Below are positions 1-64,000 of a DNA stretch of 64,000 nt, piece by piece. The translations under genes and the position numbers were made by a program. Positions within the stretch are counted from its first letter, which is position 1. The number at the start of each line of letters is the position of its first letter. A model generated the notes under the pieces. It did not search any database and was not told where the DNA came from. It worked only from the letters and a program-made list of their open reading frames with translations. The DNA is from an uncultured Acidobacteriota bacterium (GTDB lineage: Bacteria; Acidobacteriota; Vicinamibacteria; Fen-336), in the NCBI GenBank assembly GCA_963847655.1, contig CAWKAS010000002.1:705729-769728 (forward strand). The letters are read 5' to 3'.

Positions 1-339
1 CGGCCAGTCGAAGGGGGCGTAGAAGAGCCCGTCCAGGTCCTTGGCGCCCCGGGCCGCCACCGCGTTGCCGGTCATGGTGGTGGTGGACAGGAAGAGTCGG
101 TACCCCGGGAGGCGCTCGCGGAGCGCGGGCACCAGAGGCCGGGCGGCGAGGGCCTCGCCCACCGACACCGCGTGGATCCAGATGGAGCGCTCCCCGTCGA
201 CGTTCAGGTAGACGGGGAGGCGGCCCATGCGCTCCCGGAAGGTGCGCATGTACTTGCCGGATTTTCGCCCCTTCCAGAGATACCAGGGCAGGGCGACGAC
301 GAACCCGACGGCGAGGAGAATGCTGTAGAGGATGTACAC
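1..339 (-). CDS. waaA: 3-deoxy-D-manno-octulosonic acid (Kdo) transferase, N-terminal part; gene continues beyond the window start
   Basis: The minus-strand translation of 1-339 reads VYILYSILLAVGFVVALPWYLWKGRKSGKYMRTFRERMGRLPVYLNVDGERSIWIHAVSVGEALAARPLVPALRERLPGYRLFLSTTTMTGN, which matches the conserved KdtA/WaaA N-terminus (IWIHxVSVGE). It is absent from the ORF track because it is truncated at the edge. A GTG start lies at 339 (alternative at 351). Confidence 0.6.
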   Translation of the reverse strand, partial: MYILYSILLAVGFVVALPWYLWKGRKSGKYMRTFRERMGRLPVYLNVDGERSIWIHAVSVGEALAARPLVPALRERLPGYRLFLSTTTMTGNAVAARGAKDLDGLFYAPFDWP

Positions 340-522
340 GCGGTCCCTCACGGACCGAGGTCCGGTCCGCTCGAACGCTCGCAAGTATAACGTCACACGG
401 TGGAACGCCTACCGAACGCCCAATCCGTCCAAACTGGCCCGAATCCTGCAATGTCATGGAGGCGACAGGTCTCATGCGCGCAGGGTTTGCGCGCCAGTCG
501 GACCCATCAGGAGGATGTTTCG

Positions 523-768
523 ATGGCGATGAAGATCGTTGAGGAATGCATCAACTGCGGCGCGTGTGAGCCGGAGTGCCCGAACCAGGCCATCACGGCC
601 GGTGACGACATCTACATCATCGACCCCGAGAAGTGCACCGAATGCGTCGGCGCCTTCGACGAGCCCCGCTGCGTCGAGGTCTGCCCGGTGGACGACTGCA
701 TCATCGTGGATCCGGAGCACACCGAGTCGAAGGAAGCGCTTCAGGCCAAGTACGAGAAGATGCACTGA
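523..768 (+). CDS. 4Fe-4S ferredoxin (YfhL-like, two CxxCxxCxxxCP clusters)
   Basis: MAMKIVEECINCGACEPECPNQAI...CTECVGAFDEPRCVEVCPVD. A GGAGGA RBS lies at 511-516 and the ATG at 523. This is an internal start of track ORF 400..768. Confidence 0.8.
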   Translation: MAMKIVEECINCGACEPECPNQAITAGDDIYIIDPEKCTECVGAFDEPRCVEVCPVDDCIIVDPEHTESKEALQAKYEKMH

Positions 769-999
769 CGACCGGGCGCACGGCGGTCCAGGGCAGGGCG
801 AGCATCCTCTCCCCGGACCGCCGGCGCAGGTCGCCCCCACGGCCGCATCCCCTGCGGCCCCCGCTCAGCCTCCCGTCACCGGCGCCCGGCCCGAGGTGCG
901 CCCGGATTCTCGGAGAGACCCCCATGGCCTCCGCTCTCCGGGGGGGGAGTTGTGCATGGTGCCTCCGTTTCTCTGTAGTATGGGCCCCCGATGACGACG

Positions 1000-1127
1000 A
1001 ACGAGACCGTCGACCCCGCCGAGCTCGTCACCCACCGCTTCCCGTCGAGAAGGCGGCCGAGGCCTGCGCGCTCACTGCCTCCGGGAGGTGCGGCAAGGTG
1101 GCGGCCTGCTTCGACGAGGAGTTATAA
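1000..1127 (+). pseudogene. C-terminal remnant (frameshifted) of a zinc-dependent MDR alcohol/sugar dehydrogenase
   Basis: Two adjacent frames read ...TVDPAELVTHRFP and then VEKAAEACALTASGRCGKVAACFDEEL*. Together these match the characteristic MDR Zn-ADH C-terminus (DPxxLITHRFPLExAxEAF...G..KVxL). No upstream part of the gene is present. Confidence 0.35.
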
Positions 1128-1133
1128 GAGACC

Positions 1134-1562
1134 ATGCTGAGAGGCATCGCCCCCTGCATCAGCCCCGAGCTGCTCAAGGTCCTCGCCGAGATGGGGCATG
1201 GCGACGAGATCGTCCTGGCCGACGCCCACTTCCCGGGGCACTCGGTGAACGCTCGCGTCCTCCGCGCCGACGGCCTCGGTGTGACCGCGCTCCTCGACGG
1301 GATCCTCCCGCTGTTCGACCTCGACACCTACGCCGACCCCCTCGTCATGATGGAGCCGGTCCCCGGCGATCAGCTCGATCCCGCGGTGGAGGAGCAGTAC
1401 CTGGAGGTCGTGCGCCGACACGCCCCCGGGGCGAGGCGCCCGGCCCGCGTCGACCGCTTCGCCTTCTACGAACGGGCCCGGGCCGCCTTCGCCGTGGTCA
1501 TGTCCGGCGAGACCCGCAAGTACGGCAACCTCCTTCTCAAGAAGGGCGTCACCGCCATCTAA
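1134..1562 (+). CDS. fucU: L-fucose mutarotase / RbsD-FucU family
   Basis: The 142-aa product resembles the RbsD/FucU family (…[13 protein letters not shown]…). It lies immediately upstream of a fucose permease. Confidence 0.8.
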
Positions 1563-1578
1563 GGAGTCCCGAGCCGAG

Positions 1579-2925
1579 ATGACCGACGACACCACCCGCG
1601 ACCCCGTCGACCTCAGCGCCGACCGCTCCGCGCTCATCCCGGCCGGCGTCGCCGTGCCCTTCATCCTGGTGACCAGCTGCTTCGCGCTGTGGGGCTTCGC
1701 CAACGACATCACCAACCCCATGGTGAAGGCGTTCTCGAAGATCCTCCTCATGACCAACTTCGAGGGCTCGCTGGTCCAGTTCGCCTTCTACGGCGGCTAC
1801 TTCGCCATGGCCTTCCCCGCCGCGATGTTCATCAAGAGATTCTCGTACAAGGCGGGTCTCCTGATGGGGCTGGCGCTGTACGCGGGGGGGGCGCTGCTGT
1901 TCATCCCCGCCAGCCTCGGGATGGTCTTCTGGCCGTTCCTGGTCGCCTACTTCATCCTGACCTGCGGCCTCTCCTTCCTCGAGACGAGCGCCAACCCCTA
2001 CATCCTGTCCATGGGCCCGGAGGAGACCTCGACCCGACGGCTGAACCTCTCCCAGTCCTTCAACCCCATCGGCTCGCTCCTCGGGATGTTCACCGCGCAG
2101 CAGCTCATCCTGGCCCGGCTCGACGGGGCATCCCGCCAGGCGCGCGAGGCCATGGACCCCGAGGCCCTGCGGGCGGTCGCCGCCCACGACCTCGGCGTCA
2201 TCCGCGGCCCCTACGTGGGGATCGCTCTCGTGATCCTGGTGGTCCTGGTGGTCATCGGGCTGACGAAGATGCCCCGGACCGAGAACCACGGCGACCGCCT
2301 CGACATGGGCCCGACCCTGAAGCGCCTCTTCGCCAACCGGCGATACGTCGAGGGGGTGGTGGCCCAGTTCTTCTACGTCGGCGCCCAGATCATGTGCTGG
2401 ACGTTCATCATCCACTACGGGACGGAGATCTTCACGGCCCAGGGAATGGCGGAGCAGGACGCCGAGGTGCTCTCCCAGCGCTACAACATCGTGGCCATGG
2501 TGATCTTCTGCGTGAGCCGCTTCGTCTGCACCTTCCTGCTCCGGTACTTCAGCCCGGGTCGCCTCCTCATGGCCCTGGCCGTCGGCGGCTTTGCCCTGAC
2601 TCTGGGTGCGATCTTCGTCCCCGGGGTCCCGGGGCTGTACAGCCTGGTCGGGATCTCGGCGTGCATGTCGCTGATGTTCCCCACGATCTACGGCATCGCG
2701 CTGCGGGGCCTGGGCGAGGACGCCAAGTTCGGCGCGGCGGGGCTGATCATGGCCATCCTCGGCGGCTCGGTCCTCCCCCCGCTGCAGGGAGCGATCACCG
2801 ACCTGGGGCAGATCGGCTCGATGTCGGCGGTGCGGGCCTCGTTCGTCCTGCCCCTCGTCTGCTTCGTCGTCATCGCGGTCTACGGCTTCCGCGCCTACCG
2901 CACCCACGCCCCGGCGACGAGCTGA
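1579..2925 (+). CDS. fucP: L-fucose:H+ symporter permease (MFS, FucP family)
   Basis: The 448-aa product has 12 TM-like segments. Its N-terminus (ALWGFANDITNPMVKAF…YGGYFAMAFPAAMFIKRFSYKAG) is typical of FucP. Confidence 0.85.
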   Translation: MTDDTTRDPVDLSADRSALIPAGVAVPFILVTSCFALWGFANDITNPMVKAFSKILLMTNFEGSLVQFAFYGGYFAMAFPAAMFIKRFSYKAGLLMGLALYAGGALLFIPASLGMVFWPFLVAYFILTCGLSFLETSANPYILSMGPEETSTRRLNLSQSFNPIGSLLGMFTAQQLILARLDGASRQAREAMDPEALRAVAAHDLGVIRGPYVGIALVILVVLVVIGLTKMPRTENHGDRLDMGPTLKRLFANRRYVEGVVAQFFYVGAQIMCWTFIIHYGTEIFTAQGMAEQDAEVLSQRYNIVAMVIFCVSRFVCTFLLRYFSPGRLLMALAVGGFALTLGAIFVPGVPGLYSLVGISACMSLMFPTIYGIALRGLGEDAKFGAAGLIMAILGGSVLPPLQGAITDLGQIGSMSAVRASFVLPLVCFVVIAVYGFRAYRTHAPATS

Positions 2926-3094
2926 CGCCGCTGTCAGGAAACCGGCCACGCGGTCCTGGACACGGGGCCCCTCGGCATCCCGAGGGGAGGGGTGACGACC
3001 CACTCAACTCATTGTGCTGCAGTTGTTTCACGGATCCATCCCCCACCGGGCGGCGCCGGCACGGGCCTTGTATTCCGAGGGGGCAGGAACGGGA

Positions 3095-4933
3095 ATGTCT
3101 CTCTCCTGGATCACGCGCCCGAAGCCGCCCGAGTCGGTGGACGAGCTCGTCGCCGCCGGGAAGTACGGGAAGGCCGTCGCCCGACTGCGCGAGCAGTTCT
3201 CGCGGCGGTATCCGAGCACGACGGAGAGGCAGCACTACGCGGAGGTGCTGGTCCTGGCCGGACGGGGCGTCGAGGCCGTGCCCGTCCTCCTCGGCATCGC
3301 CGACGAGCAGGAGCGCTACGGCTTCCCCGACGAGGCGCTCGAGGCCCTGGAGCGCGCCGCCGAGATCCACCCCGACCAGGCGGAGGTGAAGGAGCGTCTC
3401 GCGTCGATCCGGCACGCTCCAACGAAGGTCCCGGCGGACGAGGCGCCGCCCCCGGCAGAGGACCCGCATGCGGCCCCCGACAGCCGGGGATCGGCGCTCG
3501 ACGGGGCCTTCGCCGCCCAGGCGGGGCCAGAGTCGCCGGAGAAGGCGGCGGAAGAGCGGCCCGAGCTCGCGGTCCTGGACGCCGGTGCCCCGGATCCCCC
3601 GGGCCTGGGCACCCCGCCTTCGGGGCCCCGCGGCGGGCGCGAACCCGCGGCCGTGGAGGCGGCGGGCGCAGCCGCGGCGAGGGCGACACAGCGCAGCGGC
3701 GAGCCGGATCTCGTTGTCGTCGAGGTCGAGACGATCTCCCCGGACGACGGAGAGATCACGGCGAGGACCCTTCACGACGACCCCGCCGTCGCCGGCGCGG
3801 CGGAGACCGAGACGACCGGCGCGGACGAGGGCGAGATCACCGCGAGAAGCCTCCACGTCGATCCCTCCGTCCTCGGCCCACCGGAGGCCGAGACGGCAGA
3901 CGACGGAGAGATCACGGCGAGAAGCCTCTGGGTCGACCCCTCCGTGCTCGACGCGACGGAGACCGAGACGACCGCGGACGAGGGAGAGATCACCGCGAGA
4001 AGCCTCTTCGTCGACCCCTCCGTGCTCGGCGCGGCGGCGTCCGAGGCGGCCGACGGAGACCCGGGCGAGAAGACGGCCCCGAGCCTCCGGGTGGACGGGA
4101 ACGTCGCGGGTCGGGATGAGCCCGCGACGCCGACGCTGCTCCTCCCCGAGGAGGACCTCGAGCCCGAGCCGGACCTCGAGCTGGAGGAGGTCGAGGAGCT
4201 GACCGCCGAGGACGGTCCGGAGGTCGAGCCCGGCGTGGCCGACGCGCGGGCGCTCCTGGGCGGGGACGTCGCCGGCCACGACCACACCGCTGAGGATCCA
4301 GAGCCCGACCTCGAGACCGATGCCGGGGCCTCTTTCCGCGAGGACGACGCGGAGAGCGAGTGGCTGCGCTCGCTCGTGACCGACGAGGATCTCGAGGCGG
4401 CGCTGACCGCGGATGCACAGGCGCTCCTCGCCGGTCCACCGTCGGAGGACGAGCCCGGTTCTGCGGAGGACGAGGGCCACCTGGACGCGCTCCTCGGCGC
4501 CGATGCTCAGGCGCTCCTCGCCGAGCGTCCGGCCAGCGATGGTCCGGCATTGCCCGGGGACGAGGGCCACCTCGACGCGCTCCTGGCCACCGACGCGCGG
4601 GCCCTCCTCTCCGACCGCCCGCGGAGGGACGGGCCGGCACCGGTCGGCGTCCCGGGCGACACGGGCGAGGAGCCGGGCCGTGCGGCCCCCGACCTCCCCG
4701 GCGAGGACACGGGCGAAGAGGAGACCGAGGCGCCCACGGCCCTGCCGGCTCACCCCGACGAGACCCTCCTGTTCCTGAGCGAGGAGGACCTGTTCGGCGC
4801 GCTCGAGGACGCCCCGGCGCCGCCCTTCAACGGGAACGGAAACGGGAACGGCTCGCGCGCGAATCGCCCCCAGGGTGAGGGTGCGGACGGGGCGGTCGAG
4901 GACGCGACCCTCCGCGAGGGGGTGGAGGCGTAG
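3095..4933 (+). CDS. hypothetical acidic protein with a helical N-terminal domain and a long low-complexity tandem-repeat region
   Basis: The ORF has an ATG at 3095 (MSLSWITRPKPP…). It contains five ~20-aa repeats (D[DE]GEITARSL.VDPSVLG…ETET) and a second repeat (EDEGHLDALLGADAQALLAERPASDGPALPGD, x2-3). The product is very D/E-rich. Confidence 0.5.
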   Translation: MSLSWITRPKPPESVDELVAAGKYGKAVARLREQFSRRYPSTTERQHYAEVLVLAGRGVEAVPVLLGIADEQERYGFPDEALEALERAAEIHPDQAEVKERLASIRHAPTKVPADEAPPPAEDPHAAPDSRGSALDGAFAAQAGPESPEKAAEERPELAVLDAGAPDPPGLGTPPSGPRGGREPAAVEAAGAAAARATQRSGEPDLVVVEVETISPDDGEITARTLHDDPAVAGAAETETTGADEGEITARSLHVDPSVLGPPEAETADDGEITARSLWVDPSVLDATETETTADEGEITARSLFVDPSVLGAAASEAADGDPGEKTAPSLRVDGNVAGRDEPATPTLLLPEEDLEPEPDLELEEVEELTAEDGPEVEPGVADARALLGGDVAGHDHTAEDPEPDLETDAGASFREDDAESEWLRSLVTDEDLEAALTADAQALLAGPPSEDEPGSAEDEGHLDALLGADAQALLAERPASDGPALPGDEGHLDALLATDARALLSDRPRRDGPAPVGVPGDTGEEPGRAAPDLPGEDTGEEETEAPTALPAHPDETLLFLSEEDLFGALEDAPAPPFNGNGNGNGSRANRPQGEGADGAVEDATLREGVEA

Positions 4934-4938
4934 CGGAG

Positions 4939-6834
4939 CTAGCGGCCCGCCCGTCCTCCCCGGTAGAGGAAGAGGCAGAAGGCGCCGGCGAGGAGCAGGG
5001 ACACCAGCTCACCGGCCAGCCCCCCGAGTCGGGGATCCATGGCCTTCGGGGCGACGCCGGCGGCCACCAGGCCCGCGACGGCCACGCCCGCGAGCCCTTC
5101 GCCGGCCACGAGGCCGGAGGCGGCGAGGATCCCGGGATCGCTCTCCCCCGGCGCCCGTGCCACGGCCCCGCGTTCGGCGACCGCGCGGACGCATCCGCCG
5201 ACGTAGAGGGGGGCCATGGTCGCCAGGGGGAGGTACACCCCGATGGCGAAAGCCAGTCCCGACACGCCGCACAGGATGGCCCCCAGGGCGAGGCCGCCAC
5301 CGGTGAGCACGAGGCCCCAGGGGAGGTCGCCGGCGAGCACGCCCTCGATCACCGTCTTCATCAGGGTGGCCTGGGGGGCGGGAAGCTCGCGGGAGCCGAA
5401 CGAGTAGGCGCTGCCGAGGAGGAGCACGGTGGCCGCCACCGCCCAGCAGGCGAAGGCGGCGCCGATGACCTGCCCGATCTGCTGGAGGGCGGGCGTCGCC
5501 CCGACGAGCCAGCCCGTCTTCAAGTCCTGGGAGATGTCCCCCGCCTTGCTGGCGGCGATGGCCACGATCGTCCCGACGGTGAGCACCCCCGCCCGGGCCG
5601 CGCCGTCCGTCCACCCGGCGGCGGCGAAGACGGTGGCGGTGCCGAGCAGCGTCACCAGGGTGATCCCGGAGGTCGGCTGAGAAGAGACGCCCACGATGCC
5701 GACGATCCGCGCCGCCACCGCGACGAAGAGGACCCCGAAGACGCCGACCCCGGCGGAGAGCACGGCCCGCTGGAGCGGGGCCATGTCGCCGGCGAAGACC
5801 CCGGGCACGACGCCGGCCACGAGCACGACGAACCCGATCCCGCCGACCACGAACCAGGGCGGCAGGTCGCGTTCGGTCCGGTTCACCGCACCTTCGGCCG
5901 CTCCGGAGCCCGTGCTCTTCATGCCCCGGACCACGGCGGTGAAGGCCCCCGCCATGGTGGGCAGGCCGCGCATCACGGTGAGGATCCCGGCGGTGGCCAC
6001 CGCCCCGGCCCCGATGTAGCGCACGTAGCGCGACCAGATGTCGTCGGCCGTCATCTCCGACACCAGCCGCTCGGTCTCCGGGAACAGCGGCGCCGGGAGG
6101 CCGGCCCCGAGCCAGGCGATGAGCGGGGTCAGGGTCACCGACGAGATGAGGGCCCCGGACACGCAGACCGCGGCGGTGCGGTAGCCGAGGATGTAGCCCA
6201 CCCCGACGAGGGCGGGCGCCACCTCGAGAGCGAGCTCGGCCCTGGGCAGCACCGGCAGCGCCAGGCGCAGCTCGTCCGGGGCCAGGAAGGCCAGGGCCAG
6301 GAGCAGCTTGACCGCGGCCCCCACCGCCATGCCCCGGAAGATCCAGACGCCGGTCGAGGCGCCGCTGGTCGCGGCCTCGCCGGTCGTGGCCCGCAGCACC
6401 TCGGCGCACGCGGTTCCCTCGGGATACGGCAGCTCCTCGTGCGCCTCCACGATGAGCAGCTTCCGGAGCGGGATCATGGCGGAGAGGCCCAGGACCCCGC
6501 CGAGGAAGGCCAGCGCCACCACCTGGAGGTAGGGCGGCACCATTCCCCAGAGGAAGAGGGCGGGGATGGTGAAGATGATCCCGGTGGCCAGCGAGGTCGA
6601 GGCGGCGGCGATGGTCTGGGAGAGGTTGGCCTCGAGGATGGTCCCGTCGGCGCGGAAGACCCGGAAGGCGGCAACGGTCATGACCGCGGCGGGAATGGAG
6701 GCGGAGACCGTCATGCCCACCCTCAGGCCCAGGTAGGCGTTGGCGGCCCCGAAGACGATCCCGAGGACGACCCCGGTGAAGACCGCCTTGAGCGTGAACT
6801 CGGGGACGGTAGCTTGGCTCGGGGGCGTCGACAT
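4939..6834 (-). CDS. OPT-family oligopeptide transporter
   Basis: The ~630-aa product is a polytopic membrane protein with the typical OPT N-terminus (EFTLKAVFTGVVLGIVFGAANAYLGLRVGMTVSASIP). The ATG at 6834 (MSTPPSQ) is preferred over the TTG at 6852. Confidence 0.85.
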   Translation of the reverse strand: MSTPPSQATVPEFTLKAVFTGVVLGIVFGAANAYLGLRVGMTVSASIPAAVMTVAAFRVFRADGTILEANLSQTIAAASTSLATGIIFTIPALFLWGMVPPYLQVVALAFLGGVLGLSAMIPLRKLLIVEAHEELPYPEGTACAEVLRATTGEAATSGASTGVWIFRGMAVGAAVKLLLALAFLAPDELRLALPVLPRAELALEVAPALVGVGYILGYRTAAVCVSGALISSVTLTPLIAWLGAGLPAPLFPETERLVSEMTADDIWSRYVRYIGAGAVATAGILTVMRGLPTMAGAFTAVVRGMKSTGSGAAEGAVNRTERDLPPWFVVGGIGFVVLVAGVVPGVFAGDMAPLQRAVLSAGVGVFGVLFVAVAARIVGIVGVSSQPTSGITLVTLLGTATVFAAAGWTDGAARAGVLTVGTIVAIAASKAGDISQDLKTGWLVGATPALQQIGQVIGAAFACWAVAATVLLLGSAYSFGSRELPAPQATLMKTVIEGVLAGDLPWGLVLTGGGLALGAILCGVSGLAFAIGVYLPLATMAPLYVGGCVRAVAERGAVARAPGESDPGILAASGLVAGEGLAGVAVAGLVAAGVAPKAMDPRLGGLAGELVSLLLAGAFCLFLYRGGRAGR

Positions 6835-6857
6835 GGCGCGGATGATACTCAACGGAA

Positions 6858-6947
6858 GGGGTCAGGTCTCGAACGTTGCATCGCAAGGGACGGAAACGCC
6901 TGGCGCGGGGCGAAGGGCGAGGGGACGACGGAAGGGGCCGGATCCCG
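6858..6947. repeat. REP-like palindromic element, copy a (one good arm, second arm degenerate)
   Basis: It reads GGAAGGGGTCAGGTCTCGAACGTTGCATCGC…GGAAGGGGCCGGATCCC and shares its left arm with copies at 10969, 20859 and 23297. Confidence 0.5.
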
Positions 6948-6949
6948 AG

Positions 6950-8377
6950 CTACCGGGGTCTCGACGCGACCACGAAGACGTCCTCGGCGGGCTCGAGAGA
7001 GCAACCGCCGGTGACGGTGACGCGGTAGGACCCGGGGCGGAGGGGGCCGATCTCGGCCGAGTGCCAGTCGTCCTGGCCGCGACGCAGGGCGACGCGGGCG
7101 AGGGGGGCTCCGCCCCTGGCCGCGCGCACCCGGGCGTGGAGACGCACGCCGGACCGGGGGGACCGGGCTCTCAGGCGAACGGGCTCGTCCGACCAGAAGA
7201 CGTCGCCGACGTCGAGCGCGGTCTGCCCCAGGCCGGACCGGGCGGTCCGGTAGGAGCCGAGGTCGATGTCGAGCCCGGCCAGGAGGCCGACCAGGTGGGT
7301 GAGCGTCGCCGCGGCGGTCTGGAGGGAAGCGTGGCGGGTGCCGGCGTACATCGCGCGGGCCTCGTGTCCCTTCTCGAGAGGCGAGGCCGAGGCTCGCGGG
7401 ACGGTCCCGTCGCCCGAGTGGTCTTCGCCCCGATACGTCGGGACGACCTCGAGACGGCCATCCAACACCCGCGCCGACTGAGGCGTGGCCTGGCCGATCC
7501 CCACCACCGGGAAGACCGCGCAGCCGTCGTCCCGGTAGCGCGAGGAGCGGCGGTGGGACTCGACGGCCCCGCGGATCTCCTCGTGGAAGGCCATGCCCCC
7601 CGCCACCCGCGAGGGGTCGAGGTTGGGGAGCGCGGTCTCGGTGACCCGGGCGAGGGTCCGTCCGCCGGTATCGACGACGGGGTAGAACGGCAGGAGCTGG
7701 TGCACCGAGGTGCACGATCGAGCGAGGCGGGTGAGGTCGACGAGGCCCAGGGGACCCTTCCGCACGCCGTTGCTGAGCGCGTCGAGGGCCTGCGGCGCCC
7801 CGCGAAAGGGTGTCCCGAAGGCGACGAGGGCCCGCGTGGTGCGCCAGCCGCCCTGCAGCTCCAGGAAGGCGCGGGCCACGAGTCCGCCCATCGAATGGGC
7901 CACGAGCACGAGGCGGGCGTCGTCGTTGCCGGAGGAGCGGCGCCACCGGGCCAGCCACTCGTGGGCGCGGCGGGCCAGGAGGCGGGCCGCGACCCGGACG
8001 TCTCGACGCCAGTCGTAGGGAAGCTCGAAGAAGTTCCGACCGGGGGCGAGCTGGAAGGCGCTCTGCAGGGAGGCGGAGAGCCGCGAGTAGCCGTCGATCT
8101 TCCAGAGCCCGGGGATCAGGTGCACGTCGGGGAAGAGCCGGGTGGCCACGACCCCGTCGCCCAGGTCGTCGCGGTCGAGCGGGTCCTCCCGCAGCACGAG
8201 CGGCGCGAGGCGGCCCCCTCGGCTCAGCGCCGCCCCGAGCAGCGAGCCCACCGAGGGACCCCAGAGGTCCTTCCCGTCCTTGCGCAGGACGCTGCCGGTG
8301 AGCCCGGGCAGCAGGATCAGAACGTCTCCGAATCGTCGCCGGGGCACGTCACCTCCCGTGGCAGGCGGAGTCAACAC
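6950..8377 (-). CDS. alpha/beta-hydrolase, LCAT/PGAP1-like lipase-acyltransferase family
   Basis: The 475-aa product has an AHSMGG nucleophile-elbow motif (GxSxG) and LCAT-like flanks. The start is GTG. Confidence 0.6.
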   Translation of the reverse strand: MLTPPATGGDVPRRRFGDVLILLPGLTGSVLRKDGKDLWGPSVGSLLGAALSRGGRLAPLVLREDPLDRDDLGDGVVATRLFPDVHLIPGLWKIDGYSRLSASLQSAFQLAPGRNFFELPYDWRRDVRVAARLLARRAHEWLARWRRSSGNDDARLVLVAHSMGGLVARAFLELQGGWRTTRALVAFGTPFRGAPQALDALSNGVRKGPLGLVDLTRLARSCTSVHQLLPFYPVVDTGGRTLARVTETALPNLDPSRVAGGMAFHEEIRGAVESHRRSSRYRDDGCAVFPVVGIGQATPQSARVLDGRLEVVPTYRGEDHSGDGTVPRASASPLEKGHEARAMYAGTRHASLQTAAATLTHLVGLLAGLDIDLGSYRTARSGLGQTALDVGDVFWSDEPVRLRARSPRSGVRLHARVRAARGGAPLARVALRRGQDDWHSAEIGPLRPGSYRVTVTGGCSLEPAEDVFVVASRPR

Positions 8378-8539
8378 GTGCAGCCATGAGCACCATAGGT
8401 GGACCCCATGAGGGTCGTCAAATGGTGGTCACGCGAAGTAGTCCTCTCATCTCAGGGGCATGGGGCAAGCGCCGGTTGCGCCCCCGTTCCGGCGTCGGAT
8501 AGACTGCGCTTTTGGATTTGAACCCGGGAGGTCGAATAG

Positions 8540-9610
<1,071 letters not shown>

Positions 9611-9647
9611 TCGGTCGCCGACCCCCCGGAGGATCCCGGGCTTTCTC

Positions 9648-9689
9648 GGGGGCGGCCCCAGGCGGGTCGCCCCCGATTTCCTTTTCGGA
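9648..9689 (+). terminator. GC hairpin followed by a T-rich tract between gap and pgk (possible attenuator or partial terminator)
   Basis: GGGGGCG…CGCCCCC stem followed by GATTTCCTTTT. Confidence 0.3.
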
Positions 9690-9724
9690 CCGCATACGGT
9701 AGAGAACAGGAGCGAAGGAAGGAC

Positions 9725-10960
9725 ATGGCCAAGCTCTTCATCGAGGACCTCGATCTCGGCGGCAGGCGCGTGATCATGCGCGTCGACTTCAACGTCCCCC
9801 TCAAGGCCGGCACCGTCGAGAACGACAAGCGGCTGCGCGCGGCGCTGCCCTCCATCCGTTTCGTGCTCGCCCACGGCGCGAGCCTGGTTCTGATGAGCCA
9901 CCTCGGGCGTCCCAACGGGGAGCGCAACCCCAGGTACAGCCTCGCCCCGGTGGCGGACCGGCTGTCCGAGCTGCTCGGCAAGCCGGTGAAGTTCCTGGAC
10001 GACTGCGTCGGCCCGCAGGTCGAGAAGGCCTGTGCCGCGCTCCGGCCGGGCGAGGTCGCGCTCCTCGAGAACCTCCGCTTCCACGTCGAGGAGGAGGGCA
10101 AGGTCAAGAACGACGACGGCAGCTCCACGAAGGCCGACCCCGAGGCGGTCGAGGCCTTCAAGGCCTCGCTGTCGAAGCTGGGCGACGTCTTCGTGAACGA
10201 CGCCTTCGGCACCGCCCACCGGGCCCACAGCTCGATGGTCGGCGTGGACCTGCCCCAGCGCGCCGCGGGCTACCTGATGAAGAAGGAGCTCGACTACCTC
10301 GGCGACGCCGTCGAGACGCCGACCCGGCCCTTCGTGGCCATCATCGGGGGGGCCAAGGTCTCGGGCAAGATCGACGTCATCGAGGCCCTGCTGCCCAAGG
10401 TCGACACCCTGATCATCGGCGGGGGCATGGCCTACACGTTCTACAAGGCCCAGGGCAAGGAGATCGGCGGCTCGCTGGTCGAGGACGACCGGATCGAGAT
10501 GGCGAAGGCGCTGCTCGAGAAGGGCCGGGGCAAGCTGGTCCTGCCCGTCGACACCGTGGTGACCGACAGCTTCAACTTCGACGCCCGCCAGGTCGGGACG
10601 CTCAAGACCGTGCCCTGGGACGGCATCGGGGCAGAGGACATCGGCGTGGATATCGGGGAGCGGACCCGGGAGAAGTTCGCGGAGATGGTGAAGGGCGCGA
10701 AGACCGTGGTGTGGAACGGGCCCATGGGCGTCTTCGAGATCCCGGAGACCGCGACGGGCACCCTGGCCATCGCCCAGGCCATGGCCGAGGCCACCCGGGG
10801 CGGCGCCGCCACCATCGTGGGCGGTGGCGACTCGGTGGCGGCGATCGAGCAGAACGGCCTGGCCGATGCGGTGAGCCACGTCTCCACCGGGGGCGGCGCC
10901 TCCCTCGAGTTCCTCGAGGGCAAGGAGCTCCCCGGCGTCACATATCTCAGCGACAAGTAG
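9725..10960 (+). CDS. pgk: phosphoglycerate kinase
   Basis: The 411-aa product has the MSHLGRP…AYTF…GGGASLE motifs. Confidence 0.95.
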
Positions 10961-10968
10961 AAACGGAA

Positions 10969-11039
10969 GGGGTCAGGTCGTGAATGTTGAATTCCCGTCC
11001 TCCGGAGAGGACACGATTCAACATTCACGACCTGACCCC
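10969..11039. repeat. REP-like palindromic element, copy b (perfect 24-nt inverted arms)
   Basis: GGGGTCAGGTCGTGAATGTTGAAT-N23-ATTCAACATTCACGACCTGACCCC, located between the pgk stop and the tpiA start. Confidence 0.7.
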
Positions 11040-11059
11040 GTACCTGAGGAAACCAACCC

Positions 11060-11821
11060 ATGGCAAATCGAACTCCCCTGATCGCCGGTAACTGGAAGAT
11101 GAACAAGACGACCATCGAGGCGGTCGCCCTGGCCACCGAGATCCAAGCCGGGGCGGAGGGCCCCGCGGTCGACGTCCTGGTGGCGCCCCCCTTCACCTCG
11201 CTCGCGCTCGTGGCCAAGGCCCTCGAGGGCTCGAAGGTCCTCCTCGGCGGCCAGAACATGCACTCCGAGCTGAGCGGCGCCTACACCGGCGAGATCTCCC
11301 CCGCCATGCTCACCGACGTCGGCTGCTCCCACGTGATCCTCGGCCACTCCGAGCGCCGTCAGTACTTCGGCGAGACCGACGAGGGCGTGGCCAAGAAGAC
11401 CAGGGTGGCCCTGGACAACGGCCTCCTGCCCATCTCCTGCGTGGGCGAGACCCTCGAGGAGCGCGAGGGCGGCAAGACCATGGACGTGGTCGGCCGCCAG
11501 GTCGACGCGATCCTGAACGCGGTCTCCGCCGACGAGGCGGCGAAGGTCGTGATCGCCTACGAGCCGGTCTGGGCCATCGGCACCGGCAAGGTGGCGACCC
11601 CGGAGCAGGCCCAGGAGGTCCACGCCTTCATCCGCAGGCGCGGGGGCGAGGTCCACGGCCCGGCGATCGCCGACGCCGTCCGGATCCTCTACGGCGGGAG
11701 CGTGAAGCCAGACAACGTGAGGGGCCTGATGGCGCTGCCCGACGTGGACGGCGCCCTGGTCGGCGGTGCCTCCCTGAAGGCCGACTCGTTCCTCAAGCTC
11801 GTCCACTTCGACAAGCAGTAG
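11060..11821 (+). CDS. tpiA: triosephosphate isomerase
   Basis: The 253-aa product has the AYEPVWAIGTGK and GGASLK motifs. Confidence 0.95.
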   Translation: MANRTPLIAGNWKMNKTTIEAVALATEIQAGAEGPAVDVLVAPPFTSLALVAKALEGSKVLLGGQNMHSELSGAYTGEISPAMLTDVGCSHVILGHSERRQYFGETDEGVAKKTRVALDNGLLPISCVGETLEEREGGKTMDVVGRQVDAILNAVSADEAAKVVIAYEPVWAIGTGKVATPEQAQEVHAFIRRRGGEVHGPAIADAVRILYGGSVKPDNVRGLMALPDVDGALVGGASLKADSFLKLVHFDKQ

Positions 11822-12554
11822 CCGCGGGCCTGCGCGCCACGAACGCCTCGCACTCGGTTGGGTCGAGGTCCGGGTCTTCGAAGGGCACGGTACGGGGACG
11901 GAAGCCCACCTCGGAGAGCAGGCGCAGCCAGTCCCCCCGGGCGAACAGGCCCTCCACGTGGCGGTCCTGCTCCACCCACACGGATCCGTCCCGCTCGCGG
12001 AGCAGGAGGGCGTAGTCCACGACGTAGGAGGTGTCGGCGGGGTCGGGGTCCCACATCCACTCGAGGTAGCGGAGGCCGCGCCCACCCCCGTCGACGCCGC
12101 CGTGGTCGGTCGACGGCTGAAAGGTCTCGCGGACGTGATCGGGGACGAAGAGGGCGGCCCCCCCGGGCGCGCAGTGGACGAAGGCGGTCTCCATCGCCCT
12201 CTTGAGGTCCCCCTCCGTGGTCATGTACGTCACGGCGTCGTGCACGAAGACGGCGTCGAACTGCCTCCCCAGGCGCACCGTGCGCATGTCACCCTCGACG
12301 TGCTCGCATTCCGGGTTCCGGGCGCGACTGATCTCCAGCATCGCCGGGGAGCGGTCGACCAGCGTCATCTGGAACCGCTTCTTGAGGAAGGAGGCGTTGT
12401 TCCCTCCCCCGCTGCCGAGCTCGAGGAGGGTGGCGGCCGGGCGTTCGCACGCATCGAGAAGAGTCCTCTCGTAGAACGCGGCCTCCTCCTCGTAGTCGGA
12501 GGGCGGCGACAGGAGCGGCCACCACGACGCGAGCTCAGCGTACAGCCTGGGCAT
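11793..12554 (-). CDS. class I SAM-dependent methyltransferase
   Basis: LELGSGGGNNASFL (motif I GxGxG). The gene is convergent with tpiA and overlaps it slightly. Confidence 0.7.
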   Translation of the reverse strand: MPRLYAELASWWPLLSPPSDYEEEAAFYERTLLDACERPAATLLELGSGGGNNASFLKKRFQMTLVDRSPAMLEISRARNPECEHVEGDMRTVRLGRQFDAVFVHDAVTYMTTEGDLKRAMETAFVHCAPGGAALFVPDHVRETFQPSTDHGGVDGGGRGLRYLEWMWDPDPADTSYVVDYALLLRERDGSVWVEQDRHVEGLFARGDWLRLLSEVGFRPRTVPFEDPDLDPTECEAFVARRPAATACRSGRA

Positions 12555-12752
12555 ACCGAAAGAAGCGGGCCACGGAATCGACGGCTCGTCCTCGCCTGTC
12601 CTCAGGTTAGCACGCGGTGGACCCCACCCCGTCGGGGCGAAGACCGCGTGCTATCCTCGCCGTCGGAGGTGACCCCTGGACTTCGCGCGGGTCTTCGACC
12701 AGGTGGCGACGGCTCTCGACGAGCCGGGCTTGCCCTGCGCGGTCGTGGGCGG

Positions 12753-12820
12753 CCTGGGTCTCGATCGTTGCACCGCGAGTCAGAACGTCACGGCGACGCG
12801 ACGATAGAAGACCTGACCCC
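12753..12820. repeat. REP-like palindromic element, copy c (degenerate)
   Basis: GGGTCTCGATCGTTGCA…GCGACGATAGAAGACCTGACCCC. Confidence 0.4.
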
Positions 12821-12879
12821 GTTTTCTGGTAGACTTGGCGTTTCGGACGGTCTGAAAGAAACGAGGAACGGCGGCGGCC

Positions 12880-13263
12880 ATGGCTTTTCTGTACTACCTG
12901 ATCATCTCCGTGCACATCATCGCGTGTCTCTTCCTGATCGCGGTCGTGCTCCTGCAGCAGGGCAAGGGACAGGACCTCGCGAGCGCGTTCGGGGGCGGCG
13001 GCTCCCAGACCGCCTTCGGCCCCCGGGGCTCGGCCACGGTGCTGTCGCGGGCCACCACGATCCTGGCCGCGGTGTTCATGCTCACGAGCCTGAGCCTCTC
13101 CGTGATGAAGCCCGGCCGCAGCTCGGTCCTCGACCAGGTCCCGGAGACCGCCGCGACCCCGTCGCCGGCCCCGCCCGCGGAAGAGGCGGCCCCGCCCGCG
13201 ATGCCGGTCCCGCAGGACGACGCCGGCGACGCCGCTCCGGCGGAGGCCCCCCCGGCCGAGTAG
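12880..13263 (+). CDS. secG: preprotein translocase subunit SecG
   Basis: The product is 127 aa with two TM helices and a Gly-rich loop (LQQGKGQDLASAFGGGGSQTAFG). It occupies the usual position after tpiA. Confidence 0.8.
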   Translation: MAFLYYLIISVHIIACLFLIAVVLLQQGKGQDLASAFGGGGSQTAFGPRGSATVLSRATTILAAVFMLTSLSLSVMKPGRSSVLDQVPETAATPSPAPPAEEAAPPAMPVPQDDAGDAAPAEAPPAE

Positions 13264-13270
13264 TCGCCCC

Positions 13271-15448
13271 TCAGGGGGACGAGGGGGCGGCGGGCGCGGC
13301 CGACGCGCTCTGCTCGGCGGGCGCCTCCGGCAGGGGGTCGACGACCTCGAACGGCTCATGGAGGACCACCCTCTCTCCCGAGAGCTGGTCCTCGACGGTC
13401 ATCACCATCTCGTACTCACCCCGGGCGACGCCGTCGAGCTTGAAGCCGAACAGGCGCGTGAGGGCCCCGAGCGAGGTGGGACGGATGAGGCTCGGCTCCA
13501 GTCCGGTGAGGGTCGACCCGTCGGGCCGACGGATCTGGTAGCCCTGGACCACCTGGGGCATCCCCGTGGAGTCCTTCTTCGCCCCGAAGACCTCGAACTG
13601 GCACAGGAGCTGCTCCCCCTGGGGGAACTCCCTCCGGGCCAGGGGCTGCGGGTTCACCGGGTGCCCGCTCTCGTCGGTCTGGTGGCTGTCGCTCAGGATG
13701 GGCGTGGTCACCCAGAAGCCACCGAGAGGCGGCACGTCGAACTCGTGCACGACTGATCCGATCAGCCCGGTGGAGGTCTCGCGAACGATGATCTTGGCCT
13801 GATGGTCCCCCGGCTGCAGCTCGAAGTCGCGGAGGATGGGGAACCAGACGCGGTTGAGGCGCTCCCGGGTCGAGGGGCGCAGCCTCATGTTGATGGCCTG
13901 ATCGTAGCGCAGGAACTCCCCGCTCTCCCGGTGGGCCACCACGAGGAGGAACTCGATCTCGTCCACCTCGCGACCCTCCTCCTGCGTGAACTGGAGCCCG
14001 CGGATGTCGACCTCGGCCACGACGAGGACGCTCGCCTTCCCCAGCATCACCTCGGGGCCGACGTAGTGGGTCATCCGGATGGGGATGGCGCTGCTCGGCC
14101 AGGGCGAGTCGAGGGCGGCCTGGATCACGGGGTCGACACCCTCGCGGCCCTCGAGTGCGACGGTTCCCTCGTCCGACGGCGCGAAGTAGCCCCTTCGGGC
14201 CCGTGTCTTCAGCCCCTTGCCCTTGCCCTTCTCGAAGTCGACCTTGATCTCCCGGAAGGCCCCGTCGCGGGCGGTGTTGGTGGAGACGTACCCGAGCAGG
14301 TAGTAGATCTGGGTCTCCTGCGCGATCCGGTGGATCCCCCCGGAGAGGTCGTTGGTGTTCTTGACGGTAAAGCCACCGCTGTCGGCGGCCAGGGCCTCGG
14401 ACCCGTCGTCCACGCGGTCCATCGACGTGAAGGCGTAGCCCACGTCCTGGGCGGGCAGCGCGGGGCCGAACTCCGCCGAGAGCTCCATCGGCATCCCGTC
14501 CAGCCCGCGGGCGTTGAGGAAGTAGATGGCGGCGTTGGCGCGGCGCGAGGCGGCGTTGACGCGCTTGAACTCCTCGAGGTTGGGATCGTGGATGAAGCCC
14601 TCGGACACCAGGATCACCGACTTGCGTCCCTTGACTGCGGCCAGGCCGTTCAGGGCGCGCTCCAGGACCTGCAGGGCGATACGGGTGCGCATGCGGGCCT
14701 GGAAGTACACCTCGGAGGCCCGCGCGGTCACGAAGGGGTCGGAGAGGGTCCCGCTCAGCGGGTTGTTCGGGTCCCGCTGGGCCATCATGGACACGCCGTA
14801 CTTCTCGAAGCGCCTCATGACCTGCGCCGTGACCTGGGGATCGCGCATCACGTGGATCCGCATCGCCTCCCAGTCGGTGAGCCGCTCCTGGGAGATCTCG
14901 GGAACGCGCCGTCCGTCGAGCCGCTTGAGGGTGTCGATGAGCTGGTCGCGCCCGGCCTCCATGCGCGCCGTCCACCAGGCGCTGCCCGAGGTCGCGATGA
15001 GGTTGACCTGGTCCCCCTCGCGGATCGCGTTCTCGAGAAAGCTCGCCACCGCGGCCTTGGCGTCCCGAGCGCGGAAGGGGGTCAGGTTCATGTCGTCGAA
15101 GACGACCACGAAGGTCCGCCCGCGCTCCGCGTCGACCGCGGTGTTGACGGAGATCCGCGGGGGAGGAGGCGGCGCGGCGGAGGGCTCGTCGGGGAGCTGG
15201 ACCGCCTCGAAGCTGACGACCGACTGGCGCACGCCGTCCTCTTCGATGACCAGGTCGTCCCGGGTGATGCCGGCCACGGGGTTGTCGTCCCCGTCGGTCA
15301 CGACCAGGTCGACGATGACCTGCTCGACCCCGGCGGTGAAGGTGGGTGGCGCGACCTGGGAGGCGCCGGGCGGCGCCGCGGCCTCCTGGGCCAGGAGGCC
15401 GGGAACGCCGGCCAGGAGCAGGATGGCGGAGGCGAAGGGCGCCCTCAC
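13271..15448 (-). CDS. secreted VWA-domain protein (Acidobacteria/Gemmatimonadetes-type VWFA-related)
   Basis: The 725-aa product has a signal peptide and a VWA-like region (FVVVFDDMNLT…, KSVILVSEGF). The start is GTG. Confidence 0.65.
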   Translation of the reverse strand: MRAPFASAILLLAGVPGLLAQEAAAPPGASQVAPPTFTAGVEQVIVDLVVTDGDDNPVAGITRDDLVIEEDGVRQSVVSFEAVQLPDEPSAAPPPPPRISVNTAVDAERGRTFVVVFDDMNLTPFRARDAKAAVASFLENAIREGDQVNLIATSGSAWWTARMEAGRDQLIDTLKRLDGRRVPEISQERLTDWEAMRIHVMRDPQVTAQVMRRFEKYGVSMMAQRDPNNPLSGTLSDPFVTARASEVYFQARMRTRIALQVLERALNGLAAVKGRKSVILVSEGFIHDPNLEEFKRVNAASRRANAAIYFLNARGLDGMPMELSAEFGPALPAQDVGYAFTSMDRVDDGSEALAADSGGFTVKNTNDLSGGIHRIAQETQIYYLLGYVSTNTARDGAFREIKVDFEKGKGKGLKTRARRGYFAPSDEGTVALEGREGVDPVIQAALDSPWPSSAIPIRMTHYVGPEVMLGKASVLVVAEVDIRGLQFTQEEGREVDEIEFLLVVAHRESGEFLRYDQAINMRLRPSTRERLNRVWFPILRDFELQPGDHQAKIIVRETSTGLIGSVVHEFDVPPLGGFWVTTPILSDSHQTDESGHPVNPQPLARREFPQGEQLLCQFEVFGAKKDSTGMPQVVQGYQIRRPDGSTLTGLEPSLIRPTSLGALTRLFGFKLDGVARGEYEMVMTVEDQLSGERVVLHEPFEVVDPLPEAPAEQSASAAPAAPSSP

Positions 15449-15765
15449 GACACCTCCGCGCCGATCCGGACGAGGACCTGCCCGTCCTCGACCTTGACCT
15501 CGTGGCGCGGCACCCGCATGTCGTCGCTGGTGGTGTTCAGGCCGGTGGTGACGTCGAAGGTCCAGTTGTGCCAGGGGCAGCTCACCTCGGCCCCGTCGAC
15601 GAATCCCTGCCCCAGGGGCCCGCCGCGGTGGGGGCAGCGGTTCGACAGGGCATGAAACGTCCCTCCCACGTTGAAGACGGCGACGATCTCGGACCCCACC
15701 GTCACCTCGGCGGCGCGGCCCGGCGGGAGGTCGGAGGCGGCCATCACACGGACGAACTCGGACAT
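15445..15765 (-). CDS. Rieske (2Fe-2S) domain protein, NirD-like small subunit
   Basis: CPHRGGPL…CPWHNW Rieske motifs are present. The start at MSEFVRV has a GGGAGAG RBS upstream. Confidence 0.75.
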   Translation of the reverse strand: MSEFVRVMAASDLPPGRAAEVTVGSEIVAVFNVGGTFHALSNRCPHRGGPLGQGFVDGAEVSCPWHNWTFDVTTGLNTTSDDMRVPRHEVKVEDGQVLVRIGAEVS

Positions 15766-15832
15766 CACTCTCCCTGGCAGGTCCTCGGATCTCCAGTGTA
15801 TACCAGCGCCGGAGACGGCCTCGGAGGACGGG

Positions 15833-16513
15833 TCAGGACCCGGCGCCACGTCCTTCCAGCGCCTCGAGGACTGCGGAGAGCGGACGCTCGTCGAGCGAGG
15901 CCATCACGAGATCCACCTCGGGCCGGGCGAGGCTCCGGGTCAGGACGTTGGGCACCGCGACGCAGCGCATCCCCGCCGCCAGGGCGGCCCGCATCCCGTG
16001 CGGGGAGTCCTCGAAGACGACGCAGCGCTCGGGGGCCACGTCCAGGCGACGGGCAGCGAGGAGAAACAGCTCGGGGTCGGGCTTCACCCGGGTCACGTCG
16101 TCCCGGGCCACCACCACGTCCAGCAGATCCCGGATCCCGTGACGGCGGAGCCACCCCTCGACCCAGCCGCAGGAGCTGCTCGAGGCCACCGCCCGCCCCA
16201 GGCCCCGGCTCCGCGCGTCGCGCAGGAGGGTCTCCACTCCCGGGAGCAGCGGCTGCGGCTCGCTGAGCCGGTCGGAGACGGCACGGACCTCCCGCTGGAG
16301 CTCCTCGCGGGGCAGATCCTCCCCCACCAGGGACTCGAGGTGGGCGTGGGCGTCGAAGCCGCCGTGGGTACCGAGGGCGTGCTGCCACTGGTCGAGGGCG
16401 AGCGACTGCCCCCGCCTCTCGTAGGCGCCCTTCCAGGCTTCGAAGATCGGGGTCTCGGTGTCGACGATCAGGCCGTCGAAGTCCAGGACGATGGCGTCGA
16501 TGCTCAGAGTGAC
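15833..16513 (-). CDS. HAD-family hydrolase (beta-phosphoglucomutase-like); start codon unclear
   Basis: …IDAIVLDFDGLIVDTE… (HAD motif I DxDG) is present, along with C-terminal motifs. There is no in-frame ATG/GTG/TTG near the N-terminus. The gene overlaps the upstream DLH stop, so a CTG start or translational coupling is possible. Confidence 0.55.
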   Translation of the reverse strand, partial: VTLSIDAIVLDFDGLIVDTETPIFEAWKGAYERRGQSLALDQWQHALGTHGGFDAHAHLESLVGEDLPREELQREVRAVSDRLSEPQPLLPGVETLLRDARSRGLGRAVASSSSCGWVEGWLRRHGIRDLLDVVVARDDVTRVKPDPELFLLAARRLDVAPERCVVFEDSPHGMRAALAAGMRCVAVPNVLTRSLARPEVDLVMASLDERPLSAVLEALEGRGAGS

Positions 16514-17175
16514 CTCGTCAGGTGGTCGATCGTCCGCTCCCAGCTCTTCACCGCGGCGTCGCGGTCGTAGACCTCGGGGCGGCCGTCGTTGAAGAAGGCG
16601 TGCTTCGTCCCCGGGTAGAAGTGGAACTCGAACGGCTTGTCGCGGCGCCCCAGCTCGGCCTCGAAGCGGGCGACGTTGGAGTTGGCGAAGTCGTCGTCCT
16701 CCGCCCAGTGGCCGAGCACGGGGGCGGTCAGCCCATCGAAGTCGAAGTCGACCTTCGGGTGCCCCCCGTAGTACACGACGCAGGCGGCGACGTCCTTGGG
16801 GTTGGAGCAGGCGGCGAAGAGGCTGAGGGCGCCCCCCATGCAGAAGCCGACGGTGGCGACGGGACGGCCGGTGACGAAGCGCAGGCGCTCGACCGCGCCC
16901 CGCAGGTCCTTCTCGGCCTCGGCGATGTTCAGGGCCATCGAGAGCTTGTGCGCCTCGTCGGGGGAGCCAGCCGTCGTCCCGCGATACAGGTCGGGGGCGA
17001 GGGCGTGGAAGCCCTCGAGGGCGAACTTGTCGGCGACCCGCTTGATGTGGTCCACGAGGCCCCACCACTCCTGGATCACCACCACCCCGCGCCCGCGGGC
17101 CTTGTCCGGTGCCGGGACGGCCATGTAGCCGCTGGCCGTCTTCCCGCCGGAGCCGAACGTGATCATCTCGCCCAT
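16504..17175 (-). CDS. dienelactone hydrolase family protein
   Basis: The 223-aa product has the conserved GFCMGG nucleophile motif. Confidence 0.8.
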   Translation of the reverse strand: MGEMITFGSGGKTASGYMAVPAPDKARGRGVVVIQEWWGLVDHIKRVADKFALEGFHALAPDLYRGTTAGSPDEAHKLSMALNIAEAEKDLRGAVERLRFVTGRPVATVGFCMGGALSLFAACSNPKDVAACVVYYGGHPKVDFDFDGLTAPVLGHWAEDDDFANSNVARFEAELGRRDKPFEFHFYPGTKHAFFNDGRPEVYDRDAAVKSWERTIDHLTRSL

Positions 17176-17306
17176 GGCTGGTCTTCCTCTCCGCCCGCGC
17201 GTCGACCCGGTGGCCCCGGGCCCGCCCTCCTCCTATCATAAGCGGCGAGTGCCACCGGGGCGGCACCGTCACGGGCCGGCCCCTACACCGCTTCGAGGTC
17301 GCCGCC

Positions 17307-18662
17307 ATGAAATCCGCCCTTCTCACCCTCCTCGCCTGCGGGCTGATCCTCCCCGCGACTGCCGCGCCCCCGCCCCCCGACGGCGCTTCCGCGTCCGGCG
17401 AGGCCCCGGCCCTCCTGTCCTGGTCGGAGCAGATGGCGGAGCGCGACCGCTGGCTGGAGAAGCGCCACCTCATGCTCGCGGGCATGATGCGCCGCCACGA
17501 CCTGGACTGGTGGATGGTGGTGAGCGAGGAGTTCCACGAGGACCCCCTCACCCCCTACGTGGCCCCGGCCCGCCCCTACGCCGGCAACCGCGACGTCTTC
17601 CTCTTCATCGACACCGACGAGGGAGGGCTCCGCAAGGTGGCCCTGAGCGGCTACGCCGAGGAGAGCGTCGGCCGCTTCTTCGAGAGCGCGAGCGAGCCGC
17701 GGCAGCTGGAGGAGGCCCTGCGCGAGCTCTCCGCGGAGCACCCCCCGGAGCGGATCGGCCTGTCCATCGGCGGCCACCGTGGGATGACCCGCAGCCTCAC
17801 CCACGACAGCTACCGGCTCCTGAGCCGGGCCCTCGGCGCCGAGGCCACGCGGCGCTTCGTCAGCGCGGAGGGCCTCATCGAGGAGTACCTCGACACCCGC
17901 ATCCCCGAGGAGTTCCCCCACTTCGAGGTCCTCGTGCACCTCACCGAGGTGCTGGCGAGACGGGCCCTGTCCAACGAGGCCATCACCCCCGGGCGCACGA
18001 CGGTGGGCGACCTGCGACGCTTCCTCTTCGACGCCCTGTGGGCACAGGGGGTGGGGACCTGGTTCCAGCCGGACTTCCGGGTCCAGCGCGCGGGCGAGCG
18101 GGGCTCGACCTCGCGCGGCTTCCTCGCGGTGTCGCCGGAGGACACGGTGATCGAGCGCGGGGACCTGCTGCACCTCGACTTCGGGATCTCCTACATGGGC
18201 CTCGACAGCGACTGGCAGAAGATGGCCTACGTCCTGGAGGAGGGCGAGACCGACGCGCCCGCGGGCCTGAAGCGGGGTCTCGAGAACACCCACGTCCTTC
18301 AGGATGCGCTCATGCTCCGCGCCGCCCGGCCAGGCCGGGTGGCGGGCGAGGTCTACGCCGAGGTGATGGCGGAGATGAAGGAGAGGGGGATCGAGGCCAT
18401 GGTCTACTCCCACCCCCTCGGGAACCACGGCCACGCCCTCGGACCCCGCGTCGACTTTCGGTCTCGCCTGCGGAGTCCCGACGGTCGCCCCCGGCACCTG
18501 CGCCCGCACTCCTGGATATCCGTCGAGCTCAACACCGCGGTCGAGGTCCCCGAGTGGGCCGGGCAGAAGGTCTTCATCATGCAGGAGGACCCCGCCCACC
18601 TGACCGACGAAGGCTACCGCTTCTTCCGGCCGCGCCAGGAGGCCTTCTACCTGATCCGTTGA
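17307..18662 (+). CDS. M24-family metallopeptidase (Xaa-Pro aminopeptidase-like), secreted
   Basis: A signal peptide (MKSALLTLLACGLILPATAA) and a C-terminal pita-bread fold region (HPLGNHGHALGP) are present. Confidence 0.65.
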   Translation: MKSALLTLLACGLILPATAAPPPPDGASASGEAPALLSWSEQMAERDRWLEKRHLMLAGMMRRHDLDWWMVVSEEFHEDPLTPYVAPARPYAGNRDVFLFIDTDEGGLRKVALSGYAEESVGRFFESASEPRQLEEALRELSAEHPPERIGLSIGGHRGMTRSLTHDSYRLLSRALGAEATRRFVSAEGLIEEYLDTRIPEEFPHFEVLVHLTEVLARRALSNEAITPGRTTVGDLRRFLFDALWAQGVGTWFQPDFRVQRAGERGSTSRGFLAVSPEDTVIERGDLLHLDFGISYMGLDSDWQKMAYVLEEGETDAPAGLKRGLENTHVLQDALMLRAARPGRVAGEVYAEVMAEMKERGIEAMVYSHPLGNHGHALGPRVDFRSRLRSPDGRPRHLRPHSWISVELNTAVEVPEWAGQKVFIMQEDPAHLTDEGYRFFRPRQEAFYLIR

Positions 18663-18728
18663 GCCGGGATGTCCTGGCCCCTTTGTGCATCGGGCCCACG
18701 GAGAGACGTCGAGGTAGAATCTCCAGCC

Positions 18729-19313
18729 ATGCAGGTCCACGTGCGCGTGTGCAAGGAGTGCGGCGAGGAGTACCGCCCCGACATCGCCGTCTGTGCCGAC
18801 TGCGGCGGCGAGCTCGAGGACGTGTTCGAGGAGGAGGGCGCACCGCCCACGCCGCGCCGGCCCGACCCCGGCGAGCCCGAGGCGCTCGACCTGAGCGACC
18901 ATCGGCCGGTCTTCCAGACCGCCCGCGCCCCCGACCTCGTGCCCCTGGCCGAGCGACTGAAGGAGGCCGCGATCGAATTCCACCTGGTCGAGGAGGGGGA
19001 AGAAGGCGCCCCCTCTCGCTACAGCCTGATGGTGCGGGACGACGAGGTGAAGGCCGCGCTCGAGGCGCTGGCCGACCTGCTGGCCCCCCACGCGGAGGGC
19101 GACGAGGTCCACGCCCTCGAGACCCACTACCAGTCGGGCCGCTACGTGAAGTGCCCGGCCTGCGGCGCCGAGCAGGGCTCGGGGCTGGCCGAGTGTGCCG
19201 AGTGCGGCCTCACCCTGGGTCCGATGGTGCCGACCTGCCCGAGGTGCCACTCGCCCCTCGAGCAGGAAGGGGCCGCCTGCACCGTGTGCGGGGGCCCGAC
19301 CCCGACCGGCTGA
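18729..19313 (+). CDS. zinc-ribbon protein (two CxxC…CxxC modules flanking an acidic linker)
   Basis: MQVHVRVCKECG…CADCGG … CPACG…CAECG…CPRCH…CTVCG. The ATG at 18729 is an internal start of track ORF 18669. Confidence 0.5.
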   Translation: MQVHVRVCKECGEEYRPDIAVCADCGGELEDVFEEEGAPPTPRRPDPGEPEALDLSDHRPVFQTARAPDLVPLAERLKEAAIEFHLVEEGEEGAPSRYSLMVRDDEVKAALEALADLLAPHAEGDEVHALETHYQSGRYVKCPACGAEQGSGLAECAECGLTLGPMVPTCPRCHSPLEQEGAACTVCGGPTPTG

Positions 19314-19345
19314 TCGACGGGTCGCGGGGCCGCTATACTCAGAGC

Positions 19346-19795
19346 ATGCCGGACTGGTGGACCGCTCCCGAGGGGGTGCGCGTCCTCCCCGACGGGGGTT
19401 GGCGCGTGGGGGGGTTCGCCATCGCCCACGAGCCCTCGCTCCGCTACCTCAAGGCGCGCCTCGTCTTCGAGGAGGGTGGCGCCTTTCTCGTGGAGGGCCG
19501 CGAGCGGGTGCCGGTCGTGGTGGAGGGCCCTGCCTTCGAGGTGACCGCCTTCCGCCTGGACGAGGAGGCGGGCGACGTCCGGGTGTCGCTCGACGACGGC
19601 AGCGAGGAGAGGCTGGCCGACGACGCGCTCTCCCTGAGCGCGGAGACCGGCCGGTTCGAGTGCCTGGTCCGCGGGGGATTGGCCCGCGCCGTCCTGTCAC
19701 GAGCGGCCCACCAGCTGCTGCTGGCCCGCGTCGAGGAGGACGAGGGGCTCTTCATCCTGCGGGTCGGTGACCGTCGGATCCCGATCCGGACCTGA
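19346..19795 (+). CDS. DUF1285-like protein
   Basis: MPDWWTAPEGVRVLPDGGWRVGGFAIAHEPSLRYLKARLVFEEGGAFLVEG… (149 aa). Confidence 0.5.
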   Translation: MPDWWTAPEGVRVLPDGGWRVGGFAIAHEPSLRYLKARLVFEEGGAFLVEGRERVPVVVEGPAFEVTAFRLDEEAGDVRVSLDDGSEERLADDALSLSAETGRFECLVRGGLARAVLSRAAHQLLLARVEEDEGLFILRVGDRRIPIRT

Positions 19796-20822
19796 CGTGG
19801 ACGCGGCCGACCACGCGCGGCGCCTCGCCCGGGAGGCCGGCTTCGACCTCGTGGGGATCGCCGGCACCGAGGCCCCGCCCGAGCTCGCCTTCTTCACCGA
19901 GTGGGTGGCCCGGGGGCACGCCGGTGACATGGCCTACCTCACCGGGCAGGTCGAGAAGCGGAGCGACCTGCGCACCGCGTTCCCCTGGGCGCGATCCGTG
20001 GTCTGCGTGGGGCTCCAGTACGACACGCCGCACCCCTACTCCACCGAGGCCCCGCCCGGGCGGGGATGGATCGCGCGCTACGCGTGGGGGGACGACTACC
20101 ACGAGGTGATGAAGGCGATGCTCGACCGGGTCGTGGAGGGGCTGAAGGCGGAGATCGGCCCCTTCGAGGCCCGCACCTACGTCGACACGGGTCCGGTGGT
20201 GGAGAGGGTCTGGGCGGCGGCCGCCGGCCTCGGGGCCTGGGGCAGGAACACCTGCCTCCTCCACCCCGAGCACGGGTCGTGGTTCTTCCTGGGCGAGATC
20301 GTGACCGATCTCGAGATGGGACCGGACGCCCCCCGGGCGGACATGTGCGGGAGCTGCACCGCCTGCCTCGAGGCCTGCCCCACCGGGGCCCTGCCCGCGC
20401 CCGGCGTCCTCGACGCCACGCGCTGCATCAGCTACCTGACCATCGAGCTCCGGGGGCCGCTTCCCGAGGAGCAGCGGGAGGGCGTGGGCGGCCACGTGTT
20501 CGGGTGCGACATCTGCCAGGACGTCTGCCCCTGGAACCGCAAGCGGCGGCGGCGGGGCGGGGCGCCCTTCGAGCCGCGACCCGAGGGCTTCGCCCCCGAC
20601 CTGGCGCGGCTGGCCTCGCTGGACGAGGAGGGCTTCCGGGAGCGCTTCCGGCGCAGCCCGCTGAAGCGGGCCAAGCGCCGGGGGCTCCTCCGGAACGTGG
20701 CCGTGGCCCTGGGCAACTCCGGCGACCCCGCCCACCGCCAGGTGCTCGAGCACCTGGCCCGGGACGAGGATCCGGTCGTCCGCGAGCACGCGGAGTGGGG
20801 GCTGAGGAGGCTGGGAGGGTAG
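19767..20822 (+). CDS. queG: epoxyqueuosine reductase
   Basis: CGSCTACLEACPTGA…CDICQDVCPWN 4Fe-4S motifs and a HEAT-like C-terminus are present. A GTG at 19767 or at 19796 is possible as the start. Confidence 0.85.
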   Translation: MTVGSRSGPDVDAADHARRLAREAGFDLVGIAGTEAPPELAFFTEWVARGHAGDMAYLTGQVEKRSDLRTAFPWARSVVCVGLQYDTPHPYSTEAPPGRGWIARYAWGDDYHEVMKAMLDRVVEGLKAEIGPFEARTYVDTGPVVERVWAAAAGLGAWGRNTCLLHPEHGSWFFLGEIVTDLEMGPDAPRADMCGSCTACLEACPTGALPAPGVLDATRCISYLTIELRGPLPEEQREGVGGHVFGCDICQDVCPWNRKRRRRGGAPFEPRPEGFAPDLARLASLDEEGFRERFRRSPLKRAKRRGLLRNVAVALGNSGDPAHRQVLEHLARDEDPVVREHAEWGLRRLGG

Positions 20823-20858
20823 CGAGGAGCTCAGCGCGGGGCGAAGGGGGTGCGGAAG

Positions 20859-20929
20859 GGGGTCAGGTCTCGAATGTTGCATCGCGGACGAGAACGACGC
20901 GGCGACGCAACATTAGAAGACCTGACCCC
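20859..20929. repeat. REP-like palindromic element, copy d
   Basis: GGGGTCAGGTCTCGAATGTTGCATCGC-N19-GCGACGCAACATTAGAAGACCTGACCCC, located between the convergent queG and a lipoprotein gene. Confidence 0.7.
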
Positions 20930-20947
20930 TGGCGTGGACGACCTGGC

Positions 20948-21736
20948 TCAGTCGATCTGGGCCTTGGAGGTGAGCTTGACGGTCACCTGGGTGCCCGCGT
21001 CGAGCTCGACCTCGACGCCGCGGGTGGCGAGAACGGCGGCTCCTCCGGCGGCCCCGCCGATGGCGGTGCCCTTGAGGGCGCCCTTGCCCCCGCCGGTGAT
21101 CGCGCCGATGACCGCACCGGCGGCGGCGGCGCCCCCGGCGATCTTCGCGTCCTTGCCCTTGCTCGACTCCGCGGTCACGTCGACCGCAGAGGCCTCGATC
21201 CGGTAGCTGCTGCCCCCGTCGCGGACCTCGTCGAACTCCATGACCAGGCGGGCGCGGCCCTTCACCCGGCCCGACTGCTTGGCCACGGTGACGCGGCCCA
21301 GCACCTCGGTGCCGGCCGGAAGGAGCACGCGCCCGGCGTCCGAGACGTCCTCGGCCAGGGTGGCGATCACGCGGTCCCCGACCTGGCTCGTGTTGGACGC
21401 CACCGTCGACCCGAGGACGAGGGGCAGGACGGTGCCGGCGGCGAGGACTCGGGGCTCGGGCGGCGGGTTCGACGTGAGAGCCGGGGTCGGGGCCTCCTCG
21501 GGTCGCGGGGCCGGCGCCGGGGCCTGCGCCGCGGCGGGAGGCGCGTACGCCTCGGAGCGCGGCGCCGCGGGCGCGGGCCGTGCTTCCTGGGGCGGTGCCG
21601 GGACGGCCTCGGTCGCCGGGGGCGTCGCCTCGGCCAACGCCTCGGCGTCGGCGGCCTTCTCCGGGGGCACCTGACCCTGGCACGCGATCACGCCCATGGC
21701 GAGCAGAACGACGAGAACGAACGGCATCCGCGTCAT
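20948..21736 (-). CDS. lipoprotein with a Pro/Ala-rich linker and a C-terminal glycine-zipper region
   Basis: The start is MTRMPFVLVVLLAMGVIACQG (lipobox). The ATG is at 21736 with a GGGAGGA RBS. …KIAGGAAAAGAVIGAITGGGKGALKGTAIGGAAGG glycine zipper. Confidence 0.6.
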   Translation of the reverse strand: MTRMPFVLVVLLAMGVIACQGQVPPEKAADAEALAEATPPATEAVPAPPQEARPAPAAPRSEAYAPPAAAQAPAPAPRPEEAPTPALTSNPPPEPRVLAAGTVLPLVLGSTVASNTSQVGDRVIATLAEDVSDAGRVLLPAGTEVLGRVTVAKQSGRVKGRARLVMEFDEVRDGGSSYRIEASAVDVTAESSKGKDAKIAGGAAAAGAVIGAITGGGKGALKGTAIGGAAGGAAVLATRGVEVELDAGTQVTVKLTSKAQID

Positions 21737-21883
21737 GACATCCTCCCTGGAGCCGGTCTCGCCGGCCCCGCGCTGTCCACTATAGGAGACGACACATGGG
21801 GTTGTCCGCGACGTGACGGGCGTCACCTCCCAGGGGCGGGCACCGGTTGTCCCGGAGGGTGAAGGAAGGCAAGATGGGGCGCC

Positions 21884-23281
21884 ATGAAGAAGATCCTGCT
21901 CACCGTACTCGCCCTCTCCGCGGTCGTGCTCGTCGTCGCCCTGCTGTACGGCGCCCACCTGGTCGGAAAGCTGAACTCGCCGGAGTTCCGGGAGCAGGTG
22001 CGGGCCGAGGTCTCACGCCAGCTCGGCGCGGAGGTCCGGCTGGAGGAGATGGACATCTCCCTCCTGTCGGGCGTGACCCTCCGGGGTGTGGCCGTGGCCA
22101 ACCCCGCGCCCTTCGAGGGGGACCTCTTCAACGCCCGGTCCTTCGAGCTCCGCTACAAGCTGAGGCCCCTGCTCTCGGGACGGGTGGAGGTCGAGCGGCT
22201 CGTGCTCGAGAAGCCCGTCCTCGGCCTGATCGTGGACGAGGACGGCCGCTTCAACTACGAGGCCCTCGGGAGCGAGGAGCGGGTAGCGGCCGGTCGGGAG
22301 CGACCCGGCGCCACGTCCACGAAGCCCGCGGACTCACCGGCCGACGCCGAGACCGGCGCAGCCGAGGCGGGCGCGAGCCTGGACATCGTGGTCTCGGAGG
22401 TCAAGGTGAGCGACGCCCAGCTCACGATGGTCGACGAGGACGACGCGAACCTCATGACGATCGAGGACGCCAACTTCACCGCGGCGCTGGAGGTGATCGG
22501 CGGCGTCACCCAGGGCCAGGCCAGGGCCTCGATCGGCACCGTCAGCCTGGCCGACATGCTCTTCGTGCGCCGGATCGAGGCCCCGCTCACGATGTCCAAG
22601 CAGCAGGTCCAGCTCTCCCCCATCTCGGGGGAGGTGGCCGGGGGCAAGGCGACCGGCGACATGACCACCCACCTGCAGGACGGCTTCCGCTACGAGGGGA
22701 AGCTGGAGCTCTCCGGGGTGTCGGTCGAGACCCTCCTTCAGGAGGCCCGGTCGCCCCTCCGGGTGGACGGGACCCTCCAGGGCGCCTTGAGCTTCGAGGG
22801 AACCGGGCCGATGTCCACCCTGAAGGCCCGGGGGCACGCCGACGTCGTGGACTGCCGGATCAAGGACTCGAACATGCTGGCGCTGCTCTCCAGCGTCCTC
22901 AAGGTGCCGGAGCTGGCGAGCCCGGAGTTCGAGGAGTGCCGGGTCGAGTACTCCCTGGCCCACAACGTGCTCTCCACCCCGGTCCTGAGCCTCAAGGGGC
23001 AGGCGATGCAGGTCGCCGGCAAGGGGAGGCTCAACCTGATTCACTCCACCCTGGACTACGATCTCAAGCTCGCCCTGACCGAGGCCCTGTTGAACAAGAT
23101 CACCGTGCCGCAGCTGCGGGGGGCCTTCGAGCCGCGCGGCGATGGCTTCTCGGAGATCGCGTTCCGGGCCTACGGGACCACGGACGCGCCGGAGACCGAC
23201 CTCCTCTCGAGGGTGGGGCGGGCCGCGGCCGAGGACGTGGTCAAGGAACAGGCCAACAAGCTGCTGAAGAAGCTCTTCTGA
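21884..23281 (+). CDS. AsmA-family outer-membrane assembly protein
   Basis: An N-terminal TM anchor is followed by an AsmA-like region (465 aa). Confidence 0.65.
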   Translation: MKKILLTVLALSAVVLVVALLYGAHLVGKLNSPEFREQVRAEVSRQLGAEVRLEEMDISLLSGVTLRGVAVANPAPFEGDLFNARSFELRYKLRPLLSGRVEVERLVLEKPVLGLIVDEDGRFNYEALGSEERVAAGRERPGATSTKPADSPADAETGAAEAGASLDIVVSEVKVSDAQLTMVDEDDANLMTIEDANFTAALEVIGGVTQGQARASIGTVSLADMLFVRRIEAPLTMSKQQVQLSPISGEVAGGKATGDMTTHLQDGFRYEGKLELSGVSVETLLQEARSPLRVDGTLQGALSFEGTGPMSTLKARGHADVVDCRIKDSNMLALLSSVLKVPELASPEFEECRVEYSLAHNVLSTPVLSLKGQAMQVAGKGRLNLIHSTLDYDLKLALTEALLNKITVPQLRGAFEPRGDGFSEIAFRAYGTTDAPETDLLSRVGRAAAEDVVKEQANKLLKKLF

Positions 23282-23296
23282 CGGAGTCTGACGGAA

Positions 23297-23367
23297 GGGG
23301 TCAGGTCTCGAATGTGGCATCGCGGGTGAGAACGACAGGGCGATGCAACATCGGTGGACCTGACCCC
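23297..23367. repeat. REP-like palindromic element, copy e
   Basis: GGGGTCAGGTCTCGAATGTGGCATCGC-N19-GCGATGCAACATCGGTGGACCTGACCCC. Confidence 0.7.
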
Positions 23368-23384
23368 AGGACGTCCGAACGACG

Positions 23385-24215
23385 TCAGGCGTCGACGAAG
23401 TCGACCACCACCCGGTGCGGGATGACGCCGGCCTCGTGGCCCCGGTCCAGGAACGTCTGGACGGCGCGGCGGCCGCGCTCGCCGATGTCGAGGGTCATGT
23501 CGTTGACCCACATCCCCACGAAGCGGTCGGCCACCTTCGGGTCCATCCCTCGGGCGAAGCTCATCGCGTACTCGAGGGCGGCCTCCCGGTTCTCCAGGGA
23601 GTGACGGACGGTCTCGCGCACCAGGCGCGTGAGCTGGGCCATCCGCTCCGGCCCGAGGTCGCGGCGCACGGCGTTGCCGCCCATGGGCAGCGGCAGCCCG
23701 GTCTCGCCCTTCCACCACTCCCCCAGGTCGAGGACCTTCACCAGGCCGCGCCCGCCGTACGTGAGCTGCCCCTCGTGGATGATCAGGCCCACGTCGGCGC
23801 GACCCTCGTCCACCTCGTCCAGGATCCGGTCGAAGGGCACCACGCGGGTCTCGACCTCCGGCGCCAGCAGCTTGAGGGCGAGACAGGCCGACGTCAGGGT
23901 GCCCGGCACCGCCACCGTCTTCTCGACCACGCGGGCGGGATCGAGGGGCTCGCGGGCCACGAGGAGGGGACCGTAGCCGTCGCCGATGCTCCCCCCGCAG
24001 GGCATGAGGGCGTACGTGTCGGCCACGTAGGGATAGGCGTGGAACGAGAGGGCGGTGACCTCGTGGCGACCCTCCCGGGCGTGCCGGTTCAGGGTCTCGA
24101 TGTCCGCGAGCTGGTGGGTGACCTCGAGGTCCCCGGTGGGCACCCCCCCCCGGGCGAGGCCGTAGAACATGAACGCGTCGTCGCTGTCGGGGCTGTGGGC
24201 GATCGTGATCTTCAT
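23385..24215 (-). CDS. mqnD: futalosine-pathway menaquinone biosynthesis protein, MqnA/MqnD family (probably 1,4-dihydroxy-6-naphthoate synthase)
   Basis: MKITIAHSPDSDDAFMFYGL… resembles the MqnD N-terminus (SPCPNDTF). The length is 276 aa. Confidence 0.5.
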   Translation of the reverse strand: MKITIAHSPDSDDAFMFYGLARGGVPTGDLEVTHQLADIETLNRHAREGRHEVTALSFHAYPYVADTYALMPCGGSIGDGYGPLLVAREPLDPARVVEKTVAVPGTLTSACLALKLLAPEVETRVVPFDRILDEVDEGRADVGLIIHEGQLTYGGRGLVKVLDLGEWWKGETGLPLPMGGNAVRRDLGPERMAQLTRLVRETVRHSLENREAALEYAMSFARGMDPKVADRFVGMWVNDMTLDIGERGRRAVQTFLDRGHEAGVIPHRVVVDFVDA

Positions 24216-24330
24216 GGCTCGGGATCCAGAACGCCATGATAGCAGGCAGCCAACACTCGGTTGCGGGAGGCGCTCCCTCGCGTCAAGATGCGCCCCACGC
24301 TCCCCGGGGACGGGGGCGCGAGGAGGCCAC

Positions 24331-25248
24331 GTGAACGATCAGGCCCTGGTGCTCAGGGGCGTGTCCAAGTCCTTCGCCTCCCACGCGGCGGTGAAGGACC
24401 TGTCGCTGGACGTGGCCCGGGGCGCCGTGTTCGGCTTGCTCGGCCCCAACGGGGCGGGCAAGACGACCACGCTGCGCATGGTGATGGACATCCTCGGCGC
24501 CGACTCCGGGTCGATCGAGATCCTCGGGCGCCCCGCCGATCGGGCCGCCCGCGACCGGATCGGCTACATGCCCGAGGAGCGGGGCCTCTACCCGCGCATG
24601 ATGCTCGAGGAGCAGCTCGTCTTCATGGCCTCGATCAAGGGCCTGGGGCGGAAGGAGGCGGCGCGGCGCCTGGGCCCCTGGCTCGAGCGCCTGGGCCTCG
24701 CCGACTGGCGCCAGCGCAAGACCAACGAGCTGTCCAAGGGCATGCAGCAGAAGGCGCAGTTCGTCGCCACCGTCCTCCACGAGCCGGAGCTGCTCATCAT
24801 GGACGAGCCCATGAGCGGGCTCGACCCGGTGGGCATGGACGTCATGCGGGACGTCATGGTCGACCTCAGCCGGCGGGGGGCAACCATCGTGCTCTCCAGC
24901 CACCAGATGGACACGGTGGAGAAGCTCTGCGACCGCGTCGCCCTCATCAACAAGGGAGAGAAGGTGCTCGACGGGGCGGTGAGCGAGGTGAAGGCCCGCC
25001 ACGGCACGAACACGCTGGTCCTCGCCTTCGACGGCGACGGCTCCTTCCTCTCCTCCCTGCCCGGCGTGGCCCGGGTCTCCGACTTCGGGCAGTACGTGGA
25101 GATCCGCATGGGCGACGGCGCCGACCCCCAGTCGATCCTGCGCGAGGCGGCGGCCCGCCTCAGCGTCCGTCGCTTCGAGATCGTGGTGCCGAGCCTGCAC
25201 GACGTCTTCGTGGAGACGGTGACCGGCCCCGGAGAGGAGGCGGCATGA
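24331..25248 (+). CDS. ABC transporter ATP-binding protein (ABC-2 exporter type)
   Basis: Walker A (GPNGAGKTT), signature (LSKGMQQK) and Walker B (LLIMDEP) motifs are present. The GTG start at 24331 follows a GGAGG RBS. Confidence 0.85.
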   Translation: MNDQALVLRGVSKSFASHAAVKDLSLDVARGAVFGLLGPNGAGKTTTLRMVMDILGADSGSIEILGRPADRAARDRIGYMPEERGLYPRMMLEEQLVFMASIKGLGRKEAARRLGPWLERLGLADWRQRKTNELSKGMQQKAQFVATVLHEPELLIMDEPMSGLDPVGMDVMRDVMVDLSRRGATIVLSSHQMDTVEKLCDRVALINKGEKVLDGAVSEVKARHGTNTLVLAFDGDGSFLSSLPGVARVSDFGQYVEIRMGDGADPQSILREAAARLSVRRFEIVVPSLHDVFVETVTGPGEEAA

Positions 25249-26502
25249 CGGCCAAGCTCCGGGCGGTCATCCGCCGCGAGTACCTCGAGCGCGTCCGCAG
25301 CAAGGCGTTCATCATCGGGACCATCCTGGGCCCCATCCTCATGGGACTGATCATGGTCCTGCCGGTGCTGATCATGGGCCAGGGCGGGGGCAAGCTGCTG
25401 CGGGTGGCCGTCCTCGACGCCAGCGGCACCCTCCAGTCGCAGGTGGAGGAGTCCCTGCGGAAGGCCCGCCGGGACGACGAGCCGCGCTTCGACGTCCGTC
25501 CCTCAGGGGAGGGAACGGCCCGGGTCCGGGAGGAGGCCCTCAAGAAGGCGGTGCTGGACGGAGACCTCGACGGCTACCTGCTCCTGCCCGAGGACGCGGT
25601 CGAGGCCTCGACCGCCCGTTACTACGGACGGACGGTGAGCAACCAGCGCGACCTCAACATGATGCGCTGGACGGTCCGTGACCTCCTGGTCGCGCACCGT
25701 CTCGCCGGGGCGGGCCTGGACCCCGATCGAGGTGCAGGAGCTCACACGGGACATGGAGTGGCGCACCATCCGCCTCAGCGAGGAGGGCGAGCGCGAGGAC
25801 GAGGGCACGGGGATTCTCCTGGCCATCGTCCTGCTCATGATCCTGTACACCAGCATCCTCATGTGGGGCCAGGTCGTGATGGGCGGGGTCATCGAGGAGA
25901 AGAGCAGCCGGGTCATCGAGGTGGTGGCCTCCGGCGTCCCTCCCACCCAGCTCCTCGCGGGGAAGCTCCTCGGGGTGGGGGCGGCGGGGCTGACCCAGTT
26001 CCTCGTGTGGTCCCTCTCGCTGCTGGGGATCTCCCTGGCCACCGCCGGGCCCATGGCCGCCGGCCTCCCCATCCCCGAGATCCGGCCCCTGGTGCTCGTC
26101 TCCTTCGTGGTGTTCTTTCTCCTGGGGTACGCCTTCTACGCGTCTCTCTACGCGGCGATCGGGGCCGCGGTCAACACCATGCAGGAGGCCCAGAACTTCA
26201 TCTTCCCGGTCATCATCCCGCTGATCCTCGGGCTCGTGTGCTTCCCGGTGATCCTGGAGTCGCCGGACAGCAGCCTCGCCGTCGCCCTCTCGCTCATCCC
26301 CTTCCTGACCCCGCTGCTGATGTTCCTGCGCATCGTGATCCTCACGCCGCCGTGGTGGCAGATCGCCCTCTCCCTGGCCCTCATGGGGCTGGCGATCTGG
26401 GGCGTCCTGTGGGTCGCGGGGCGCATCTACCGCGTGGGCATCCTGATGTACGGGAAGAAGCCGACCTTCCCCGAGCTCGTGCGCTGGGTGCGGCACGCCT
26501 GA
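25245..26502 (+). pseudogene. ABC-2 family permease interrupted by a +1 frameshift in a C4 run (~25721-25724)
   Basis: The N-terminal part (MTAKLRAVIRREYLERVRSKAFIIG…GLDP) is in frame 0 and the rest (IEVQELTRDMEWRTIRL…) in frame +1. Removing one C restores …GLDPIEVQEL…. This could be a sequencing error. Confidence 0.6.
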
Positions 26503-26570
26503 GCCTCCCGGCCCCGCTCGCGCCGGCCGGCGGGGCGAGGTATAAAGGGCCGGGCAGGAGAGCCAACGAC

Positions 26571-26954
26571 ATGACCGCCGCCGAGACCGTCCCCCTGCGC
26601 CGCTACCGCGGCGTCCTCGTCTGGATCGACGCGGACGGCAAGCGCGTGCGCCAGGGCCTCATCGACCACGCCATCATGCGCGAGCAGGGGCTGAAGATCG
26701 CCTTCACCAGCGCCGGGCAGCCCTACAACGTCACCCTGCGGCCGGCCGCGAGCGACACCCTGGAGGGCATGTGGACGCGTGGCCTCGAGGGGCAGCTCGT
26801 CAGCGGCGCCGCCCAATGTCGCGTGTCCCCTTGCGGGGCCTTCCTCGTCCAGCCGGGCCGCAACAACCTCAAGCTCGAGGGGGTCTGGCAGGAGGACGGG
26901 CAGTGGGACTGGGTGGCGAAGCTCCGGCCCCTGCCCTCGTCGGCGGACCGATAG
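26571..26954 (+). CDS. hypothetical protein
   Basis: MTAAETVPLRRYRGVLVWIDADGKRVRQGLIDHAIMREQGLKIAF… with a GGCAGGAGAG RBS. Confidence 0.45.
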   Translation: MTAAETVPLRRYRGVLVWIDADGKRVRQGLIDHAIMREQGLKIAFTSAGQPYNVTLRPAASDTLEGMWTRGLEGQLVSGAAQCRVSPCGAFLVQPGRNNLKLEGVWQEDGQWDWVAKLRPLPSSADR

Positions 26955-28140
26955 CTACCCCCCGGAGTCGGCGGCCTCGGCGTGGAGCCCCGGCGGCGTG
27001 TCGTCGTCGAGGGAGTCGAGGTAGCCGTCGGGAAGGGCGACCCTCTGGGTGCCGCTCGTCTTCCCCCGCGGCACGCGCATGGCCTCCGGGGGGTACGGGA
27101 GCGAGCGGTCGATCCCGGCGAGCACGTCCTCGAGCTCGCCGAGGGCCACCACCTGCATGAGCCTCTGGCGCAGCGGCGCGCTCCCGGGGAAGCACTTGGT
27201 GTACCAGCTGGAGTGCTTGCGGAAGGCCCGCATGGCCGCGAGCTCGTCGCCCAGCCACTCCGCCAGACGGCGCGCGTGCTCGAGCATCACGTCCACCACC
27301 CCCCCGAGGAGGGGCGGGTCCTGTGGCTCGCGGCCCTCGAAGACGTCGGCGAGGTCGCGGAAGAGCCAGGGCCGGCCCAGGCAGCCCCGCCCCACGACCA
27401 CGCCGTCGCAGCCCGTCGTGCGCATCATCCGCAGGGCGTCCCCGGCCTCCCAGATGTCGCCGTTGCCGAGGACGGGGATGCGCGTCACCACCCGCTTCAG
27501 CTCGGCGATGGCCTCCCAGCGCGCCTCGCCGTCGTAGAGCTGGGCCGCGGTGCGGGCGTGCAGCGCCACCGCCACGCACCCCTCCTCCTGGGCGATGCGG
27601 CCGGCCTCGAGGTGGGTCTCGTGCGCGTCGTCGATCCCGATCCGGAACTTGAGGGTCACCGGAACCGCGCCCGCGGCCTCGACCGCGGCCCGCACGATGT
27701 TCCGCAGGAGGCGCGGCTTCAGGGGGATGGCCGCCCCCCCGCCCCTGCTGGTCACCTTGCGGACCGGGCAGCCGAAGTTCATGTCGAGGTGGTCCACCCG
27801 GTCCTCGCCCACGAGCAGCCGCACCGCCTCGCCCACGTAGTGGGGGTCCACGCCGTACAGCTGCAGGCTCCGTGTCGCCTCGTCGGGGCCCGAAGCTCGC
27901 CAGGAGCAGGGTCTTGCGGTTGCCCTCCACCAGCGCCCGGGCGGTGATCATCTCGCTCACGTAGAGGCCGGCCCCGTAGCGGCGGCACAGGTCCCGGAAG
28001 GGCGGGTTCGTCACCCCCGCCATGGGGGCGAGGACGACGGGCGGCCAGACCCGGATCGGGCCGACCCGCAGAGCCGGAAACTCCCCCGGCGCCACCGGGG
28101 GCACGTCGCGGTTCAGGGGACTGCGGTAGACGGGATCCAT
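26955..28140 (-). pseudogene. dus: tRNA-dihydrouridine synthase (Dus) with a 1-nt frameshift in a G4/C4 run (~27885-27888)
   Basis: The N-terminus (…VLAPMAGVTNPPFRDLCRRYGAGLYVSEMITARALVEGNRKTLLLASFGP) is in one frame and the remainder (DPHYVGEAVRLL…MNFGCPVRKV…) in another. Deleting one C gives ASFGPDEATRSLQLYGVDPHYV, which is an intact Dus. This could be a sequencing error. Confidence 0.6.
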
Positions 28141-28160
28141 CGCCGCGGGAGAGCCGGCGT

Positions 28161-29495
28161 CTAGCTCTTCGGCTCGTCGATGTGGACGAGGTAGTCCGGC
28201 GCCTGGCTGTCGAGAAAGTGGAGGTTCAGCCGCCGGATCTTGTCCCTCCCCACGTAGGTTCCGCGGACCTCGGCCCGCGTCTTGAAGGGGCCGCCCACCT
28301 CCTCGAGATAGACCACGTCGCCGGGGCTGAGCGAGGCGAAGGTGGTCATCACCCGCGCGCCGCCCCGGCCCACGTTCTCGGCGATGGTGCGCTCCTCCTG
28401 CAGCACCGTCCCCAGGGTGCCCTCCCGGCGCAGCACGAAGTTGACGAAGATGTCGAGGCGGGTCACCCGCCGACGGTCGACCGGCGTGGGCGCGGAGGTC
28501 GAGGAGGGGGTCGGGCCACCAGCCCCACCCACCGCCGGCATCCCCGAGGTGGGCAGCGTGTCCTCGAGGGCGCCGGAGGCGGTCATGAGCTGGGCCTCAC
28601 GGAGGGCGTCGGCCATGGCCGCGGCGGAGTCGAAGCGGTCGGCCCGGTCCTTGGCCAGCGCACGGCGCAGGACCGACACCGCGGGGAGCGGGATGCGGCC
28701 GGCCACCGGCCCGTCGAAGGGGACCTGGTCCTGGATGTGCTTGAAGAGCGTGGCCACCGGAGTCTCCCCGCGGAAGGGCACCTGGCCGGTGAACATCTCG
28801 TAGATCATGATCCCCAGGGAGTAGATGTCGGAGCGGTGGTCGATCTTCTCGCCGATGCACTGCTCGGGGCTCATGTACTCGGGGGTGCCCATGATCTGAC
28901 CGGTGGTGGTGAGCCCGCCGCCGGTGCGGTCGGCGCCCGCGGTCTTGGCGATCCCGAAGTCCATCAGGCGGACCACCCCGCGGGCGTCCCGCATGATGTT
29001 GGAGGTCTTGAGGTCGCGGTGGACGAGGCCGACCTCGTGGATGGCCTGGAGCCCGTCCGCGGCCTGGATGGCGATGTCGAAGGCCTCGTCGATGGCGATC
29101 AGCCCCCCCTGCTCACGGGCGAGCTGCCGCAGGTCCAGGCCCTCCACGAACTCCATGGAGATGAAGCGCATCCCCTGGTCTTCGCCGTACTCGTGATAGC
29201 GGCAGGCATTGCGGTGAGAGACCTTCCGCGCGAGCTTGATCTCGTGGCGGAAGCGCTGGGCCATCTCCGGGGTGTTGGCGAGCTCGGCGCGCAGCACCTT
29301 GATCGCCACGTCCTCCTCGAGCATGCGGTCGTGGGCCTTGTAGACCATGCCCATCCCGCCCCGGCCGAGGGGGCTCACGACCTCGTAGCGGTTCGCGATC
29401 AGGGAGCCCTGGGTGAGCGCGCCGAGGGCGCGCCCGCAAGTGAAGCAGGCCTCGGCCGAGTCGTCGTTGGACGCCTTGCAGGAGGGACAGATCAT
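28161..29495 (-). CDS. Ser/Thr protein kinase with an N-terminal zinc ribbon and a C-terminal PilZ-like domain
   Basis: CPSCKA…CFTCG; kinase motifs VAIK, HRDLKTSN, DFG and TPEYMSPE. The C-terminus (RRRVTRLDIFVN…SLSPGD…GG) is PilZ-like. Confidence 0.8.
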   Translation of the reverse strand: MICPSCKASNDDSAEACFTCGRALGALTQGSLIANRYEVVSPLGRGGMGMVYKAHDRMLEEDVAIKVLRAELANTPEMAQRFRHEIKLARKVSHRNACRYHEYGEDQGMRFISMEFVEGLDLRQLAREQGGLIAIDEAFDIAIQAADGLQAIHEVGLVHRDLKTSNIMRDARGVVRLMDFGIAKTAGADRTGGGLTTTGQIMGTPEYMSPEQCIGEKIDHRSDIYSLGIMIYEMFTGQVPFRGETPVATLFKHIQDQVPFDGPVAGRIPLPAVSVLRRALAKDRADRFDSAAAMADALREAQLMTASGALEDTLPTSGMPAVGGAGGPTPSSTSAPTPVDRRRVTRLDIFVNFVLRREGTLGTVLQEERTIAENVGRGGARVMTTFASLSPGDVVYLEEVGGPFKTRAEVRGTYVGRDKIRRLNLHFLDSQAPDYLVHIDEPKS

Positions 29496-29694
29496 GGGCG
29501 GATCCTCTGCGGACCCGTCCTATTCTCTATCGGAAAGCCTGCTCGCTGCATGGAGGGATGCCGAAAATCGCCCCGCGGCCTCCGGGGCTGGCACCGTCGG
29601 CCCGCGCCTCCGGGGACGCGTACGTGCCGCCGAGGATAGCACTTCCGTCAAGCGGCGGTTCGGTGCAGCGACGGCGGCGTATGATGGGGAGGTC

Positions 29695-31062
29695 ATGCCC
29701 CTCGAGTCCCTCAATCCCGCCACCGACGAGACCCTGCGCGCCTACGAAGAAACCCCTCCGGAGGAGGTGGCCACGATCCTCACCGCCGCCCGCGCCGCCT
29801 TCGGTCGCTGGCGGCGCGCCTCCTTCGCCGAGCGCGCCGTGCCCTTGCGCCGCGCCGGCGAGCTCCTGCGCGAGCGCCGCGAGGAGCTTGCCCGCCTCAT
29901 GGCCTTCGAGATGGGCAAGCCGCTGGCCCAGGGCCGGGCCGAGGCCGACAAGTGCGCCTGGGTCTGCGACCACTACGCCCGGGGCGCTGCGGGCTTCCTC
30001 GCCCCCGAGGACGTCTCGACCGACGCCACGCGCAGCTACGTGTCCTTCGAGCCCCTCGGCGTGGTCCTCGCGGTGATGCCCTGGAACTTCCCCCTCTGGC
30101 AGGTGTTCCGCTTCGCCGCCCCCGCGCTCATGGCCGGGAACGCGGGCCTCCTCAAGCACGCCTCGAACGTCTCCGGCTGCGCCCTCGCCCTCGAGGCCCT
30201 CCTTCACGACGCCGGGATTCCCCGCGACCTCTTCCGCACGCTGCTGATCGGCTCTGGGCGCGTGGGCGCCCTCATCGAGGCCCCCGAGGTCGCGGCGGTG
30301 ACCCTCACCGGCTCCACCCCGGCCGGGCGGGCCGTGGCCGAGAAGGCCGGGGCCTGCTTGAAGAAGGTGGTCCTCGAGCTCGGCGGCAGCGACCCGTACG
30401 TGATCCTCGAGGACGCCGACCTCGACGAGGTCGCCGAGATCTGCGCCGCCGCCCGCCTCGTCAACGGGGGGCAGAGCTGCATCGCGGCCAAGCGCTTCGT
30501 CGTCGTGGAGGATGTGCTCGAGCCCTTCGTGGAGCGGCTCGTCGAGCGCATGAAGGCGCGGCGCGTGGGCGACCCCCTCGACGAGGGGACCGACGTCGGC
30601 CCCCAGGCCCGGCGGGACCTGCGTGACGACCTCCAACGCCAGGTCCAGGCCAGCGTCGCGGCCGGGGCCCGCGTCCGCCTCGGGTGCCAGGTCCCCGAGG
30701 GACCGGGGGCCTTCTACCCCCCGAGCGTCCTGACCGACGTGGGCCCGGGGATGCCCGCCTACGAGGAGGAGCTCTTCGGTCCGGTGGCCGCGGTCCTCGC
30801 CGCCCGCGACGAGACGGACGCCATCCGTATCGCCAACGACACCGCCTTCGGCCTCGGCGCCGCCGTCTTCACCCGGGACCGGGCCCGAGGCGAGCGGATC
30901 GCCCGCGAGGAGCTCGAGGCCGGGGCCTGCTTCGTCAACGCCTTCGTCAGGTCCGACCCTCGACTTCCCTTCGGCGGCGTCAAGGAGTCCGGCTACGGCC
31001 GCGAGCTGGGCGTCTTCGGGATCCGCGAGTTCGTGAACGTCAAGACGGTGTACGTCGCGTAG
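29695..31062 (+). CDS. NAD(P)-dependent aldehyde dehydrogenase (succinate-semialdehyde dehydrogenase-like)
   Basis: ELGGSDP and GQSCIAAKR catalytic-Cys motifs are present. The ATG at 29695 has a GGGGAGG RBS. The track ORF is N-extended. Confidence 0.85.
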   Translation: MPLESLNPATDETLRAYEETPPEEVATILTAARAAFGRWRRASFAERAVPLRRAGELLRERREELARLMAFEMGKPLAQGRAEADKCAWVCDHYARGAAGFLAPEDVSTDATRSYVSFEPLGVVLAVMPWNFPLWQVFRFAAPALMAGNAGLLKHASNVSGCALALEALLHDAGIPRDLFRTLLIGSGRVGALIEAPEVAAVTLTGSTPAGRAVAEKAGACLKKVVLELGGSDPYVILEDADLDEVAEICAAARLVNGGQSCIAAKRFVVVEDVLEPFVERLVERMKARRVGDPLDEGTDVGPQARRDLRDDLQRQVQASVAAGARVRLGCQVPEGPGAFYPPSVLTDVGPGMPAYEEELFGPVAAVLAARDETDAIRIANDTAFGLGAAVFTRDRARGERIAREELEAGACFVNAFVRSDPRLPFGGVKESGYGRELGVFGIREFVNVKTVYVA

Positions 31063-31069
31063 ACGCGGG

Positions 31070-31957
31070 GTGAACCAGGGATACGAGTACCGCGAGCGCG
31101 TCGGCCCCGACGCGTCCGGGCACACCGTCCTGGCTCACCTCGCGGAGCGATACCGCCACTCGAGCGAGGCGACCTGGCGCGCGCGACTCGCCGCGGGCGA
31201 GGTCCTCCTGGACGGCCAGGCCTCCGCCCCCACCGATACCCTGCGCGCGGGGCAATCCCTGGTCTGGCGCCGCCCACCCTGGGAGGAGCCAGAGGTGCCT
31301 CTGTCGTTTGCCGTGCTGCACCTGGACGAGCACCTCATTGCGGTGGCGAAGCCCCGCGGCCTCCCGACGATCCCTCACGGCGGCCTGTACCTCACCCACA
31401 CGCTCCTCCATCAGGTGCGCCGGAGATGGCCCGAGGCCACCCCCCTCCACCGCCTCGGCCGCGGCACCTCGGGCCTGGTCCTCCTGGCCCGGACGAAGGA
31501 CGCGCGGCGGGTCGTCACCACCGCGTGGCGCGAGGGCAAGGTCGAGAAGCTGTACCTCGCCCTCGTTTCCAGCGTCCCAAAAGAGGAGGCGTTCACGATC
31601 GAGACTCCGATCGGCCCCGTGCCCCACCCCCGCCTCGGCCAGGTCCACGCGGCCTCGGCGACGGGAAAGCCCTCGACGAGCCACGTCCGCTGCCTCGCGG
31701 TCCGAGACGAGCAGACCCTCGTGGAGGTGTCCATCCCCACCGGCCGCCCCCACCAGATCCGGATCCACCTGGCCGCGGCGGGCCACCCCCTGGTCGGCGA
31801 CCCCCTCTATGCCCGAGGCGGGGTCCCGCTCGCCGAGCCTGGCCTCCCCGGCGAAGGCGGCTTCTGGCTCCACTCCCACCGCCTCGCCCTCACCCACCCG
31901 GCCACCGGGGAGCGGATCGCGCTCGAATGCCCCCCACCTCCGTCCCTGCGGGCCTGA
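31070..31957 (+). CDS. RluA-family pseudouridine synthase
   Basis: HRLGRGTSGLVLLA (catalytic Asp motif HRLDxxTSG) is present. The start is GTG. Confidence 0.8.
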   Translation: MNQGYEYRERVGPDASGHTVLAHLAERYRHSSEATWRARLAAGEVLLDGQASAPTDTLRAGQSLVWRRPPWEEPEVPLSFAVLHLDEHLIAVAKPRGLPTIPHGGLYLTHTLLHQVRRRWPEATPLHRLGRGTSGLVLLARTKDARRVVTTAWREGKVEKLYLALVSSVPKEEAFTIETPIGPVPHPRLGQVHAASATGKPSTSHVRCLAVRDEQTLVEVSIPTGRPHQIRIHLAAAGHPLVGDPLYARGGVPLAEPGLPGEGGFWLHSHRLALTHPATGERIALECPPPPSLRA

Positions 31958-32044
31958 CCCGGACCTCCTGCGGCAGGCACCCGGGGTAGGCTGTCGTCGT
32001 CTCGAAGCACACGGCTCGCCTCTCCCCGGGCCGGGGAGGAAGAA

Positions 32045-33043
32045 ATGAGCCAACCCGAGACGCAGGGCGGCCCCCAGGGCCGCCCACCCAAGCTCCTCGA
32101 TCGTGCGCGAGCCACGCTCCGCGCACGCGACTACAGCCCCGCCACCGAGAAGAGCTACCTGGGCTGGATCCGACGCTTCCTCGCCTTCCACCGGTTCCGT
32201 CGTCCCGAAGAGATGGGAGCCCCCGAGATCACCGAGTTTGTGTCCTATCTCGCCACCGAGCGCGAGGTCGGCGCCTCCACCCAGAACCAGGCCCTGGCGG
32301 GTCTGCTGTTCCTCTATCGCGACGTCCTGGAACTCGAGGTCGCCGGACTCGACGGCGTGGTTCGTGCCAAGCGCCCCCAGCACCTGCCGCTGGTCCTCAC
32401 GCGGGACGAGGTCAACACCGTCCTGGCCCGGATGGAGGGCGTGCCCCGCCTGATGGCCAGCCTCCTGTACGCGTCCGGCCTGAGGGTGACCGAGTGCGCC
32501 TGCCTCCGCGTCAAGGACCTGGACTTCGCCCGCGGCGAGGTCGTCGTTCGGAACGGGAAGGGCTCCAGGGACCGCGTGACCGTCCTTCCCCGAGGCCTGA
32601 TGGAGCCCCTCCACCAACACCTCGGACGCATCCGGAGACAACACCAGACCGACCTCGCCAACGGGGCCGGCAGCGTGGGCTTGCCCTACGCCCTCGCTGA
32701 GAAGTACCCCAACGCCCACCGCGAGTGGCCCTGGCAGTGGTTCTTCCCGGCCAGGAGCGTCAAGCGTGACCGCAAGACCGGCCGTTGGCAGCGCTCCCAC
32801 GTCCACGTCTCCGTGGTCCAACGGGAGTTCGCTTTCGCCGTCCGGGCCACCGGCCTGAGCAAGCCCGCCACCCCGCACACCCTGCGCCACTCCTTCGCCA
32901 CCCACCTCCTCGAGGACGGATACGACATCCGCACCATCCAGGAGCTCCTGGGACACCGTGACGTGGCCACCACGATGATCTACACTCACGTCCTGAACCG
33001 CGGCGGGCGCGGCGTGAGGAGCCCGTTCGATGTCAAGGCCTGA
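32045..33043 (+). CDS. intI: integron integrase IntI
   Basis: A tyrosine-recombinase fold carrying the IntI-specific additional domain (…ALAEKYPNAHREWPWQWFFPARSVKRDRKTGRWQRSHVH…), plus R…HxxR…Y (HTLRHSFATHLL…IYTH). A GGGGAGGA RBS is present. Confidence 0.9.
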   Translation: MSQPETQGGPQGRPPKLLDRARATLRARDYSPATEKSYLGWIRRFLAFHRFRRPEEMGAPEITEFVSYLATEREVGASTQNQALAGLLFLYRDVLELEVAGLDGVVRAKRPQHLPLVLTRDEVNTVLARMEGVPRLMASLLYASGLRVTECACLRVKDLDFARGEVVVRNGKGSRDRVTVLPRGLMEPLHQHLGRIRRQHQTDLANGAGSVGLPYALAEKYPNAHREWPWQWFFPARSVKRDRKTGRWQRSHVHVSVVQREFAFAVRATGLSKPATPHTLRHSFATHLLEDGYDIRTIQELLGHRDVATTMIYTHVLNRGGRGVRSPFDVKA

Positions 33044-33129
33044 AACCGATCCCAGGGAGCCCCACCCACGGCAAGGCCCCCTCCATGGGGGAGCGCCTGA
33101 ACGACTCGTCACCCCCTTTCCCACCGCGC

Positions 33130-33219
33130 TCCCCCGCCGTCCCGCGCTTATCCCAACTGCCGTTATCCTCTATCCCAACTGGGATAATCTTTAGTGCAGT
33201 TGCTCAATGCCTGTTCGGC
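33130..33219 (+). promoter_or_regulatory. attI candidate: direct repeats TTATCCCAACTG (33148-33159, 33170-33181) plus core GTTCGGC (33213-33219)
   Basis: It lies between the intI stop and the first cassette. The CAATGCCTGTTCGGCAGGCATG palindrome contains a GTTRRRY-like crossover site. Confidence 0.4.
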
Positions 33220-33270
33220 AGGCATGCTGGGCGCGGAAACGCAGAGACAGCGCGATCTGTTCTTTGTTCC

Positions 33271-33732
33271 ATGGTGACACCCCGTGCAGCCATCGCCGTC
33301 GCCGTCTTGCCGCTGCTGTCCTGCCTTGCCGCCTGCAGTGCTCGGCGACCGCTAGCCACGGAGGGCTGCCCACTGCCTGCCGCCTTGCGAACTGGCTTGA
33401 CGCAGCAGGAGGTGCTCAACACCTCTGGGTTCAACTCGCCCATCGCGTGGGGCCAAGTGAGGGTCAGCACAGGACCGGATCAGCACGGCGTGTTTGCGTT
33501 CAGCATGCAGGCGGGAAGTACAACACCTCTGCGCTCGCCTGATGTGGCTTGGTTGTACGGACTGGAACCCCGGACGCACCAGAGGCTCCTGCTGCTAGAG
33601 TTCAGTGATGGGCGGGTGGCACATATCCGTTGTGGGCGGCTCGTGCCTCCTGGCGAAGTCACGTGGGCACCGTGTGGTGTCGTCCGGAGGGCTGCCGAAC
33701 AAGAGGATGCACCAGACGAAGCGCTGAGTTGA
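33271..33732 (+). CDS. cassette 1: hypothetical lipoprotein
   Basis: MVTPRAAIAVAVLPLLSCLAACSA (lipobox). The C-terminus runs into attC1. Confidence 0.5.
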   Translation: MVTPRAAIAVAVLPLLSCLAACSARRPLATEGCPLPAALRTGLTQQEVLNTSGFNSPIAWGQVRVSTGPDQHGVFAFSMQAGSTTPLRSPDVAWLYGLEPRTHQRLLLLEFSDGRVAHIRCGRLVPPGEVTWAPCGVVRRAAEQEDAPDEALS

Positions 33733-33796
33733 AGATGCTCAAGGATCGCTCTCGCGTCATCAATGTGCGCTTCGCAGGTGATCCTCGCTGTTCGGC
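33694..33796 (+). repeat. attC site 1
   Basis: GCCGAAC…GATGCACCAG…TTGAAGATGC…CATCAATGTGCGC…GCAGGTGATC…GTTCGGC. Confidence 0.8.
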
Positions 33797-33839
33797 GGAC
33801 TTCGCAGCCATCTAGGGCCTCTCGTTTCTCCGGAGACAC

Positions 33840-34259
33840 GTGATGTTGGTTCAACTTCGACGTTGGCGTGAGATCCCCTGGACGGCAATGCTCATCGCGG
33901 TACTCCTGTGGTCATGCTCCACCGGGCCCCGGGATCAGGAGGCGTCCGAGTGCACGCCCTGGATAGTCCAAGCGAGCGACAACCCTCTTGAAGTCACCCT
34001 TCTAGGTGGGCACTGGCATTTCGAAGGGAATGCGCTTCTCGTCGGCTGCCGAGAGGTCCTGGATACCCTGACCCCCGGAGAGCGCGAGAGGGTCGCGGAG
34101 GCGATCGTGGAGTTCGTCGCGGAGCAGCACCTGTACGTTCTCAAGCGGGCCGAGCGAGAGTTCCGGCTGGCTGTGGTCGCTGCGATTAACGAGGCCGTAG
34201 GCCGTACGATCATCTCCGATGTGTGGATGCAGTTCTCCTTTTCGGAGACTGACTTGTAG
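33840..34259 (+). CDS. cassette 2: hypothetical secreted protein
   Basis: The 139-aa product has an N-terminal hydrophobic segment. Confidence 0.45.
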   Translation: MMLVQLRRWREIPWTAMLIAVLLWSCSTGPRDQEASECTPWIVQASDNPLEVTLLGGHWHFEGNALLVGCREVLDTLTPGERERVAEAIVEFVAEQHLYVLKRAEREFRLAVVAAINEAVGRTIISDVWMQFSFSETDL

Positions 34260-34271
34260 TGCCAATGCGCC

Positions 34272-34375
34272 GCCGAACAACGGGATGCACCAGTCGGGGC
34301 GCTGGGTGTGAAGATGCCCCACGACGACCTTAACTTCATCAATGTGCGCCCCGCAGGTGATCCCGACTGTTATGC
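34272..34375 (+). repeat. attC site 2
   Basis: GCCGAAC…GTTATGC; same family. Confidence 0.8.
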
Positions 34376-34396
34376 GGACCTGACCCGGACCAGCCG

Positions 34397-34975
34397 ATGA
34401 CTGACGGCCAGTTTGCGGACCTGTTCTCCTTCTTGCGGGTCATCCCGCTAGCCGGGGTGGCTCTTCTCCTGGTCGAGTGGATTGCCTGGCTGGCGTTTCT
34501 CCCCGTCCCCTATCGGTGGGGCGTTCCGTATCTTCAGCGAACCTTGCAGGGCGCCAGCCGCGCCCTCCCCGAGGGCCGAACGAACTCCTCGGACATCGTC
34601 TTGGTGAGCGCGCGAGATGGCGAGTGGCTGTTTCGCCCTCCCTACCATCTGTTCAAGATAGCGACACCCTTTCCTTTGCTCGGCCAAGTGCGTCAGGAGG
34701 CAGATCGGCTTGCCGTCGTGGGACGCCATCCGTTCGGCGGCTTGCTGTTCTTCGGCGCGGTTGCGGCCCAGCAGGTGCTGGTTGGACTAGCACCCCTTCT
34801 CGTGCCGGCTGCGGCGGAGCGGGGCACTGCCATCGACCTCGCTGCGGTCGGCGTGGGCTTCTTCGTCCTGTTGTTCTTCTACGGCGGATCCTTGGCCCTT
34901 GAACGACACCGCCTTCTCAAAGCCGTCGCGGAAATAGCCAGACTGGCGGGCACCGAGGACCAGCGTGCCGCATAA
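34397..34975 (+). CDS. cassette 3: hypothetical membrane protein
   Basis: The 192-aa product has multiple hydrophobic helices. Its TAA stop lies inside the attC3 R'' core. Confidence 0.45.
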   Translation: MTDGQFADLFSFLRVIPLAGVALLLVEWIAWLAFLPVPYRWGVPYLQRTLQGASRALPEGRTNSSDIVLVSARDGEWLFRPPYHLFKIATPFPLLGQVRQEADRLAVVGRHPFGGLLFFGAVAAQQVLVGLAPLLVPAAAERGTAIDLAAVGVGFFVLLFFYGGSLALERHRLLKAVAEIARLAGTEDQRAA

Positions 34976-35073
34976 CGAGGCGATGCACCAGTCGGCGCGC
35001 TGGGTTTGAAGATGCCCCACGACGCCCCTAGCTTCATCAATGTGCGCGCCGCAGGTGATCGCGCCTGTTCGGC
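34970..35073 (+). repeat. attC site 3
   Basis: GCATAAC…GTTCGGC. Confidence 0.75.
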
Positions 35074-35095
35074 CGACAGAGTGTGAGGCGCAAGC

Positions 35096-35647
35096 GTGAA
35101 CGTGGCGAGATGGGTGCTTCTCGTCCTAGCCGCGGGCGGGACGTTCGTCCTTTCACTGACGGGGCTCCTTCTCATTCTTGGGCTCCTAGACTGGTTGCCA
35201 CCCGAGCTGCCCGACGAGGTCCTGCCGTGGTTTGGACTGTGTGTCATCGCTGTGCCCCTTGCTGCGGCTGCGTGGACGGCCCGTCGCTTGACGACGCGGT
35301 GGCGCTCCCCAGTTCCCCGTGGGGGCCGTTGGCGAAGGCCACTTCTGTGGGCCACAGCCGTTGCGTACATGGTGACTGCCTTCGTTGGCACACCGGCGGT
35401 GCTGAGCGAGCAGACAGCATGGGCGGTGTCGGAGTACAAGAGAAAGAAGGAGTCGGGCTCTCGCCGAGTGTGGGACGCTCATCCATACATCAGGAGCCAC
35501 ATGGCTGTTCCGGTAGCCCCCCTACTCATCGTCAACTACCATGAATACGTCATCGATGGGCTCTATGGTTTCGGTGGTTTCGAGCTCACCCTCTGGTATG
35601 TCTTCGGTGTGAAGTCAGTGGTCGCCGTGCCACTGTGGGTGTCGTAG
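35096..35647 (+). CDS. cassette 4: hypothetical membrane protein
   Basis: The 183-aa product has a GTG start and is hydrophobic. Confidence 0.45.
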   Translation: MNVARWVLLVLAAGGTFVLSLTGLLLILGLLDWLPPELPDEVLPWFGLCVIAVPLAAAAWTARRLTTRWRSPVPRGGRWRRPLLWATAVAYMVTAFVGTPAVLSEQTAWAVSEYKRKKESGSRRVWDAHPYIRSHMAVPVAPLLIVNYHEYVIDGLYGFGGFELTLWYVFGVKSVVAVPLWVS

Positions 35648-35657
35648 GCAGCGTGCG

Positions 35658-35761
35658 GCCGAACGAGGCGATGCAGCAGTCGAGGCGCTGAAGTTGAAGA
35701 TGCTCCACGACGCGTCTATCGTCATCAATGTGCGCCTCGCAGCTGATCGCTGCTGTTCTGC
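35658..35761 (+). repeat. attC site 4
   Basis: GCCGAAC…GTTCTGC. Confidence 0.8.
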
Positions 35762-35776
35762 GGACCTCGTTGGCAG

Positions 35777-36205
35777 ATGGCTATAAGAGTTGCACGACTC
35801 GTCGTCCTGGTTGCCGGCCTTGCGGCAATCATTGCAATCGTAGCGACGAGTCTTGACCAGAACGCGTACTTCTTCTATCGCCATCAGGATCGTAGCCAAT
35901 GGGAGTATCCAACCGGTGGGGTGGCGTTCCTTGTAGTCATGACCGCACTCGAGACAGCGATTGCCTACGCCGTGTTCGCCATCAGGGCGCGCGGGCGAGT
36001 TTGGATGCGGGCTCTTGGCGGTCTCGCGCTGCTGATGCCGTGGAATGTTGTCGCGAGCCAGTTCGTCGTGCATGCCCCTGGCTTCTGGCTGCTGCATCTC
36101 CTGTGGCTCTGGCTTCTGATAGCGATCCTTGCACTCGCGACCTTGATCTCGGGTACTGTCCACCTCTACTCTTGGCGCCGGGCGAGGGGTACTGTCGATG
36201 CGTGA
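35777..36205 (+). CDS. cassette 5: hypothetical membrane protein
   Basis: The 142-aa product has four predicted TM helices. Confidence 0.45.
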   Translation: MAIRVARLVVLVAGLAAIIAIVATSLDQNAYFFYRHQDRSQWEYPTGGVAFLVVMTALETAIAYAVFAIRARGRVWMRALGGLALLMPWNVVASQFVVHAPGFWLLHLLWLWLLIAILALATLISGTVHLYSWRRARGTVDA

Positions 36206-36211
36206 CCGGCC

Positions 36212-36315
36212 GCAGAACGAGGCGATGCACCAGTCGGCGCGCTGGAGTTGAGGGTGCTCCACGACGCCCCCAACTTCATCCATGTGCGCGCCGCAGGTGA
36301 TCGCGGCTGTTCGGC
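36212..36315 (+). repeat. attC site 5
   Basis: GCAGAAC…GTTCGGC. Confidence 0.75.
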
Positions 36316-36382
36316 GGACCCCGCGGGGGGCTGCAACCAGACCATTTGATGGTCGTGACGAACCGCTCGAAAGGAGGGGCCT

Positions 36383-36778
36383 ATGACCCGCTGGCTGGGT
36401 AGGTACTCAGACTTGACGTACGCTGTCATGCGCGTGGTTGTTGGACTTCTCTTCGCATGCCACGGAGCGCAGAAGCTCTTCGGCGTTCTCGGAGGAGAGA
36501 GTCAACTGTCTAACCCCATGATGCTTGCCGCTGGGGCTATCGAGTTCACTGGCGGACTTCTGGTGGCGGTCGGACTGTGGGCCGGTTACGCAGCGTTCAT
36601 CTCAAGTGGGCAGATGGCGGTCGCGTATTTCATGGTGCACGCTTCTGGCGGGTTCTGGCCTATCGTCAACAAGGGTGAGCTTGCCGTTCTCTACTGTTTC
36701 GTCTTTCTGTTCATCGCTTCCAGAGGGTCGGGTAGCTGGAGTGTCGACGGCATGGTGAGCAAGAAGAATCCCTCCTGA
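36383..36778 (+). CDS. cassette 6: DoxX-family membrane protein
   Basis: The 131-aa product has an AAGGAGG RBS. It is identical to the copy at 38167. Confidence 0.6.
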   Translation: MTRWLGRYSDLTYAVMRVVVGLLFACHGAQKLFGVLGGESQLSNPMMLAAGAIEFTGGLLVAVGLWAGYAAFISSGQMAVAYFMVHASGGFWPIVNKGELAVLYCFVFLFIASRGSGSWSVDGMVSKKNPS

Positions 36779-36808
36779 GGCCCATGGCACACGCCGGATG
36801 AGGCAGCC

Positions 36809-36912
36809 GCCGAACAAGGGGATGCACCAGTCGGGGCGCTGGGTTTGAAGATCCTCCACGATGAGCTTAGCTTCATCAATGTGCGCCCCGCAGGTGATCC
36901 CGACTGTTCGAC
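36809..36912 (+). repeat. attC site 6
   Basis: GCCGAAC…GTTCGAC; identical to attC9. Confidence 0.8.
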
Positions 36913-37079
36913 GGACACGAGGCGGGACGGGGCATGACCCAGGTCCACGTTCTCAGACTGGCCATCGTCGCTGCTGTCTTGGCCTCCTCTGCCATCGCAG
37001 CCGGTGCCCGCACGTGTGCAGTGTGGCCCTTTCGCACGTTTCAGGAACGGCTCGCTGGCCTTTCAACCGAGTCCTCGTC

Positions 37080-37484
37080 GTGCGGGTCCTGGAGCAGCAC
37101 TTCCTGCCCTTCTACGAGGGTCGTATCTGCTATCGGCTAGATGTGGAGCTCCTAGAGGACATCAATGGGATAGAGCTACGGCCGGTGGTGCGGATCGTGT
37201 CTGACGAGCCGTTCGCAGTGGTGGGGCTAGAGGGCGAGTATGATGCGTTTCCTGAGGGAACCGAATGGGCCCTGCTAGTGGGCAGGATCCCCGCCGCGGG
37301 CCTGCTCGAGCATTCAGGCGACTGGGGTGACGACGTCACGATGATCGACTACTACTACTCGCCTTGCCGCGGTGACTCAATCCAGTTGGTGACACCCGAA
37401 GACCACACGACAGGAGTGTTGGCCGCGGTGCGAGCCGAGTGGCGTGCCCGCATCGAGCGCGCCATGAAGCGTCATGCCGAGTAG
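37080..37484 (+). CDS. cassette 7: hypothetical protein, start uncertain (possible frameshift; a signal-peptide-like ORF at 36934..37140 lies in another frame)
   Basis: …VLEQHFLPFYEGRICYRLDVELLEDINGIEL… is protein-like only from ~37060. The upstream part of track ORF 36861 lies inside attC6. Confidence 0.3.
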   Translation: MRVLEQHFLPFYEGRICYRLDVELLEDINGIELRPVVRIVSDEPFAVVGLEGEYDAFPEGTEWALLVGRIPAAGLLEHSGDWGDDVTMIDYYYSPCRGDSIQLVTPEDHTTGVLAAVRAEWRARIERAMKRHAE

Positions 37485-37492
37485 CAGCAGCC

Positions 37493-37595
37493 GTCGAACG
37501 AAGCGATGCACCAGCCAGGGCGCTGAGTTGAAGACACTCCACGACGACCCCAGCTTCACCAATGTGCGCCCTGCAGGTGATCGCAGCTGTTGGAC
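37493..37595 (+). repeat. attC site 7
   Basis: GTCGAAC…GTTGGAC. Confidence 0.7.
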
Positions 37596-37609
37596 GGACT
37601 GAGGCAGGA

Positions 37610-37990
37610 GTGACACGAAGCACACTTTTCCTGGTCGCGGTCTTGACAATGGCTTGTGCCTCTTCGCCGCGCCAGCGGGCGGCCGCTGCAAACGCGGAGA
37701 CCCAGGGCGACGTCGGCGATCCAGGGGTCTATCCTGAGTCGGTCACGCCATGCTTGGCCGCGATGACGGCGGTCGACGTCCCTGTGGAAGTCAACCTGAT
37801 GACCGCGACTGAGCAGGGTGAGAGCTGCGCGATATCAATCTGGTTCGAGACCGAGACCGATCTTGAGGCGTTTGTTCAGCACCGTGTCGCAGCGGGGCTT
37901 TCAGCAAAGTCGGTTCCGTTCAGGGGAACCTCCGGCGAAACAACGTGGATCCCACTGGAACTACAGGTGGGCGGCACCGTGGAGCATTAG
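37610..37990 (+). CDS. cassette 8: hypothetical secreted/lipoprotein
   Basis: The GTG start follows a GGAGGCAGGAG RBS. The product begins VTRSTLFLVAVLTMACASS…. Confidence 0.4.
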   Translation: MTRSTLFLVAVLTMACASSPRQRAAAANAETQGDVGDPGVYPESVTPCLAAMTAVDVPVEVNLMTATEQGESCAISIWFETETDLEAFVQHRVAAGLSAKSVPFRGTSGETTWIPLELQVGGTVEH

Positions 37991-37996
37991 GGGGCC

Positions 37997-38099
37997 GTCC
38001 AACGATGGGATGCACCAGACGGGGCGCTGCGTTGAAGATGCTCCACGACGACCCTAGCTTCATCAATGTGCGCCCCGCAGGTGATCCCGGCTGTTCGGC
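37997..38099 (+). repeat. attC site 8
   Basis: GTCCAAC…GTTCGGC. Confidence 0.75.
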
Positions 38100-38166
38100 G
38101 GACCCCGCGGGGGGCTGCAACCAGACCATTTGATGGTCATGACGAACCGCTCGAAAGGAGGGGCCT

Positions 38167-38562
38167 ATGACCCGCTGGCTGGGTAGGTACTCAGACTTGA
38201 CGTACGCTGTCATGCGCGTGGTTGTTGGACTTCTCTTCGCATGCCACGGAGCGCAGAAGCTCTTCGGCGTTCTCGGAGGAGAGAGTCAACTGTCTAACCC
38301 CATGATGCTTGCCGCTGGGGCTATCGAGTTCACTGGCGGACTTCTGGTGGCGGTCGGACTGTGGGCCGGTTACGCAGCGTTCATCTCAAGTGGGCAGATG
38401 GCGGTCGCGTATTTCATGGTGCACGCTTCTGGCGGGTTCTGGCCTATCGTCAACAAGGGTGAGCTTGCCGTTCTCTACTGTTTCGTCTTTCTGTTCATCG
38501 CTTCCAGAGGGTCGGGTAGCTGGAGTGTCGACGGCATGGTGAGCAAGAAGAATCCCTCCTGA
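38167..38562 (+). CDS. cassette 9: DoxX-family membrane protein (exact duplicate of cassette 6)
   Basis: The 131-aa product is identical, and the whole cassette 38100-38696 matches 36316-36912. Confidence 0.6.
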   Translation: MTRWLGRYSDLTYAVMRVVVGLLFACHGAQKLFGVLGGESQLSNPMMLAAGAIEFTGGLLVAVGLWAGYAAFISSGQMAVAYFMVHASGGFWPIVNKGELAVLYCFVFLFIASRGSGSWSVDGMVSKKNPS

Positions 38563-38592
38563 GGCCCATGGCACACGCCGGATGAGGCAGCC

Positions 38593-38696
38593 GCCGAACA
38601 AGGGGATGCACCAGTCGGGGCGCTGGGTTTGAAGATCCTCCACGATGAGCTTAGCTTCATCAATGTGCGCCCCGCAGGTGATCCCGACTGTTCGAC
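38593..38696 (+). repeat. attC site 9
   Basis: GCCGAAC…GTTCGAC. Confidence 0.8.
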
Positions 38697-38736
38697 AGAC
38701 TGCGTCGTTGATCAACGACAGGCTGCGTAGAACCTC

Positions 38737-39192
38737 ATGGCGTCAGGAGACAGAAGCCGCACCTGGTTCCCCGAGATGATTGAGGAGCTTCGGGCATCCT
38801 GGGACTCCGGCATGTCCTGCGAGCAGATGATCGCGCTCCGTGATCGTCTCCAAGAGATGCTTGAAGGCATCCTCACATCCCGCAACGTTGTGCCGGCAAC
38901 CATGCGCTGCCCATGCTGCGGCACCGTGGGGCCAGGGGGCCCGCCGGTCGTGTCCGTCCGGGCGATGTTGCTGTCCTTGCGACGCTTCGAGATCGAGTCT
39001 CCGGAGGCCGTGCGGAGTCTCGAGAAGATGTGGGCGGACCATCGGAAGGCCCACGATCTAGACCTATACGGCAAGCCTGCCGTGTCTGCGGGAAAGGGTT
39101 CATCCCTGGCGTCAGGCCAGACGGTACGGGAAGTAGGTACGATGGGCCGGAGCGTGAACAAGGCGATGCACCAGCCGAAGCGCTGGGATTGA
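38737..39192 (+). CDS. cassette 10: hypothetical protein with a CPCCG motif
   Basis: 151 aa. The C-terminus is encoded by attC10. Confidence 0.4.
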   Translation: MASGDRSRTWFPEMIEELRASWDSGMSCEQMIALRDRLQEMLEGILTSRNVVPATMRCPCCGTVGPGGPPVVSVRAMLLSLRRFEIESPEAVRSLEKMWADHRKAHDLDLYGKPAVSAGKGSSLASGQTVREVGTMGRSVNKAMHQPKRWD

Positions 39193-39256
39193 AGATGCCC
39201 CACGATCCTCTGTTCTTCATCAATGTGCGCTTCGCAGGTTATCGCTGCTGTTGTGC
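39153..39256 (+). repeat. attC site 10
   Basis: CGTGAAC…GTTGTGC. Confidence 0.7.
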
Positions 39257-39311
39257 GGACTCATTGAAGGTGTTGCGTACTAGCCGTGTTCCTTCGGCCC
39301 GTAGGTGACCA

Positions 39312-39503
39312 GTGGGATTACTGCTACTGCCTCTCCTCATGCTTCAGGGTGGACCCCCTTCTCATTCGAACGACGAGCCTCCAGCGATCGCCGCAACCGT
39401 CCGACATGTAGCGGCCGAGCTCGCGCAGTCACTGTGCAAGAAGGAGGCATGCGATGTGTCGATTGCCGGCGGTGTCCCGCGGGCGACCTGCTACATCTCC
39501 TAG
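39312..39503 (+). CDS. cassette 11: candidate small secreted protein (weak; the cassette may be ORF-less)
   Basis: MGLLLLPLLMLQGG… (63 aa). Alternative ORFs exist on both strands, and none is convincing. Confidence 0.2.
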   Translation: MGLLLLPLLMLQGGPPSHSNDEPPAIAATVRHVAAELAQSLCKKEACDVSIAGGVPRATCYIS

Positions 39504-39762
39504 CCAAGATTCCAGGGGTGTCGCCACTTCCCGCAGCCGAGGCAGACCGTCAGCTGGGCGCCACGGTGATCGATGTCTTCGCTCGATAGAGTTCGACGCG
39601 CCGGACGAGGCTGAGGTTGGAGTCGACGTCCTCCGTAGATGGGGACATTCTCTTCAGCAAGTGTTGGTATCGAGTCGCACGCCGGGAGGGCGACTGGCGA
39701 GTCAATGACGGTGTTCCGCCCTGTGCGATCATGTGAATCGCACGTGGCCATCTGGGGACGCC

Positions 39763-39866
39763 GCACAACGAGGGGATGCACCAGACAAGGCGCTGGTTGT
39801 GAAGATGCTCTACGACGCCTCTTTCGTCATCAATGTGCGCCTTGCAGGTGATCCCGTCTGTTCTGC
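39763..39866 (+). repeat. attC site 11
   Basis: GCACAAC…GTTCTGC. Confidence 0.75.
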
Positions 39867-39913
39867 GGACCTTGTCGAAAAACCGCGCTAGAATCGTCAC
39901 GTAAGGAGCCCAT

Positions 39914-40120
39914 GTGCGGTTCAAGGTCGAGTTCGAGCAGGAAGAGGATGGCCGGTGGATCGCCGAAGTGCCTGATCTGCCTGGCGTTTTGGCCTATGGT
40001 GCGGACCGTGCGGAGGCCCAAGCCAAGGTTCAGGCCCTGGCCCTGCGGGTCGTGGCCGAGCGGCTTGAACATGGCGAGGCTGGCCCGGAGCTCTTGGACA
40101 TCTCCTTTCAAGCTGCGTGA
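39914..40120 (+). CDS. hicB: cassette 12: HicB-family antitoxin
   Basis: MRFKVEFEQEEDGRWIAEVPDLPGVLAYGADRAEA… The GTG start follows a TAAGGAG RBS. Confidence 0.7.
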   Translation: MRFKVEFEQEEDGRWIAEVPDLPGVLAYGADRAEAQAKVQALALRVVAERLEHGEAGPELLDISFQAA

Positions 40121-40329
40121 GCAACTGGCCCAGCACCCGGGCGCCGCAGGTTCTTGCCGCGCTTCAGCGTATCGGGTGGTCGATCAAGCGGCAGTCGGGG
40201 TCCCACAAGACTCTCGTTCGTGAGGGCTGGCCTTCCTACACTTGGCCGTTCCACGACCGCGAGGAGCTCGGCCCGAGAATGCTTGCGCGCGTGGCGAAGC
40301 GAACTGGGCTCACACCGGAGGATCTCTAG
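40117..40329 (+). CDS. hicA: cassette 12: HicA mRNA-interferase toxin
   Basis: …ALQRIGWSIKRQSGSHKTL… (YcfA/HicA). It overlaps the hicB stop. Confidence 0.7.
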   Translation: MSNWPSTRAPQVLAALQRIGWSIKRQSGSHKTLVREGWPSYTWPFHDREELGPRMLARVAKRTGLTPEDL

Positions 40330-40687
40330 CCGGTCGTGGGAGCCGCAGAACAAACAGCAGTTCTTAACAAACAGCAGTTCTTCCTGAGTCGCCGTCGGAG
40401 TAGAAGTCGACGCTGAGGCGGACGTGGGCGATTCTGGAAGAGCTGAGTTGAACCGAGGCCGCGCTGCTGGCCCTATGTACTTTGAATTGCGCCGGGGTGC
40501 GTGCGGGAACGCGGAAGTCCGGGCCTTGGCTGGGTAGTCCTGGCCCGGAGAATGGGGGCGAGACCCCGGACGGACCTGACTCGGCCGACGAGTCCACCGC
40601 GGTACGCGCCACGAGACAAGCCAGCCCCTGGAGCGGCGGCGCCACGTTCGGCACCGGGTCGGCGGGACGAAGGGAGGGAGCCCACCA

Positions 40688-41821
40688 TCACATCCTCAGG
40701 GGCGGCAGGACGTCGAGGACGACGAGCCGGCCGATCTGGCACCGGGGACACAGGAGCGGGTCCTTTCCGAAGAGACGGCGGAAGGTGGTGTCCCAGCTTT
40801 CCTTTGGGAGCTTGGGAATCTGTGGCCCTCCCAGCTGGCGTCGACAGTGCGCCAGGTCTTCTCTTCGGCGCGAGGCCAGCAGCCCGTAGTGTCGGATGCG
40901 GACGAAGCGGTCGGGCAGGACGTGCTGGAGGAAGAGGCGAGCGAACTTGTCTCCGCTTAGGGACTCGAGCTTGGTCTTGCCACCGTCCTGACGGTCCTTG
41001 TAGCGGAAGACCACCGTATGTCCGTCGTAGCGGATGATGCGGGAGTTCGAGATCGCGATGCGGTGGACGTAGCGGGAGAGGTACTCGACCACGTGGGAGG
41101 GCCCTTCGAGAGGCGGCTCGATGCGGATTCCCCACGTCTTGTGCCCGGCCCGGGCGATGAGGTCGCGGGCCTCGTCCTCGGGGAGGGGCAGCTCGTTGGC
41201 CTCGATGGCGTCTCTCAGCTTGGCGAGCAGCTTTCCCTTGAAGACGGGCTGGAGCTTGCCCAGAGGCAGGAAGAAGTGAGTGCCGGAGGAGATCCACCGC
41301 AGCGCGCGCCAGACGCCGGCGGGCACGAGGCAGTGGATGTGGGGATGGAAGCGCAGCTTCTGGGTCCAGGTGTGGAGCACGGCGGTGAAGCCGATGTCGC
41401 CCTGGAGGTGGCTCCTTCCCACCTCGAGCAGCGTCTCGGAGACGGCCTGGAAGAGGAGATTCAGGCACCGCTCGGGGGCGAGGCGGAACAGGCGGTGCAA
41501 CTCCCCGGGGATGGTGAAGACGATCTGGTAGTAGGGCACGGGGAGGGCCAGCGCGCGCTGGTGTTCGGCCCACAGGGCCTGCTGAAGGCCCTGGCATTTG
41601 GGGCAGTGGCGGTTGCGGCAGGAGTTGTAGGCCCGGCGGACGAGGCCGCAGGTGGAGCACACCTCCCGGTGCCCGCCGAGACGGACGGTGCGGCAGTTAA
41701 CGATCGCGCTGGCGGCGCGGGCCTGGGCCGAGCTCAGCCTGAGGCCGAAGGCGTGGTCGCGCAGGACGTCCGCGACCTCGGAGCCGTCGCAGGCCCGCGG
41801 GGGTGGGTGCGGATGACGCAC
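40688..41821 (-). CDS. tnpA: IS91-family transposase (rolling-circle, HUH Y2)
   Basis: A zinc-finger N-terminus (CSTCG…CRNRHCPKCQ), an HUH motif (HPHIHCLV) and a YLSRYVHRIAISNSRI Y2 motif are present. Confidence 0.85.
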   Translation of the reverse strand: MRHPHPPPRACDGSEVADVLRDHAFGLRLSSAQARAASAIVNCRTVRLGGHREVCSTCGLVRRAYNSCRNRHCPKCQGLQQALWAEHQRALALPVPYYQIVFTIPGELHRLFRLAPERCLNLLFQAVSETLLEVGRSHLQGDIGFTAVLHTWTQKLRFHPHIHCLVPAGVWRALRWISSGTHFFLPLGKLQPVFKGKLLAKLRDAIEANELPLPEDEARDLIARAGHKTWGIRIEPPLEGPSHVVEYLSRYVHRIAISNSRIIRYDGHTVVFRYKDRQDGGKTKLESLSGDKFARLFLQHVLPDRFVRIRHYGLLASRRREDLAHCRRQLGGPQIPKLPKESWDTTFRRLFGKDPLLCPRCQIGRLVVLDVLPPLRM

Positions 41822-41824
41822 CGT

Positions 41825-42673
41825 CTACTTGTTCGGGACGCGGTCGAGAGGGCTGGTGGTCTGGTGGATGTTGGTCTGGGCCACGTGGGTGTAGACCTGG
41901 GTGGAGGTCAAGGAGCGGTGGCCCAGGAGGGACTGGATCAGGCGGATGTTGGTGCCGTCCTCGAGGAGATGGGTCGCGAAGGCGTGGCGCAGGGAGTGGA
42001 AGTAGACGTGCTTCTGGATGCCGGCCTTCAGCGCCGCGTGCTTGAAGACCTTCTCGGCGGTGGACGAGGACAGCGCCGTGCCCCTGGGGCGTCCCTCGAA
42101 CAGCCACCGCACCGGGCGGTACTGCCGCCAGTACTCCCGCAGGGTCCCGAGCAGGACGGGTGAGAGCATCACGTAGCGGTCCTTGCGGCCCTTGCCCTGC
42201 TCGACCCGGATCATCATGCGCTTCGAGTCGATGTCGGCGGGGACAAGCCCCAGGGTCTCGCCGAGGCGCAGGCCCCCGCTGTAGCTGGTCATGAGGAGAG
42301 CGCGGTGCTTGAGGTTGGTGCAGGCGTCGAGGATGGCCGTCACCTCCTCGGGGGCGAGGATCTCGGGAAGGACCCGCCGCTTCTTCTGGTACGGCATCCG
42401 CTTGATGTCCCAGTCCCGGTGGAGGCACTCGCGGTAGAAGAAGCGGAGCGCGCAGGTGGTCTGGTTGAAGGTGGAGAAGCCCACCTTGCGTTCGTTCGTC
42501 AAGTGGCGCTGATAGCCCTGGATGTCCTCCGGCGTCACCTGGTCGAGAGGTTTGGCCACGAACCTCCCGAACAGGCGCAGCATCCAGACGTAGGTCTCCT
42601 GGGTCCGGGGGCTGCGGTCGCGGGCGGCGAGCGTCTCGGCGAAAAGCGTCTCGAAGGGGTTCTGGAACTCCAT
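41825..42673 (-). CDS. tyrosine recombinase (phage-integrase family) associated with IS91-family elements
   Basis: R…HSLRHAFATHLL…VYTHV catalytic residues are present. Confidence 0.8.
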   Translation of the reverse strand: MEFQNPFETLFAETLAARDRSPRTQETYVWMLRLFGRFVAKPLDQVTPEDIQGYQRHLTNERKVGFSTFNQTTCALRFFYRECLHRDWDIKRMPYQKKRRVLPEILAPEEVTAILDACTNLKHRALLMTSYSGGLRLGETLGLVPADIDSKRMMIRVEQGKGRKDRYVMLSPVLLGTLREYWRQYRPVRWLFEGRPRGTALSSSTAEKVFKHAALKAGIQKHVYFHSLRHAFATHLLEDGTNIRLIQSLLGHRSLTSTQVYTHVAQTNIHQTTSPLDRVPNK

Positions 42674-42777
42674 GTCTTCCTCCTTTGGGGGTTGTCGCGA
42701 GAGCGCGACCTGGAGGAAGCTATGGCAGTCTAATCAACCGCTCCAGGCGGACGTCGTTCCGCCGCGTAGCGGCTTCG

Positions 42778-42890
42778 GTTCAACAAGGCGATGCAGCAGA
42801 CGAAGCGCTGGAGTTGAAGATGCCCTACGACGCCTTGGCGTCATCAATGTGCGCTTTGCAGCTTATTGCCGCTGTTCGACAGAGGTAAGG
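42778..42890 (+). repeat. attC site 12 (belongs to the hicAB cassette; displaced by the IS)
   Basis: GTTCAAC…GTTCGAC. Confidence 0.75.
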
Positions 42891-42913
42891 TAGAAACCGA
42901 GGCAGGGCGGTCT

Positions 42914-43177
42914 ATGCCGCGGAAACGATGGCCGACTTGGTGGGACTGGGAGCTCGAACTGAGCCCCCACGTCCTCAAGCGCATGGTGGATCGGGGCTTC
43001 TCAGAGGTAGAGTTGCGTGCCATGCTTGAGGGAGCCTCGAAGTGGCGTCGCGACGTGGCCCCGGGTCGTTGGGTAATTGAGACCCGGCATAAGAAGCGGC
43101 CTTGGGAAGTCATTGTGGAGCCTGACGTTGAGATGGAGCTTCTGGTGGTAATCACGGCGTACCCTGTCGAGGCCTAG
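42914..43177 (+). CDS. cassette 13: DUF4258-like toxin-family protein
   Basis: MPRKRWPTWWDWELELSPHVLKRMVDRGFSEVELRAML…. Confidence 0.5.
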   Translation: MPRKRWPTWWDWELELSPHVLKRMVDRGFSEVELRAMLEGASKWRRDVAPGRWVIETRHKKRPWEVIVEPDVEMELLVVITAYPVEA

Positions 43178-43181
43178 CAGA

Positions 43182-43451
43182 ATGAGTGAGTCCTATCTCG
43201 AGGTCACCTACCGCCACGGCCGTCCCCTGGCCGCGTACTACTACCTGCCCCGGCGACCCAGGGATCGGAGCCACCGCACTCGCCGGTCCGCAGCGGGACT
43301 CTTGGTCGACTACACCCGTGGGGGGCGACCAATCGGGATCGAGATCACGGCGCCCACCAAGGTCTCCCTGGCCGCGCTCAACCGTCTTCTCAACGAGTTG
43401 GGGCTCCCTCGGGTCACTCGCACAGAGATTTCCCCGCTCTTTGCCGCGTGA
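43182..43451 (+). CDS. cassette 13: DUF2283-like (putative antitoxin partner)
   Basis: …LLVDYTRGGRPIGIEITAPTKV…. Confidence 0.5.
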   Translation: MSESYLEVTYRHGRPLAAYYYLPRRPRDRSHRTRRSAAGLLVDYTRGGRPIGIEITAPTKVSLAALNRLLNELGLPRVTRTEISPLFAA

Positions 43452-43463
43452 CTGGGGCGCCCT

Positions 43464-43567
43464 GTCGAACGAGGGCTTGCACCAGACAAAGCGCCGGAAT
43501 TGAAGATGGTCCGAGACGCCCCTGGCATCATTGATGTGCGCTTTGCAGGTGAAGCCTGCTGTTATGC
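43464..43567 (+). repeat. attC site 13
   Basis: GTCGAAC…GTTATGC. Confidence 0.75.
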
Positions 43568-43586
43568 GAACTGAAGGAGGCATCGC

Positions 43587-44105
43587 TTGAGATCGACTCT
43601 CTTTGCCAGCGCTCTCCTCTGCGTCTTGTGTGTGGCCAGCTCCGCCGGTGCTGACCCGACAGATGGCAGTAGCTCCGTCTTCGCCGGCTTCCCGGGCATC
43701 GGGAAAGTTGTCGTCACCTCCACGCACGATGGCCTCCCTTCGGAGCGTCTTCGCGGCCGAATCGTGCGCCGCCTGGCGAATCACGGCCTGCTGGCGGATC
43801 CGCAGTCAACGGGTCGCGAAGCACAGCTGGTTGTCAAGGTCCATGCTGAGACGCTGCCCCAGGACCGCAGTGCGTGTAGCTACCACGCCTACACGGTGTC
43901 GGTCGCTGTCCGGGAGAGCGTTGAACTGACTCGCGAGCCTCACACGCGTCTTCTTGCCGTCACCTGGTCCGACCGCCAGTCTGTATCGCGCTTTGGCGGA
44001 GACTTGGCTGCGCGCACGGTACTGGGCGTAGTCGACACGAGCCTGAATCAGCTCATCGTGGAGGTTGAGACGGCGTGGCAGAGCGCATCAACGCAGGCAG
44101 AGTGA
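43587..44105 (+). CDS. cassette 14: hypothetical secreted protein
   Basis: The TTG start follows a GAAGGAGG RBS. Signal peptide MRSTLFASALLCVLCVASSAGA. Confidence 0.45.
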   Translation: MRSTLFASALLCVLCVASSAGADPTDGSSSVFAGFPGIGKVVVTSTHDGLPSERLRGRIVRRLANHGLLADPQSTGREAQLVVKVHAETLPQDRSACSYHAYTVSVAVRESVELTREPHTRLLAVTWSDRQSVSRFGGDLAARTVLGVVDTSLNQLIVEVETAWQSASTQAE

Positions 44106-44129
44106 AGAAACGCTCGTCAATGAGGGTGT

Positions 44130-44233
44130 CGCATAACAAGCCGATGAACCAGTCGAAGCGCTGGGGTTGAAGGTGCGCCACGACGACCCTGGCTTCATCA
44201 ATGTGCGCCTCGCAGGTGAAGCCCACTGTTCGG
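44130..44233 (+). repeat. attC site 14
   Basis: GCATAAC…GTTCGGC. Confidence 0.75.
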
Positions 44234-44299
44234 CGGACACCTGAGGGATTCAGGCACCTTCCACTTGACGTGCGTATATACGGTGTCTAGACTTACATC

Positions 44300-44539
44300 A
44301 TGAAGCGAAAGAGGGCGAAGCTCTTCCAGAACGGGGGCAGTCAGGCCGTCCGCCTGCCAAAGGAATGCCGCTTCGTCGCCCAAGGGGAGGTGCTGGTTCA
44401 CCGGGAGGGGCGTCGAGTCATCCTGGAGCCTACAGATGAGTGGTCGGAGGAGTTCCGCGCCTGCCTGGGCTCTTGGTCGGGCGACATTCCTCGACCCAAG
44501 CAGCAGGAACTCGGAGACCTTCAGAATCCATTCGACTGA
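44300..44539 (+). CDS. vapB: cassette 15: AbrB/MazE-type antitoxin (VapB-like)
   Basis: MKRKRAKLFQNGGSQAVRLPKECRF…. Confidence 0.65.
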   Translation: MKRKRAKLFQNGGSQAVRLPKECRFVAQGEVLVHREGRRVILEPTDEWSEEFRACLGSWSGDIPRPKQQELGDLQNPFD

Positions 44540-44934
44540 TGCCCCGATTCATGCTTGACGCTGACACTGTCAGCTACGCCATCCGCGGCCAGGGGCAGGT
44601 CGGGAAGCGGTTGCTCGAACACCAACCATCGGAGCTCTGTATTAGCTCGATCACCTGGGCCGAGCTTCGTTTCGGAGCCGAGGCCAAGCGCTCCCCGAAA
44701 CTCCGGCGCGCGATTCAGGCCTTCGCCAAGGACGTCGCAGTTGTCCCCTTCGACCAGGTGGCGGCCGACAAGTTCGCGGCGGTGGCAGCGTCGCCAGCTC
44801 GGCGTGGAAAGCCGATTGGGTCCTTCGATACCCTCGTGGCGGCGCATGCGCTTTCACTGGGCATGACTGTAGTGACGAACAACACGAAGCACTTTGGGCG
44901 GGTGCCCAGCTTGAACGTGGAGAATTGGGCCTGA
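44538..44934 (+). CDS. vapC: cassette 15: PIN-domain toxin VapC
   Basis: MPRFMLDADTVSYAIRG…FDTLVAAHALSLGMTVVTNNTKHF. An ATGA overlap joins it to vapB. Confidence 0.7.
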
Positions 44935-44950
44935 GGCTGATGCAGCAGCC

Positions 44951-45053
44951 GCCGAACGAGGGGATGCACCAGACAGGGCGCTGAGTTGAAGATGCTCCAC
45001 GACGTCCTTAGCGTCATCTATGCGCGCCCTGCAGGTGATCCCACGTGTTCGGC
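44951..45053 (+). repeat. attC site 15
   Basis: GCCGAAC…GTTCGGC. Confidence 0.8.
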
Positions 45054-45090
45054 GGACCTCTGGTCGAAGAGCCGGGTGTAGAATCTGGGC

Positions 45091-45279
45091 ATGGCCACCG
45101 CCAAGGACACCGTCCGGGACCTCTTGGAGCAGATGCCCGACGACTGCTCCCTTGAGGACGTCCAGTACCAGCTCTACCTGCGCCAGAAGCTCGAAAGGAG
45201 CCGCTTGGCCGCAGCCGAGGGTCGAGTCGTTTCCCACGCCGAGGTCAAAGAGCGGCTGTCGAAGTGGGCCGGAAAGTAG
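45091..45279 (+). CDS. cassette 16: small antitoxin (ParD/RelB-like)
   Basis: 62 aa. It overlaps the start of the downstream toxin. Confidence 0.45.
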   Translation: MATAKDTVRDLLEQMPDDCSLEDVQYQLYLRQKLERSRLAAAEGRVVSHAEVKERLSKWAGK

Positions 45280-45605
45280 TCTGGACGGACCCAGCGGCAG
45301 AAGACGTCGTCGAGACGGTCGAGTTCATCGCGAAGGACTCGCCTTCCTTTGCAGCCACCTTGGCGCAGCGAATCTGCGACGCCGGAGACTCTCTGGAGGT
45401 GTTCAGCGAGCGGGGCCGGCCTTACCCTGATCCTGCATATCCTGGCTTTCGGGAGTTGCTGGTGGGCCCCTACCGCCTGGTGTACGAAGTGGAAGACGAA
45501 CGGGTCGTCATTCACGGGGTGTTCCATGGCAGTCGTCAGGTTGAACATGCCGTTCGGAAACGTGCCGCCCCGCGAGGTTCAAGGGGCCGCCGAACAAGGC
45601 GATGA
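45264..45605 (+). CDS. cassette 16: RelE/ParE-family toxin
   Basis: …ERGRPYPDPAYPGFRELLVGPYRLVYEVEDERVVIHGVFHGSR… (ParE-like). Confidence 0.6.
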   Translation: MGRKVVWTDPAAEDVVETVEFIAKDSPSFAATLAQRICDAGDSLEVFSERGRPYPDPAYPGFRELLVGPYRLVYEVEDERVVIHGVFHGSRQVEHAVRKRAAPRGSRGRRTRR

Positions 45606-45687
45606 ACCAGCCAAAGCGCGGAGGAAGATGTCCTAGATTGGTATGCTTCATTGAGTCGCGCTTTGGAGGTTATCGCCGCTGTTATGT
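45589..45687 (+). repeat. attC site 16 (divergent member)
   Basis: GCCGAAC…GTTATGT. Confidence 0.6.
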
Positions 45688-45713
45688 GGACCCTGGAGAG
45701 AGGGGTAGACTAG

Positions 45714-45953
<240 letters not shown>

Positions 45954-45961
45954 CCCCTGGC

Positions 45962-46324
45962 ATGAGGTTCAAGGTCGACGAGAACCTCCCCAATGAGGTG
46001 GCGGAGGCTCTCCGGGCGGCAGGTCATGACGCGCCCACGGTTCTGGACCAGGGGGCCGGGGGCATGCTGGATTCCGATCTCGCCGCGCTGGTGAAGCGGG
46101 AGCAACGTGCCCTGCTGACCTTCGACCAGGGCTTCGGTGACATCCGCTCCCATCCGCCGGGGGAATACTCTGGCCTCGTGGTGCTTCGCCTCAAGCGGCA
46201 AGACAAGGTCCATCTGCTTTCGGTGATGCCGAAGCTCATCGCGACCCTCGCCTCAGAGCCGCTCGAGGGTCGGGTCTGGATCGTCGAGGAATCACGCATA
46301 CGGATTCGGGGTGAGGAACGGTAG
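45962..46324 (+). CDS. cassette 17: DUF5615/PIN-like (Mut7-C-type) putative toxin
   Basis: MRFKVDENLPNEVAEALRAAGHDA… is the partner of DUF433. Confidence 0.5.
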   Translation: MRFKVDENLPNEVAEALRAAGHDAPTVLDQGAGGMLDSDLAALVKREQRALLTFDQGFGDIRSHPPGEYSGLVVLRLKRQDKVHLLSVMPKLIATLASEPLEGRVWIVEESRIRIRGEER

Positions 46325-46686
46325 CGGGGATCCGCGAGCCACATAACAAACAGCAGTTCTTCCTAACAAACAGAAGTTCTTCCTGAGTCGCCCTCCGAGT
46401 AGGCGCTGCCGCTGAGCGGGCGTGTGGCGATTCTGGAAGAGCTGAGTTGAACCGAGGCCGCGGTGCTGAACCTATGTACTCTGGATCGGGCCGTGTTGCG
46501 TGTGGGAACAGCGGGGTCGGGAGCCGAACGACGTGTGTGGGACGCGAGGAAGCTCGCCAGGGGGCAAAGCGCGGTGATGTCTGAGACCGACTTCACGGCG
46601 CGAGAGGACCGAGAACGAACCTCCCCCTGAGGCGGCGACGCCGTTTCGGGCATCGAAAGGCCGGGGCGGAGAGGGGCGAGTCGCCG

Positions 46687-47820
46687 TCACAGCCTCAGGG
46701 GCGGCAACACCTCGCGGGCGACGAAGCGTCCGACCTGGCAGCGGGGACACAGGAGGGGGTCACTGCCGAGGAGCCGTCGGAAGGCGACGTCCCAGGCCTC
46801 TTTGGGGACCTTGGGCGGTGTTCGTCCACCGAGCTGCTCGCGACAGCGTTCGAGATCGGACCTGCGACGGGAAGCGAGGAGGCCGCAGTGCCAAATGCGG
46901 ACGAAGCGGGGGGGCAGGACATGCTGGAGGAAGAGGCGGGCGAACTTGTCACCGCTGAGGGGAGCGAGCTTGGTCTTTTCGCCGTCCTGGCGGTCCTTGT
47001 AGCGGAAGACGACGGTCTGCCCGTCGTAGTGGACGATGCGGTAGTTGGAGATGGCGATGCGATGGACGTAGCGGGAGAGGTAGTCGATCACGTGTGAGGG
47101 GCCCTCGAGGGGCGGCTCGATACGGATGCCCCACGTCTTGCGTCCGGCCCGTGCGAGGAGGTCCCGGGAGTCGCGCTCGGGAAGAGGCAGCTCGTCGGCG
47201 TCGACGGCGGCCCTGAGCTTGGCGAGGAGCTTGCCCTTGAAGACGGGCTGGAGCTCCTTCAGGGGGAGGAAGAAGCGGCTGCCGGTGGCGACCCACCGGA
47301 GGGCCTTCCAGACCCCGGCGGGGACGAGGCAGTGGATGTGGGGGTGGAAGCGGAGCTTCTGGGTCCAGGTGTGCAAGACGGCGGTGAAGCCGATATCGCC
47401 TTTGAGGTGGCTGCGTCCCAGCTCCAGGAGGGTCTCCGAGACGGCCTGAAACAGCAGGTTCAGGCACCGCTCGGGGGCGAGCCGAAACAGCCGATGCAGC
47501 TCCCCGGGGATGGTGAAGACGATCTGGTAGTAGGGCACGGGGAGGGCCAGGGTCCTCTGGCGCTCGGCCCACAGGGCCTGTTGGAGCCCCTGGCACTTGG
47601 GGCAGTGGCGGTTGCGGCAGGAGTTGTAGGCCCGGCGGACGAGGCCGCAGACGGAGCACACCTCACGGTGCCCGCCGAGGCGGGCGGTGCGGCAGCGGAC
47701 GAGGGCGCTGGCGGCCCGGGCCTGGGCTCGCCTCAGCCTGAGGCCGGAGGCGTGGTCGCGCAGAATGTCCGCCACTTCGGGGCCGTCCCGGTCCCGAGGT
47801 GGCGGGTGCGGGTGACGCAC
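46687..47820 (-). CDS. tnpA: IS91-family transposase, copy 2
   Basis: The 377-aa product is colinear with 40688..41821. Confidence 0.85.
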   Translation of the reverse strand: MRHPHPPPRDRDGPEVADILRDHASGLRLRRAQARAASALVRCRTARLGGHREVCSVCGLVRRAYNSCRNRHCPKCQGLQQALWAERQRTLALPVPYYQIVFTIPGELHRLFRLAPERCLNLLFQAVSETLLELGRSHLKGDIGFTAVLHTWTQKLRFHPHIHCLVPAGVWKALRWVATGSRFFLPLKELQPVFKGKLLAKLRAAVDADELPLPERDSRDLLARAGRKTWGIRIEPPLEGPSHVIDYLSRYVHRIAISNYRIVHYDGQTVVFRYKDRQDGEKTKLAPLSGDKFARLFLQHVLPPRFVRIWHCGLLASRRRSDLERCREQLGGRTPPKVPKEAWDVAFRRLLGSDPLLCPRCQVGRFVAREVLPPLRL

Positions 47821-47823
47821 CGC

Positions 47824-48250
47824 CTACTGGCTCTTCGGGGCACGGTCGAGGGGGCTCGTGGTCTGGTGGATGTTGGTCTGGGCCACGTGGGTGTAGACCT
47901 GGGTGGAGGTCAAGGACCGTTGGCCCAGCAGCGCCTGGATCAGGCGGATGTTGGTGCCGTCCTCGAGGAGGTGGGTGGCGAAGGCGTGGCGCAGGGAGTG
48001 GAAGTAGACGTGCTTCTGGATGCCGGCCTTGAGCGCGGCGTGCTTGAAGACCTTCTCGGCGGTGGATGAAGACAGCGCCGTGCCCCTGGGGCGTCCCTCG
48101 AACAGCCACCGCACGGGGCGGTACTGCCTCCAGTACTCCCGCAGGGTCTCGAGCAGGACGGGTGAGAGCATCACGTAGCGGTCCTTGCGGCCCTTGCCCT
48201 GCTCGACCCGGATCATCATCCGCTTGGAGTCGATGTCGCTGGGCACGAGA
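47824..48250 (-). pseudogene. tyrosine recombinase, N-terminally truncated copy
   Basis: It matches the C-terminal ~140 aa of 41825..42673 (…DIDSKRMMIRVEQGKGRKDRYVML…). The upstream region is unrelated. Confidence 0.6.
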
Positions 48251-48552
48251 CCCAGGGGCAACAGCAAGGGGCGGGGCGTCATCCGACGTGAGTCCAAGGC
48301 ACAGGCGAGGCGCGGTTCGGTGTTTCGGGTTTGGCCGCGCGGCGGCGGGCGGCCCTGTTCCCCCTGTGGTTTGTGGGGATCGCTTCCGTCGCGAACGGTG
48401 TCGCGCACCCTTCGTCTTCGCTCCTCACGGCAGGCTGCCTCCCCGGACTTGTCACGTCTCCCGTCATTGGCGTCCTCGGAATCCTGCTCTTGCGGCGTCT
48501 GCCCTGGTCACGGATGGCGTAGACTCGTCTCCGGGAGCTTCCTGACCGTCGC

Positions 48553-48819
48553 ATGAAGCAGTCGAAGATGGCCGACAAGACACTGGCCCGTCATCCGTGG
48601 ACGCGTGCCACCCTGGTCGGTGTCTCCGTCGCGCTCCTGACCGCGTCCAGCATGTCCTTCCTGGATTGGAGGCTGAATCCCGGAGGCCTCTTTCGTGGTG
48701 AGGACGGAACGAGCTGGTTGGTGGTCTGGAACACGTGGGCGAGCTGGTTCGTGCCCGTCTTCCTTCTCGCCGGGGGGTTCGTCCTTCCGGTCCTTCTCTG
48801 GAGGTCGCGACGCCAGTAG
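48553..48819 (+). CDS. hypothetical small membrane protein
   Basis: 88 aa with two hydrophobic segments. Confidence 0.35.
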   Translation: MKQSKMADKTLARHPWTRATLVGVSVALLTASSMSFLDWRLNPGGLFRGEDGTSWLVVWNTWASWFVPVFLLAGGFVLPVLLWRSRRQ

Positions 48820-48907
48820 GCGCACGTCAGTCCACGGTCGCCGTCGAACCGGTGCCTGCGCCCTGTGCGGCGCTCATCGGGCTACTAGAGGAGCTTTGGC
48901 TAGAGGC

Positions 48908-49888
48908 ATGAAAGCAGCGATCTACGAGAGGTACGGGCCGCCCGAGGTCGTGGAGCTGAGAGAGGTGGAGACGCCTACGCCCAGGGACCACGAGCTTCTG
49001 ATCAGGATTCACGCAACGACGGTGACGTCGGGAGACTGGAGAGTGCGGAGCCTCGACGTACCGCGCGGCTTTGGGCTCGTCTCCCGTCTGATCTTCGGAG
49101 TTACGGGTCCGAGGCAACCGATTCTCGGGACCGAGCTCGCCGGGGAGGTGGAAGCGGTCGGCAAGGACGTCACGAGATTCAAGGTCGGCGACCCGGTCTT
49201 CGCCTTCAGCAGTGCCGGGATGGGATGTCACGCGGAGTACAAGTGCATGCCCGAGGACGGCCCGGTGGCGCCGAAGCCGGCCCACCTGGGCTACGGTGAG
49301 GCCGCCGCCTTGTCCTTTGGCGGAACGACGGCTCTGGATTTCTTTCGACGAGGAAGGCTCCAGAGGGAGGAGAGGGTCCTCGTCAACGGCGCCTCCGGAG
49401 GGGTCGGCACGGCGGCGGTGCAGCTGGCCAGGCACTTCGGGGCCGACGTCACCGGGGTGTGCAGCGCCGGGAACGCGGAGCTGGTGAAGTCCCTCGGTGC
49501 CCGTCACGTCATCGACTACACGCGAGACGACTTCACGAAGGACGGCGAGACCTACGACATCATCGTGGATACCGCGGGCACGGCCCCCTTCTCGCGCAGC
49601 AGCGGCTCGCTGAGAGAAGGGGGGCGCCTTCTTCTCGTCCTGGGACTCCTGCCCGACATGCTCCGAATTCCCTGGGTGGCGATGACGACGACCAAGAGAG
49701 TCGTCGCCGGACCCGCGAGCGCACGCGCCGAGGATCTGCGCCTTCTGGGGGAGCTGGCCGAGGCGGGAGGGTACAAGGCGGTCATCGATCGGCGGTATCC
49801 CTTCGAGCAGATCGTGGAGGCCCACCGCCACGTGGACACGGGGCACAAGAAGGGGAGCGTAGTCGTCGACCTGCTGTCCGGGGAGTGA
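48908..49888 (+). CDS. MDR-family NAD(P)H:quinone oxidoreductase / zinc-binding dehydrogenase
   Basis: MKAAIYERYGPPEVVELREVETPTP… plus a GASGGVG cofactor motif. Confidence 0.8.
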   Translation: MKAAIYERYGPPEVVELREVETPTPRDHELLIRIHATTVTSGDWRVRSLDVPRGFGLVSRLIFGVTGPRQPILGTELAGEVEAVGKDVTRFKVGDPVFAFSSAGMGCHAEYKCMPEDGPVAPKPAHLGYGEAAALSFGGTTALDFFRRGRLQREERVLVNGASGGVGTAAVQLARHFGADVTGVCSAGNAELVKSLGARHVIDYTRDDFTKDGETYDIIVDTAGTAPFSRSSGSLREGGRLLLVLGLLPDMLRIPWVAMTTTKRVVAGPASARAEDLRLLGELAEAGGYKAVIDRRYPFEQIVEAHRHVDTGHKKGSVVVDLLSGE

Positions 49889-49953
49889 AGGTGAGGAGTT
49901 TGCCGGCAGAGCCGCCGGGGTGGACGAACCACGGTCCATCCGGGGTCCGTCCG

Positions 49954-51769
<1,816 letters not shown>

Positions 51770-51777
<8 letters not shown>

Positions 51778-52963
51778 GCGCGCCTCGCGGGGTGGGGAGT
51801 CTTACGAGCGCTTCGTGCGCGGCGAGAGCGGCGACCGAGAGCCCCAGAAGCTGCGGGCCCAGGGTCTCGAGACCGAGGCGCTGGGCGACGATCCCGAGCC
51901 CGGCGGGCAGGATCGCGGCCCCGAGCGCCGCCGCCGCCACCTGGAACCCGACCGCGTGGGGGGCGTGCCCGGGCGGGACCCTCCCCGGGGTCGTGGCCAT
52001 CATGGTCGGATAGACGGGGCCGCAGGCCAGGCCCACGAGGGTGAGACCGGCAAAGCCTGCGGCGTCGACCCGGGGGAGGCAGACGAGACCCGAGCCGACG
52101 GTGGCGGCAACCAGGCACCCGCGCACGAGGGCACCCGGGGAGACGCGTTTGCCGACCACCGAGACGAGGAGGCGGCCCGCGGTGAGAGCGCCCCAGTACG
52201 CGCTGAGCCAGAAGCCGGCGGTCGCGGGGGCGATGCCGCGGCCCTCGGTGAAGAGGGTGAAGGCCCAGACCCCGAAGCCGACCTCGACCCCGGTGTAGAC
52301 GAAGTAGGCCAGCGCGCCGCGCCGCGTTCCGGACAGACGGAGGGTCTCCCACGCCGGCGGGGCGGGCCCGGAAGCGGAGGCGGAGTCTCGTGGGGCCTGC
52401 CAGGCCTGTCCGGTGAGGGCGAAGCCGAGGGCGAGGCCGAGCTGGGCCAGGCCGACGAGGCCGTAGGCGAGCCGCCACGAACGGCCCGCCTCCAGGGCCA
52501 GGACCACGAGGGCCGGACCCAGGGCCGCTCCCAGGCCCCAGCAGGCGTGGAGCCAGTTGAGCATGCGGGGACCGTGGGTGGTCGAGGCCCAGGTGTTGAT
52601 GCCGGCGTCGATGGTGCCCCCGCCCGCCCCGAGGAGCAGGGCGAGGCCCACGAGGATCCACCAGGCCGGCGACGCCGCGTAGCCCAGAAGGGCGAGGGCG
52701 GTGGCGAGGCCGCTGACGGCCAGGAGGTGGCCGAGGGTGAGGCGGGTGAGGAGGGAGCCGGCGCCGAAGCTGGCGGCCACGTAGCCGAGGGTGAAGACGA
52801 CCAGGAGCGCACCCTGGGCGTGGAGGGGCTGGCCGAAAGACGCCCGGATCGAGGGCCAGGCGGTGCCGAGGAGGCCGTCGGGCAGACCGAGGCTGACGAA
52901 GGCCAGGGAGGCCACGGCCGGCAGCAGGAGATGAGCGGGGCGGGTGGCGGGCGCGGTCAACAC
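51770..52963 (-). CDS. MFS transporter
   Basis: The ~397-aa product has 12 TM-like segments. The start is GTG/TTG, and the stop overlaps the ABC-F start. Confidence 0.65.
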
Positions 52964-52993
52964 GGTAGGATACTGGAAAGGCGAGCCAGGAGA

Positions 52994-54460
52994 GTGGAGG
53001 GGACACGCAGGCGCTGGTGGTGGGCCGGTGGGGCGGCGGCGGCACTCGCCCTCGCGGGATGTGGCTCGGACTCCCCTTCGACCGCCACCCCCGGGACGGC
53101 CACTGCCTCCCCGGCCACCGTGACCACCGTCCCCCTGCCCTCGTCCCCGGATGAAACACGCCTCCTCGACGCTGCCTTCCGCGTGGACGTCCAGCTCGTG
53201 GAGGTGGCCTTCGACCTCTTCCCCAACGAGCGCGAGGTCCGGGTCTGGTCGGCGACTACCTTCCGCATGCGCCCCGGGCAGACACGCCCGATCGTGCACT
53301 TCGGTCCGGCCCGGGGGGGCACCGAGGTGGCGCTGACCCTCAACGGCGAGGGGCTCGATCCCCGGAGCGAGAGCGACGTCCGATTCCTCCGCTACGAGAC
53401 CTCGGGACAGGACTCCGTGGAGATCCAGCGGGACCTCGCCGCGGGCGTCGCTCACCGGCTCGAGGCGTCTCACGTCCTCCCCCTGACCGATGCCTTCGGA
53501 CGCTTCTTCGCCGACGTGAACGACATCGAGGGGCGGGGCAACGAGGTCCTCTTCCCCACCCTGAACACGCCCCACGAGCTGGCGCGGCACCGGGTGGTCT
53601 TCCGCGTCCACGACGCCGAGCCCTACCTCTGCGTGGGCTCCGGTCGCGTGACCCCGGGCGACGCCGCCGACGTCCAGGAGTGGATCCTGGACACCGAGCG
53701 GGAGGTGGCCTCGTACACGGTCATGTTCTTCCTCGCCCCCGCCGCCGACGTGGTCTTCGCGCAGCGACGCGTGCAGGGCGTGGACGTGCGGGTCGTGGCG
53801 TCGCTGGGGGGAGCGAGTCCCGCGGAGGCCTTCGCCCAGCTCGACACGTGGCTGCCCGAGCTGAGCCGGGCGCTGGGCCCGTTCCCGATGCCCCGGGGGC
53901 TGAGCATCGTCCTCACCGAGGGCGGCGGGGGCATGGAGTACTACGGGGCGACGATCACCTCGCTGCGTGCCCTGCGCCACGAGGTCTTTCACATGTACTT
54001 CGGCTGCTCCACGGTGGCCCGGACCTACCGCGACTCCTGGTGGGACGAGGCCATCGACATGTGGTACGAGCTGTCCCTGGACCCAGCCTTCCCGGCCATC
54101 GCCCCGAGCTATCGCTCGGGAATCGTGGGCGCTCGCTCCCCGGTCACCGTGGGCTTCGACCCGCGGGCCTACGACGAGGGCGCGCGCATCTTCCAGGCGG
54201 TGGCCCGGGAGGTCGGCGGTCGAGACCAGATGGTGGCCTTCCTGCGCCACCTCCACCAGAAGCGCCTCTTCGATCCCTTCACCACGGTGACGCTCGCCGG
54301 CGAGATCCGGGCCTTCTCGGGGGCCGACTTCCGGGAGAGGTTCCGGCAGTGGCTCTACAGCGACACCGAGTCCGCGGCCGCGAACGAGTCGCCCCACGCC
54401 TGGCTCCACCGGGTCGACACGACGCCCTCGGAGACCGTCCGCCGGCTCTACGAGCGCTGA
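52994..54460 (+). CDS. gluzincin (M1-like HExxH…E) metallopeptidase lipoprotein
   Basis: The GTG start follows a CCAGGAGAG RBS. The signal peptide has a lipobox (ALALAGC). HEVFHMYFG is followed ~19 residues later by …DEAIDMWYE (third zinc ligand E). Confidence 0.6.
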   Translation: MEGTRRRWWWAGGAAAALALAGCGSDSPSTATPGTATASPATVTTVPLPSSPDETRLLDAAFRVDVQLVEVAFDLFPNEREVRVWSATTFRMRPGQTRPIVHFGPARGGTEVALTLNGEGLDPRSESDVRFLRYETSGQDSVEIQRDLAAGVAHRLEASHVLPLTDAFGRFFADVNDIEGRGNEVLFPTLNTPHELARHRVVFRVHDAEPYLCVGSGRVTPGDAADVQEWILDTEREVASYTVMFFLAPAADVVFAQRRVQGVDVRVVASLGGASPAEAFAQLDTWLPELSRALGPFPMPRGLSIVLTEGGGGMEYYGATITSLRALRHEVFHMYFGCSTVARTYRDSWWDEAIDMWYELSLDPAFPAIAPSYRSGIVGARSPVTVGFDPRAYDEGARIFQAVAREVGGRDQMVAFLRHLHQKRLFDPFTTVTLAGEIRAFSGADFRERFRQWLYSDTESAAANESPHAWLHRVDTTPSETVRRLYER

Positions 54461-54583
54461 GCCCGCGCCCGCGCTTCCCGCACCGGGCCGCGCGCTTGAC
54501 AAGCTCTCCCCCTCCGCGAACACTGCCCTGAAGAGGCGATCCTCACGACGCGCGAGGGTCCCGATCTCCAGAAAGGCTCGAAG

Positions 54584-56803
54584 ATGAACCACCGACGCGC
54601 CACCACGCGGGGCCGGACCCTCCTGCTCGCCGCAATGGCGATCGCCACCGCCGGAGCAGTCCCGGCGACCGCCGACGACGGGGCCCTCCGGGTGACGGTC
54701 CGGGACACGCACGGGGTCATTCCCGACGCGACGGTGCGGGTCACCGGCGACGACGCGGGCACGACGCGCCGGGCGCAGACCGACGACGCCGGGGTCGCGA
54801 GCTTCGTCGCGCTCGCGCCCGGCACCTACCGCGTCCGGGCGGCATTCGCCGGCTTCGCCGACGCGGAGGAGCAAGGGGTCTCGATCTCCTCCGGGGAGAC
54901 GCGAGACCTGGAGCTGACCCTCGCCATCGCCCCGATGCTCACCACCGTCACCGTGGAGACCCCCAACCGCCGCGAGCAGCTCCTGCTCGACGTGGCCGAG
55001 CCCACCACGCTCATCGACCAGGCGCAGATCCAGGACACCGGGGCCCGCTCGGCCAAGGACCTGCTCGTGGAGCAGTCGGGATCCGGCATCGTGGTCGCGG
55101 CCGGCGGAGGCCAGGGGCACCTCTCCCTCAACGGCATCCCCAACAGCGGGGTCCTGGTCCTGGTGAACGGACGCCGCTTCCTCGGCAAGGACGCCAACGG
55201 CAACCTCAACATGGAGGAGCTCCAGATCCCGGGCGTGGAGCGCGTCGAGGTCGTCAAGGGCGCGGGATCCGCGCTCTACGGCTCCGACGCCCTCGGGGGG
55301 GTGGTGAACTTCATCACCCGTCAGCCCACGGAGCCGGGCGCCACCAACGCGGTGACCCTGAGCGGGGGCTCGTACAGCGATTTCCGCCTCGACGACACCT
55401 TCGCCTGGCGGGGCGAGCGGGGCGGGGTGAGCCTGACCGGCGGCTACCGCACCTACGACGGCTACGACCTCGACGCGGAGAACCCCCAGACGATCGGCCT
55501 GCCCCCCGCCACGTACTGGAACGCCTCGACGAGCATGGACGTCGAGCTCTCGCCGAAGGTGATCGCGCGCTTCTTCGGCGAGTACCAGGACCGGGACGTG
55601 ACCGACTACTTCTTCTCCGGGGCCACGCAGCTGCCGGCGACGGTGTACGACTCCCGGCGCCAGCTCACGCGCTACACCCTGTCGCCGGAGCTCGACTTCC
55701 TCCTCTCACCCCGGACGAGCCTGAACGCCACCTACAACTACGGCCGGTACGAGCGCGACGAGACGCGCGTGTTCGTGGAGGGCGGCCGGGTGGACCCCCA
55801 GGACCCCTGGCGGGAGACGAACCAGGAGCTCAAGCTCACCGGCCGCCACGGCTGGATGGCCTTCGGCCGCGAGCACCCGTTGCAGGGAGGCTACGAGTAC
55901 CGCAAGGAGGCGCTGAGCCGGGGCAGCCTCAGCCTGCAGGACCCGGACCGCTCGGTGAACGTGCTGTGGGCCCAGCAGGCCCTCGCCCTCGCCGACCGCC
56001 TCACCCTCACCGCCGGTGTGCGCTACGACGACTACTCCGACTTCGGCAGCGAGTGGAGCCCCAAGGCCGAGCTGGTCTTCGCCGCCACCGAGGCCCACCG
56101 GCTGCGGGGGAGCTATGGCCACGGCTTCCGCCCCCCCTACTTCGGCGAGCTCTACCTCGACCTCGCCCCGTTCTTCGTGGGCAACCCGGACCTGGTGCCC
56201 GAGGTCTCCGACGGCTTCACCGCCGGGTACGTCTTCGCCGGGCGGACGGCCCAGCTCTCCGCGGACTACTACTTCACCAAGGTCAAGAACGGCATCACCT
56301 TCGCGGTGCTGCCCACCGGGCAGTTCACCTACGACAACGTGCGCCGCTACGACTCACGTGGCGTCAACCTCGCGGCCTCGGTCACCCTCCCCGGGGGCTT
56401 CACGCCGTCGGCCACCTACACCTACAACAAGCGGGAGGACGACGAGGGCGAGGACCTCGGCGGCTACCCGAAGCACGCCGCCTTCCTGAAGCTGCTCTGG
56501 GCCCACCCGCGCCTGGGCCTGCGCGCGAACCTCCGCGGGCAGGTCAACGGCGAGGTGCCGCCGGGGCCGGACGGGACCTTCACCCCGTCCTACGACGTCT
56601 GGTACGTCCAGGTCGAGAAGCGCTTCGCCCGGATGGGGGCCTACGCCCTGAGCGTCTACGCGCAGGTGGACAACCTCTTCGACCAGAAGGACGTGTTCCT
56701 GCAGGGCGAGGACGGCAGCCCGATCGAGGGCGAGTTCCAGTTCTGGCTGCCGCCCCGGACCTTCCAGGTGGGCGTCACCTTGGACATGGACTGGACACGC
56801 TGA
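54584..56803 (+). CDS. TonB-dependent outer-membrane receptor with an N-terminal carboxypeptidase-regulatory-like domain
   Basis: A signal peptide, a plug region (VEVVKGAGSALYGSDALGGVVNFITR) and a C-terminal beta-barrel ending …W..F are present. Confidence 0.85.
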   Translation: MNHRRATTRGRTLLLAAMAIATAGAVPATADDGALRVTVRDTHGVIPDATVRVTGDDAGTTRRAQTDDAGVASFVALAPGTYRVRAAFAGFADAEEQGVSISSGETRDLELTLAIAPMLTTVTVETPNRREQLLLDVAEPTTLIDQAQIQDTGARSAKDLLVEQSGSGIVVAAGGGQGHLSLNGIPNSGVLVLVNGRRFLGKDANGNLNMEELQIPGVERVEVVKGAGSALYGSDALGGVVNFITRQPTEPGATNAVTLSGGSYSDFRLDDTFAWRGERGGVSLTGGYRTYDGYDLDAENPQTIGLPPATYWNASTSMDVELSPKVIARFFGEYQDRDVTDYFFSGATQLPATVYDSRRQLTRYTLSPELDFLLSPRTSLNATYNYGRYERDETRVFVEGGRVDPQDPWRETNQELKLTGRHGWMAFGREHPLQGGYEYRKEALSRGSLSLQDPDRSVNVLWAQQALALADRLTLTAGVRYDDYSDFGSEWSPKAELVFAATEAHRLRGSYGHGFRPPYFGELYLDLAPFFVGNPDLVPEVSDGFTAGYVFAGRTAQLSADYYFTKVKNGITFAVLPTGQFTYDNVRRYDSRGVNLAASVTLPGGFTPSATYTYNKREDDEGEDLGGYPKHAAFLKLLWAHPRLGLRANLRGQVNGEVPPGPDGTFTPSYDVWYVQVEKRFARMGAYALSVYAQVDNLFDQKDVFLQGEDGSPIEGEFQFWLPPRTFQVGVTLDMDWTR

Positions 56804-56970
56804 GCGCGTCCCGAAGCGCCGAGCGCGCCTGGGTCAGCGCCTGTGGCCCGTCACCCCTGGGCACGGCGGGCACCGCCAGCTCGGCTGCGGGCCCGCCGGG
56901 TGCGAAGTGAATGCAGGGTGCGCCGGGGGCCTCGCCCGCCGAGGCCTGAGATCCACCGGTGGCGTCGAGG

Positions 56971-57318
56971 CTACCCCAGCACCTTCTCGTAGGACTCCTC
57001 GTCGAAGCCGACGAGGATCCTCTTCCCCACCCGGAGCGTGGGCGCGCGGAGGTTGCCGCTGGGCCCGATCATGAGCCGGGCCACGGTGGCCTTGTCCGGC
57101 TTTCCCTTCCGGAGGTCGATCCGCTCGACCTTCTTGCCCCTGGCCGCGATGAGCTCGTTCATGCCCTCGAGGAGGGCGAGAGCCTGCCGGGGACCCAGCT
57201 TCTCCTTCCGGGCATCGACCAGCTCCTTCGTCTCGATGTGCTTGCGCGCAAGAAACTCCTGCGCCTTTCCGCAGGTCTTTCAACCCACGCGGTTGTAGCG
57301 CCAGTCGACCTTCGGCAT
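56971..57318 (-). CDS. ArsC/Spx-family thioredoxin-fold protein with an in-frame TGA at 57280-57282: candidate selenoprotein (UxxC)
   Basis: MPKVDWRYNRVG-[TGA]-KTCGKAQEFLARKHIETKELVDARKEKLGPRQALALLEGMNELIAARGKKVERIDLRKGKPDKATVARLMIGPSGNLRAPTLRVGKRILVGFDEESYEKVLG. The TGA aligns with the first Cys of the Spx/ArsC CxxC motif. A GAGGAG RBS is present. The track lists only the C-terminal ORF 56971..57162. Confidence 0.5.
57244..57279 (-). promoter_or_regulatory. candidate bacterial SECIS hairpin(s) immediately 3' of the in-frame UGA
   Basis: mRNA: UGA-AAGA-CCUGCG-GAAAGG-CGCAGG, and overlapping it GCGCA-GGAGUUUCU-UGCGC. Confidence 0.3.
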
Positions 57319-57394
57319 CTCGTGTCTCCTCGCTCGAGGCGGCGGCTCCCTCGCGGGCTCCGCGCTCGGCCCCATGGTAACGCCGGCGGCTCCC

Positions 57395-58615
57395 TCAGTG
57401 GACCTTCTTGACCTTCTTGTTCAGGTAGTCCATGAGCACGTACTGGCCAAGGCTCCAGGGGCTGGTGAAGTAGGCCTTGCCCCGGCACATCTCCGTGACC
57501 TTCCGGACGAAGGCCACGAGGTCGCGGTCGCGGGCCAGCATGAAGGTGTTGACCAGGATCCCCTGCCGGCGGCAGCTCGCGACCTCCTTCAGGGTCAGGG
57601 CGACCACCCGGGGGTCGAGCCCGAAGGGGTTGCGGTAGATGCTGCCGTCCCGCTCGGTGAGGGCCGAGGGCTTCCCGTCGGTGATCATGACGATCTGCTT
57701 CATGTCCTTGCGCTGGCGGGCGAGGATCCGCTGGGCCAGGCGCAGGCCCTCCCGGGTGTTGGTGTAGTAGGGCCCCACCCGGACCCGCGCGATCTGGGAG
57801 ATGGGGACTTCTTCCGCGGAGTCGTGGAAGAGGACCAGGTGCAGGCTGTCGCCGGGGTACTGGGTGCGCAGGAGGTGCGAGAGGGCCAGGGCCACCTTCT
57901 TGGCCGGGGTGAAGCGGTCCTCGCCGTAGAGGATCATGCTGTGCGAGCAGTCGAGCATGACCACGGTGGCGCAGGAGGACTGGTACTCGGACTGGCGGAC
58001 CAGGAGGTCGTCGTAGTCCACGTTCAGCGGGACGCGGAGGCCCTCCCGGGCCACGGCGTTCAGGAGGGTGCCGCTGACGTCGAGGTTCATGGTGTCGCCG
58101 AACTCCCACGGCTTGGAGGGCCCGGAGGCCTCGACCCCGGTGGCCAGGTCGCGGGTGTCGTGGCGGCCGAAGGAGGCCTTGCCCACCGAGCCGAGAAGGT
58201 CCCTCAGCGCCCGGTAGCCGAGGAAGTCGACCGCCTTCTCCGTGAGCTCGAACTGTACCGGCGGCCCCTGCCCCCCCCGCTCCCCGCCCCCGGTCGGGTC
58301 GTGGAAGGGCTCCGCCTCGGAGGTCTTCAGGTAGCCCTCGCGCACCAGCCGCTCCACCGTCTTCTGGAGGAACTGATCGAGGGAGTCCTGGTCGGACAGG
58401 AGCTTCTGGAGGTCCTCGTCGGAGAGGAGCCCCCGTCGCATGAGGGCCTCGAGGATGGCGTCGTGGAGCGCCTGCAGCGAGTCCTCGTCCCACTCCCCCG
58501 TCTCCTGGCCGAAGCCGCTCTGGAGGAGGAAGTCCGAGAGCTCGGAGACGAGTTCCTCGAGGTTCAGGTCCTCCCAGAGCTCGCCGATGTAGCGGTGGTA
58601 GCGGGTGACGGCCAC
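57395..58615 (-). CDS. VWA-domain protein (partner of the upstream AAA+ ATPase)
   Basis: The C-terminal VWA region ([10 protein letters not shown]…MITDGKPSA) is present. A GTG start at 58615 follows the AAA gene stop. The track ORF is artificially extended upstream. Confidence 0.6.
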
Positions 58616-58626
58616 TTCGGGACCTC

Positions 58627-60096
58627 TCAGTTCACCTGCCGCTTCAGCCTGCGCAGCCGCTCGAGCCGCTCGAGGTCCAGCTCGATCTCGTCGCGGCGCT
58701 CGGCGGCCACGAAGCCACGGTCCTCGCTGCGGCCCACCTTTTTCTGGGCCCAGAGCCCCTCGAGCACGAACTCCCCGGCGGCGGCGAGAAGCGGCGCCGG
58801 GTCCTCGGGCTTCGCCCCGAGGAGGTGGACGTGCTCGAGCACCTCCGGGACCTGGTGGAGCTGGCCGAGCACCTCGGCGGCCGGGGAGTCCTCGCGGATC
58901 CGCAGGGTGCCGCCAGCCTCGAAGAACTGGACCACCGGGGCGAAATCCACCGCCCCCATGTAGACGGAGAAGACCTCCCCCACCGCCTGCCGGATCAGCT
59001 CCCGGGCCACGTTCTCGGCCCCGAGGAGCTCCCCCTCGTACTCGAGCTCGAACTTGCCGGTCAGCGAGGGCAGCGCCGCGTAGATGTCGGAGATGCGGGG
59101 CACCGCCGGGGACTCCCCGGCGAGGAGGGACCGGCGCTCGGCGTTGCTGACCGCGTTCTCGAGGGCGCTGATGGGGAGCCGCTGGGAGACCCCGCTGCGG
59201 CCGTCGATCTTCTTGTCGCGCCGAGCGGCGAAGGCGATCCCCTCGACGACCTCGCGGACGTAGCGGGGAAGGTGGAGCGCGCTCTCCCGGTCGGTCCACG
59301 CCTCCTGCTGGGTGATCGCCACCCCGTGCTCGAGGGTGGTCGGGTAGTGGGTGCGGACTTCGCTGCCGATGCGGTCCTTGAGGGGGGTGATGATCTTGCC
59401 CCGGGCGGTGTAGTCCTCGGGGTTGGCGGTGAAGACCATGCAGACGTCGACGGGCAGCCTCACGGGGTAGCCCTTGATCTGCACGTCGCCCTCCTGGAGG
59501 ATGTTGAACAGCCCCACCTGGATCCTCCCGGCGAGGTCCGGGAGCTCGTTCAGCGCGAAGATCCCCCGGTGCGCGCGGGGCAGGAGCCCGTAGTGCATGG
59601 TGAGCTCGCTCCCGAGATCGAAGCCGCCCCGGGCCGCGCGGATGGGGTCCACGTCGCCGATGATGTCGGCGATGGTGACGTCGGGGGTGGCGAGCTTCTC
59701 CACGTACCGCTGGTCGGGCCCGAGCCAGACGAGCGGGGTGTCGTCGCCCTCGGCCGTGAGGCGGTCACGGCAGCTCCGGCAGAGCGGGGCGAAGGGGTCG
59801 TCGCCGATCTCACAGCCCGCCACCGCCGGGATCTCGGGGTCCAGGAGCTCGGTCAGGGCGCGCAGGAGACGGCTCTTGGCCTGGCCCCGCAGTCCCAGCA
59901 GGATCATGTTGTGCCGGGAGAGGACGGCGTTGGTGACCTGGGGGATGACCGAGTCCTCGTAGCCGAGTATCCCGGGAAACAGTGGCTCCCGGGCAGAGAG
60001 CTTGCGCAGCAGGTTGCGGCGCATCTCCTCCTTCACCGGCAATCCCGGTCCGGAGACAGTCCTCCTGAGCTCACCGACGGTACGGGGTCGCGACAT
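58627..60096 (-). CDS. AAA+ ATPase, MoxR/ChlI (Mg-chelatase-like) family
   Basis: Walker A motif LLGLRGQAKS and a Walker B/arginine-finger region are present. The product is 489 aa. Confidence 0.75.
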   Translation of the reverse strand: MSRPRTVGELRRTVSGPGLPVKEEMRRNLLRKLSAREPLFPGILGYEDSVIPQVTNAVLSRHNMILLGLRGQAKSRLLRALTELLDPEIPAVAGCEIGDDPFAPLCRSCRDRLTAEGDDTPLVWLGPDQRYVEKLATPDVTIADIIGDVDPIRAARGGFDLGSELTMHYGLLPRAHRGIFALNELPDLAGRIQVGLFNILQEGDVQIKGYPVRLPVDVCMVFTANPEDYTARGKIITPLKDRIGSEVRTHYPTTLEHGVAITQQEAWTDRESALHLPRYVREVVEGIAFAARRDKKIDGRSGVSQRLPISALENAVSNAERRSLLAGESPAVPRISDIYAALPSLTGKFELEYEGELLGAENVARELIRQAVGEVFSVYMGAVDFAPVVQFFEAGGTLRIREDSPAAEVLGQLHQVPEVLEHVHLLGAKPEDPAPLLAAAGEFVLEGLWAQKKVGRSEDRGFVAAERRDEIELDLERLERLRRLKRQVN

Positions 60097-60204
60097 GTGG
60101 GGGAACCTCCCTGCCTTCCAGTATAGCCGGCCTCGTGCGGAGGGGAAGCGCCGGCCGGGGGCGAGGGCGGGCGGAGAGGGATTCCGGACCGGGGCGCCGG
60201 GCGA

Positions 60205-61014
60205 TTACTTGGGCTGCTTGAGCATGTCCAGGAAGCCCTGCAGGGTGGAGAGCTTCCGGGCCGACGAGGAGTAGAGCTTCGCCGAGAAGATCGCGGTCGC
60301 GGCGTGCCCGGCCAGCAGCGTGAAGAGCTCGTAGTCCATGGTGGTGAACTGGGTCTTCTGGACCAGGAGCTTGTTGATCGAGATGACCCCGATGGTGGAG
60401 TCCTTGATCTTGAGGGGGATCACCGCGATCGGCTCCTCGAAGGGGCTGGGGGTGGTGCGGGCCACGCTGTCCGCGAAGTAGTTCTCGCCGGTCGCCGCGG
60501 CCCCGCCGATGGTGCCCTCGCTCAGGGGAATGGCGGTGCGGGCCGGGCTCTGGCCCTCGGAGGCCTCCACCTCCAGCTGCCCCGTCTTCTCGCTCACCAT
60601 GAAGATGTGGAAGACCTCGGCGCCGATGAGGTTGATGACGATCTCCTGGACGATGCGGACGACCTCCCTGAAGTCCAGGGTGGAGTGCAGCTGGTAGGAG
60701 GCCACGTAGAGGTTGGCGAGGTTGTTGTTCTGCTCCTCGATCTCGATGTAGCGGTCGGCGAACTCCTTGTTCTCCTCCTCGACCTTGCGGTAGCTCGCCT
60801 CGATCTCGGCCAGCTTCTCCTCGAGGGCGTGGACCTTCTGCTGGAGGGCCCGGATCCGCTCGTCGGCGGCCTGCCCCCCTCCACCCGCCTCCAGCGAGGC
60901 GAGCTTGAAACGCAGCCGCTCGTTCTCCTTCAGGACCTCCTCCGTGAACTCCTTGGCCTTGGTGACGATCTGGAGAACGTCCCTCCCCTTGCGGGTGAGC
61001 TCGTCGTTCGACAT
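60205..61014 (-). CDS. GAF-domain protein with an N-terminal coiled coil
   Basis: 269 aa. Confidence 0.6.
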   Translation of the reverse strand: MSNDELTRKGRDVLQIVTKAKEFTEEVLKENERLRFKLASLEAGGGGQAADERIRALQQKVHALEEKLAEIEASYRKVEEENKEFADRYIEIEEQNNNLANLYVASYQLHSTLDFREVVRIVQEIVINLIGAEVFHIFMVSEKTGQLEVEASEGQSPARTAIPLSEGTIGGAAATGENYFADSVARTTPSPFEEPIAVIPLKIKDSTIGVISINKLLVQKTQFTTMDYELFTLLAGHAATAIFSAKLYSSSARKLSTLQGFLDMLKQPK

Positions 61015-61084
61015 GGTGGAACCTCTCGCCGGGATTCTACCCCAGCCCGCATCGGTTCCTGCTGCGTCTGGCGGACGTCTCCGT

Positions 61085-62940
61085 TCAGCCGGTGGCGGGG
61101 TCGGCTCCCTCCCGCTGCTGCAGGATCTGCAGCCGGCGCTGGAGGAAGACGTTCTCGAGGGCGATCCCGGCCTGATGGACGAAGACCTCGAGGGCCTCGA
61201 GGCCGGCGATCGGGCGGCCCGACTCCGGGTTGTCCCCGAACAGGAGCGCGATCGTCTCGCGGTGGGCCTGAAGGGGGAGCAGCGCGATCCCTCCCGACTG
61301 GAAGCGACCGATGCGGCCCATCAGGTGGCCGGACCAGCGGTCCGGGGGCAGGTGCCCGGCAAAGGGCCGGCGGCTGGAGGCCACGTCGCGGAAGACCGAC
61401 GGCTGGCCGAGCGGGATCGTGATCTGGCGGGCGAGGAGGTTGAGCGTCTCCTCCCGCGGCGCCAGACCGAAGCCCCCGAGCCCGCGGGCCTGGTCGTTCT
61501 TGACCACGAAGAGGATGGACCGCTCGAAGAACTCGCGGGCCACCTTCATGACGAGGGCCGCGATCTCGTTGGCGTCTCCCGGCTGCCGGAGGTCGCGGAG
61601 CCGACGCTTCAGAAACTCGAAGGGTCGGAGGGCGTCCTCCGCGGGGGGACCGGCGGCGCCGGCCTCCGCCGGGTGCTTCGCCTGGGGCGGCGGCGGCACC
61701 CGGCGCAGCGAGGCCACCTCGGCCAGGCTCGGCAGCACGTCGGAGGCGAGCTTGCCGGCGAAGGCCGAGAGGTCGGCCTCGAACTGGCGGGGATTGAGCT
61801 TGCTGAGCGTGGGCTTGAAGACGAAGACCTGGATGCCCATCTGACGTGCCCGCAGGCGCAGCGACTGGTTGAGGCTCTCCGTCATCATGAGGACCGGGGG
61901 ACGGAGGTTCATCTTCCAGAGTCGCTTGACCACCTCGAAGCCGCCGTGGAACGACGCCCCCCCGGAGGACGGCATCCCCAGGTCCGTCACGAGGATGAAG
62001 GGCACGCCCTCCGACCTGAGCCGCCCCGCGAGCCTGGCCGCGGCCGCCGGGTCGCCCGCTTCCTCGGTGCGGTAGCCGGCGGCGGCGAAGTGACCCCGCA
62101 GGATGCCGCGCACGTCGGCCTCGTCGTCCACGAGGAGCAGGGCCGGGGACCCGGCCTCGGCGGGGGGCGCGGGGGCTTCAGGCGACGGGGGCGGCGCCTC
62201 TCCCCCCGCGGCCTCCCCCGGCACGACAGGCGCGGGCGACGGGGGCGCGGCCGGCGCTGCGGGGGGCCGAACGGAGGCGGAGGGCGCGATCGTCTCGTCG
62301 GGTCCCGCCGGCCTGTCTCGCTCCTTCGGGCGCGCGGGGGCCGCCGGCGTCTCGGCCTCGACGGGCGGCGTCTCGACCAGCGCGGACAGCGCGGTCGTTG
62401 CCGTCGGGTCCGCCGCGGCCTCGACGGTCACCAGGACGGGAGCGGTGTCGGGGTCGCGGTCCAGGACGCCCTCCTCCGGCGCCGCGAAGGAGGCCTCGAC
62501 CGCCGCCGCCGACTCGACCAGGCCCTCGTCCATCCCCGCGGCCAGGTCGAGGAGCAGGTCCTGGGGATTGATGCCGCCCGCCAGGGTCTCGGTGGTGAGG
62601 TCTCGCGAGCCCAGCATGCGGGGGATCTCGTCGGAGAGCTCGAAGCCGAAGGCCCCCTCCCTCAGACGGGCCAGGCGCTCGAGGGCCAGGATGATCCGGG
62701 ATCGGAGCACGGGCTCGCGCTCCTCCGGGGGCAGACTCGCGGACCGGGGGTCGGCCGGGGGGGACCCGGCGGTGAAGGCGGCGACGACGAGGCCCTCCCG
62801 GAAGACGATGCCGCCCTCGCCCCCCTCCATCTCGATCGCCAGGTATCCCGTCTTCCTGCTGAACGAGACGATCTGCATGATGTCGAGGAGGGGCAGGTCC
62901 TCGAGATTGCCGGTCAGGCTCAAGCGGTCTCCCCGCGCAT
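61085..62940 (-). CDS. DUF4388 (N-terminal) - Pro/Ala linker - response-regulator receiver - GAF-like protein
   Basis: LSLTGNLEDLPLLDIMQIVSFSRKTGYL (DUF4388 signature) and a receiver-like region (ALLLVDDEADVRGIL…) are present. The ATG at 62940 is preferred over the TTG at 62923. Confidence 0.65.
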
Positions 62941-62984
62941 GGTCCGTCTACCGTGGGCGGTGCGGACCAGCAGTCCCACGGATT

Positions 62985-63989
62985 CTATACCGTGGCCAGT
63001 ATCTCCTCGGCCATGCGGTCGAGCGGAACGACCCGGGACACGACCCCGGCCGCGATCGCCGCCTTGGGCATGCCGTAGATCACACAGGTGTCCTCGGACT
63101 CGGCCAGGGTCTGTCCACCTGCCGCCTGGATGGCCCGCAGGCCCTCGGTGCCGTCGGCGCCCATCCCGGTGAGGACCACCCCCACCGTGCGCGGCCCGTA
63201 GGCCGCGGCGGCCGAGGCCATGACCACGTCGGCCGAAGGCCGGTGGAGCGCGTCCCGGGGCTCCTCGTCGAGAACGATCCGCACCCGGGCGCCGCTGCGC
63301 TTCAGCCGGCTGTGGATCCCGGCGGGCGCGATGATCACGCGGCCTGGCTCGACGAGGTCTCCGTCGGCCGCCTCACGGACCGGGATGGCGCTGCGGGCGT
63401 CGAGCCGCTCGGCCAGCGAGCGGGTGAAGCCGCGCGGGATGTGCTGGACGATGAGGATCGTCGCGCGCAGTCCGGCGGGCAAGGCGGAGACCAGGGACTG
63501 GAGTCCGGAGGGCCCGCCGGTCGAGGCGGCGATCACCACCACCTCGGCCCCCCTTCCCCTGGCGGAGGGGGCGGGGAGCGCGCGGCCCGGGCGACGGGCC
63601 TTGACGCGCGCCCGGCCCAGGGCGCGCACCTTCTCAAGGAGCTCCCGGGTGAGGCTGAGCATGCTCATGGGCTCGACGCTCGACTTGTCCACGAAGTCCA
63701 TCGCCCCGAGCTCGAGGGCGCGCAGCGTCACCTCCGCCCCCTCCTGGGTGAGCGAGGAGAGGAGCAGCACGGGGACGGGGCGCTCGACCATGAGACGCTC
63801 GAGCGTCTCGAGGCCACCGAGCCTCGGCATCTTGATGTCGAGGGTGACGACGTCGGGCCGCAGCTCGCGGGCGAGGGTGAGGCCCTCCTCGCCGTCGGCG
63901 GCGGTCCCCACCACCTCGATGTCCGCCCCCTCGCCCAGCATCCGCACGACCGCGCTGCGCACGAAGGCAGAGTCGTCCACGACCAGCAC
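62985..63989 (-). CDS. cheB: chemotaxis response regulator protein-glutamate methylesterase CheB (the 5' end may extend toward the window edge)
   Basis: Receiver domain (VVDDSAFVR…DIKMP) and methylesterase domain (VVIAASTGGP…IVQHIP…). Confidence 0.85.
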   Translation of the reverse strand: MLVVDDSAFVRSAVVRMLGEGADIEVVGTAADGEEGLTLARELRPDVVTLDIKMPRLGGLETLERLMVERPVPVLLLSSLTQEGAEVTLRALELGAMDFVDKSSVEPMSMLSLTRELLEKVRALGRARVKARRPGRALPAPSARGRGAEVVVIAASTGGPSGLQSLVSALPAGLRATILIVQHIPRGFTRSLAERLDARSAIPVREAADGDLVEPGRVIIAPAGIHSRLKRSGARVRIVLDEEPRDALHRPSADVVMASAAAAYGPRTVGVVLTGMGADGTEGLRAIQAAGGQTLAESEDTCVIYGMPKAAIAAGVVSRVVPLDRMAEEILATV

Positions 63990-64000
63990 GCGGATCCTTC

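What the first reader, a model, noticed from the sequence alone, without database searches (positions are those of the whole stretch)
40340..42890. IS91-family element (HUH Y2 transposase plus tyrosine recombinase) inserted between hicA and its attC; a second truncated copy caps the array
The hicAB cassette has no attC directly after hicA. Instead a ~2.4-kb element carrying tnpA (HPHIH, YLSRYVHRIAISNSRI) and a phage-type integrase follows. The displaced attC (attC12) resumes at 42778, right after a GTTC target. A second copy at 46335-48250 is ~90% identical at the protein level but deleted within the recombinase gene, and it replaces the terminal attC. IS91-like rolling-circle elements (ISCR) are the classic mobilisers of sequences adjacent to integrons. 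Two diverged copies imply repeated targeting of attC sites.
Basis: partly seen in the sequence, partly recalled or inferred. Interest (0 to 1): 0.6.

Follow-up and report, generated by a model that had tools for sequence, protein, structure and literature searches.

The report
attC-targeting IS91 element with own recombinase
Two copies of a jumping gene of the IS91 family that also carries its own Xer/integron-like recombinase sit at exactly the same spot of two integron recombination sites (attC), and its relatives from other samples do the same, which points to a so far undescribed group of elements that home in on integrons.

Summary
Window 40349-42781 (minus strand) is an intact 2,433-bp IS91-family element: tyrosine recombinase gene (int), Y2 HUH transposase gene (tnpA), a terIS (GC palindrome + GTTC) and an oriIS. 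A second copy (46345-48257; TnpA 84% identical) has lost its terIS and the 5' part of int, and ends the cassette array.

The element lies inside the attC, between GCCGCAG and AAC of the R'' core, not between hicA and its attC. The GTTC at 42778-42781 is the element's own terIS tetranucleotide, not a target. AACAAACAGCAGTTCTT belongs to the IS. It is not an ISCR.

New findings. The int-tnpA module is kept in 147 of 160 relatives. All 10 independent insertions of the closest clade (TnpA at least 61% identical) lie at the same R'' position, antisense to the cassettes. Three distant relatives sit exactly at cassette boundaries. The joined ends would fold into an attC-like hairpin (GTTCAAC / GTTGAAC). 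Target triplet, IS terminal triplet and internal box co-vary.

Mechanism (inferred): rolling-circle copy-out by TnpA, then integration at the GTT/AAC core, most likely with the catalytically intact Int. I found no published description of attC targeting by an IS91-family element.

The parts
39914..40329 (+). hicB-hicA cassette genes whose attC is interrupted (context)
   Evidence: ORFs. Pfam HicA_toxin E 2e-12; UPF0150-like E 1.5e-4, which is below its cut-off.
40340..40348 (+). Outer half of the R'' core of the hicBA attC (GAGCCGCAG), left behind on the hicA side of the insertion
   Evidence: Matches the consensus nGCCGCCG / GCCGCAG that precedes AAC in the other 15 attCs.
40349..42781 (-). 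IS copy 1, complete, 2,433 bp. Boundaries are ambiguous by 3-5 nt because AAC(AA) occurs at both junctions.
   Evidence: Ends fixed by comparison with copy 2 and with relatives whose ends are defined by copy pairs.
40349..40382 (-). oriIS terminus, tandemly duplicated: 2 x 17 nt AAGAACTGCTGTTTGTT (3' half of the ori stem plus the terminal CTGTTTGTT)
   Evidence: Four matches in the window, none in 100 shuffles. Single copy in L161 and L163; 20-nt duplication in L167; 23-nt duplication in L011.
40383..40462 (-). oriIS hairpin, preceded on the coding strand by the internal inverted repeat / R''-like box GCGGCCTCGGTTCAAC (40447-40462)
   Evidence: Identical 27-mer in both copies. Same architecture in 67 of 160 relatives. 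Fold.
40688..41821 (-). tnpA, Y2 HUH transposase, 377 aa
   Evidence: NF033538 383 bits; Pfam Y2_Tnp and Zn_Tnp_IS91. Ka/Ks 0.21 against copy 2.
41825..42673 (-). int, Xer/IntI-like tyrosine recombinase, 282 aa, lacking the IntI additional domain. Its stop lies 3 nt before the tnpA start.
   Evidence: Catalytic R, K, H, R, H, Y invariant in the family.
42759..42781 (-). terIS: GAAC-CGA-AGCCGC-TAC-GCGGCGG. On the + strand this reads as a palindrome followed by GTTC at 42778-42781.
   Evidence: Single match in the window. Conserved as (T)TGAAC-TAA-ACCGC..GCGGT in 56 of 160 relatives. Same layout as canonical IS91/IS1294 terIS.
42782..42885 (+). Remainder of the hicBA attC: AAC of R'' through to R' (GTTCGAC)
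   Evidence: Alignment A1 and consensus fold. Model R1 scores 106.9 bits.
46336..46344 (+). Outer half of R'' (GAGCCACAT) of the last cassette's attC, next to copy 2
   Evidence: compare gccgcat|AAC at attCs 34974 and 44135.
46345..48257 (-). IS copy 2, truncated. It has an oriIS with a 20-nt terminal tandem duplication (46345-46384), an intact tnpA (46687-47820) and an int remnant (47824-48257). terIS, the 5' part of int and the rest of the attC are deleted.

Best explanation
Identity (shown). Each copy is an insertion sequence of the IS91 family. It belongs to the subgroup that carries a Xer/IntI-like tyrosine recombinase gene directly upstream of the Y2 HUH transposase gene.

Site specificity (shown). 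Copy 1 is complete and sits inside the attC of the hicBA cassette. It splits the R'' core between GCCGCAG and AAC and is antisense to the cassettes. Copy 2 entered the last attC at the same position. It later lost its terIS end together with the rest of that attC. This lineage is site- and orientation-specific for that point of attC sites.

End anatomy (shown).
- terIS is a GC palindrome plus GTTC.
- oriIS is an internal box GTTCAAC, then a long hairpin, then a terminus ending in GTT.
- If the two ends are joined, GTT|GAAC pairs with GTTCAAC. The single strand can then fold into an attC-like hairpin.
- The IS terminal triplet, the target triplet and the internal box co-vary.

Mechanism (inferred; about 0.4-0.45 for the Int step).
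1. TnpA nicks at oriIS.
2. Rolling-circle replication displaces the non-coding strand up to terIS (GTTC).
3. TnpA circularises that strand, as in IS91.
4. The folded junction is recombined by Int with the identical GTT/AAC core at the foot of an attC hairpin. The exchange involves one strand and is completed by replication, as in attC x attC/attG or CTX-phage/Xer integration.

The alternative, in which TnpA alone performs the integration, is listed as the first rival.
For: Family and module:
- Searches give the family assignment.
- int lies directly upstream of tnpA in 147 of 160 relatives from many phyla.
- The Int catalytic residues are invariant in 136 of 136 full-length sequences (H226 in 134).
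- tnpA is under purifying selection, Ka/Ks 0.21.

Ends:
- Defined by copy pairs L019, L039 (a tandem dimer with junction CTATACATTGAAC), L043/45/72 and L008/69, and by family motifs.
- They are homologous to canonical IS91 and IS1294-like ends (PMC13181058).

Targeting:
- Both window copies start right after the RYYY of an R'' core.
- Relatives with 61-84% TnpA identity (L161, L162, L163, L167, L168/169, L171, L173, L178), from other metagenome samples, have terIS abutting the 5' end of an attC.
- That attC is detected by the window attC model on the strand opposite to the IS.
- This gives 10 of 10 sites with the same orientation (two-sided binomial about 0.002).
- Distant relatives L020, L089 and L111 sit exactly at G|TT cassette boundaries inside integrons.

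attC-like junction:
- The window junction folds at -36.9 kcal/mol, z = -4.4, with a 16-bp outer stem.
- Last base of the internal box vs first base of the terminal triplet: C-G 38, T-A 9, C-A 8, T-G 0; Fisher p = 4e-6.
- Each ATT-ending element with a readable 5' flank (L029, L039, L081, L120, L126) has TT or ATT there.
- Compensatory changes occur between terIS and the internal repeat.

Target rule:
- The 5' flank ends in GTT (G 33/52, T 45/52). The 3' flank begins A(T/G)G.
- The canonical GTTC/CTTG next to oriIS is absent.
- This resembles the GWT rule of IntI at attG sites.
Against: - No experiment. Neither circles nor Int activity were observed.
- Junction sequences cannot tell an HUH cut (GTTC|AAC or AAC|) from a tyrosine-recombinase cut (AA|C), because AAC/GTT is present at both ends.
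- Canonical IS91 needs only TnpA to insert.
- Covariation of inverted repeats is also expected if one protein binds both ends as duplex DNA.
- Int lacks the IntI additional domain that reads attC extrahelical bases.
- The window attC model does not hit the IS ends.
- Most distant relatives are not in recognisable integrons. The strict R''-complement test was positive only for L020.
- Relatives are not phylogenetically independent.
- Only two canonical elements were inspected for absence of the internal repeat.
Confidence: 0.6

Rival explanations
1. TnpA alone does everything, as in IS91. On the transferred strand, the transposase recognises a short sequence (N)AAC at the 5' foot of a single-stranded hairpin that resembles its own oriIS (AAC, ~6 nt, hairpin). 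attC sites fit by chance of design. Int is an accessory: a specificity or termination factor in the position of IS91 Orf121, or a resolvase of tandem copies.
For: - IS91 inserts with TnpA alone, only as a bottom-strand single-stranded circle, next to a tetranucleotide that resembles the terIS end.
- Here terIS ends ..GTTCAAC and targets read ..NAAC, so 3-5 nt are shared.
- Non-integron targets are hairpins with AAC/GTT at the foot (L010, L053, L080, L134, L149, L154).
- The layout guide box, hairpin, spacer, cleavage triplet recalls IS200/IS605 ends (from my own knowledge).
- Tandem dimers exist and would need resolving (L039).
- Orf121 of IS91 is needed for precise terIS cleavage.
Against: - An accessory DNA-binding role does not explain why all six catalytic residues of Int are invariant in 136 sequences.
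- The canonical GTTC/CTTG next to oriIS, needed for re-transposition of IS91, is absent.
- The internal repeat and long hairpin go with Int and were not seen in the two canonical elements inspected.
Confidence: 0.33
2. The element is a passive integron gene cassette: two genes plus an attC-like site, moved in and out by the host integron integrase IntI.
For: - In L020, L089 and L111 the element occupies exactly one cassette slot, in sense orientation, bounded by G|TT.
- Its 3' end has an RYYYAAC-like box, a hairpin and GTT.
- A resident IntI is present in the window at 32045..33043.
Against: - In the window clade, 10 of 10 insertions are at R'' and antisense, not at the R' cassette boundary.
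- Most relatives lie outside recognisable integrons.
- The element keeps two strand-transfer enzymes of its own under selection.
- The attC model does not recognise its ends.
Confidence: 0.05
3. One reading: a canonical IS91/ISCR-like element that inserted 3' of a GTTC target between hicA and an intact attC. Its association with integrons is of the ISCR type, mobilising adjacent DNA.
For: - The IS91-family transposase.
- Copy 2 lacks terIS, so it could in principle run on into flanking DNA.
Against: - The GTTC belongs to the IS terIS.
- The oriIS flanks are GCAG and ACAT.
- The attC is split.
- The ISCR model scores 23.8 bits against a cut-off of 925.
Confidence: 0.02

Closest known systems
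IS91 family (IS91, IS801, IS1294): rolling-circle insertion sequences
   Same: - Y2 HUH transposase with an N-terminal zinc-binding domain (NF033538, 383 bits).
- terIS upstream of tnpA, built as tetranucleotide (GTTC) + ~3 nt + GC-rich palindrome.
- oriIS terminus related to ..CCTATACGT.
- No classical inverted-repeat ends and no obvious target duplication.
   Different: - Only ~25% TnpA identity to IS91 and the IS1294-like element.
- Carries a tyrosine recombinase instead of nothing or Orf121.
- Has an internal copy of the terIS sequence in inverted orientation, plus a long hairpin before the oriIS terminus.
- The target is GTT/AAC at a hairpin foot, not GTTC/CTTG next to oriIS.
IS91-family members with an upstream phage-integrase-type orf, as listed in ISfinder/TnPedia (ISAzo26, ISWz1, ISShvi3, ISSod25 and others). 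This list rests on my memory, not on a tool.
   Same: Same two-gene layout. [quoted passage not shown]
   Different: - As far as I could find (eight literature searches), neither a role for the recombinase, nor attC targeting, nor the attC-like ends have been described.
- The window element is at most 47% identical in TnpA to anything in the genome and metagenome contig scans. Its closest relatives (61-88% identical) are unnamed metagenome proteins.
IS1111-attC group (IS110 family) and group IIC-attC introns: the known attC-targeting mobile elements
   Same: They insert near the 5' end of attC sites and antisense to the cassette array (PMC3001079). That is exactly where and how the window clade sits.
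   Different: Unrelated machinery: a DEDD transposase, or a ribozyme with reverse transcriptase. Here there is an HUH transposase plus a tyrosine recombinase, and no Rfam match.
Integron gene cassettes and IntI-mediated attC x attC / attC x attG recombination
   Same: - The joined ends give GTTCAAC..hairpin..GTT|GAAC, an RYYYAAC / GTTRRRY pair.
- Insertion is at a GTT core; IntI attG sites need only GWT.
- Some relatives occupy exact cassette slots.
- Int belongs to the Xer/IntI clade.
   Different: - Int lacks the IntI additional domain.
- The element has its own transposase.
- The window clade inserts at R'' in antisense orientation.
- The ends are not recognised by the array's attC model.
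ISCR elements
   Same: IS91-related HUH transposase; associated with integrons.
   Different: Fails the ISCR model (23.8 bits against 925). Copy 1 has a terIS. ISCR1 lies beyond the 3'-conserved segment, not in attC sites (ISCR context and my own knowledge).

Membership tests
IS91 family | Transposase with HUH motif, two catalytic tyrosines (Y2) and an N-terminal zinc-binding domain | tested here: met
   NF033538 at 383 and 370 bits (cut-off 125). Pfam Y2_Tnp E 1e-54 and Zn_Tnp_IS91 E 9e-27. HPHIH and YLSRYVHR are visible in the translation.
IS91 family | terIS upstream of tnpA: a subterminal palindrome next to a cleavage tetranucleotide (GTTC or CTCG) | tested here: met
   42759-42781 reads, on the + strand, CCGCCGCGTAGCGGCTTCGGTTC|. 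Same layout in IS91 (L165) and an IS1294-like element (L166), and in 56 of 160 relatives.
IS91 family | oriIS downstream of tnpA with a conserved terminus | tested here: met
   The window terminus ..GGAAGAACTG-CTGTTTGTT aligns with the family pattern stem-CTAWNCGTT and with the canonical ..TTTCCTATACGT.
IS91 family | Target tetranucleotide GTTC/CTTG abutting oriIS on the transferred strand | tested here: not met
   The flanks are GCAG (copy 1) and ACAT (copy 2). Among 61 relatives' junctions none is GTTC, except inside the tandem dimer L039.
IS91 family | No target-site duplication | tested here: inconclusive
   AAC(AA) is present at both junctions of copy 1, and GTT/CGTT/TTGA at both junctions in relatives. 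This reads either as one IS-borne copy plus one target copy (no duplication), or as a 3-bp repeat.
IS91 family | Rolling-circle transposition through a single-stranded circle | not testable with these tools
   Only indirect hints: the tandem dimer L039 with a precise ter-ori junction, and one ~2.7-kb contig with wrap-around ends (L081).
ISCR elements | Transposase reaching the ISCR clade model; no terIS | tested here: not met
   NF052416 ISCR_clade_Ia scores 23.8 bits against a cut-off of 925. A terIS is present in copy 1.
IS91 int-tnpA subgroup | Tyrosine recombinase gene directly upstream of tnpA on the same strand | tested here: met
   The gap is 3 nt in the window. The arrangement is present in 147 of 160 relatives, with a stop-to-start distance mostly of -4 to +12 nt.
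Integron integrase (IntI), tested for the IS-borne Int | IntI-specific additional domain; score above the TIGR02249 cut-off | tested here: not met
   A 46-residue gap falls exactly where the resident IntI has the additional domain. TIGR02249 scores 181 bits against a cut-off of 265, in two stretches.
Integron gene cassette | Bounded by G|TT cores, own attC at the 3' end, sense orientation, at the R'/attI boundary | tested here: inconclusive
   For: an RYYYAAC-like box, a hairpin and GTT at the 3' end, and exact cassette slots in L020, L089 and L111. Against: the window clade is antisense at R'', and the ends are not hit by attC model R1.
attC-targeting mobile elements (functional class, not a sequence family) | Repeated insertion at one position and in one orientation of different attC sites | tested here: met
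   10 independent sites: window x2, L161, L162, L163, L167, L168/169, L171, L173, L178.

The most novel reading that the evidence does not exclude
The int-tnpA IS91 subgroup is a two-enzyme, self-mobilising 'cassette'. The HUH transposase copies the element out as a single-stranded circle. The joined ends of that circle fold into an attC mimic (GTTCAAC / GTTGAAC around a hairpin). The Xer/IntI-like recombinase pastes the circle into GTT cores by a single-strand exchange resolved by replication. One clade has specialised on the R'' foot of integron attC sites. This would be a mechanistic, and possibly evolutionary, bridge between rolling-circle transposons and the integron/Xer type of single-stranded DNA recombination.
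Probability: 0.35. Interest if true: 0.85.

Novelty: new variant of a known kind. Interest (0 to 1): 0.68.

Why it matters
Integrons are the main gene-capture platforms of bacteria, and only two kinds of mobile element are known to home in on their attC sites: IS1111-attC elements and group IIC-attC introns. A third, unrelated kind would matter for three reasons.

- It lands at the same place and in the same orientation. That would show the 5' foot of attC is a general landing pad for elements that work on single-stranded DNA.
- It can truncate cassette arrays, as copy 2 does here. It can also fuse cassettes into composite ones, such as hicBA plus the IS sharing one attC.
- It makes a neglected question testable: why does a widespread IS91 subgroup always carry an active-site-intact tyrosine recombinase? 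The predicted attC-like junction gives a concrete substrate for experiments.

Tried and rejected
- **Exact-protein look-up of the window TnpA and of the 100% identical P0001:** not on record. The source organism was not identified.
- **Genome and metagenome contig scans with TnpA:** these returned only relatives of 47% identity or less. Closer relatives came from the protein search plus contig look-ups.
- **Window attC covariance model R1 on distant loci:** no hits in the first 55 loci. The model is array-type specific, so absence of a hit does not prove absence of an attC.
- **Strict test for an exact R'' complement upstream of the insertion:** positive only in L020. It is too strict, since even the window attC has 2 mismatches in 4.
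- **My first automatic end finder:** it mis-set several ends. I replaced it.
- **attC targeting as a property of the whole family:** rejected. Many distant relatives are at hairpin + GTT sites with no integron signs.
- **ISCR assignment:** rejected.
- **A known structured RNA in the region:** none in Rfam.
- **Literature:** eight full-text searches found no description of IS91-family attC targeting or of the role of the linked recombinase.
Full report
**1. What is there**

The window is about 70% G+C. It holds an integron whose integrase gene, intI (32045..33043), lies on the same strand as its cassettes. Fifteen attC sites were first found by similarity to the sequence after the element. Their alignment gives a consensus hairpin with 28 pairs, 10 of which show compensatory changes. 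A covariance model built from them (R1) finds 16 attCs. The last is at 45585-45692.

Between hicA (stop at 40329) and the next attC lie two genes on the minus strand.
- int, 41825..42673, 282 aa: Phage_integrase plus SAM_4 domains.
- tnpA, 40688..41821, 377 aa: NCBIfam 'IS91 family transposase' at 383 bits against a cut-off of 125, with Pfam Y2_Tnp and Zn_Tnp_IS91.

A second copy has an intact tnpA (46687..47820) and only the last ~144 codons of int. TnpA identity between the copies is 83.6% with Ka/Ks 0.21. The Int remnant is 96% identical. The ISCR model is not met: 23.8 bits against 925.

**2. Where the element begins and ends**

I collected 160 related loci from genome and metagenome contigs and 17 more loci (L161-L164, L167-L179) through closer protein relatives. 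int lies directly upstream of tnpA in 147 of the 160 loci; most of the remainder are cut by a contig end.

Copy pairs within one genome fix the ends: L019, the tandem dimer L039, L043/L045/L072, and L008/L069. On the coding strand:
- The int-side end is (G)TT|GAAC-TAA-ACCGC-loop-GCGGT. In the window this is GAACCGAAGCCGCTACGCGGCGG at 42781-42759.
- Downstream of tnpA comes a conserved ..CCCATAG.. box.
- Next comes GCGGYTNA-GTYCAAC, an inverted copy of the int-side end.
- A long hairpin follows.
- The terminus is C(T/C)NNN(C/T)(G/A)TT|.

The window has all of these: GCGGCCTCGGTTCAAC, the stem TCAGCTCTTCC...GGAAGAACTG, and the terminus CTGTTTGTT.

By the published description of IS91, IS801 and IS1294, the int-side end is terIS: a palindrome next to a cleavage tetranucleotide, GTTC in IS801 and IS1294. 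The other end is oriIS, next to which the target tetranucleotide lies (PMC13181058). A canonical IS91 and an IS1294-like element fetched from plasmids show the same terIS layout. Their oriIS termini are ..TTCCTATCGAT|GAAC and ..TTTCCTATACGT|GAAC.

Three conclusions follow.
- The GTTC at 42778-42781 is part of the element, not its target.
- AACAAACAGCAGTTCTT is the element's oriIS terminus. It is tandemly duplicated: 17 nt in copy 1, 20 nt in copy 2.
- The element spans 40349-42781. The boundaries carry a 3-5 nt ambiguity because AAC(AA) occurs at both junctions.

**3. Where it is inserted**

In the attC alignment, the sequence to the right of copy 1 matches the consensus from AAC onward. The four bases before it (GTTC) replace the consensus CCG/CAG. 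The sequence left of the element, GAGCCGCAG, is what normally precedes AAC. So the attC is split inside its R'' core.

Copy 2 begins after GAGCCACAT, again the outer half of an R'' core. Its far side is deleted and no attC follows.

**4. Is this targeting?**

Relatives with 61-84% TnpA identity, from unrelated metagenomes, answer this. In L161, L162, L163, L167, L168/169, L171, L173 and L178, terIS abuts ..GTT|GAACCG. The adjoining sequence is an attC detected by R1 on the strand opposite to the IS, with E-values from 4e-26 to 4e-3. L161, L171 and L178 contain further attCs, and L161, L163, L171 and L178 carry small antisense genes, some encoding toxin-antitoxin proteins.

With the two window copies that makes 10 independent insertions. 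All are at the R'' end and all are antisense. Ten of ten in one orientation has a two-sided binomial probability of about 0.002, before counting the identical position. L172 and L175 lie at similar hairpins that the model does not score.

This is the same place and orientation reported for IS1111-attC elements and group IIC-attC introns (PMC3001079).

**5. More distant relatives (38-47% TnpA identity)**

Their junctions give a 5' flank ending in GTT (G 33/52, T 45/52). They also give a 3' flank beginning A(T/G)G.

Three sit in integrons at exact cassette boundaries, in sense orientation.
- L020: intI 52% identical to the window's; attC GGTCTAAC...GACGTT|IS|AGACC.
- L089 and L111: the IS is followed by GTT|ATGCCGC, then hicA-hicB, then an attC whose R'' (GCGGCATAAC) is the complement of that start.

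L044 lies 1.4 kb downstream of an intI.

Many others are at hairpins that end in, or are followed within ~13 nt by, GTT, with no integron signs. So attC specialisation is a property of the window clade and of some other lineages, not of the whole subgroup.

**6. The ends look like an attC when joined**

Joining oriIS to terIS gives ..GTT|GAAC... This junction is seen directly in the tandem dimer L039. GTTGAAC fits GTTRRRY and is complementary to the internal GTTCAAC, which fits RYYYAAC. The long hairpin lies between them.

For the window, the reconstructed non-coding-strand junction folds at -36.9 kcal/mol (z = -4.4). It has a 16-bp outer stem, GCGGCTTCGGTTCAAC / GTTGAACCGAGGCCGC.

Across the family:
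- The last base of the internal box co-varies with the first base of the terminal triplet: C-G 38, T-A 9, C-A 8, T-G 0; Fisher p = 4e-6.
- Each ATT-ending element with a readable 5' flank (L029, L039, L081, L120, L126) has TT or ATT there.
- terIS and the internal repeat show compensatory changes.
- The two canonical, Int-less elements I inspected lack this internal repeat.

**7. The recombinase**

Int is 31% identical to the resident IntI. There is a 46-residue gap where IntI has its additional domain. The best solved relatives are XerA, a XerC-like protein, IntI4 and XerD. It falls below the NCBIfam cut-offs for XerA/IntI. Its six catalytic residues are invariant in 136 full-length family members, with H226 present in 134. 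It is therefore kept as an enzyme, not merely as a DNA-binding protein.

**8. Mechanism**

Shown:
- IS91-family ends and genes.
- Site- and orientation-specific insertion at the R'' foot of attC.
- Identity of the IS terminal triplet and the target triplet.
- The potential attC-like fold.

Inferred:
- TnpA copies out the non-coding strand from oriIS to terIS and circularises it, as in IS91.
- The integration step is then carried out either by Int or by TnpA alone.
- Integration by Int would be a single-strand exchange at the shared GTT/AAC core, analogous to attC x attC, or to attC x attG where IntI needs only GWT. I put this at about 0.4-0.45.
- Integration by TnpA alone would recognise an oriIS-like pseudo-site, (N)AAC at a hairpin foot. 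I put this at about 0.33.

The junction sequences cannot separate the two, because AAC/GTT is present on both sides.

Against a passive cassette moved by host IntI: the antisense R'' position in the window clade, and the many relatives outside integrons.

**9. Consequences in the window**

- After insertion, the IS's GTTC replaces the outer half of R''. GTTCAAC and the original GCAGAAC each match the complement of R' (GTCGAAC) at 5 of 7 positions. The attC may therefore remain usable, which would make hicBA plus the IS one composite cassette. This is an inference.
- Copy 2 has oriIS and an intact tnpA but no terIS. In principle it could run on into the chromosomal DNA to its right. I could not test this.

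**10. Novelty**

Already known, from ISfinder as I remember it: the family, and the existence of IS91 members with an upstream integrase gene. One report places such an element next to an attC (PMC9229058).

Not found in eight full-text searches:
- attC targeting by an IS91-family clade.
- The attC-like architecture of the joined ends.
- The co-variation of target triplet, terminal triplet and internal box.

I rate this a new variant of a known kind.

Noticed in passing
window 32045-33043 and 33690-45692: The integron integrase gene is on the same strand as the cassette array, upstream of it, rather than divergent from it. L044 (IntI 57% identical) shows the same layout; L020 has the classical divergent layout.
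   Followed up: partly
window 36216-36916 and 38001-38700: A ~700-bp stretch (an attC, a cassette and its attC) is duplicated within the array at 97.7% identity.
   Followed up: partly
window 37489-37600: A sixteenth attC, missed by the similarity search, was found by the covariance model at 116.5 bits.
   Followed up: no
window 40349-40382 and 46345-46384; L167; L011: The oriIS terminus is tandemly duplicated: 17 nt in copy 1, 20 nt in copy 2 and L167, 23 nt in the distant L011. Other close relatives have a single copy. Elements with the duplication sit at different sites, so it does not block movement. Its origin is unknown.
   Followed up: partly
window 40340-42255 vs 46336-48257: Identity between the two copies rises along the element: oriIS region 74-80%, spacer 40537-40636 only 44%, tnpA 67-90%, int remnant 91-97%. 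This could be different constraint or gene conversion. Copy 2's Int remnant has LGQ in place of the conserved LGH.
   Followed up: no
L039 148-5417; L019 3505-6058 and 7378-9931: L039 (Candidatus Kuenenia MAG) holds a perfect head-to-tail dimer of a related element, sharing the 4-nt junction TTGA. L019 holds two copies 1.3 kb apart. These could be rolling-circle run-on products or insertions into a sister copy's end.
   Followed up: no
L089 2512-3061; L111 1405-2037; window 39914-40329: hicA/hicB cassettes lie next to the IS in three unrelated arrays, in different gene orders and orientations. A DUF433/DUF5615-like gene pair (named from the translations only) precedes copy 2 and also occurs in L044. 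This probably only reflects how common toxin-antitoxin cassettes are.
   Followed up: no
L162 2543-5523; L171 191-1368; L179 2470-3165: Relatives of the element are themselves hit by, or lie next to, other insertion sequences (IS21, IS3 and IS1595 types) inside cassette arrays.
   Followed up: no
window 48258-48552: The ~300 bp between the copy 2 breakpoint (after CCCAGGG) and the first chromosomal ORF matches nothing I tested. No attC or terIS remnant is present.
   Followed up: partly

What the first reader, a model, noticed from the sequence alone, without database searches (positions are those of the whole stretch)
56971..57318. In-frame TGA at the catalytic CxxC position of an ArsC/Spx-family gene: candidate selenoprotein
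Read through the TGA at 57280-57282, the minus-strand ORF gives a 115-aa ArsC/Spx/YffB-like protein. The stop falls where the first Cys of the N-terminal CxxC redox motif is expected (…RVG-U-KTCGKAQEF…, compare Spx …SPSCTSCRKA…). No frameshift is needed. A good RBS precedes the ATG. The ORF track sees only the C-terminal 63 aa. Two overlapping GC hairpins lie 5-34 nt downstream of the UGA, at the position of a bacterial SECIS. This contrasts with the two homopolymer frameshifts elsewhere, since here the frame is preserved.
Basis: partly seen in the sequence, partly recalled or inferred. Interest (0 to 1): 0.7.

Follow-up and report, generated by a model that had tools for sequence, protein, structure and literature searches.

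The report
Known ArsC-like selenoprotein gene, mis-called
The in-frame TGA is almost certainly a genuine selenocysteine codon in a small thioredoxin-fold redox protein, but this protein family is already catalogued as a selenoprotein, so the finding is correct and ordinary.

Summary
A 115-codon minus-strand frame (57318..56971) has one in-frame TGA at codon 13 (57282..57280), and an AGGAG sits 7 nt before the ATG. With U read as C, the protein matches NCBIfam NF041106 "ArsC family (seleno)protein" over its full length (139 bits, cutoff 85). Selenoproteome reviews list this family as "arsenate reductase-like protein, UxxC".

In 80 species-level relatives the same column is TGA in 71, Cys in 8 and disrupted in 1, and the peptide upstream of the TGA is conserved.

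A hairpin 19-37 nt from the U of UGA (window 57264..57246, GUU loop) is conserved across the Sec forms, with compensatory changes. In this window it is built from two codons that are rare in this genome (TTT 3%, CTT 2%). Synonymous resampling gives P = 9e-5 for the full hairpin. Distant Cys forms lack it.

TGA is otherwise the commonest stop codon here, so the genetic code is standard.

Not shown: selA/selB/selC/selD in this genome. None lie in the window, and the rest of the genome could not be reached. The protein's substrate is also unknown.

The gene belongs to an already known family, and public gene calls cut it to a 63-aa fragment.

The parts
56971..57318 (-). Complete ArsC-family (seleno)protein gene: 115 codons plus a TAG stop, with Sec at codon 13.
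   Evidence: Translation. NF041106 139.4 bits against a cutoff of 85, profile positions 1-107/107. Pfam ArsC PF03960 33.4 bits against a cutoff of 24. Third-position-dominated substitutions against L001/L002/L081 both before and after the TGA.
57326..57330 (-). Shine-Dalgarno-like AGGAG, 7 nt upstream of the ATG (57318-57316).
   Evidence: Read directly from the sequence.
57280..57282 (-). In-frame UGA, the inferred selenocysteine codon (U13) and first residue of the UxxC motif.
   Evidence: Cys occupies this column in full-length homologs. TGA sits in this column in 71 of 80 related species.
57271..57273 (-). UGC codon for Cys16, the resolving Cys of UxxC.
   Evidence: It aligns with Spx Cys13. 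In the model of the 65%-identical homolog P0001, the CxxC sits at the beta1/alpha1 junction.
57246..57264 (-). Conserved SECIS-like hairpin GCGCAGGA-GUU-UCUUGCGC (nt 19-37 counting the U of UGA as 1). Its apical loop G27-U28 lies at 57256-57255.
   Evidence: 84% of cells are paired across 72 Sec forms, against 28-63% when the partner is slid. There are compensatory AU/GC changes at pair 26:30 and changes at 21:35. G27 and U28 are invariant. The hairpin is built from the rare codons TTT and CTT. P(8 of 8 pairs) = 9e-5 under synonymous resampling. It is absent from distant Cys forms.
57252..57281 (-). Alternative hairpin 1 (core CCUGCG/CGCAGG, 57275-57258), mutually exclusive with the SECIS hairpin. 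Probably incidental to the conserved Cys and Gln codons.
   Evidence: It is the MFE structure in this window, at -15.1 kcal/mol against -12.1 for hairpin 2. It shows no covariation beyond the shuffles.
57395..60096 (-). Two co-oriented upstream genes: a chelatase-like AAA ATPase (58627-60096) and a vWA-domain protein (57395 to about 58600). They form a lineage-specific gene string with the ArsC-like gene.
   Evidence: VWA_2 hit. Weak chelatase-subunit hits, far below cutoffs. Synteny is found only in L001, L002 and L081. In L001 the vWA stop overlaps the ArsC-like start as TGATG.

Best explanation
This is an intact gene for a 115-aa selenoprotein of the ArsC/Spx/YffB superfamily, subfamily NCBIfam NF041106. 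The UGA at codon 13 is recoded as selenocysteine. As the ribosome approaches the UGA, an mRNA hairpin inside the coding sequence (nt 19-37 from the U, GUU loop) would recruit SelB·GTP·Sec-tRNA(Sec), which then out-competes release factor 2. This step is inferred by analogy with E. coli fdhF. The product has a thioredoxin-like fold with a U13-x-x-C16 centre at the start of helix alpha1. It most likely cycles between a selenol/thiol state and a selenenylsulfide state, acting as a small oxidoreductase or redox sensor. Its substrate is unknown, and nothing here shows arsenate reductase activity.

Shown here: family membership, the Sec/Cys column, conservation of the UGA across species, conservation and covariation of the hairpin, codon tuning, and a standard genetic code.

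Inferred: actual Sec insertion, SelB binding, and the redox chemistry.
For: NF041106 139.4 bits against a cutoff of 85, full length. Pfam ArsC. Cys at the TGA column in full-length homologs; truncated public gene calls that start just after that column. 71 TGA, 8 Cys and 1 disrupted among 80 species-level loci, spanning Acidobacteriota, Planctomycetota, Methylomirabilota/Rokubacteria, Binatia, Melainabacteria and others. The upstream peptide DW.YHR.G is conserved, and substitutions are third-position-dominated on both sides of the TGA. Hairpin 2: 65 of 72 Sec forms make at least 6 of 8 pairs. Covariation at 26:30 (AU 46, GC 15) and at 21:35. G27 and U28 are invariant even though G27 is a synonymous site. 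Rare TTT and CTT codons; P = 9e-5. Distant Cys forms lack the hairpin, while the closest Cys form keeps a remnant, as described for Sec-to-Cys conversions in PMC1794560. TGA terminates 19 of 32 Pfam-confirmed genes in the window. The model of the 65%-identical homolog has pLDDT 89.6 with the CxxC at the beta1/alpha1 junction. The U aligns with Spx Cys10. The family is listed as a selenoprotein family in PMC13188914 (NF041106, UxxC), PMC9312934, PMC2398784 and PMC1794560.
Against: No selA, selB, selD or tRNA-Sec lies in the 64-kb window, and the rest of the source genome could not be examined. No Rfam family matches the hairpin. In this window a competing hairpin is about 3 kcal/mol more stable than the SECIS-like one. 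The local fold z-score is only -1.6. Much of the hairpin overlaps conserved amino-acid codons, so part of its conservation comes from coding constraint. There is no experimental evidence of Se incorporation for any member of the family.
Confidence: 0.9

Rival explanations
1. Pseudogene or sequencing/assembly error: a Cys codon (TGC or TGT) mutated or was mis-read to TGA, so the gene is dead, or is really a Cys form.
For: A single base separates TGA from TGC/TGT. The source is apparently a metagenome-assembled genome; the closest relatives are MAGs. A 65%-identical relative, L081, carries TGC at this codon.
Against: The same TGA occurs in 71 of 80 other species, including the two closest relatives at 79% and 70% identity. 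The hairpin is intact and kept by rare codons. Coding-type substitution patterns persist on both sides of the TGA.
Confidence: 0.03
2. The UGA is read through, but not as selenocysteine. For example, Cys or another residue could be inserted by a tRNA-Sec-like suppressor: selC* tRNA-Cys, or the allo-tRNAs reported from Acidobacteria.
For: PMC5389517 reports tRNA-Sec-like tRNAs that insert Cys, Ser or Ala at stop codons, with allo-tRNAs frequent in Acidobacteria. Sec machinery was not demonstrated for this genome.
Against: No such tRNA, and no tRNA at all, lies in the window. The family-wide pattern of UGA plus a SECIS-like hairpin with a conserved loop G, together with Cys-form homologs, is the standard selenoprotein signature. 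TGA is the commonest normal stop here, so general suppression would be costly.
Confidence: 0.04
3. The real gene is only the annotated 63-aa C-terminal ORF (56971..57162), or another short restart product, and the upstream frame is non-functional.
For: Public gene calls give exactly this 63-aa product (P0073, 100% identical). The ORF lister does the same.
Against: A 63-aa fragment would lack strand beta1, the redox motif and helix alpha1 of the fold. Codons 1-52 evolve as coding sequence. The NF041106 profile is matched from position 1. The RBS precedes the upstream ATG, not Met53.
Confidence: 0.01

Closest known systems
NCBIfam NF041106 'ArsC family (seleno)protein', the 'arsenate reductase-like protein, UxxC' of prokaryotic selenoproteome surveys (PMC13188914, PMC9312934). 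It probably corresponds to GOS 'Arsenate reductase 2, cd03032, UxxC' (PMC2398784).
   Same: Full-length profile match above the cutoff. The same UxxC motif, with Sec first. The same size of about 115 aa. The same in-frame UGA followed by a hairpin inside the coding sequence.
   Different: Nothing substantive. This copy comes from an acidobacterial-type, 69% G+C genome, and public gene calls cut it to a 63-aa fragment. In this lineage it follows a chelatase-like AAA ATPase gene and a vWA gene.
Spx / MgsR (TIGR01617; PDB 1Z3E, 6GHB), the CxxC redox-switch regulators that bind the C-terminal domain of the RNA polymerase alpha subunit
   Same: The nearest solved fold and sequence. U13 and C16 align with Spx Cys10 and Cys13. 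The conserved LR.P motif is present.
   Different: Scores are far below the Spx cutoffs: 34.8 against 75 and 22.8 against 123. TM is only about 0.55. The protein has no C-terminal extension beyond residue 115. Its central subdomain is predicted to contain a beta hairpin. It has Sec in place of Cys.
Grx-coupled arsenate reductase ArsC (R773 type, TIGR00014) and the GOS 'ArsC 1, UxxS' selenoproteins
   Same: The Pfam PF03960 domain, a thioredoxin-like fold, and a nucleophile at the beta1/alpha1 junction.
   Different: The motif is UxxC rather than C/UxxS. No hit to the arsenate reductase equivalog appears at E <= 1. There is no ars operon context.
E. coli fdhF-type bacterial SECIS
   Same: A stem-loop inside the coding sequence shortly after the UGA, with a conserved G(U) in the apical loop.
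   Different: The sequence is specific to this protein family. Here the conserved stem begins 15-16 nt after the UGA. From my own knowledge, the minimal fdhF element sits 11 nt after it. No SelB binding has been tested.

Membership tests
NCBIfam NF041106 ArsC family (seleno)protein | The whole-protein HMM score reaches the curated cutoff, with full-length profile coverage. | tested here: met
   139.4 bits against a cutoff of 85; profile positions 1-107 of 107.
NCBIfam NF041106 ArsC family (seleno)protein | Sec or Cys at the first position of an N-terminal U/CxxC motif. | tested here: met
   U13-K-T-C16. Homologs have C or U in the same column.
Bacterial selenoprotein gene (SelB/SECIS-dependent UGA recoding) | The in-frame UGA aligns with Cys in homologs and is conserved in orthologs of other species. 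| tested here: met
   71 TGA, 8 Cys and 1 disrupted among 80 species-level loci.
Bacterial selenoprotein gene (SelB/SECIS-dependent UGA recoding) | [quoted passage not shown] | tested here: met
   Hairpin at nt 19-37, with G27 and U28 invariant. 84% of cells are paired. Compensatory changes at 26:30 and 21:35. Codon tuning P = 9e-5. No Rfam model matched it.
Bacterial selenoprotein gene (SelB/SECIS-dependent UGA recoding) | The genome encodes selA, selB, selD and tRNA-Sec (selC). | not testable with these tools
   None were found in the 64-kb window.
Bacterial selenoprotein gene (SelB/SECIS-dependent UGA recoding) | Selenium is actually incorporated at the UGA position. | not testable with these tools
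   This needs 75Se labelling or mass spectrometry.
Bacterial selenoprotein gene (SelB/SECIS-dependent UGA recoding) | UGA is otherwise a stop codon in this genome, i.e. the code is not reassigned. | tested here: met
   TGA ends 19 of 32 Pfam-confirmed genes in the window.
Arsenate reductase ArsC (Grx-coupled, TIGR00014) | A match to the arsenate reductase equivalog model, and ars operon context. | tested here: not met
   Only the generic Pfam ArsC domain hits, at 33 bits. No arsenate reductase equivalog appears among the NCBIfam hits at E <= 1. No ars genes are nearby, and no neighbour is conserved across phyla.
Spx/MgsR regulators (TIGR01617, NF002459) | The HMM score reaches the curated cutoff. 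| tested here: not met
   34.8 bits against a cutoff of 75.05, and 22.8 against 123. Fold TM is about 0.55.
YffB-type 'ArsC family reductase' (NF008107) | The HMM score reaches the curated cutoff. | tested here: not met
   22.1 bits against a cutoff of 121.

The most novel reading that the evidence does not exclude
The two mutually exclusive hairpins could form a switch that tunes how often the UGA is read as Sec rather than as a stop. Hairpin 1 starts at the UGA and is about 3 kcal/mol more stable in this window; hairpin 2 is the conserved SECIS-like element. Alternatively, in this acidobacterial lineage the UGA might be decoded by a tRNA-Sec-like suppressor that inserts Cys instead of Sec. 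Neither reading is excluded, because the genome's Sec machinery and the protein product were not observed.
Probability: 0.05. Interest if true: 0.5.

Novelty: already known. Interest (0 to 1): 0.2.

Why it matters
The main value is for annotation. Public gene calls cut this gene to a 63-aa fragment, and most of its close relatives are likewise called as 63-102 aa pieces that start after the UGA. The redox-active N-terminus is therefore missing from the protein databases.

Correct calling adds one selenoprotein to an acidobacterial-type genome and implies that the organism uses selenium. The family is widespread, with 578 hits among species-representative genomes, mostly Sec forms among the best 80. 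It has no known substrate, so it is a reasonable target for biochemistry. Its existence as a selenoprotein family is not new.

Tried and rejected
- **Rfam.** Gathering threshold on the whole window and a permissive scan of 57150-57400 found no SECIS family; the only hit was a chance CRISPR-DR match at E = 3.8.
- **Hairpin 1 as the SECIS.** It is the MFE structure in this window. I rejected it because it shows no covariation beyond the shuffles, and its pairing comes from conserved Cys and Gln codons.
- **Locating the source contig.** Two exact-protein look-ups (P0073 and the 489-aa neighbour) returned nothing on record. The cluster look-up gave no accession or name.
- **sel genes in the window.** I scanned 40 ORFs against Pfam and ran ARAGORN. 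There is no selA, selB, selD or tRNA-Sec. This says little about a multi-megabase genome.
- **Other in-frame TGA genes in the window.** No convincing candidate.
- **Conserved neighbours across phyla.** There are none. The large clusters were Arg/Gly/Pro-rich alternative-frame artefacts of high-G+C DNA. The AAA/vWA synteny holds only in the closest relatives.
- **Reassigned genetic code.** Rejected, because TGA is the commonest stop.
- **'Cys forms lack the hairpin' as an absolute rule.** This was qualified: the closest Cys form, L081, retains 7 of 8 pairs.

Full report
**1. What is in the sequence**

On the minus strand an ATG at 57318-57316 opens a frame that runs to a TAG at 56973-56971. The only interruption is a TGA at 57282-57280, which is codon 13. 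Read-through gives a 115-aa protein, MPKVDWRYNRVG-U-KTCGKAQEFLARKHIE...EKVLG. An AGGAG at 57330-57326 lies 7 nt before the ATG. The window is 69% G+C.

**2. Family**

With U written as C, the protein hits Pfam ArsC (PF03960) at 33.4 bits against a cutoff of 24. It also matches NCBIfam NF041106 "ArsC family (seleno)protein" at 139.4 bits against a cutoff of 85, covering profile positions 1-107 of 107. Models for Spx, for YffB-type reductases and for glutaredoxins score far below their cutoffs.

The nearest solved sequences are Spx proteins, at E about 3e-3. U13 and C16 align with the Spx redox pair Cys10 and Cys13.

An AlphaFold model of the closest full-length Cys homolog (P0001, 65% identical) is confident, with pLDDT 89.6. 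It places the CxxC at the junction of strand beta1 and helix alpha1. Foldseek puts Spx, YffB and ArsC-related proteins first, but only at TM about 0.55. The protein is therefore a divergent branch of that superfamily and not an ortholog of any characterised member.

**3. Is the UGA a Sec codon?**

*Homolog proteins.* The protein search returned 240 relatives.
- The full-length ones (114-118 aa) carry Cys at exactly the TGA column, for example ...HRPGCEPCG... and ...HRKNCNTCQ....
- Most close relatives are called as 63, 69, 75, 82, 88 or 102 aa pieces. The 102-aa calls begin one codon after that column. Gene callers produce this pattern when they restart after an in-frame stop.

*Related loci.* A scan of one genome per species found 578 relatives. 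Among the best 80 loci the column is TGA in 71, TGT/TGC in 8 and disrupted in 1. The Sec forms span Acidobacteriota, Planctomycetota, Methylomirabilota/Rokubacteria, Binatia, Zixibacteria, Ignavibacteria and Melainabacteria. The peptide upstream of the TGA (DW.YHR.G) is conserved in all of them.

*Closest relatives.* I compared the window with L001 (79% aa identity), L002 (70%) and L081. Substitutions are dominated by third positions and synonymous changes in codons 1-12 and 14-52, just as in codons 53-115. The frame is therefore under coding selection straight through the TGA.

*Genetic code.* TGA terminates 19 of 32 Pfam-confirmed genes in the window. The code is standard and the recoding is site-specific.

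**4. The SECIS**

*Hairpin 1* (nt 2-31 from the U, core CCUGCG/CGCAGG) is the MFE structure in this window. Across 72 Sec forms it shows no covariation beyond the shuffles. Its pairing comes from the invariant Cys and Gln codons.

*Hairpin 2* is GCGCAGGA-GUU-UCUUGCGC, at nt 19-37 (window 57264-57246). Four lines of evidence mark it as the conserved element:
- 65 of 72 Sec forms make at least 6 of its 8 pairs.
- 84% of cells are paired, against 28-63% when the partner column is slid.
- Pair 26:30 switches between A-U (46 sequences) and G-C (15). Pair 21:35 shows G-C, C-G, U-G and U-A. No shuffle out of 500 reached the observed covariation score. The tool itself warns that related sequences can inflate this measure.
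- Loop positions G27 and U28 are invariant, even though G27 is a synonymous third position.

*Within this genome.* The 3' arm is encoded by TTT-CTT. These codons make up 3.0% of Phe codons and 2.1% of Leu codons in the window's genes. I resampled synonymous codons for this peptide using the genome's own usage. All 8 pairs formed in 18 of 200,000 trials, P = 9e-5.

*Cys forms.* Distant Cys forms keep the Q-x-F-L residues but form only 2-5 of the 8 pairs. The closest Cys form, L081 (TGC), keeps 7 of 8 pairs with the same TTT-CTT codons. That looks like a remnant SECIS after a recent Sec-to-Cys switch, a pattern described in PMC1794560.

*Other points.* No Rfam family matches the hairpin. This is unsurprising for a family-specific element embedded in coding sequence. 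In this window hairpin 1 is about 3 kcal/mol more stable than hairpin 2. By inference, a ribosome with the UGA in its A site would have unwound hairpin 1, leaving hairpin 2 free at the mRNA entrance.

**5. What was not shown**

The window contains no tRNA. None of the 40 ORFs scanned is selA, selB or selD.

A low-probability alternative is decoding by a tRNA-Sec-like suppressor. Such tRNAs have been reported, some from Acidobacteria (PMC5389517).

**6. Function and context**

The UxxC centre on a thioredoxin-like fold points to selenenylsulfide/selenol-thiol redox chemistry. This is inference. Nothing supports arsenate reduction: no arsenate reductase equivalog hit and no ars genes nearby.

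In this lineage the gene follows a chelatase-like AAA ATPase gene and a vWA-domain gene on the same strand. The arrangement is shared with L001, L002 and L081. In L001 the vWA stop overlaps the ArsC-like start as TGATG. No neighbour is conserved across phyla, so the linkage is lineage-specific.

**7. Comparison with what is known**

ArsC-like selenoproteins have been reported repeatedly:
- in Deltaproteobacteria in 2006 (PMC1794560);
- as "Arsenate reductase 1 (UxxS)" and "Arsenate reductase 2 (cd03032, UxxC)" in the GOS metagenome in 2008 (PMC2398784);
- as "Arsenate reductase-like protein, COG1393, UxxC" in a 2022 review (PMC9312934);

NCBI already names relatives "ArsC family (seleno)protein" (P0064). 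This gene is a straightforward member of that family.

**8. Verdict**

The novelty rating is "already known". Interest is low (0.2). What remains of value is correcting the annotation and the fact that the family's function is still uncharacterised.

Noticed in passing
window 31958-48507: A chromosomal integron. An integron integrase (31958-33043, + strand; TIGR02249 417.5 bits against a cutoff of 265) is followed by about 15 attC-like imperfect-palindrome repeats of 110-140 nt at 500-700 bp spacing (33688-45624). This DNA is 60-63% G+C, against 69% for the window. The integrase points towards the array. The array is interrupted by two paralogous modules of an IS91/Y2-type transposase plus a tyrosine recombinase (40688-42733 and 46687-48507), 6.0 kb apart.
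   Followed up: partly
L081:577-927 (ENA contig k141_1429194): The closest Cys-form homolog (TGC at the Sec column, 65% identical) still has 7 of 8 pairs of the SECIS-like hairpin, with the same TTT-CTT codons. It appears to be a remnant SECIS after a recent Sec-to-Cys conversion.
   Followed up: partly
protein hits (e.g. P0073, P0023, P0015, P0002, P0010): Most public gene calls for this family are N-terminally truncated (63-102 aa) because gene callers restart after the UGA. JGI names them 'arsenate reductase-like glutaredoxin family protein'. The misannotation is systematic.
   Followed up: partly
L001:2999-3003 and window 57319-57394: In the closest relative, L001, the stop of the upstream vWA gene overlaps the ArsC-like start codon (TGATG), which suggests translational coupling. 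The window has a 76-nt spacer there instead. The gene order AAA ATPase, vWA, ArsC-like is shared by L001, L002 and L081 only.
   Followed up: partly
L055:about 2900-3342 (Pirellulaceae MAG, CAVOSP010000003.1): The N-terminal part of the ArsC-like gene is out of frame or disrupted upstream of ...AQEFLATH.... This could be a frameshift, a pseudogene or an assembly error.
   Followed up: no
window 18660 (+ strand): A TGA separates an M24-peptidase ORF (17163-18662) from an in-frame ORF with a double zinc ribbon (18663-19313). They are most likely two adjacent genes that happen to share a frame. I did not examine this for read-through.
   Followed up: no
L015, L028, L043, L078 (record titles): Several MAG records that carry this gene have implausible organism labels (Klebsiella pneumoniae, Enterobacteriaceae, Alcaligenaceae, Nitrosotalea). 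Their sequences resemble those of the Binatia and Methylomirabilota loci. The bins are probably mislabelled.
   Followed up: no
window 57252-57281 versus 57246-57264 (minus strand): In this window the non-conserved hairpin 1 (-15.1 kcal/mol) is more stable than the conserved SECIS-like hairpin 2 (-12.1 kcal/mol), and the two cannot form together. Whether this competition matters for recoding efficiency is unknown.
   Followed up: partly
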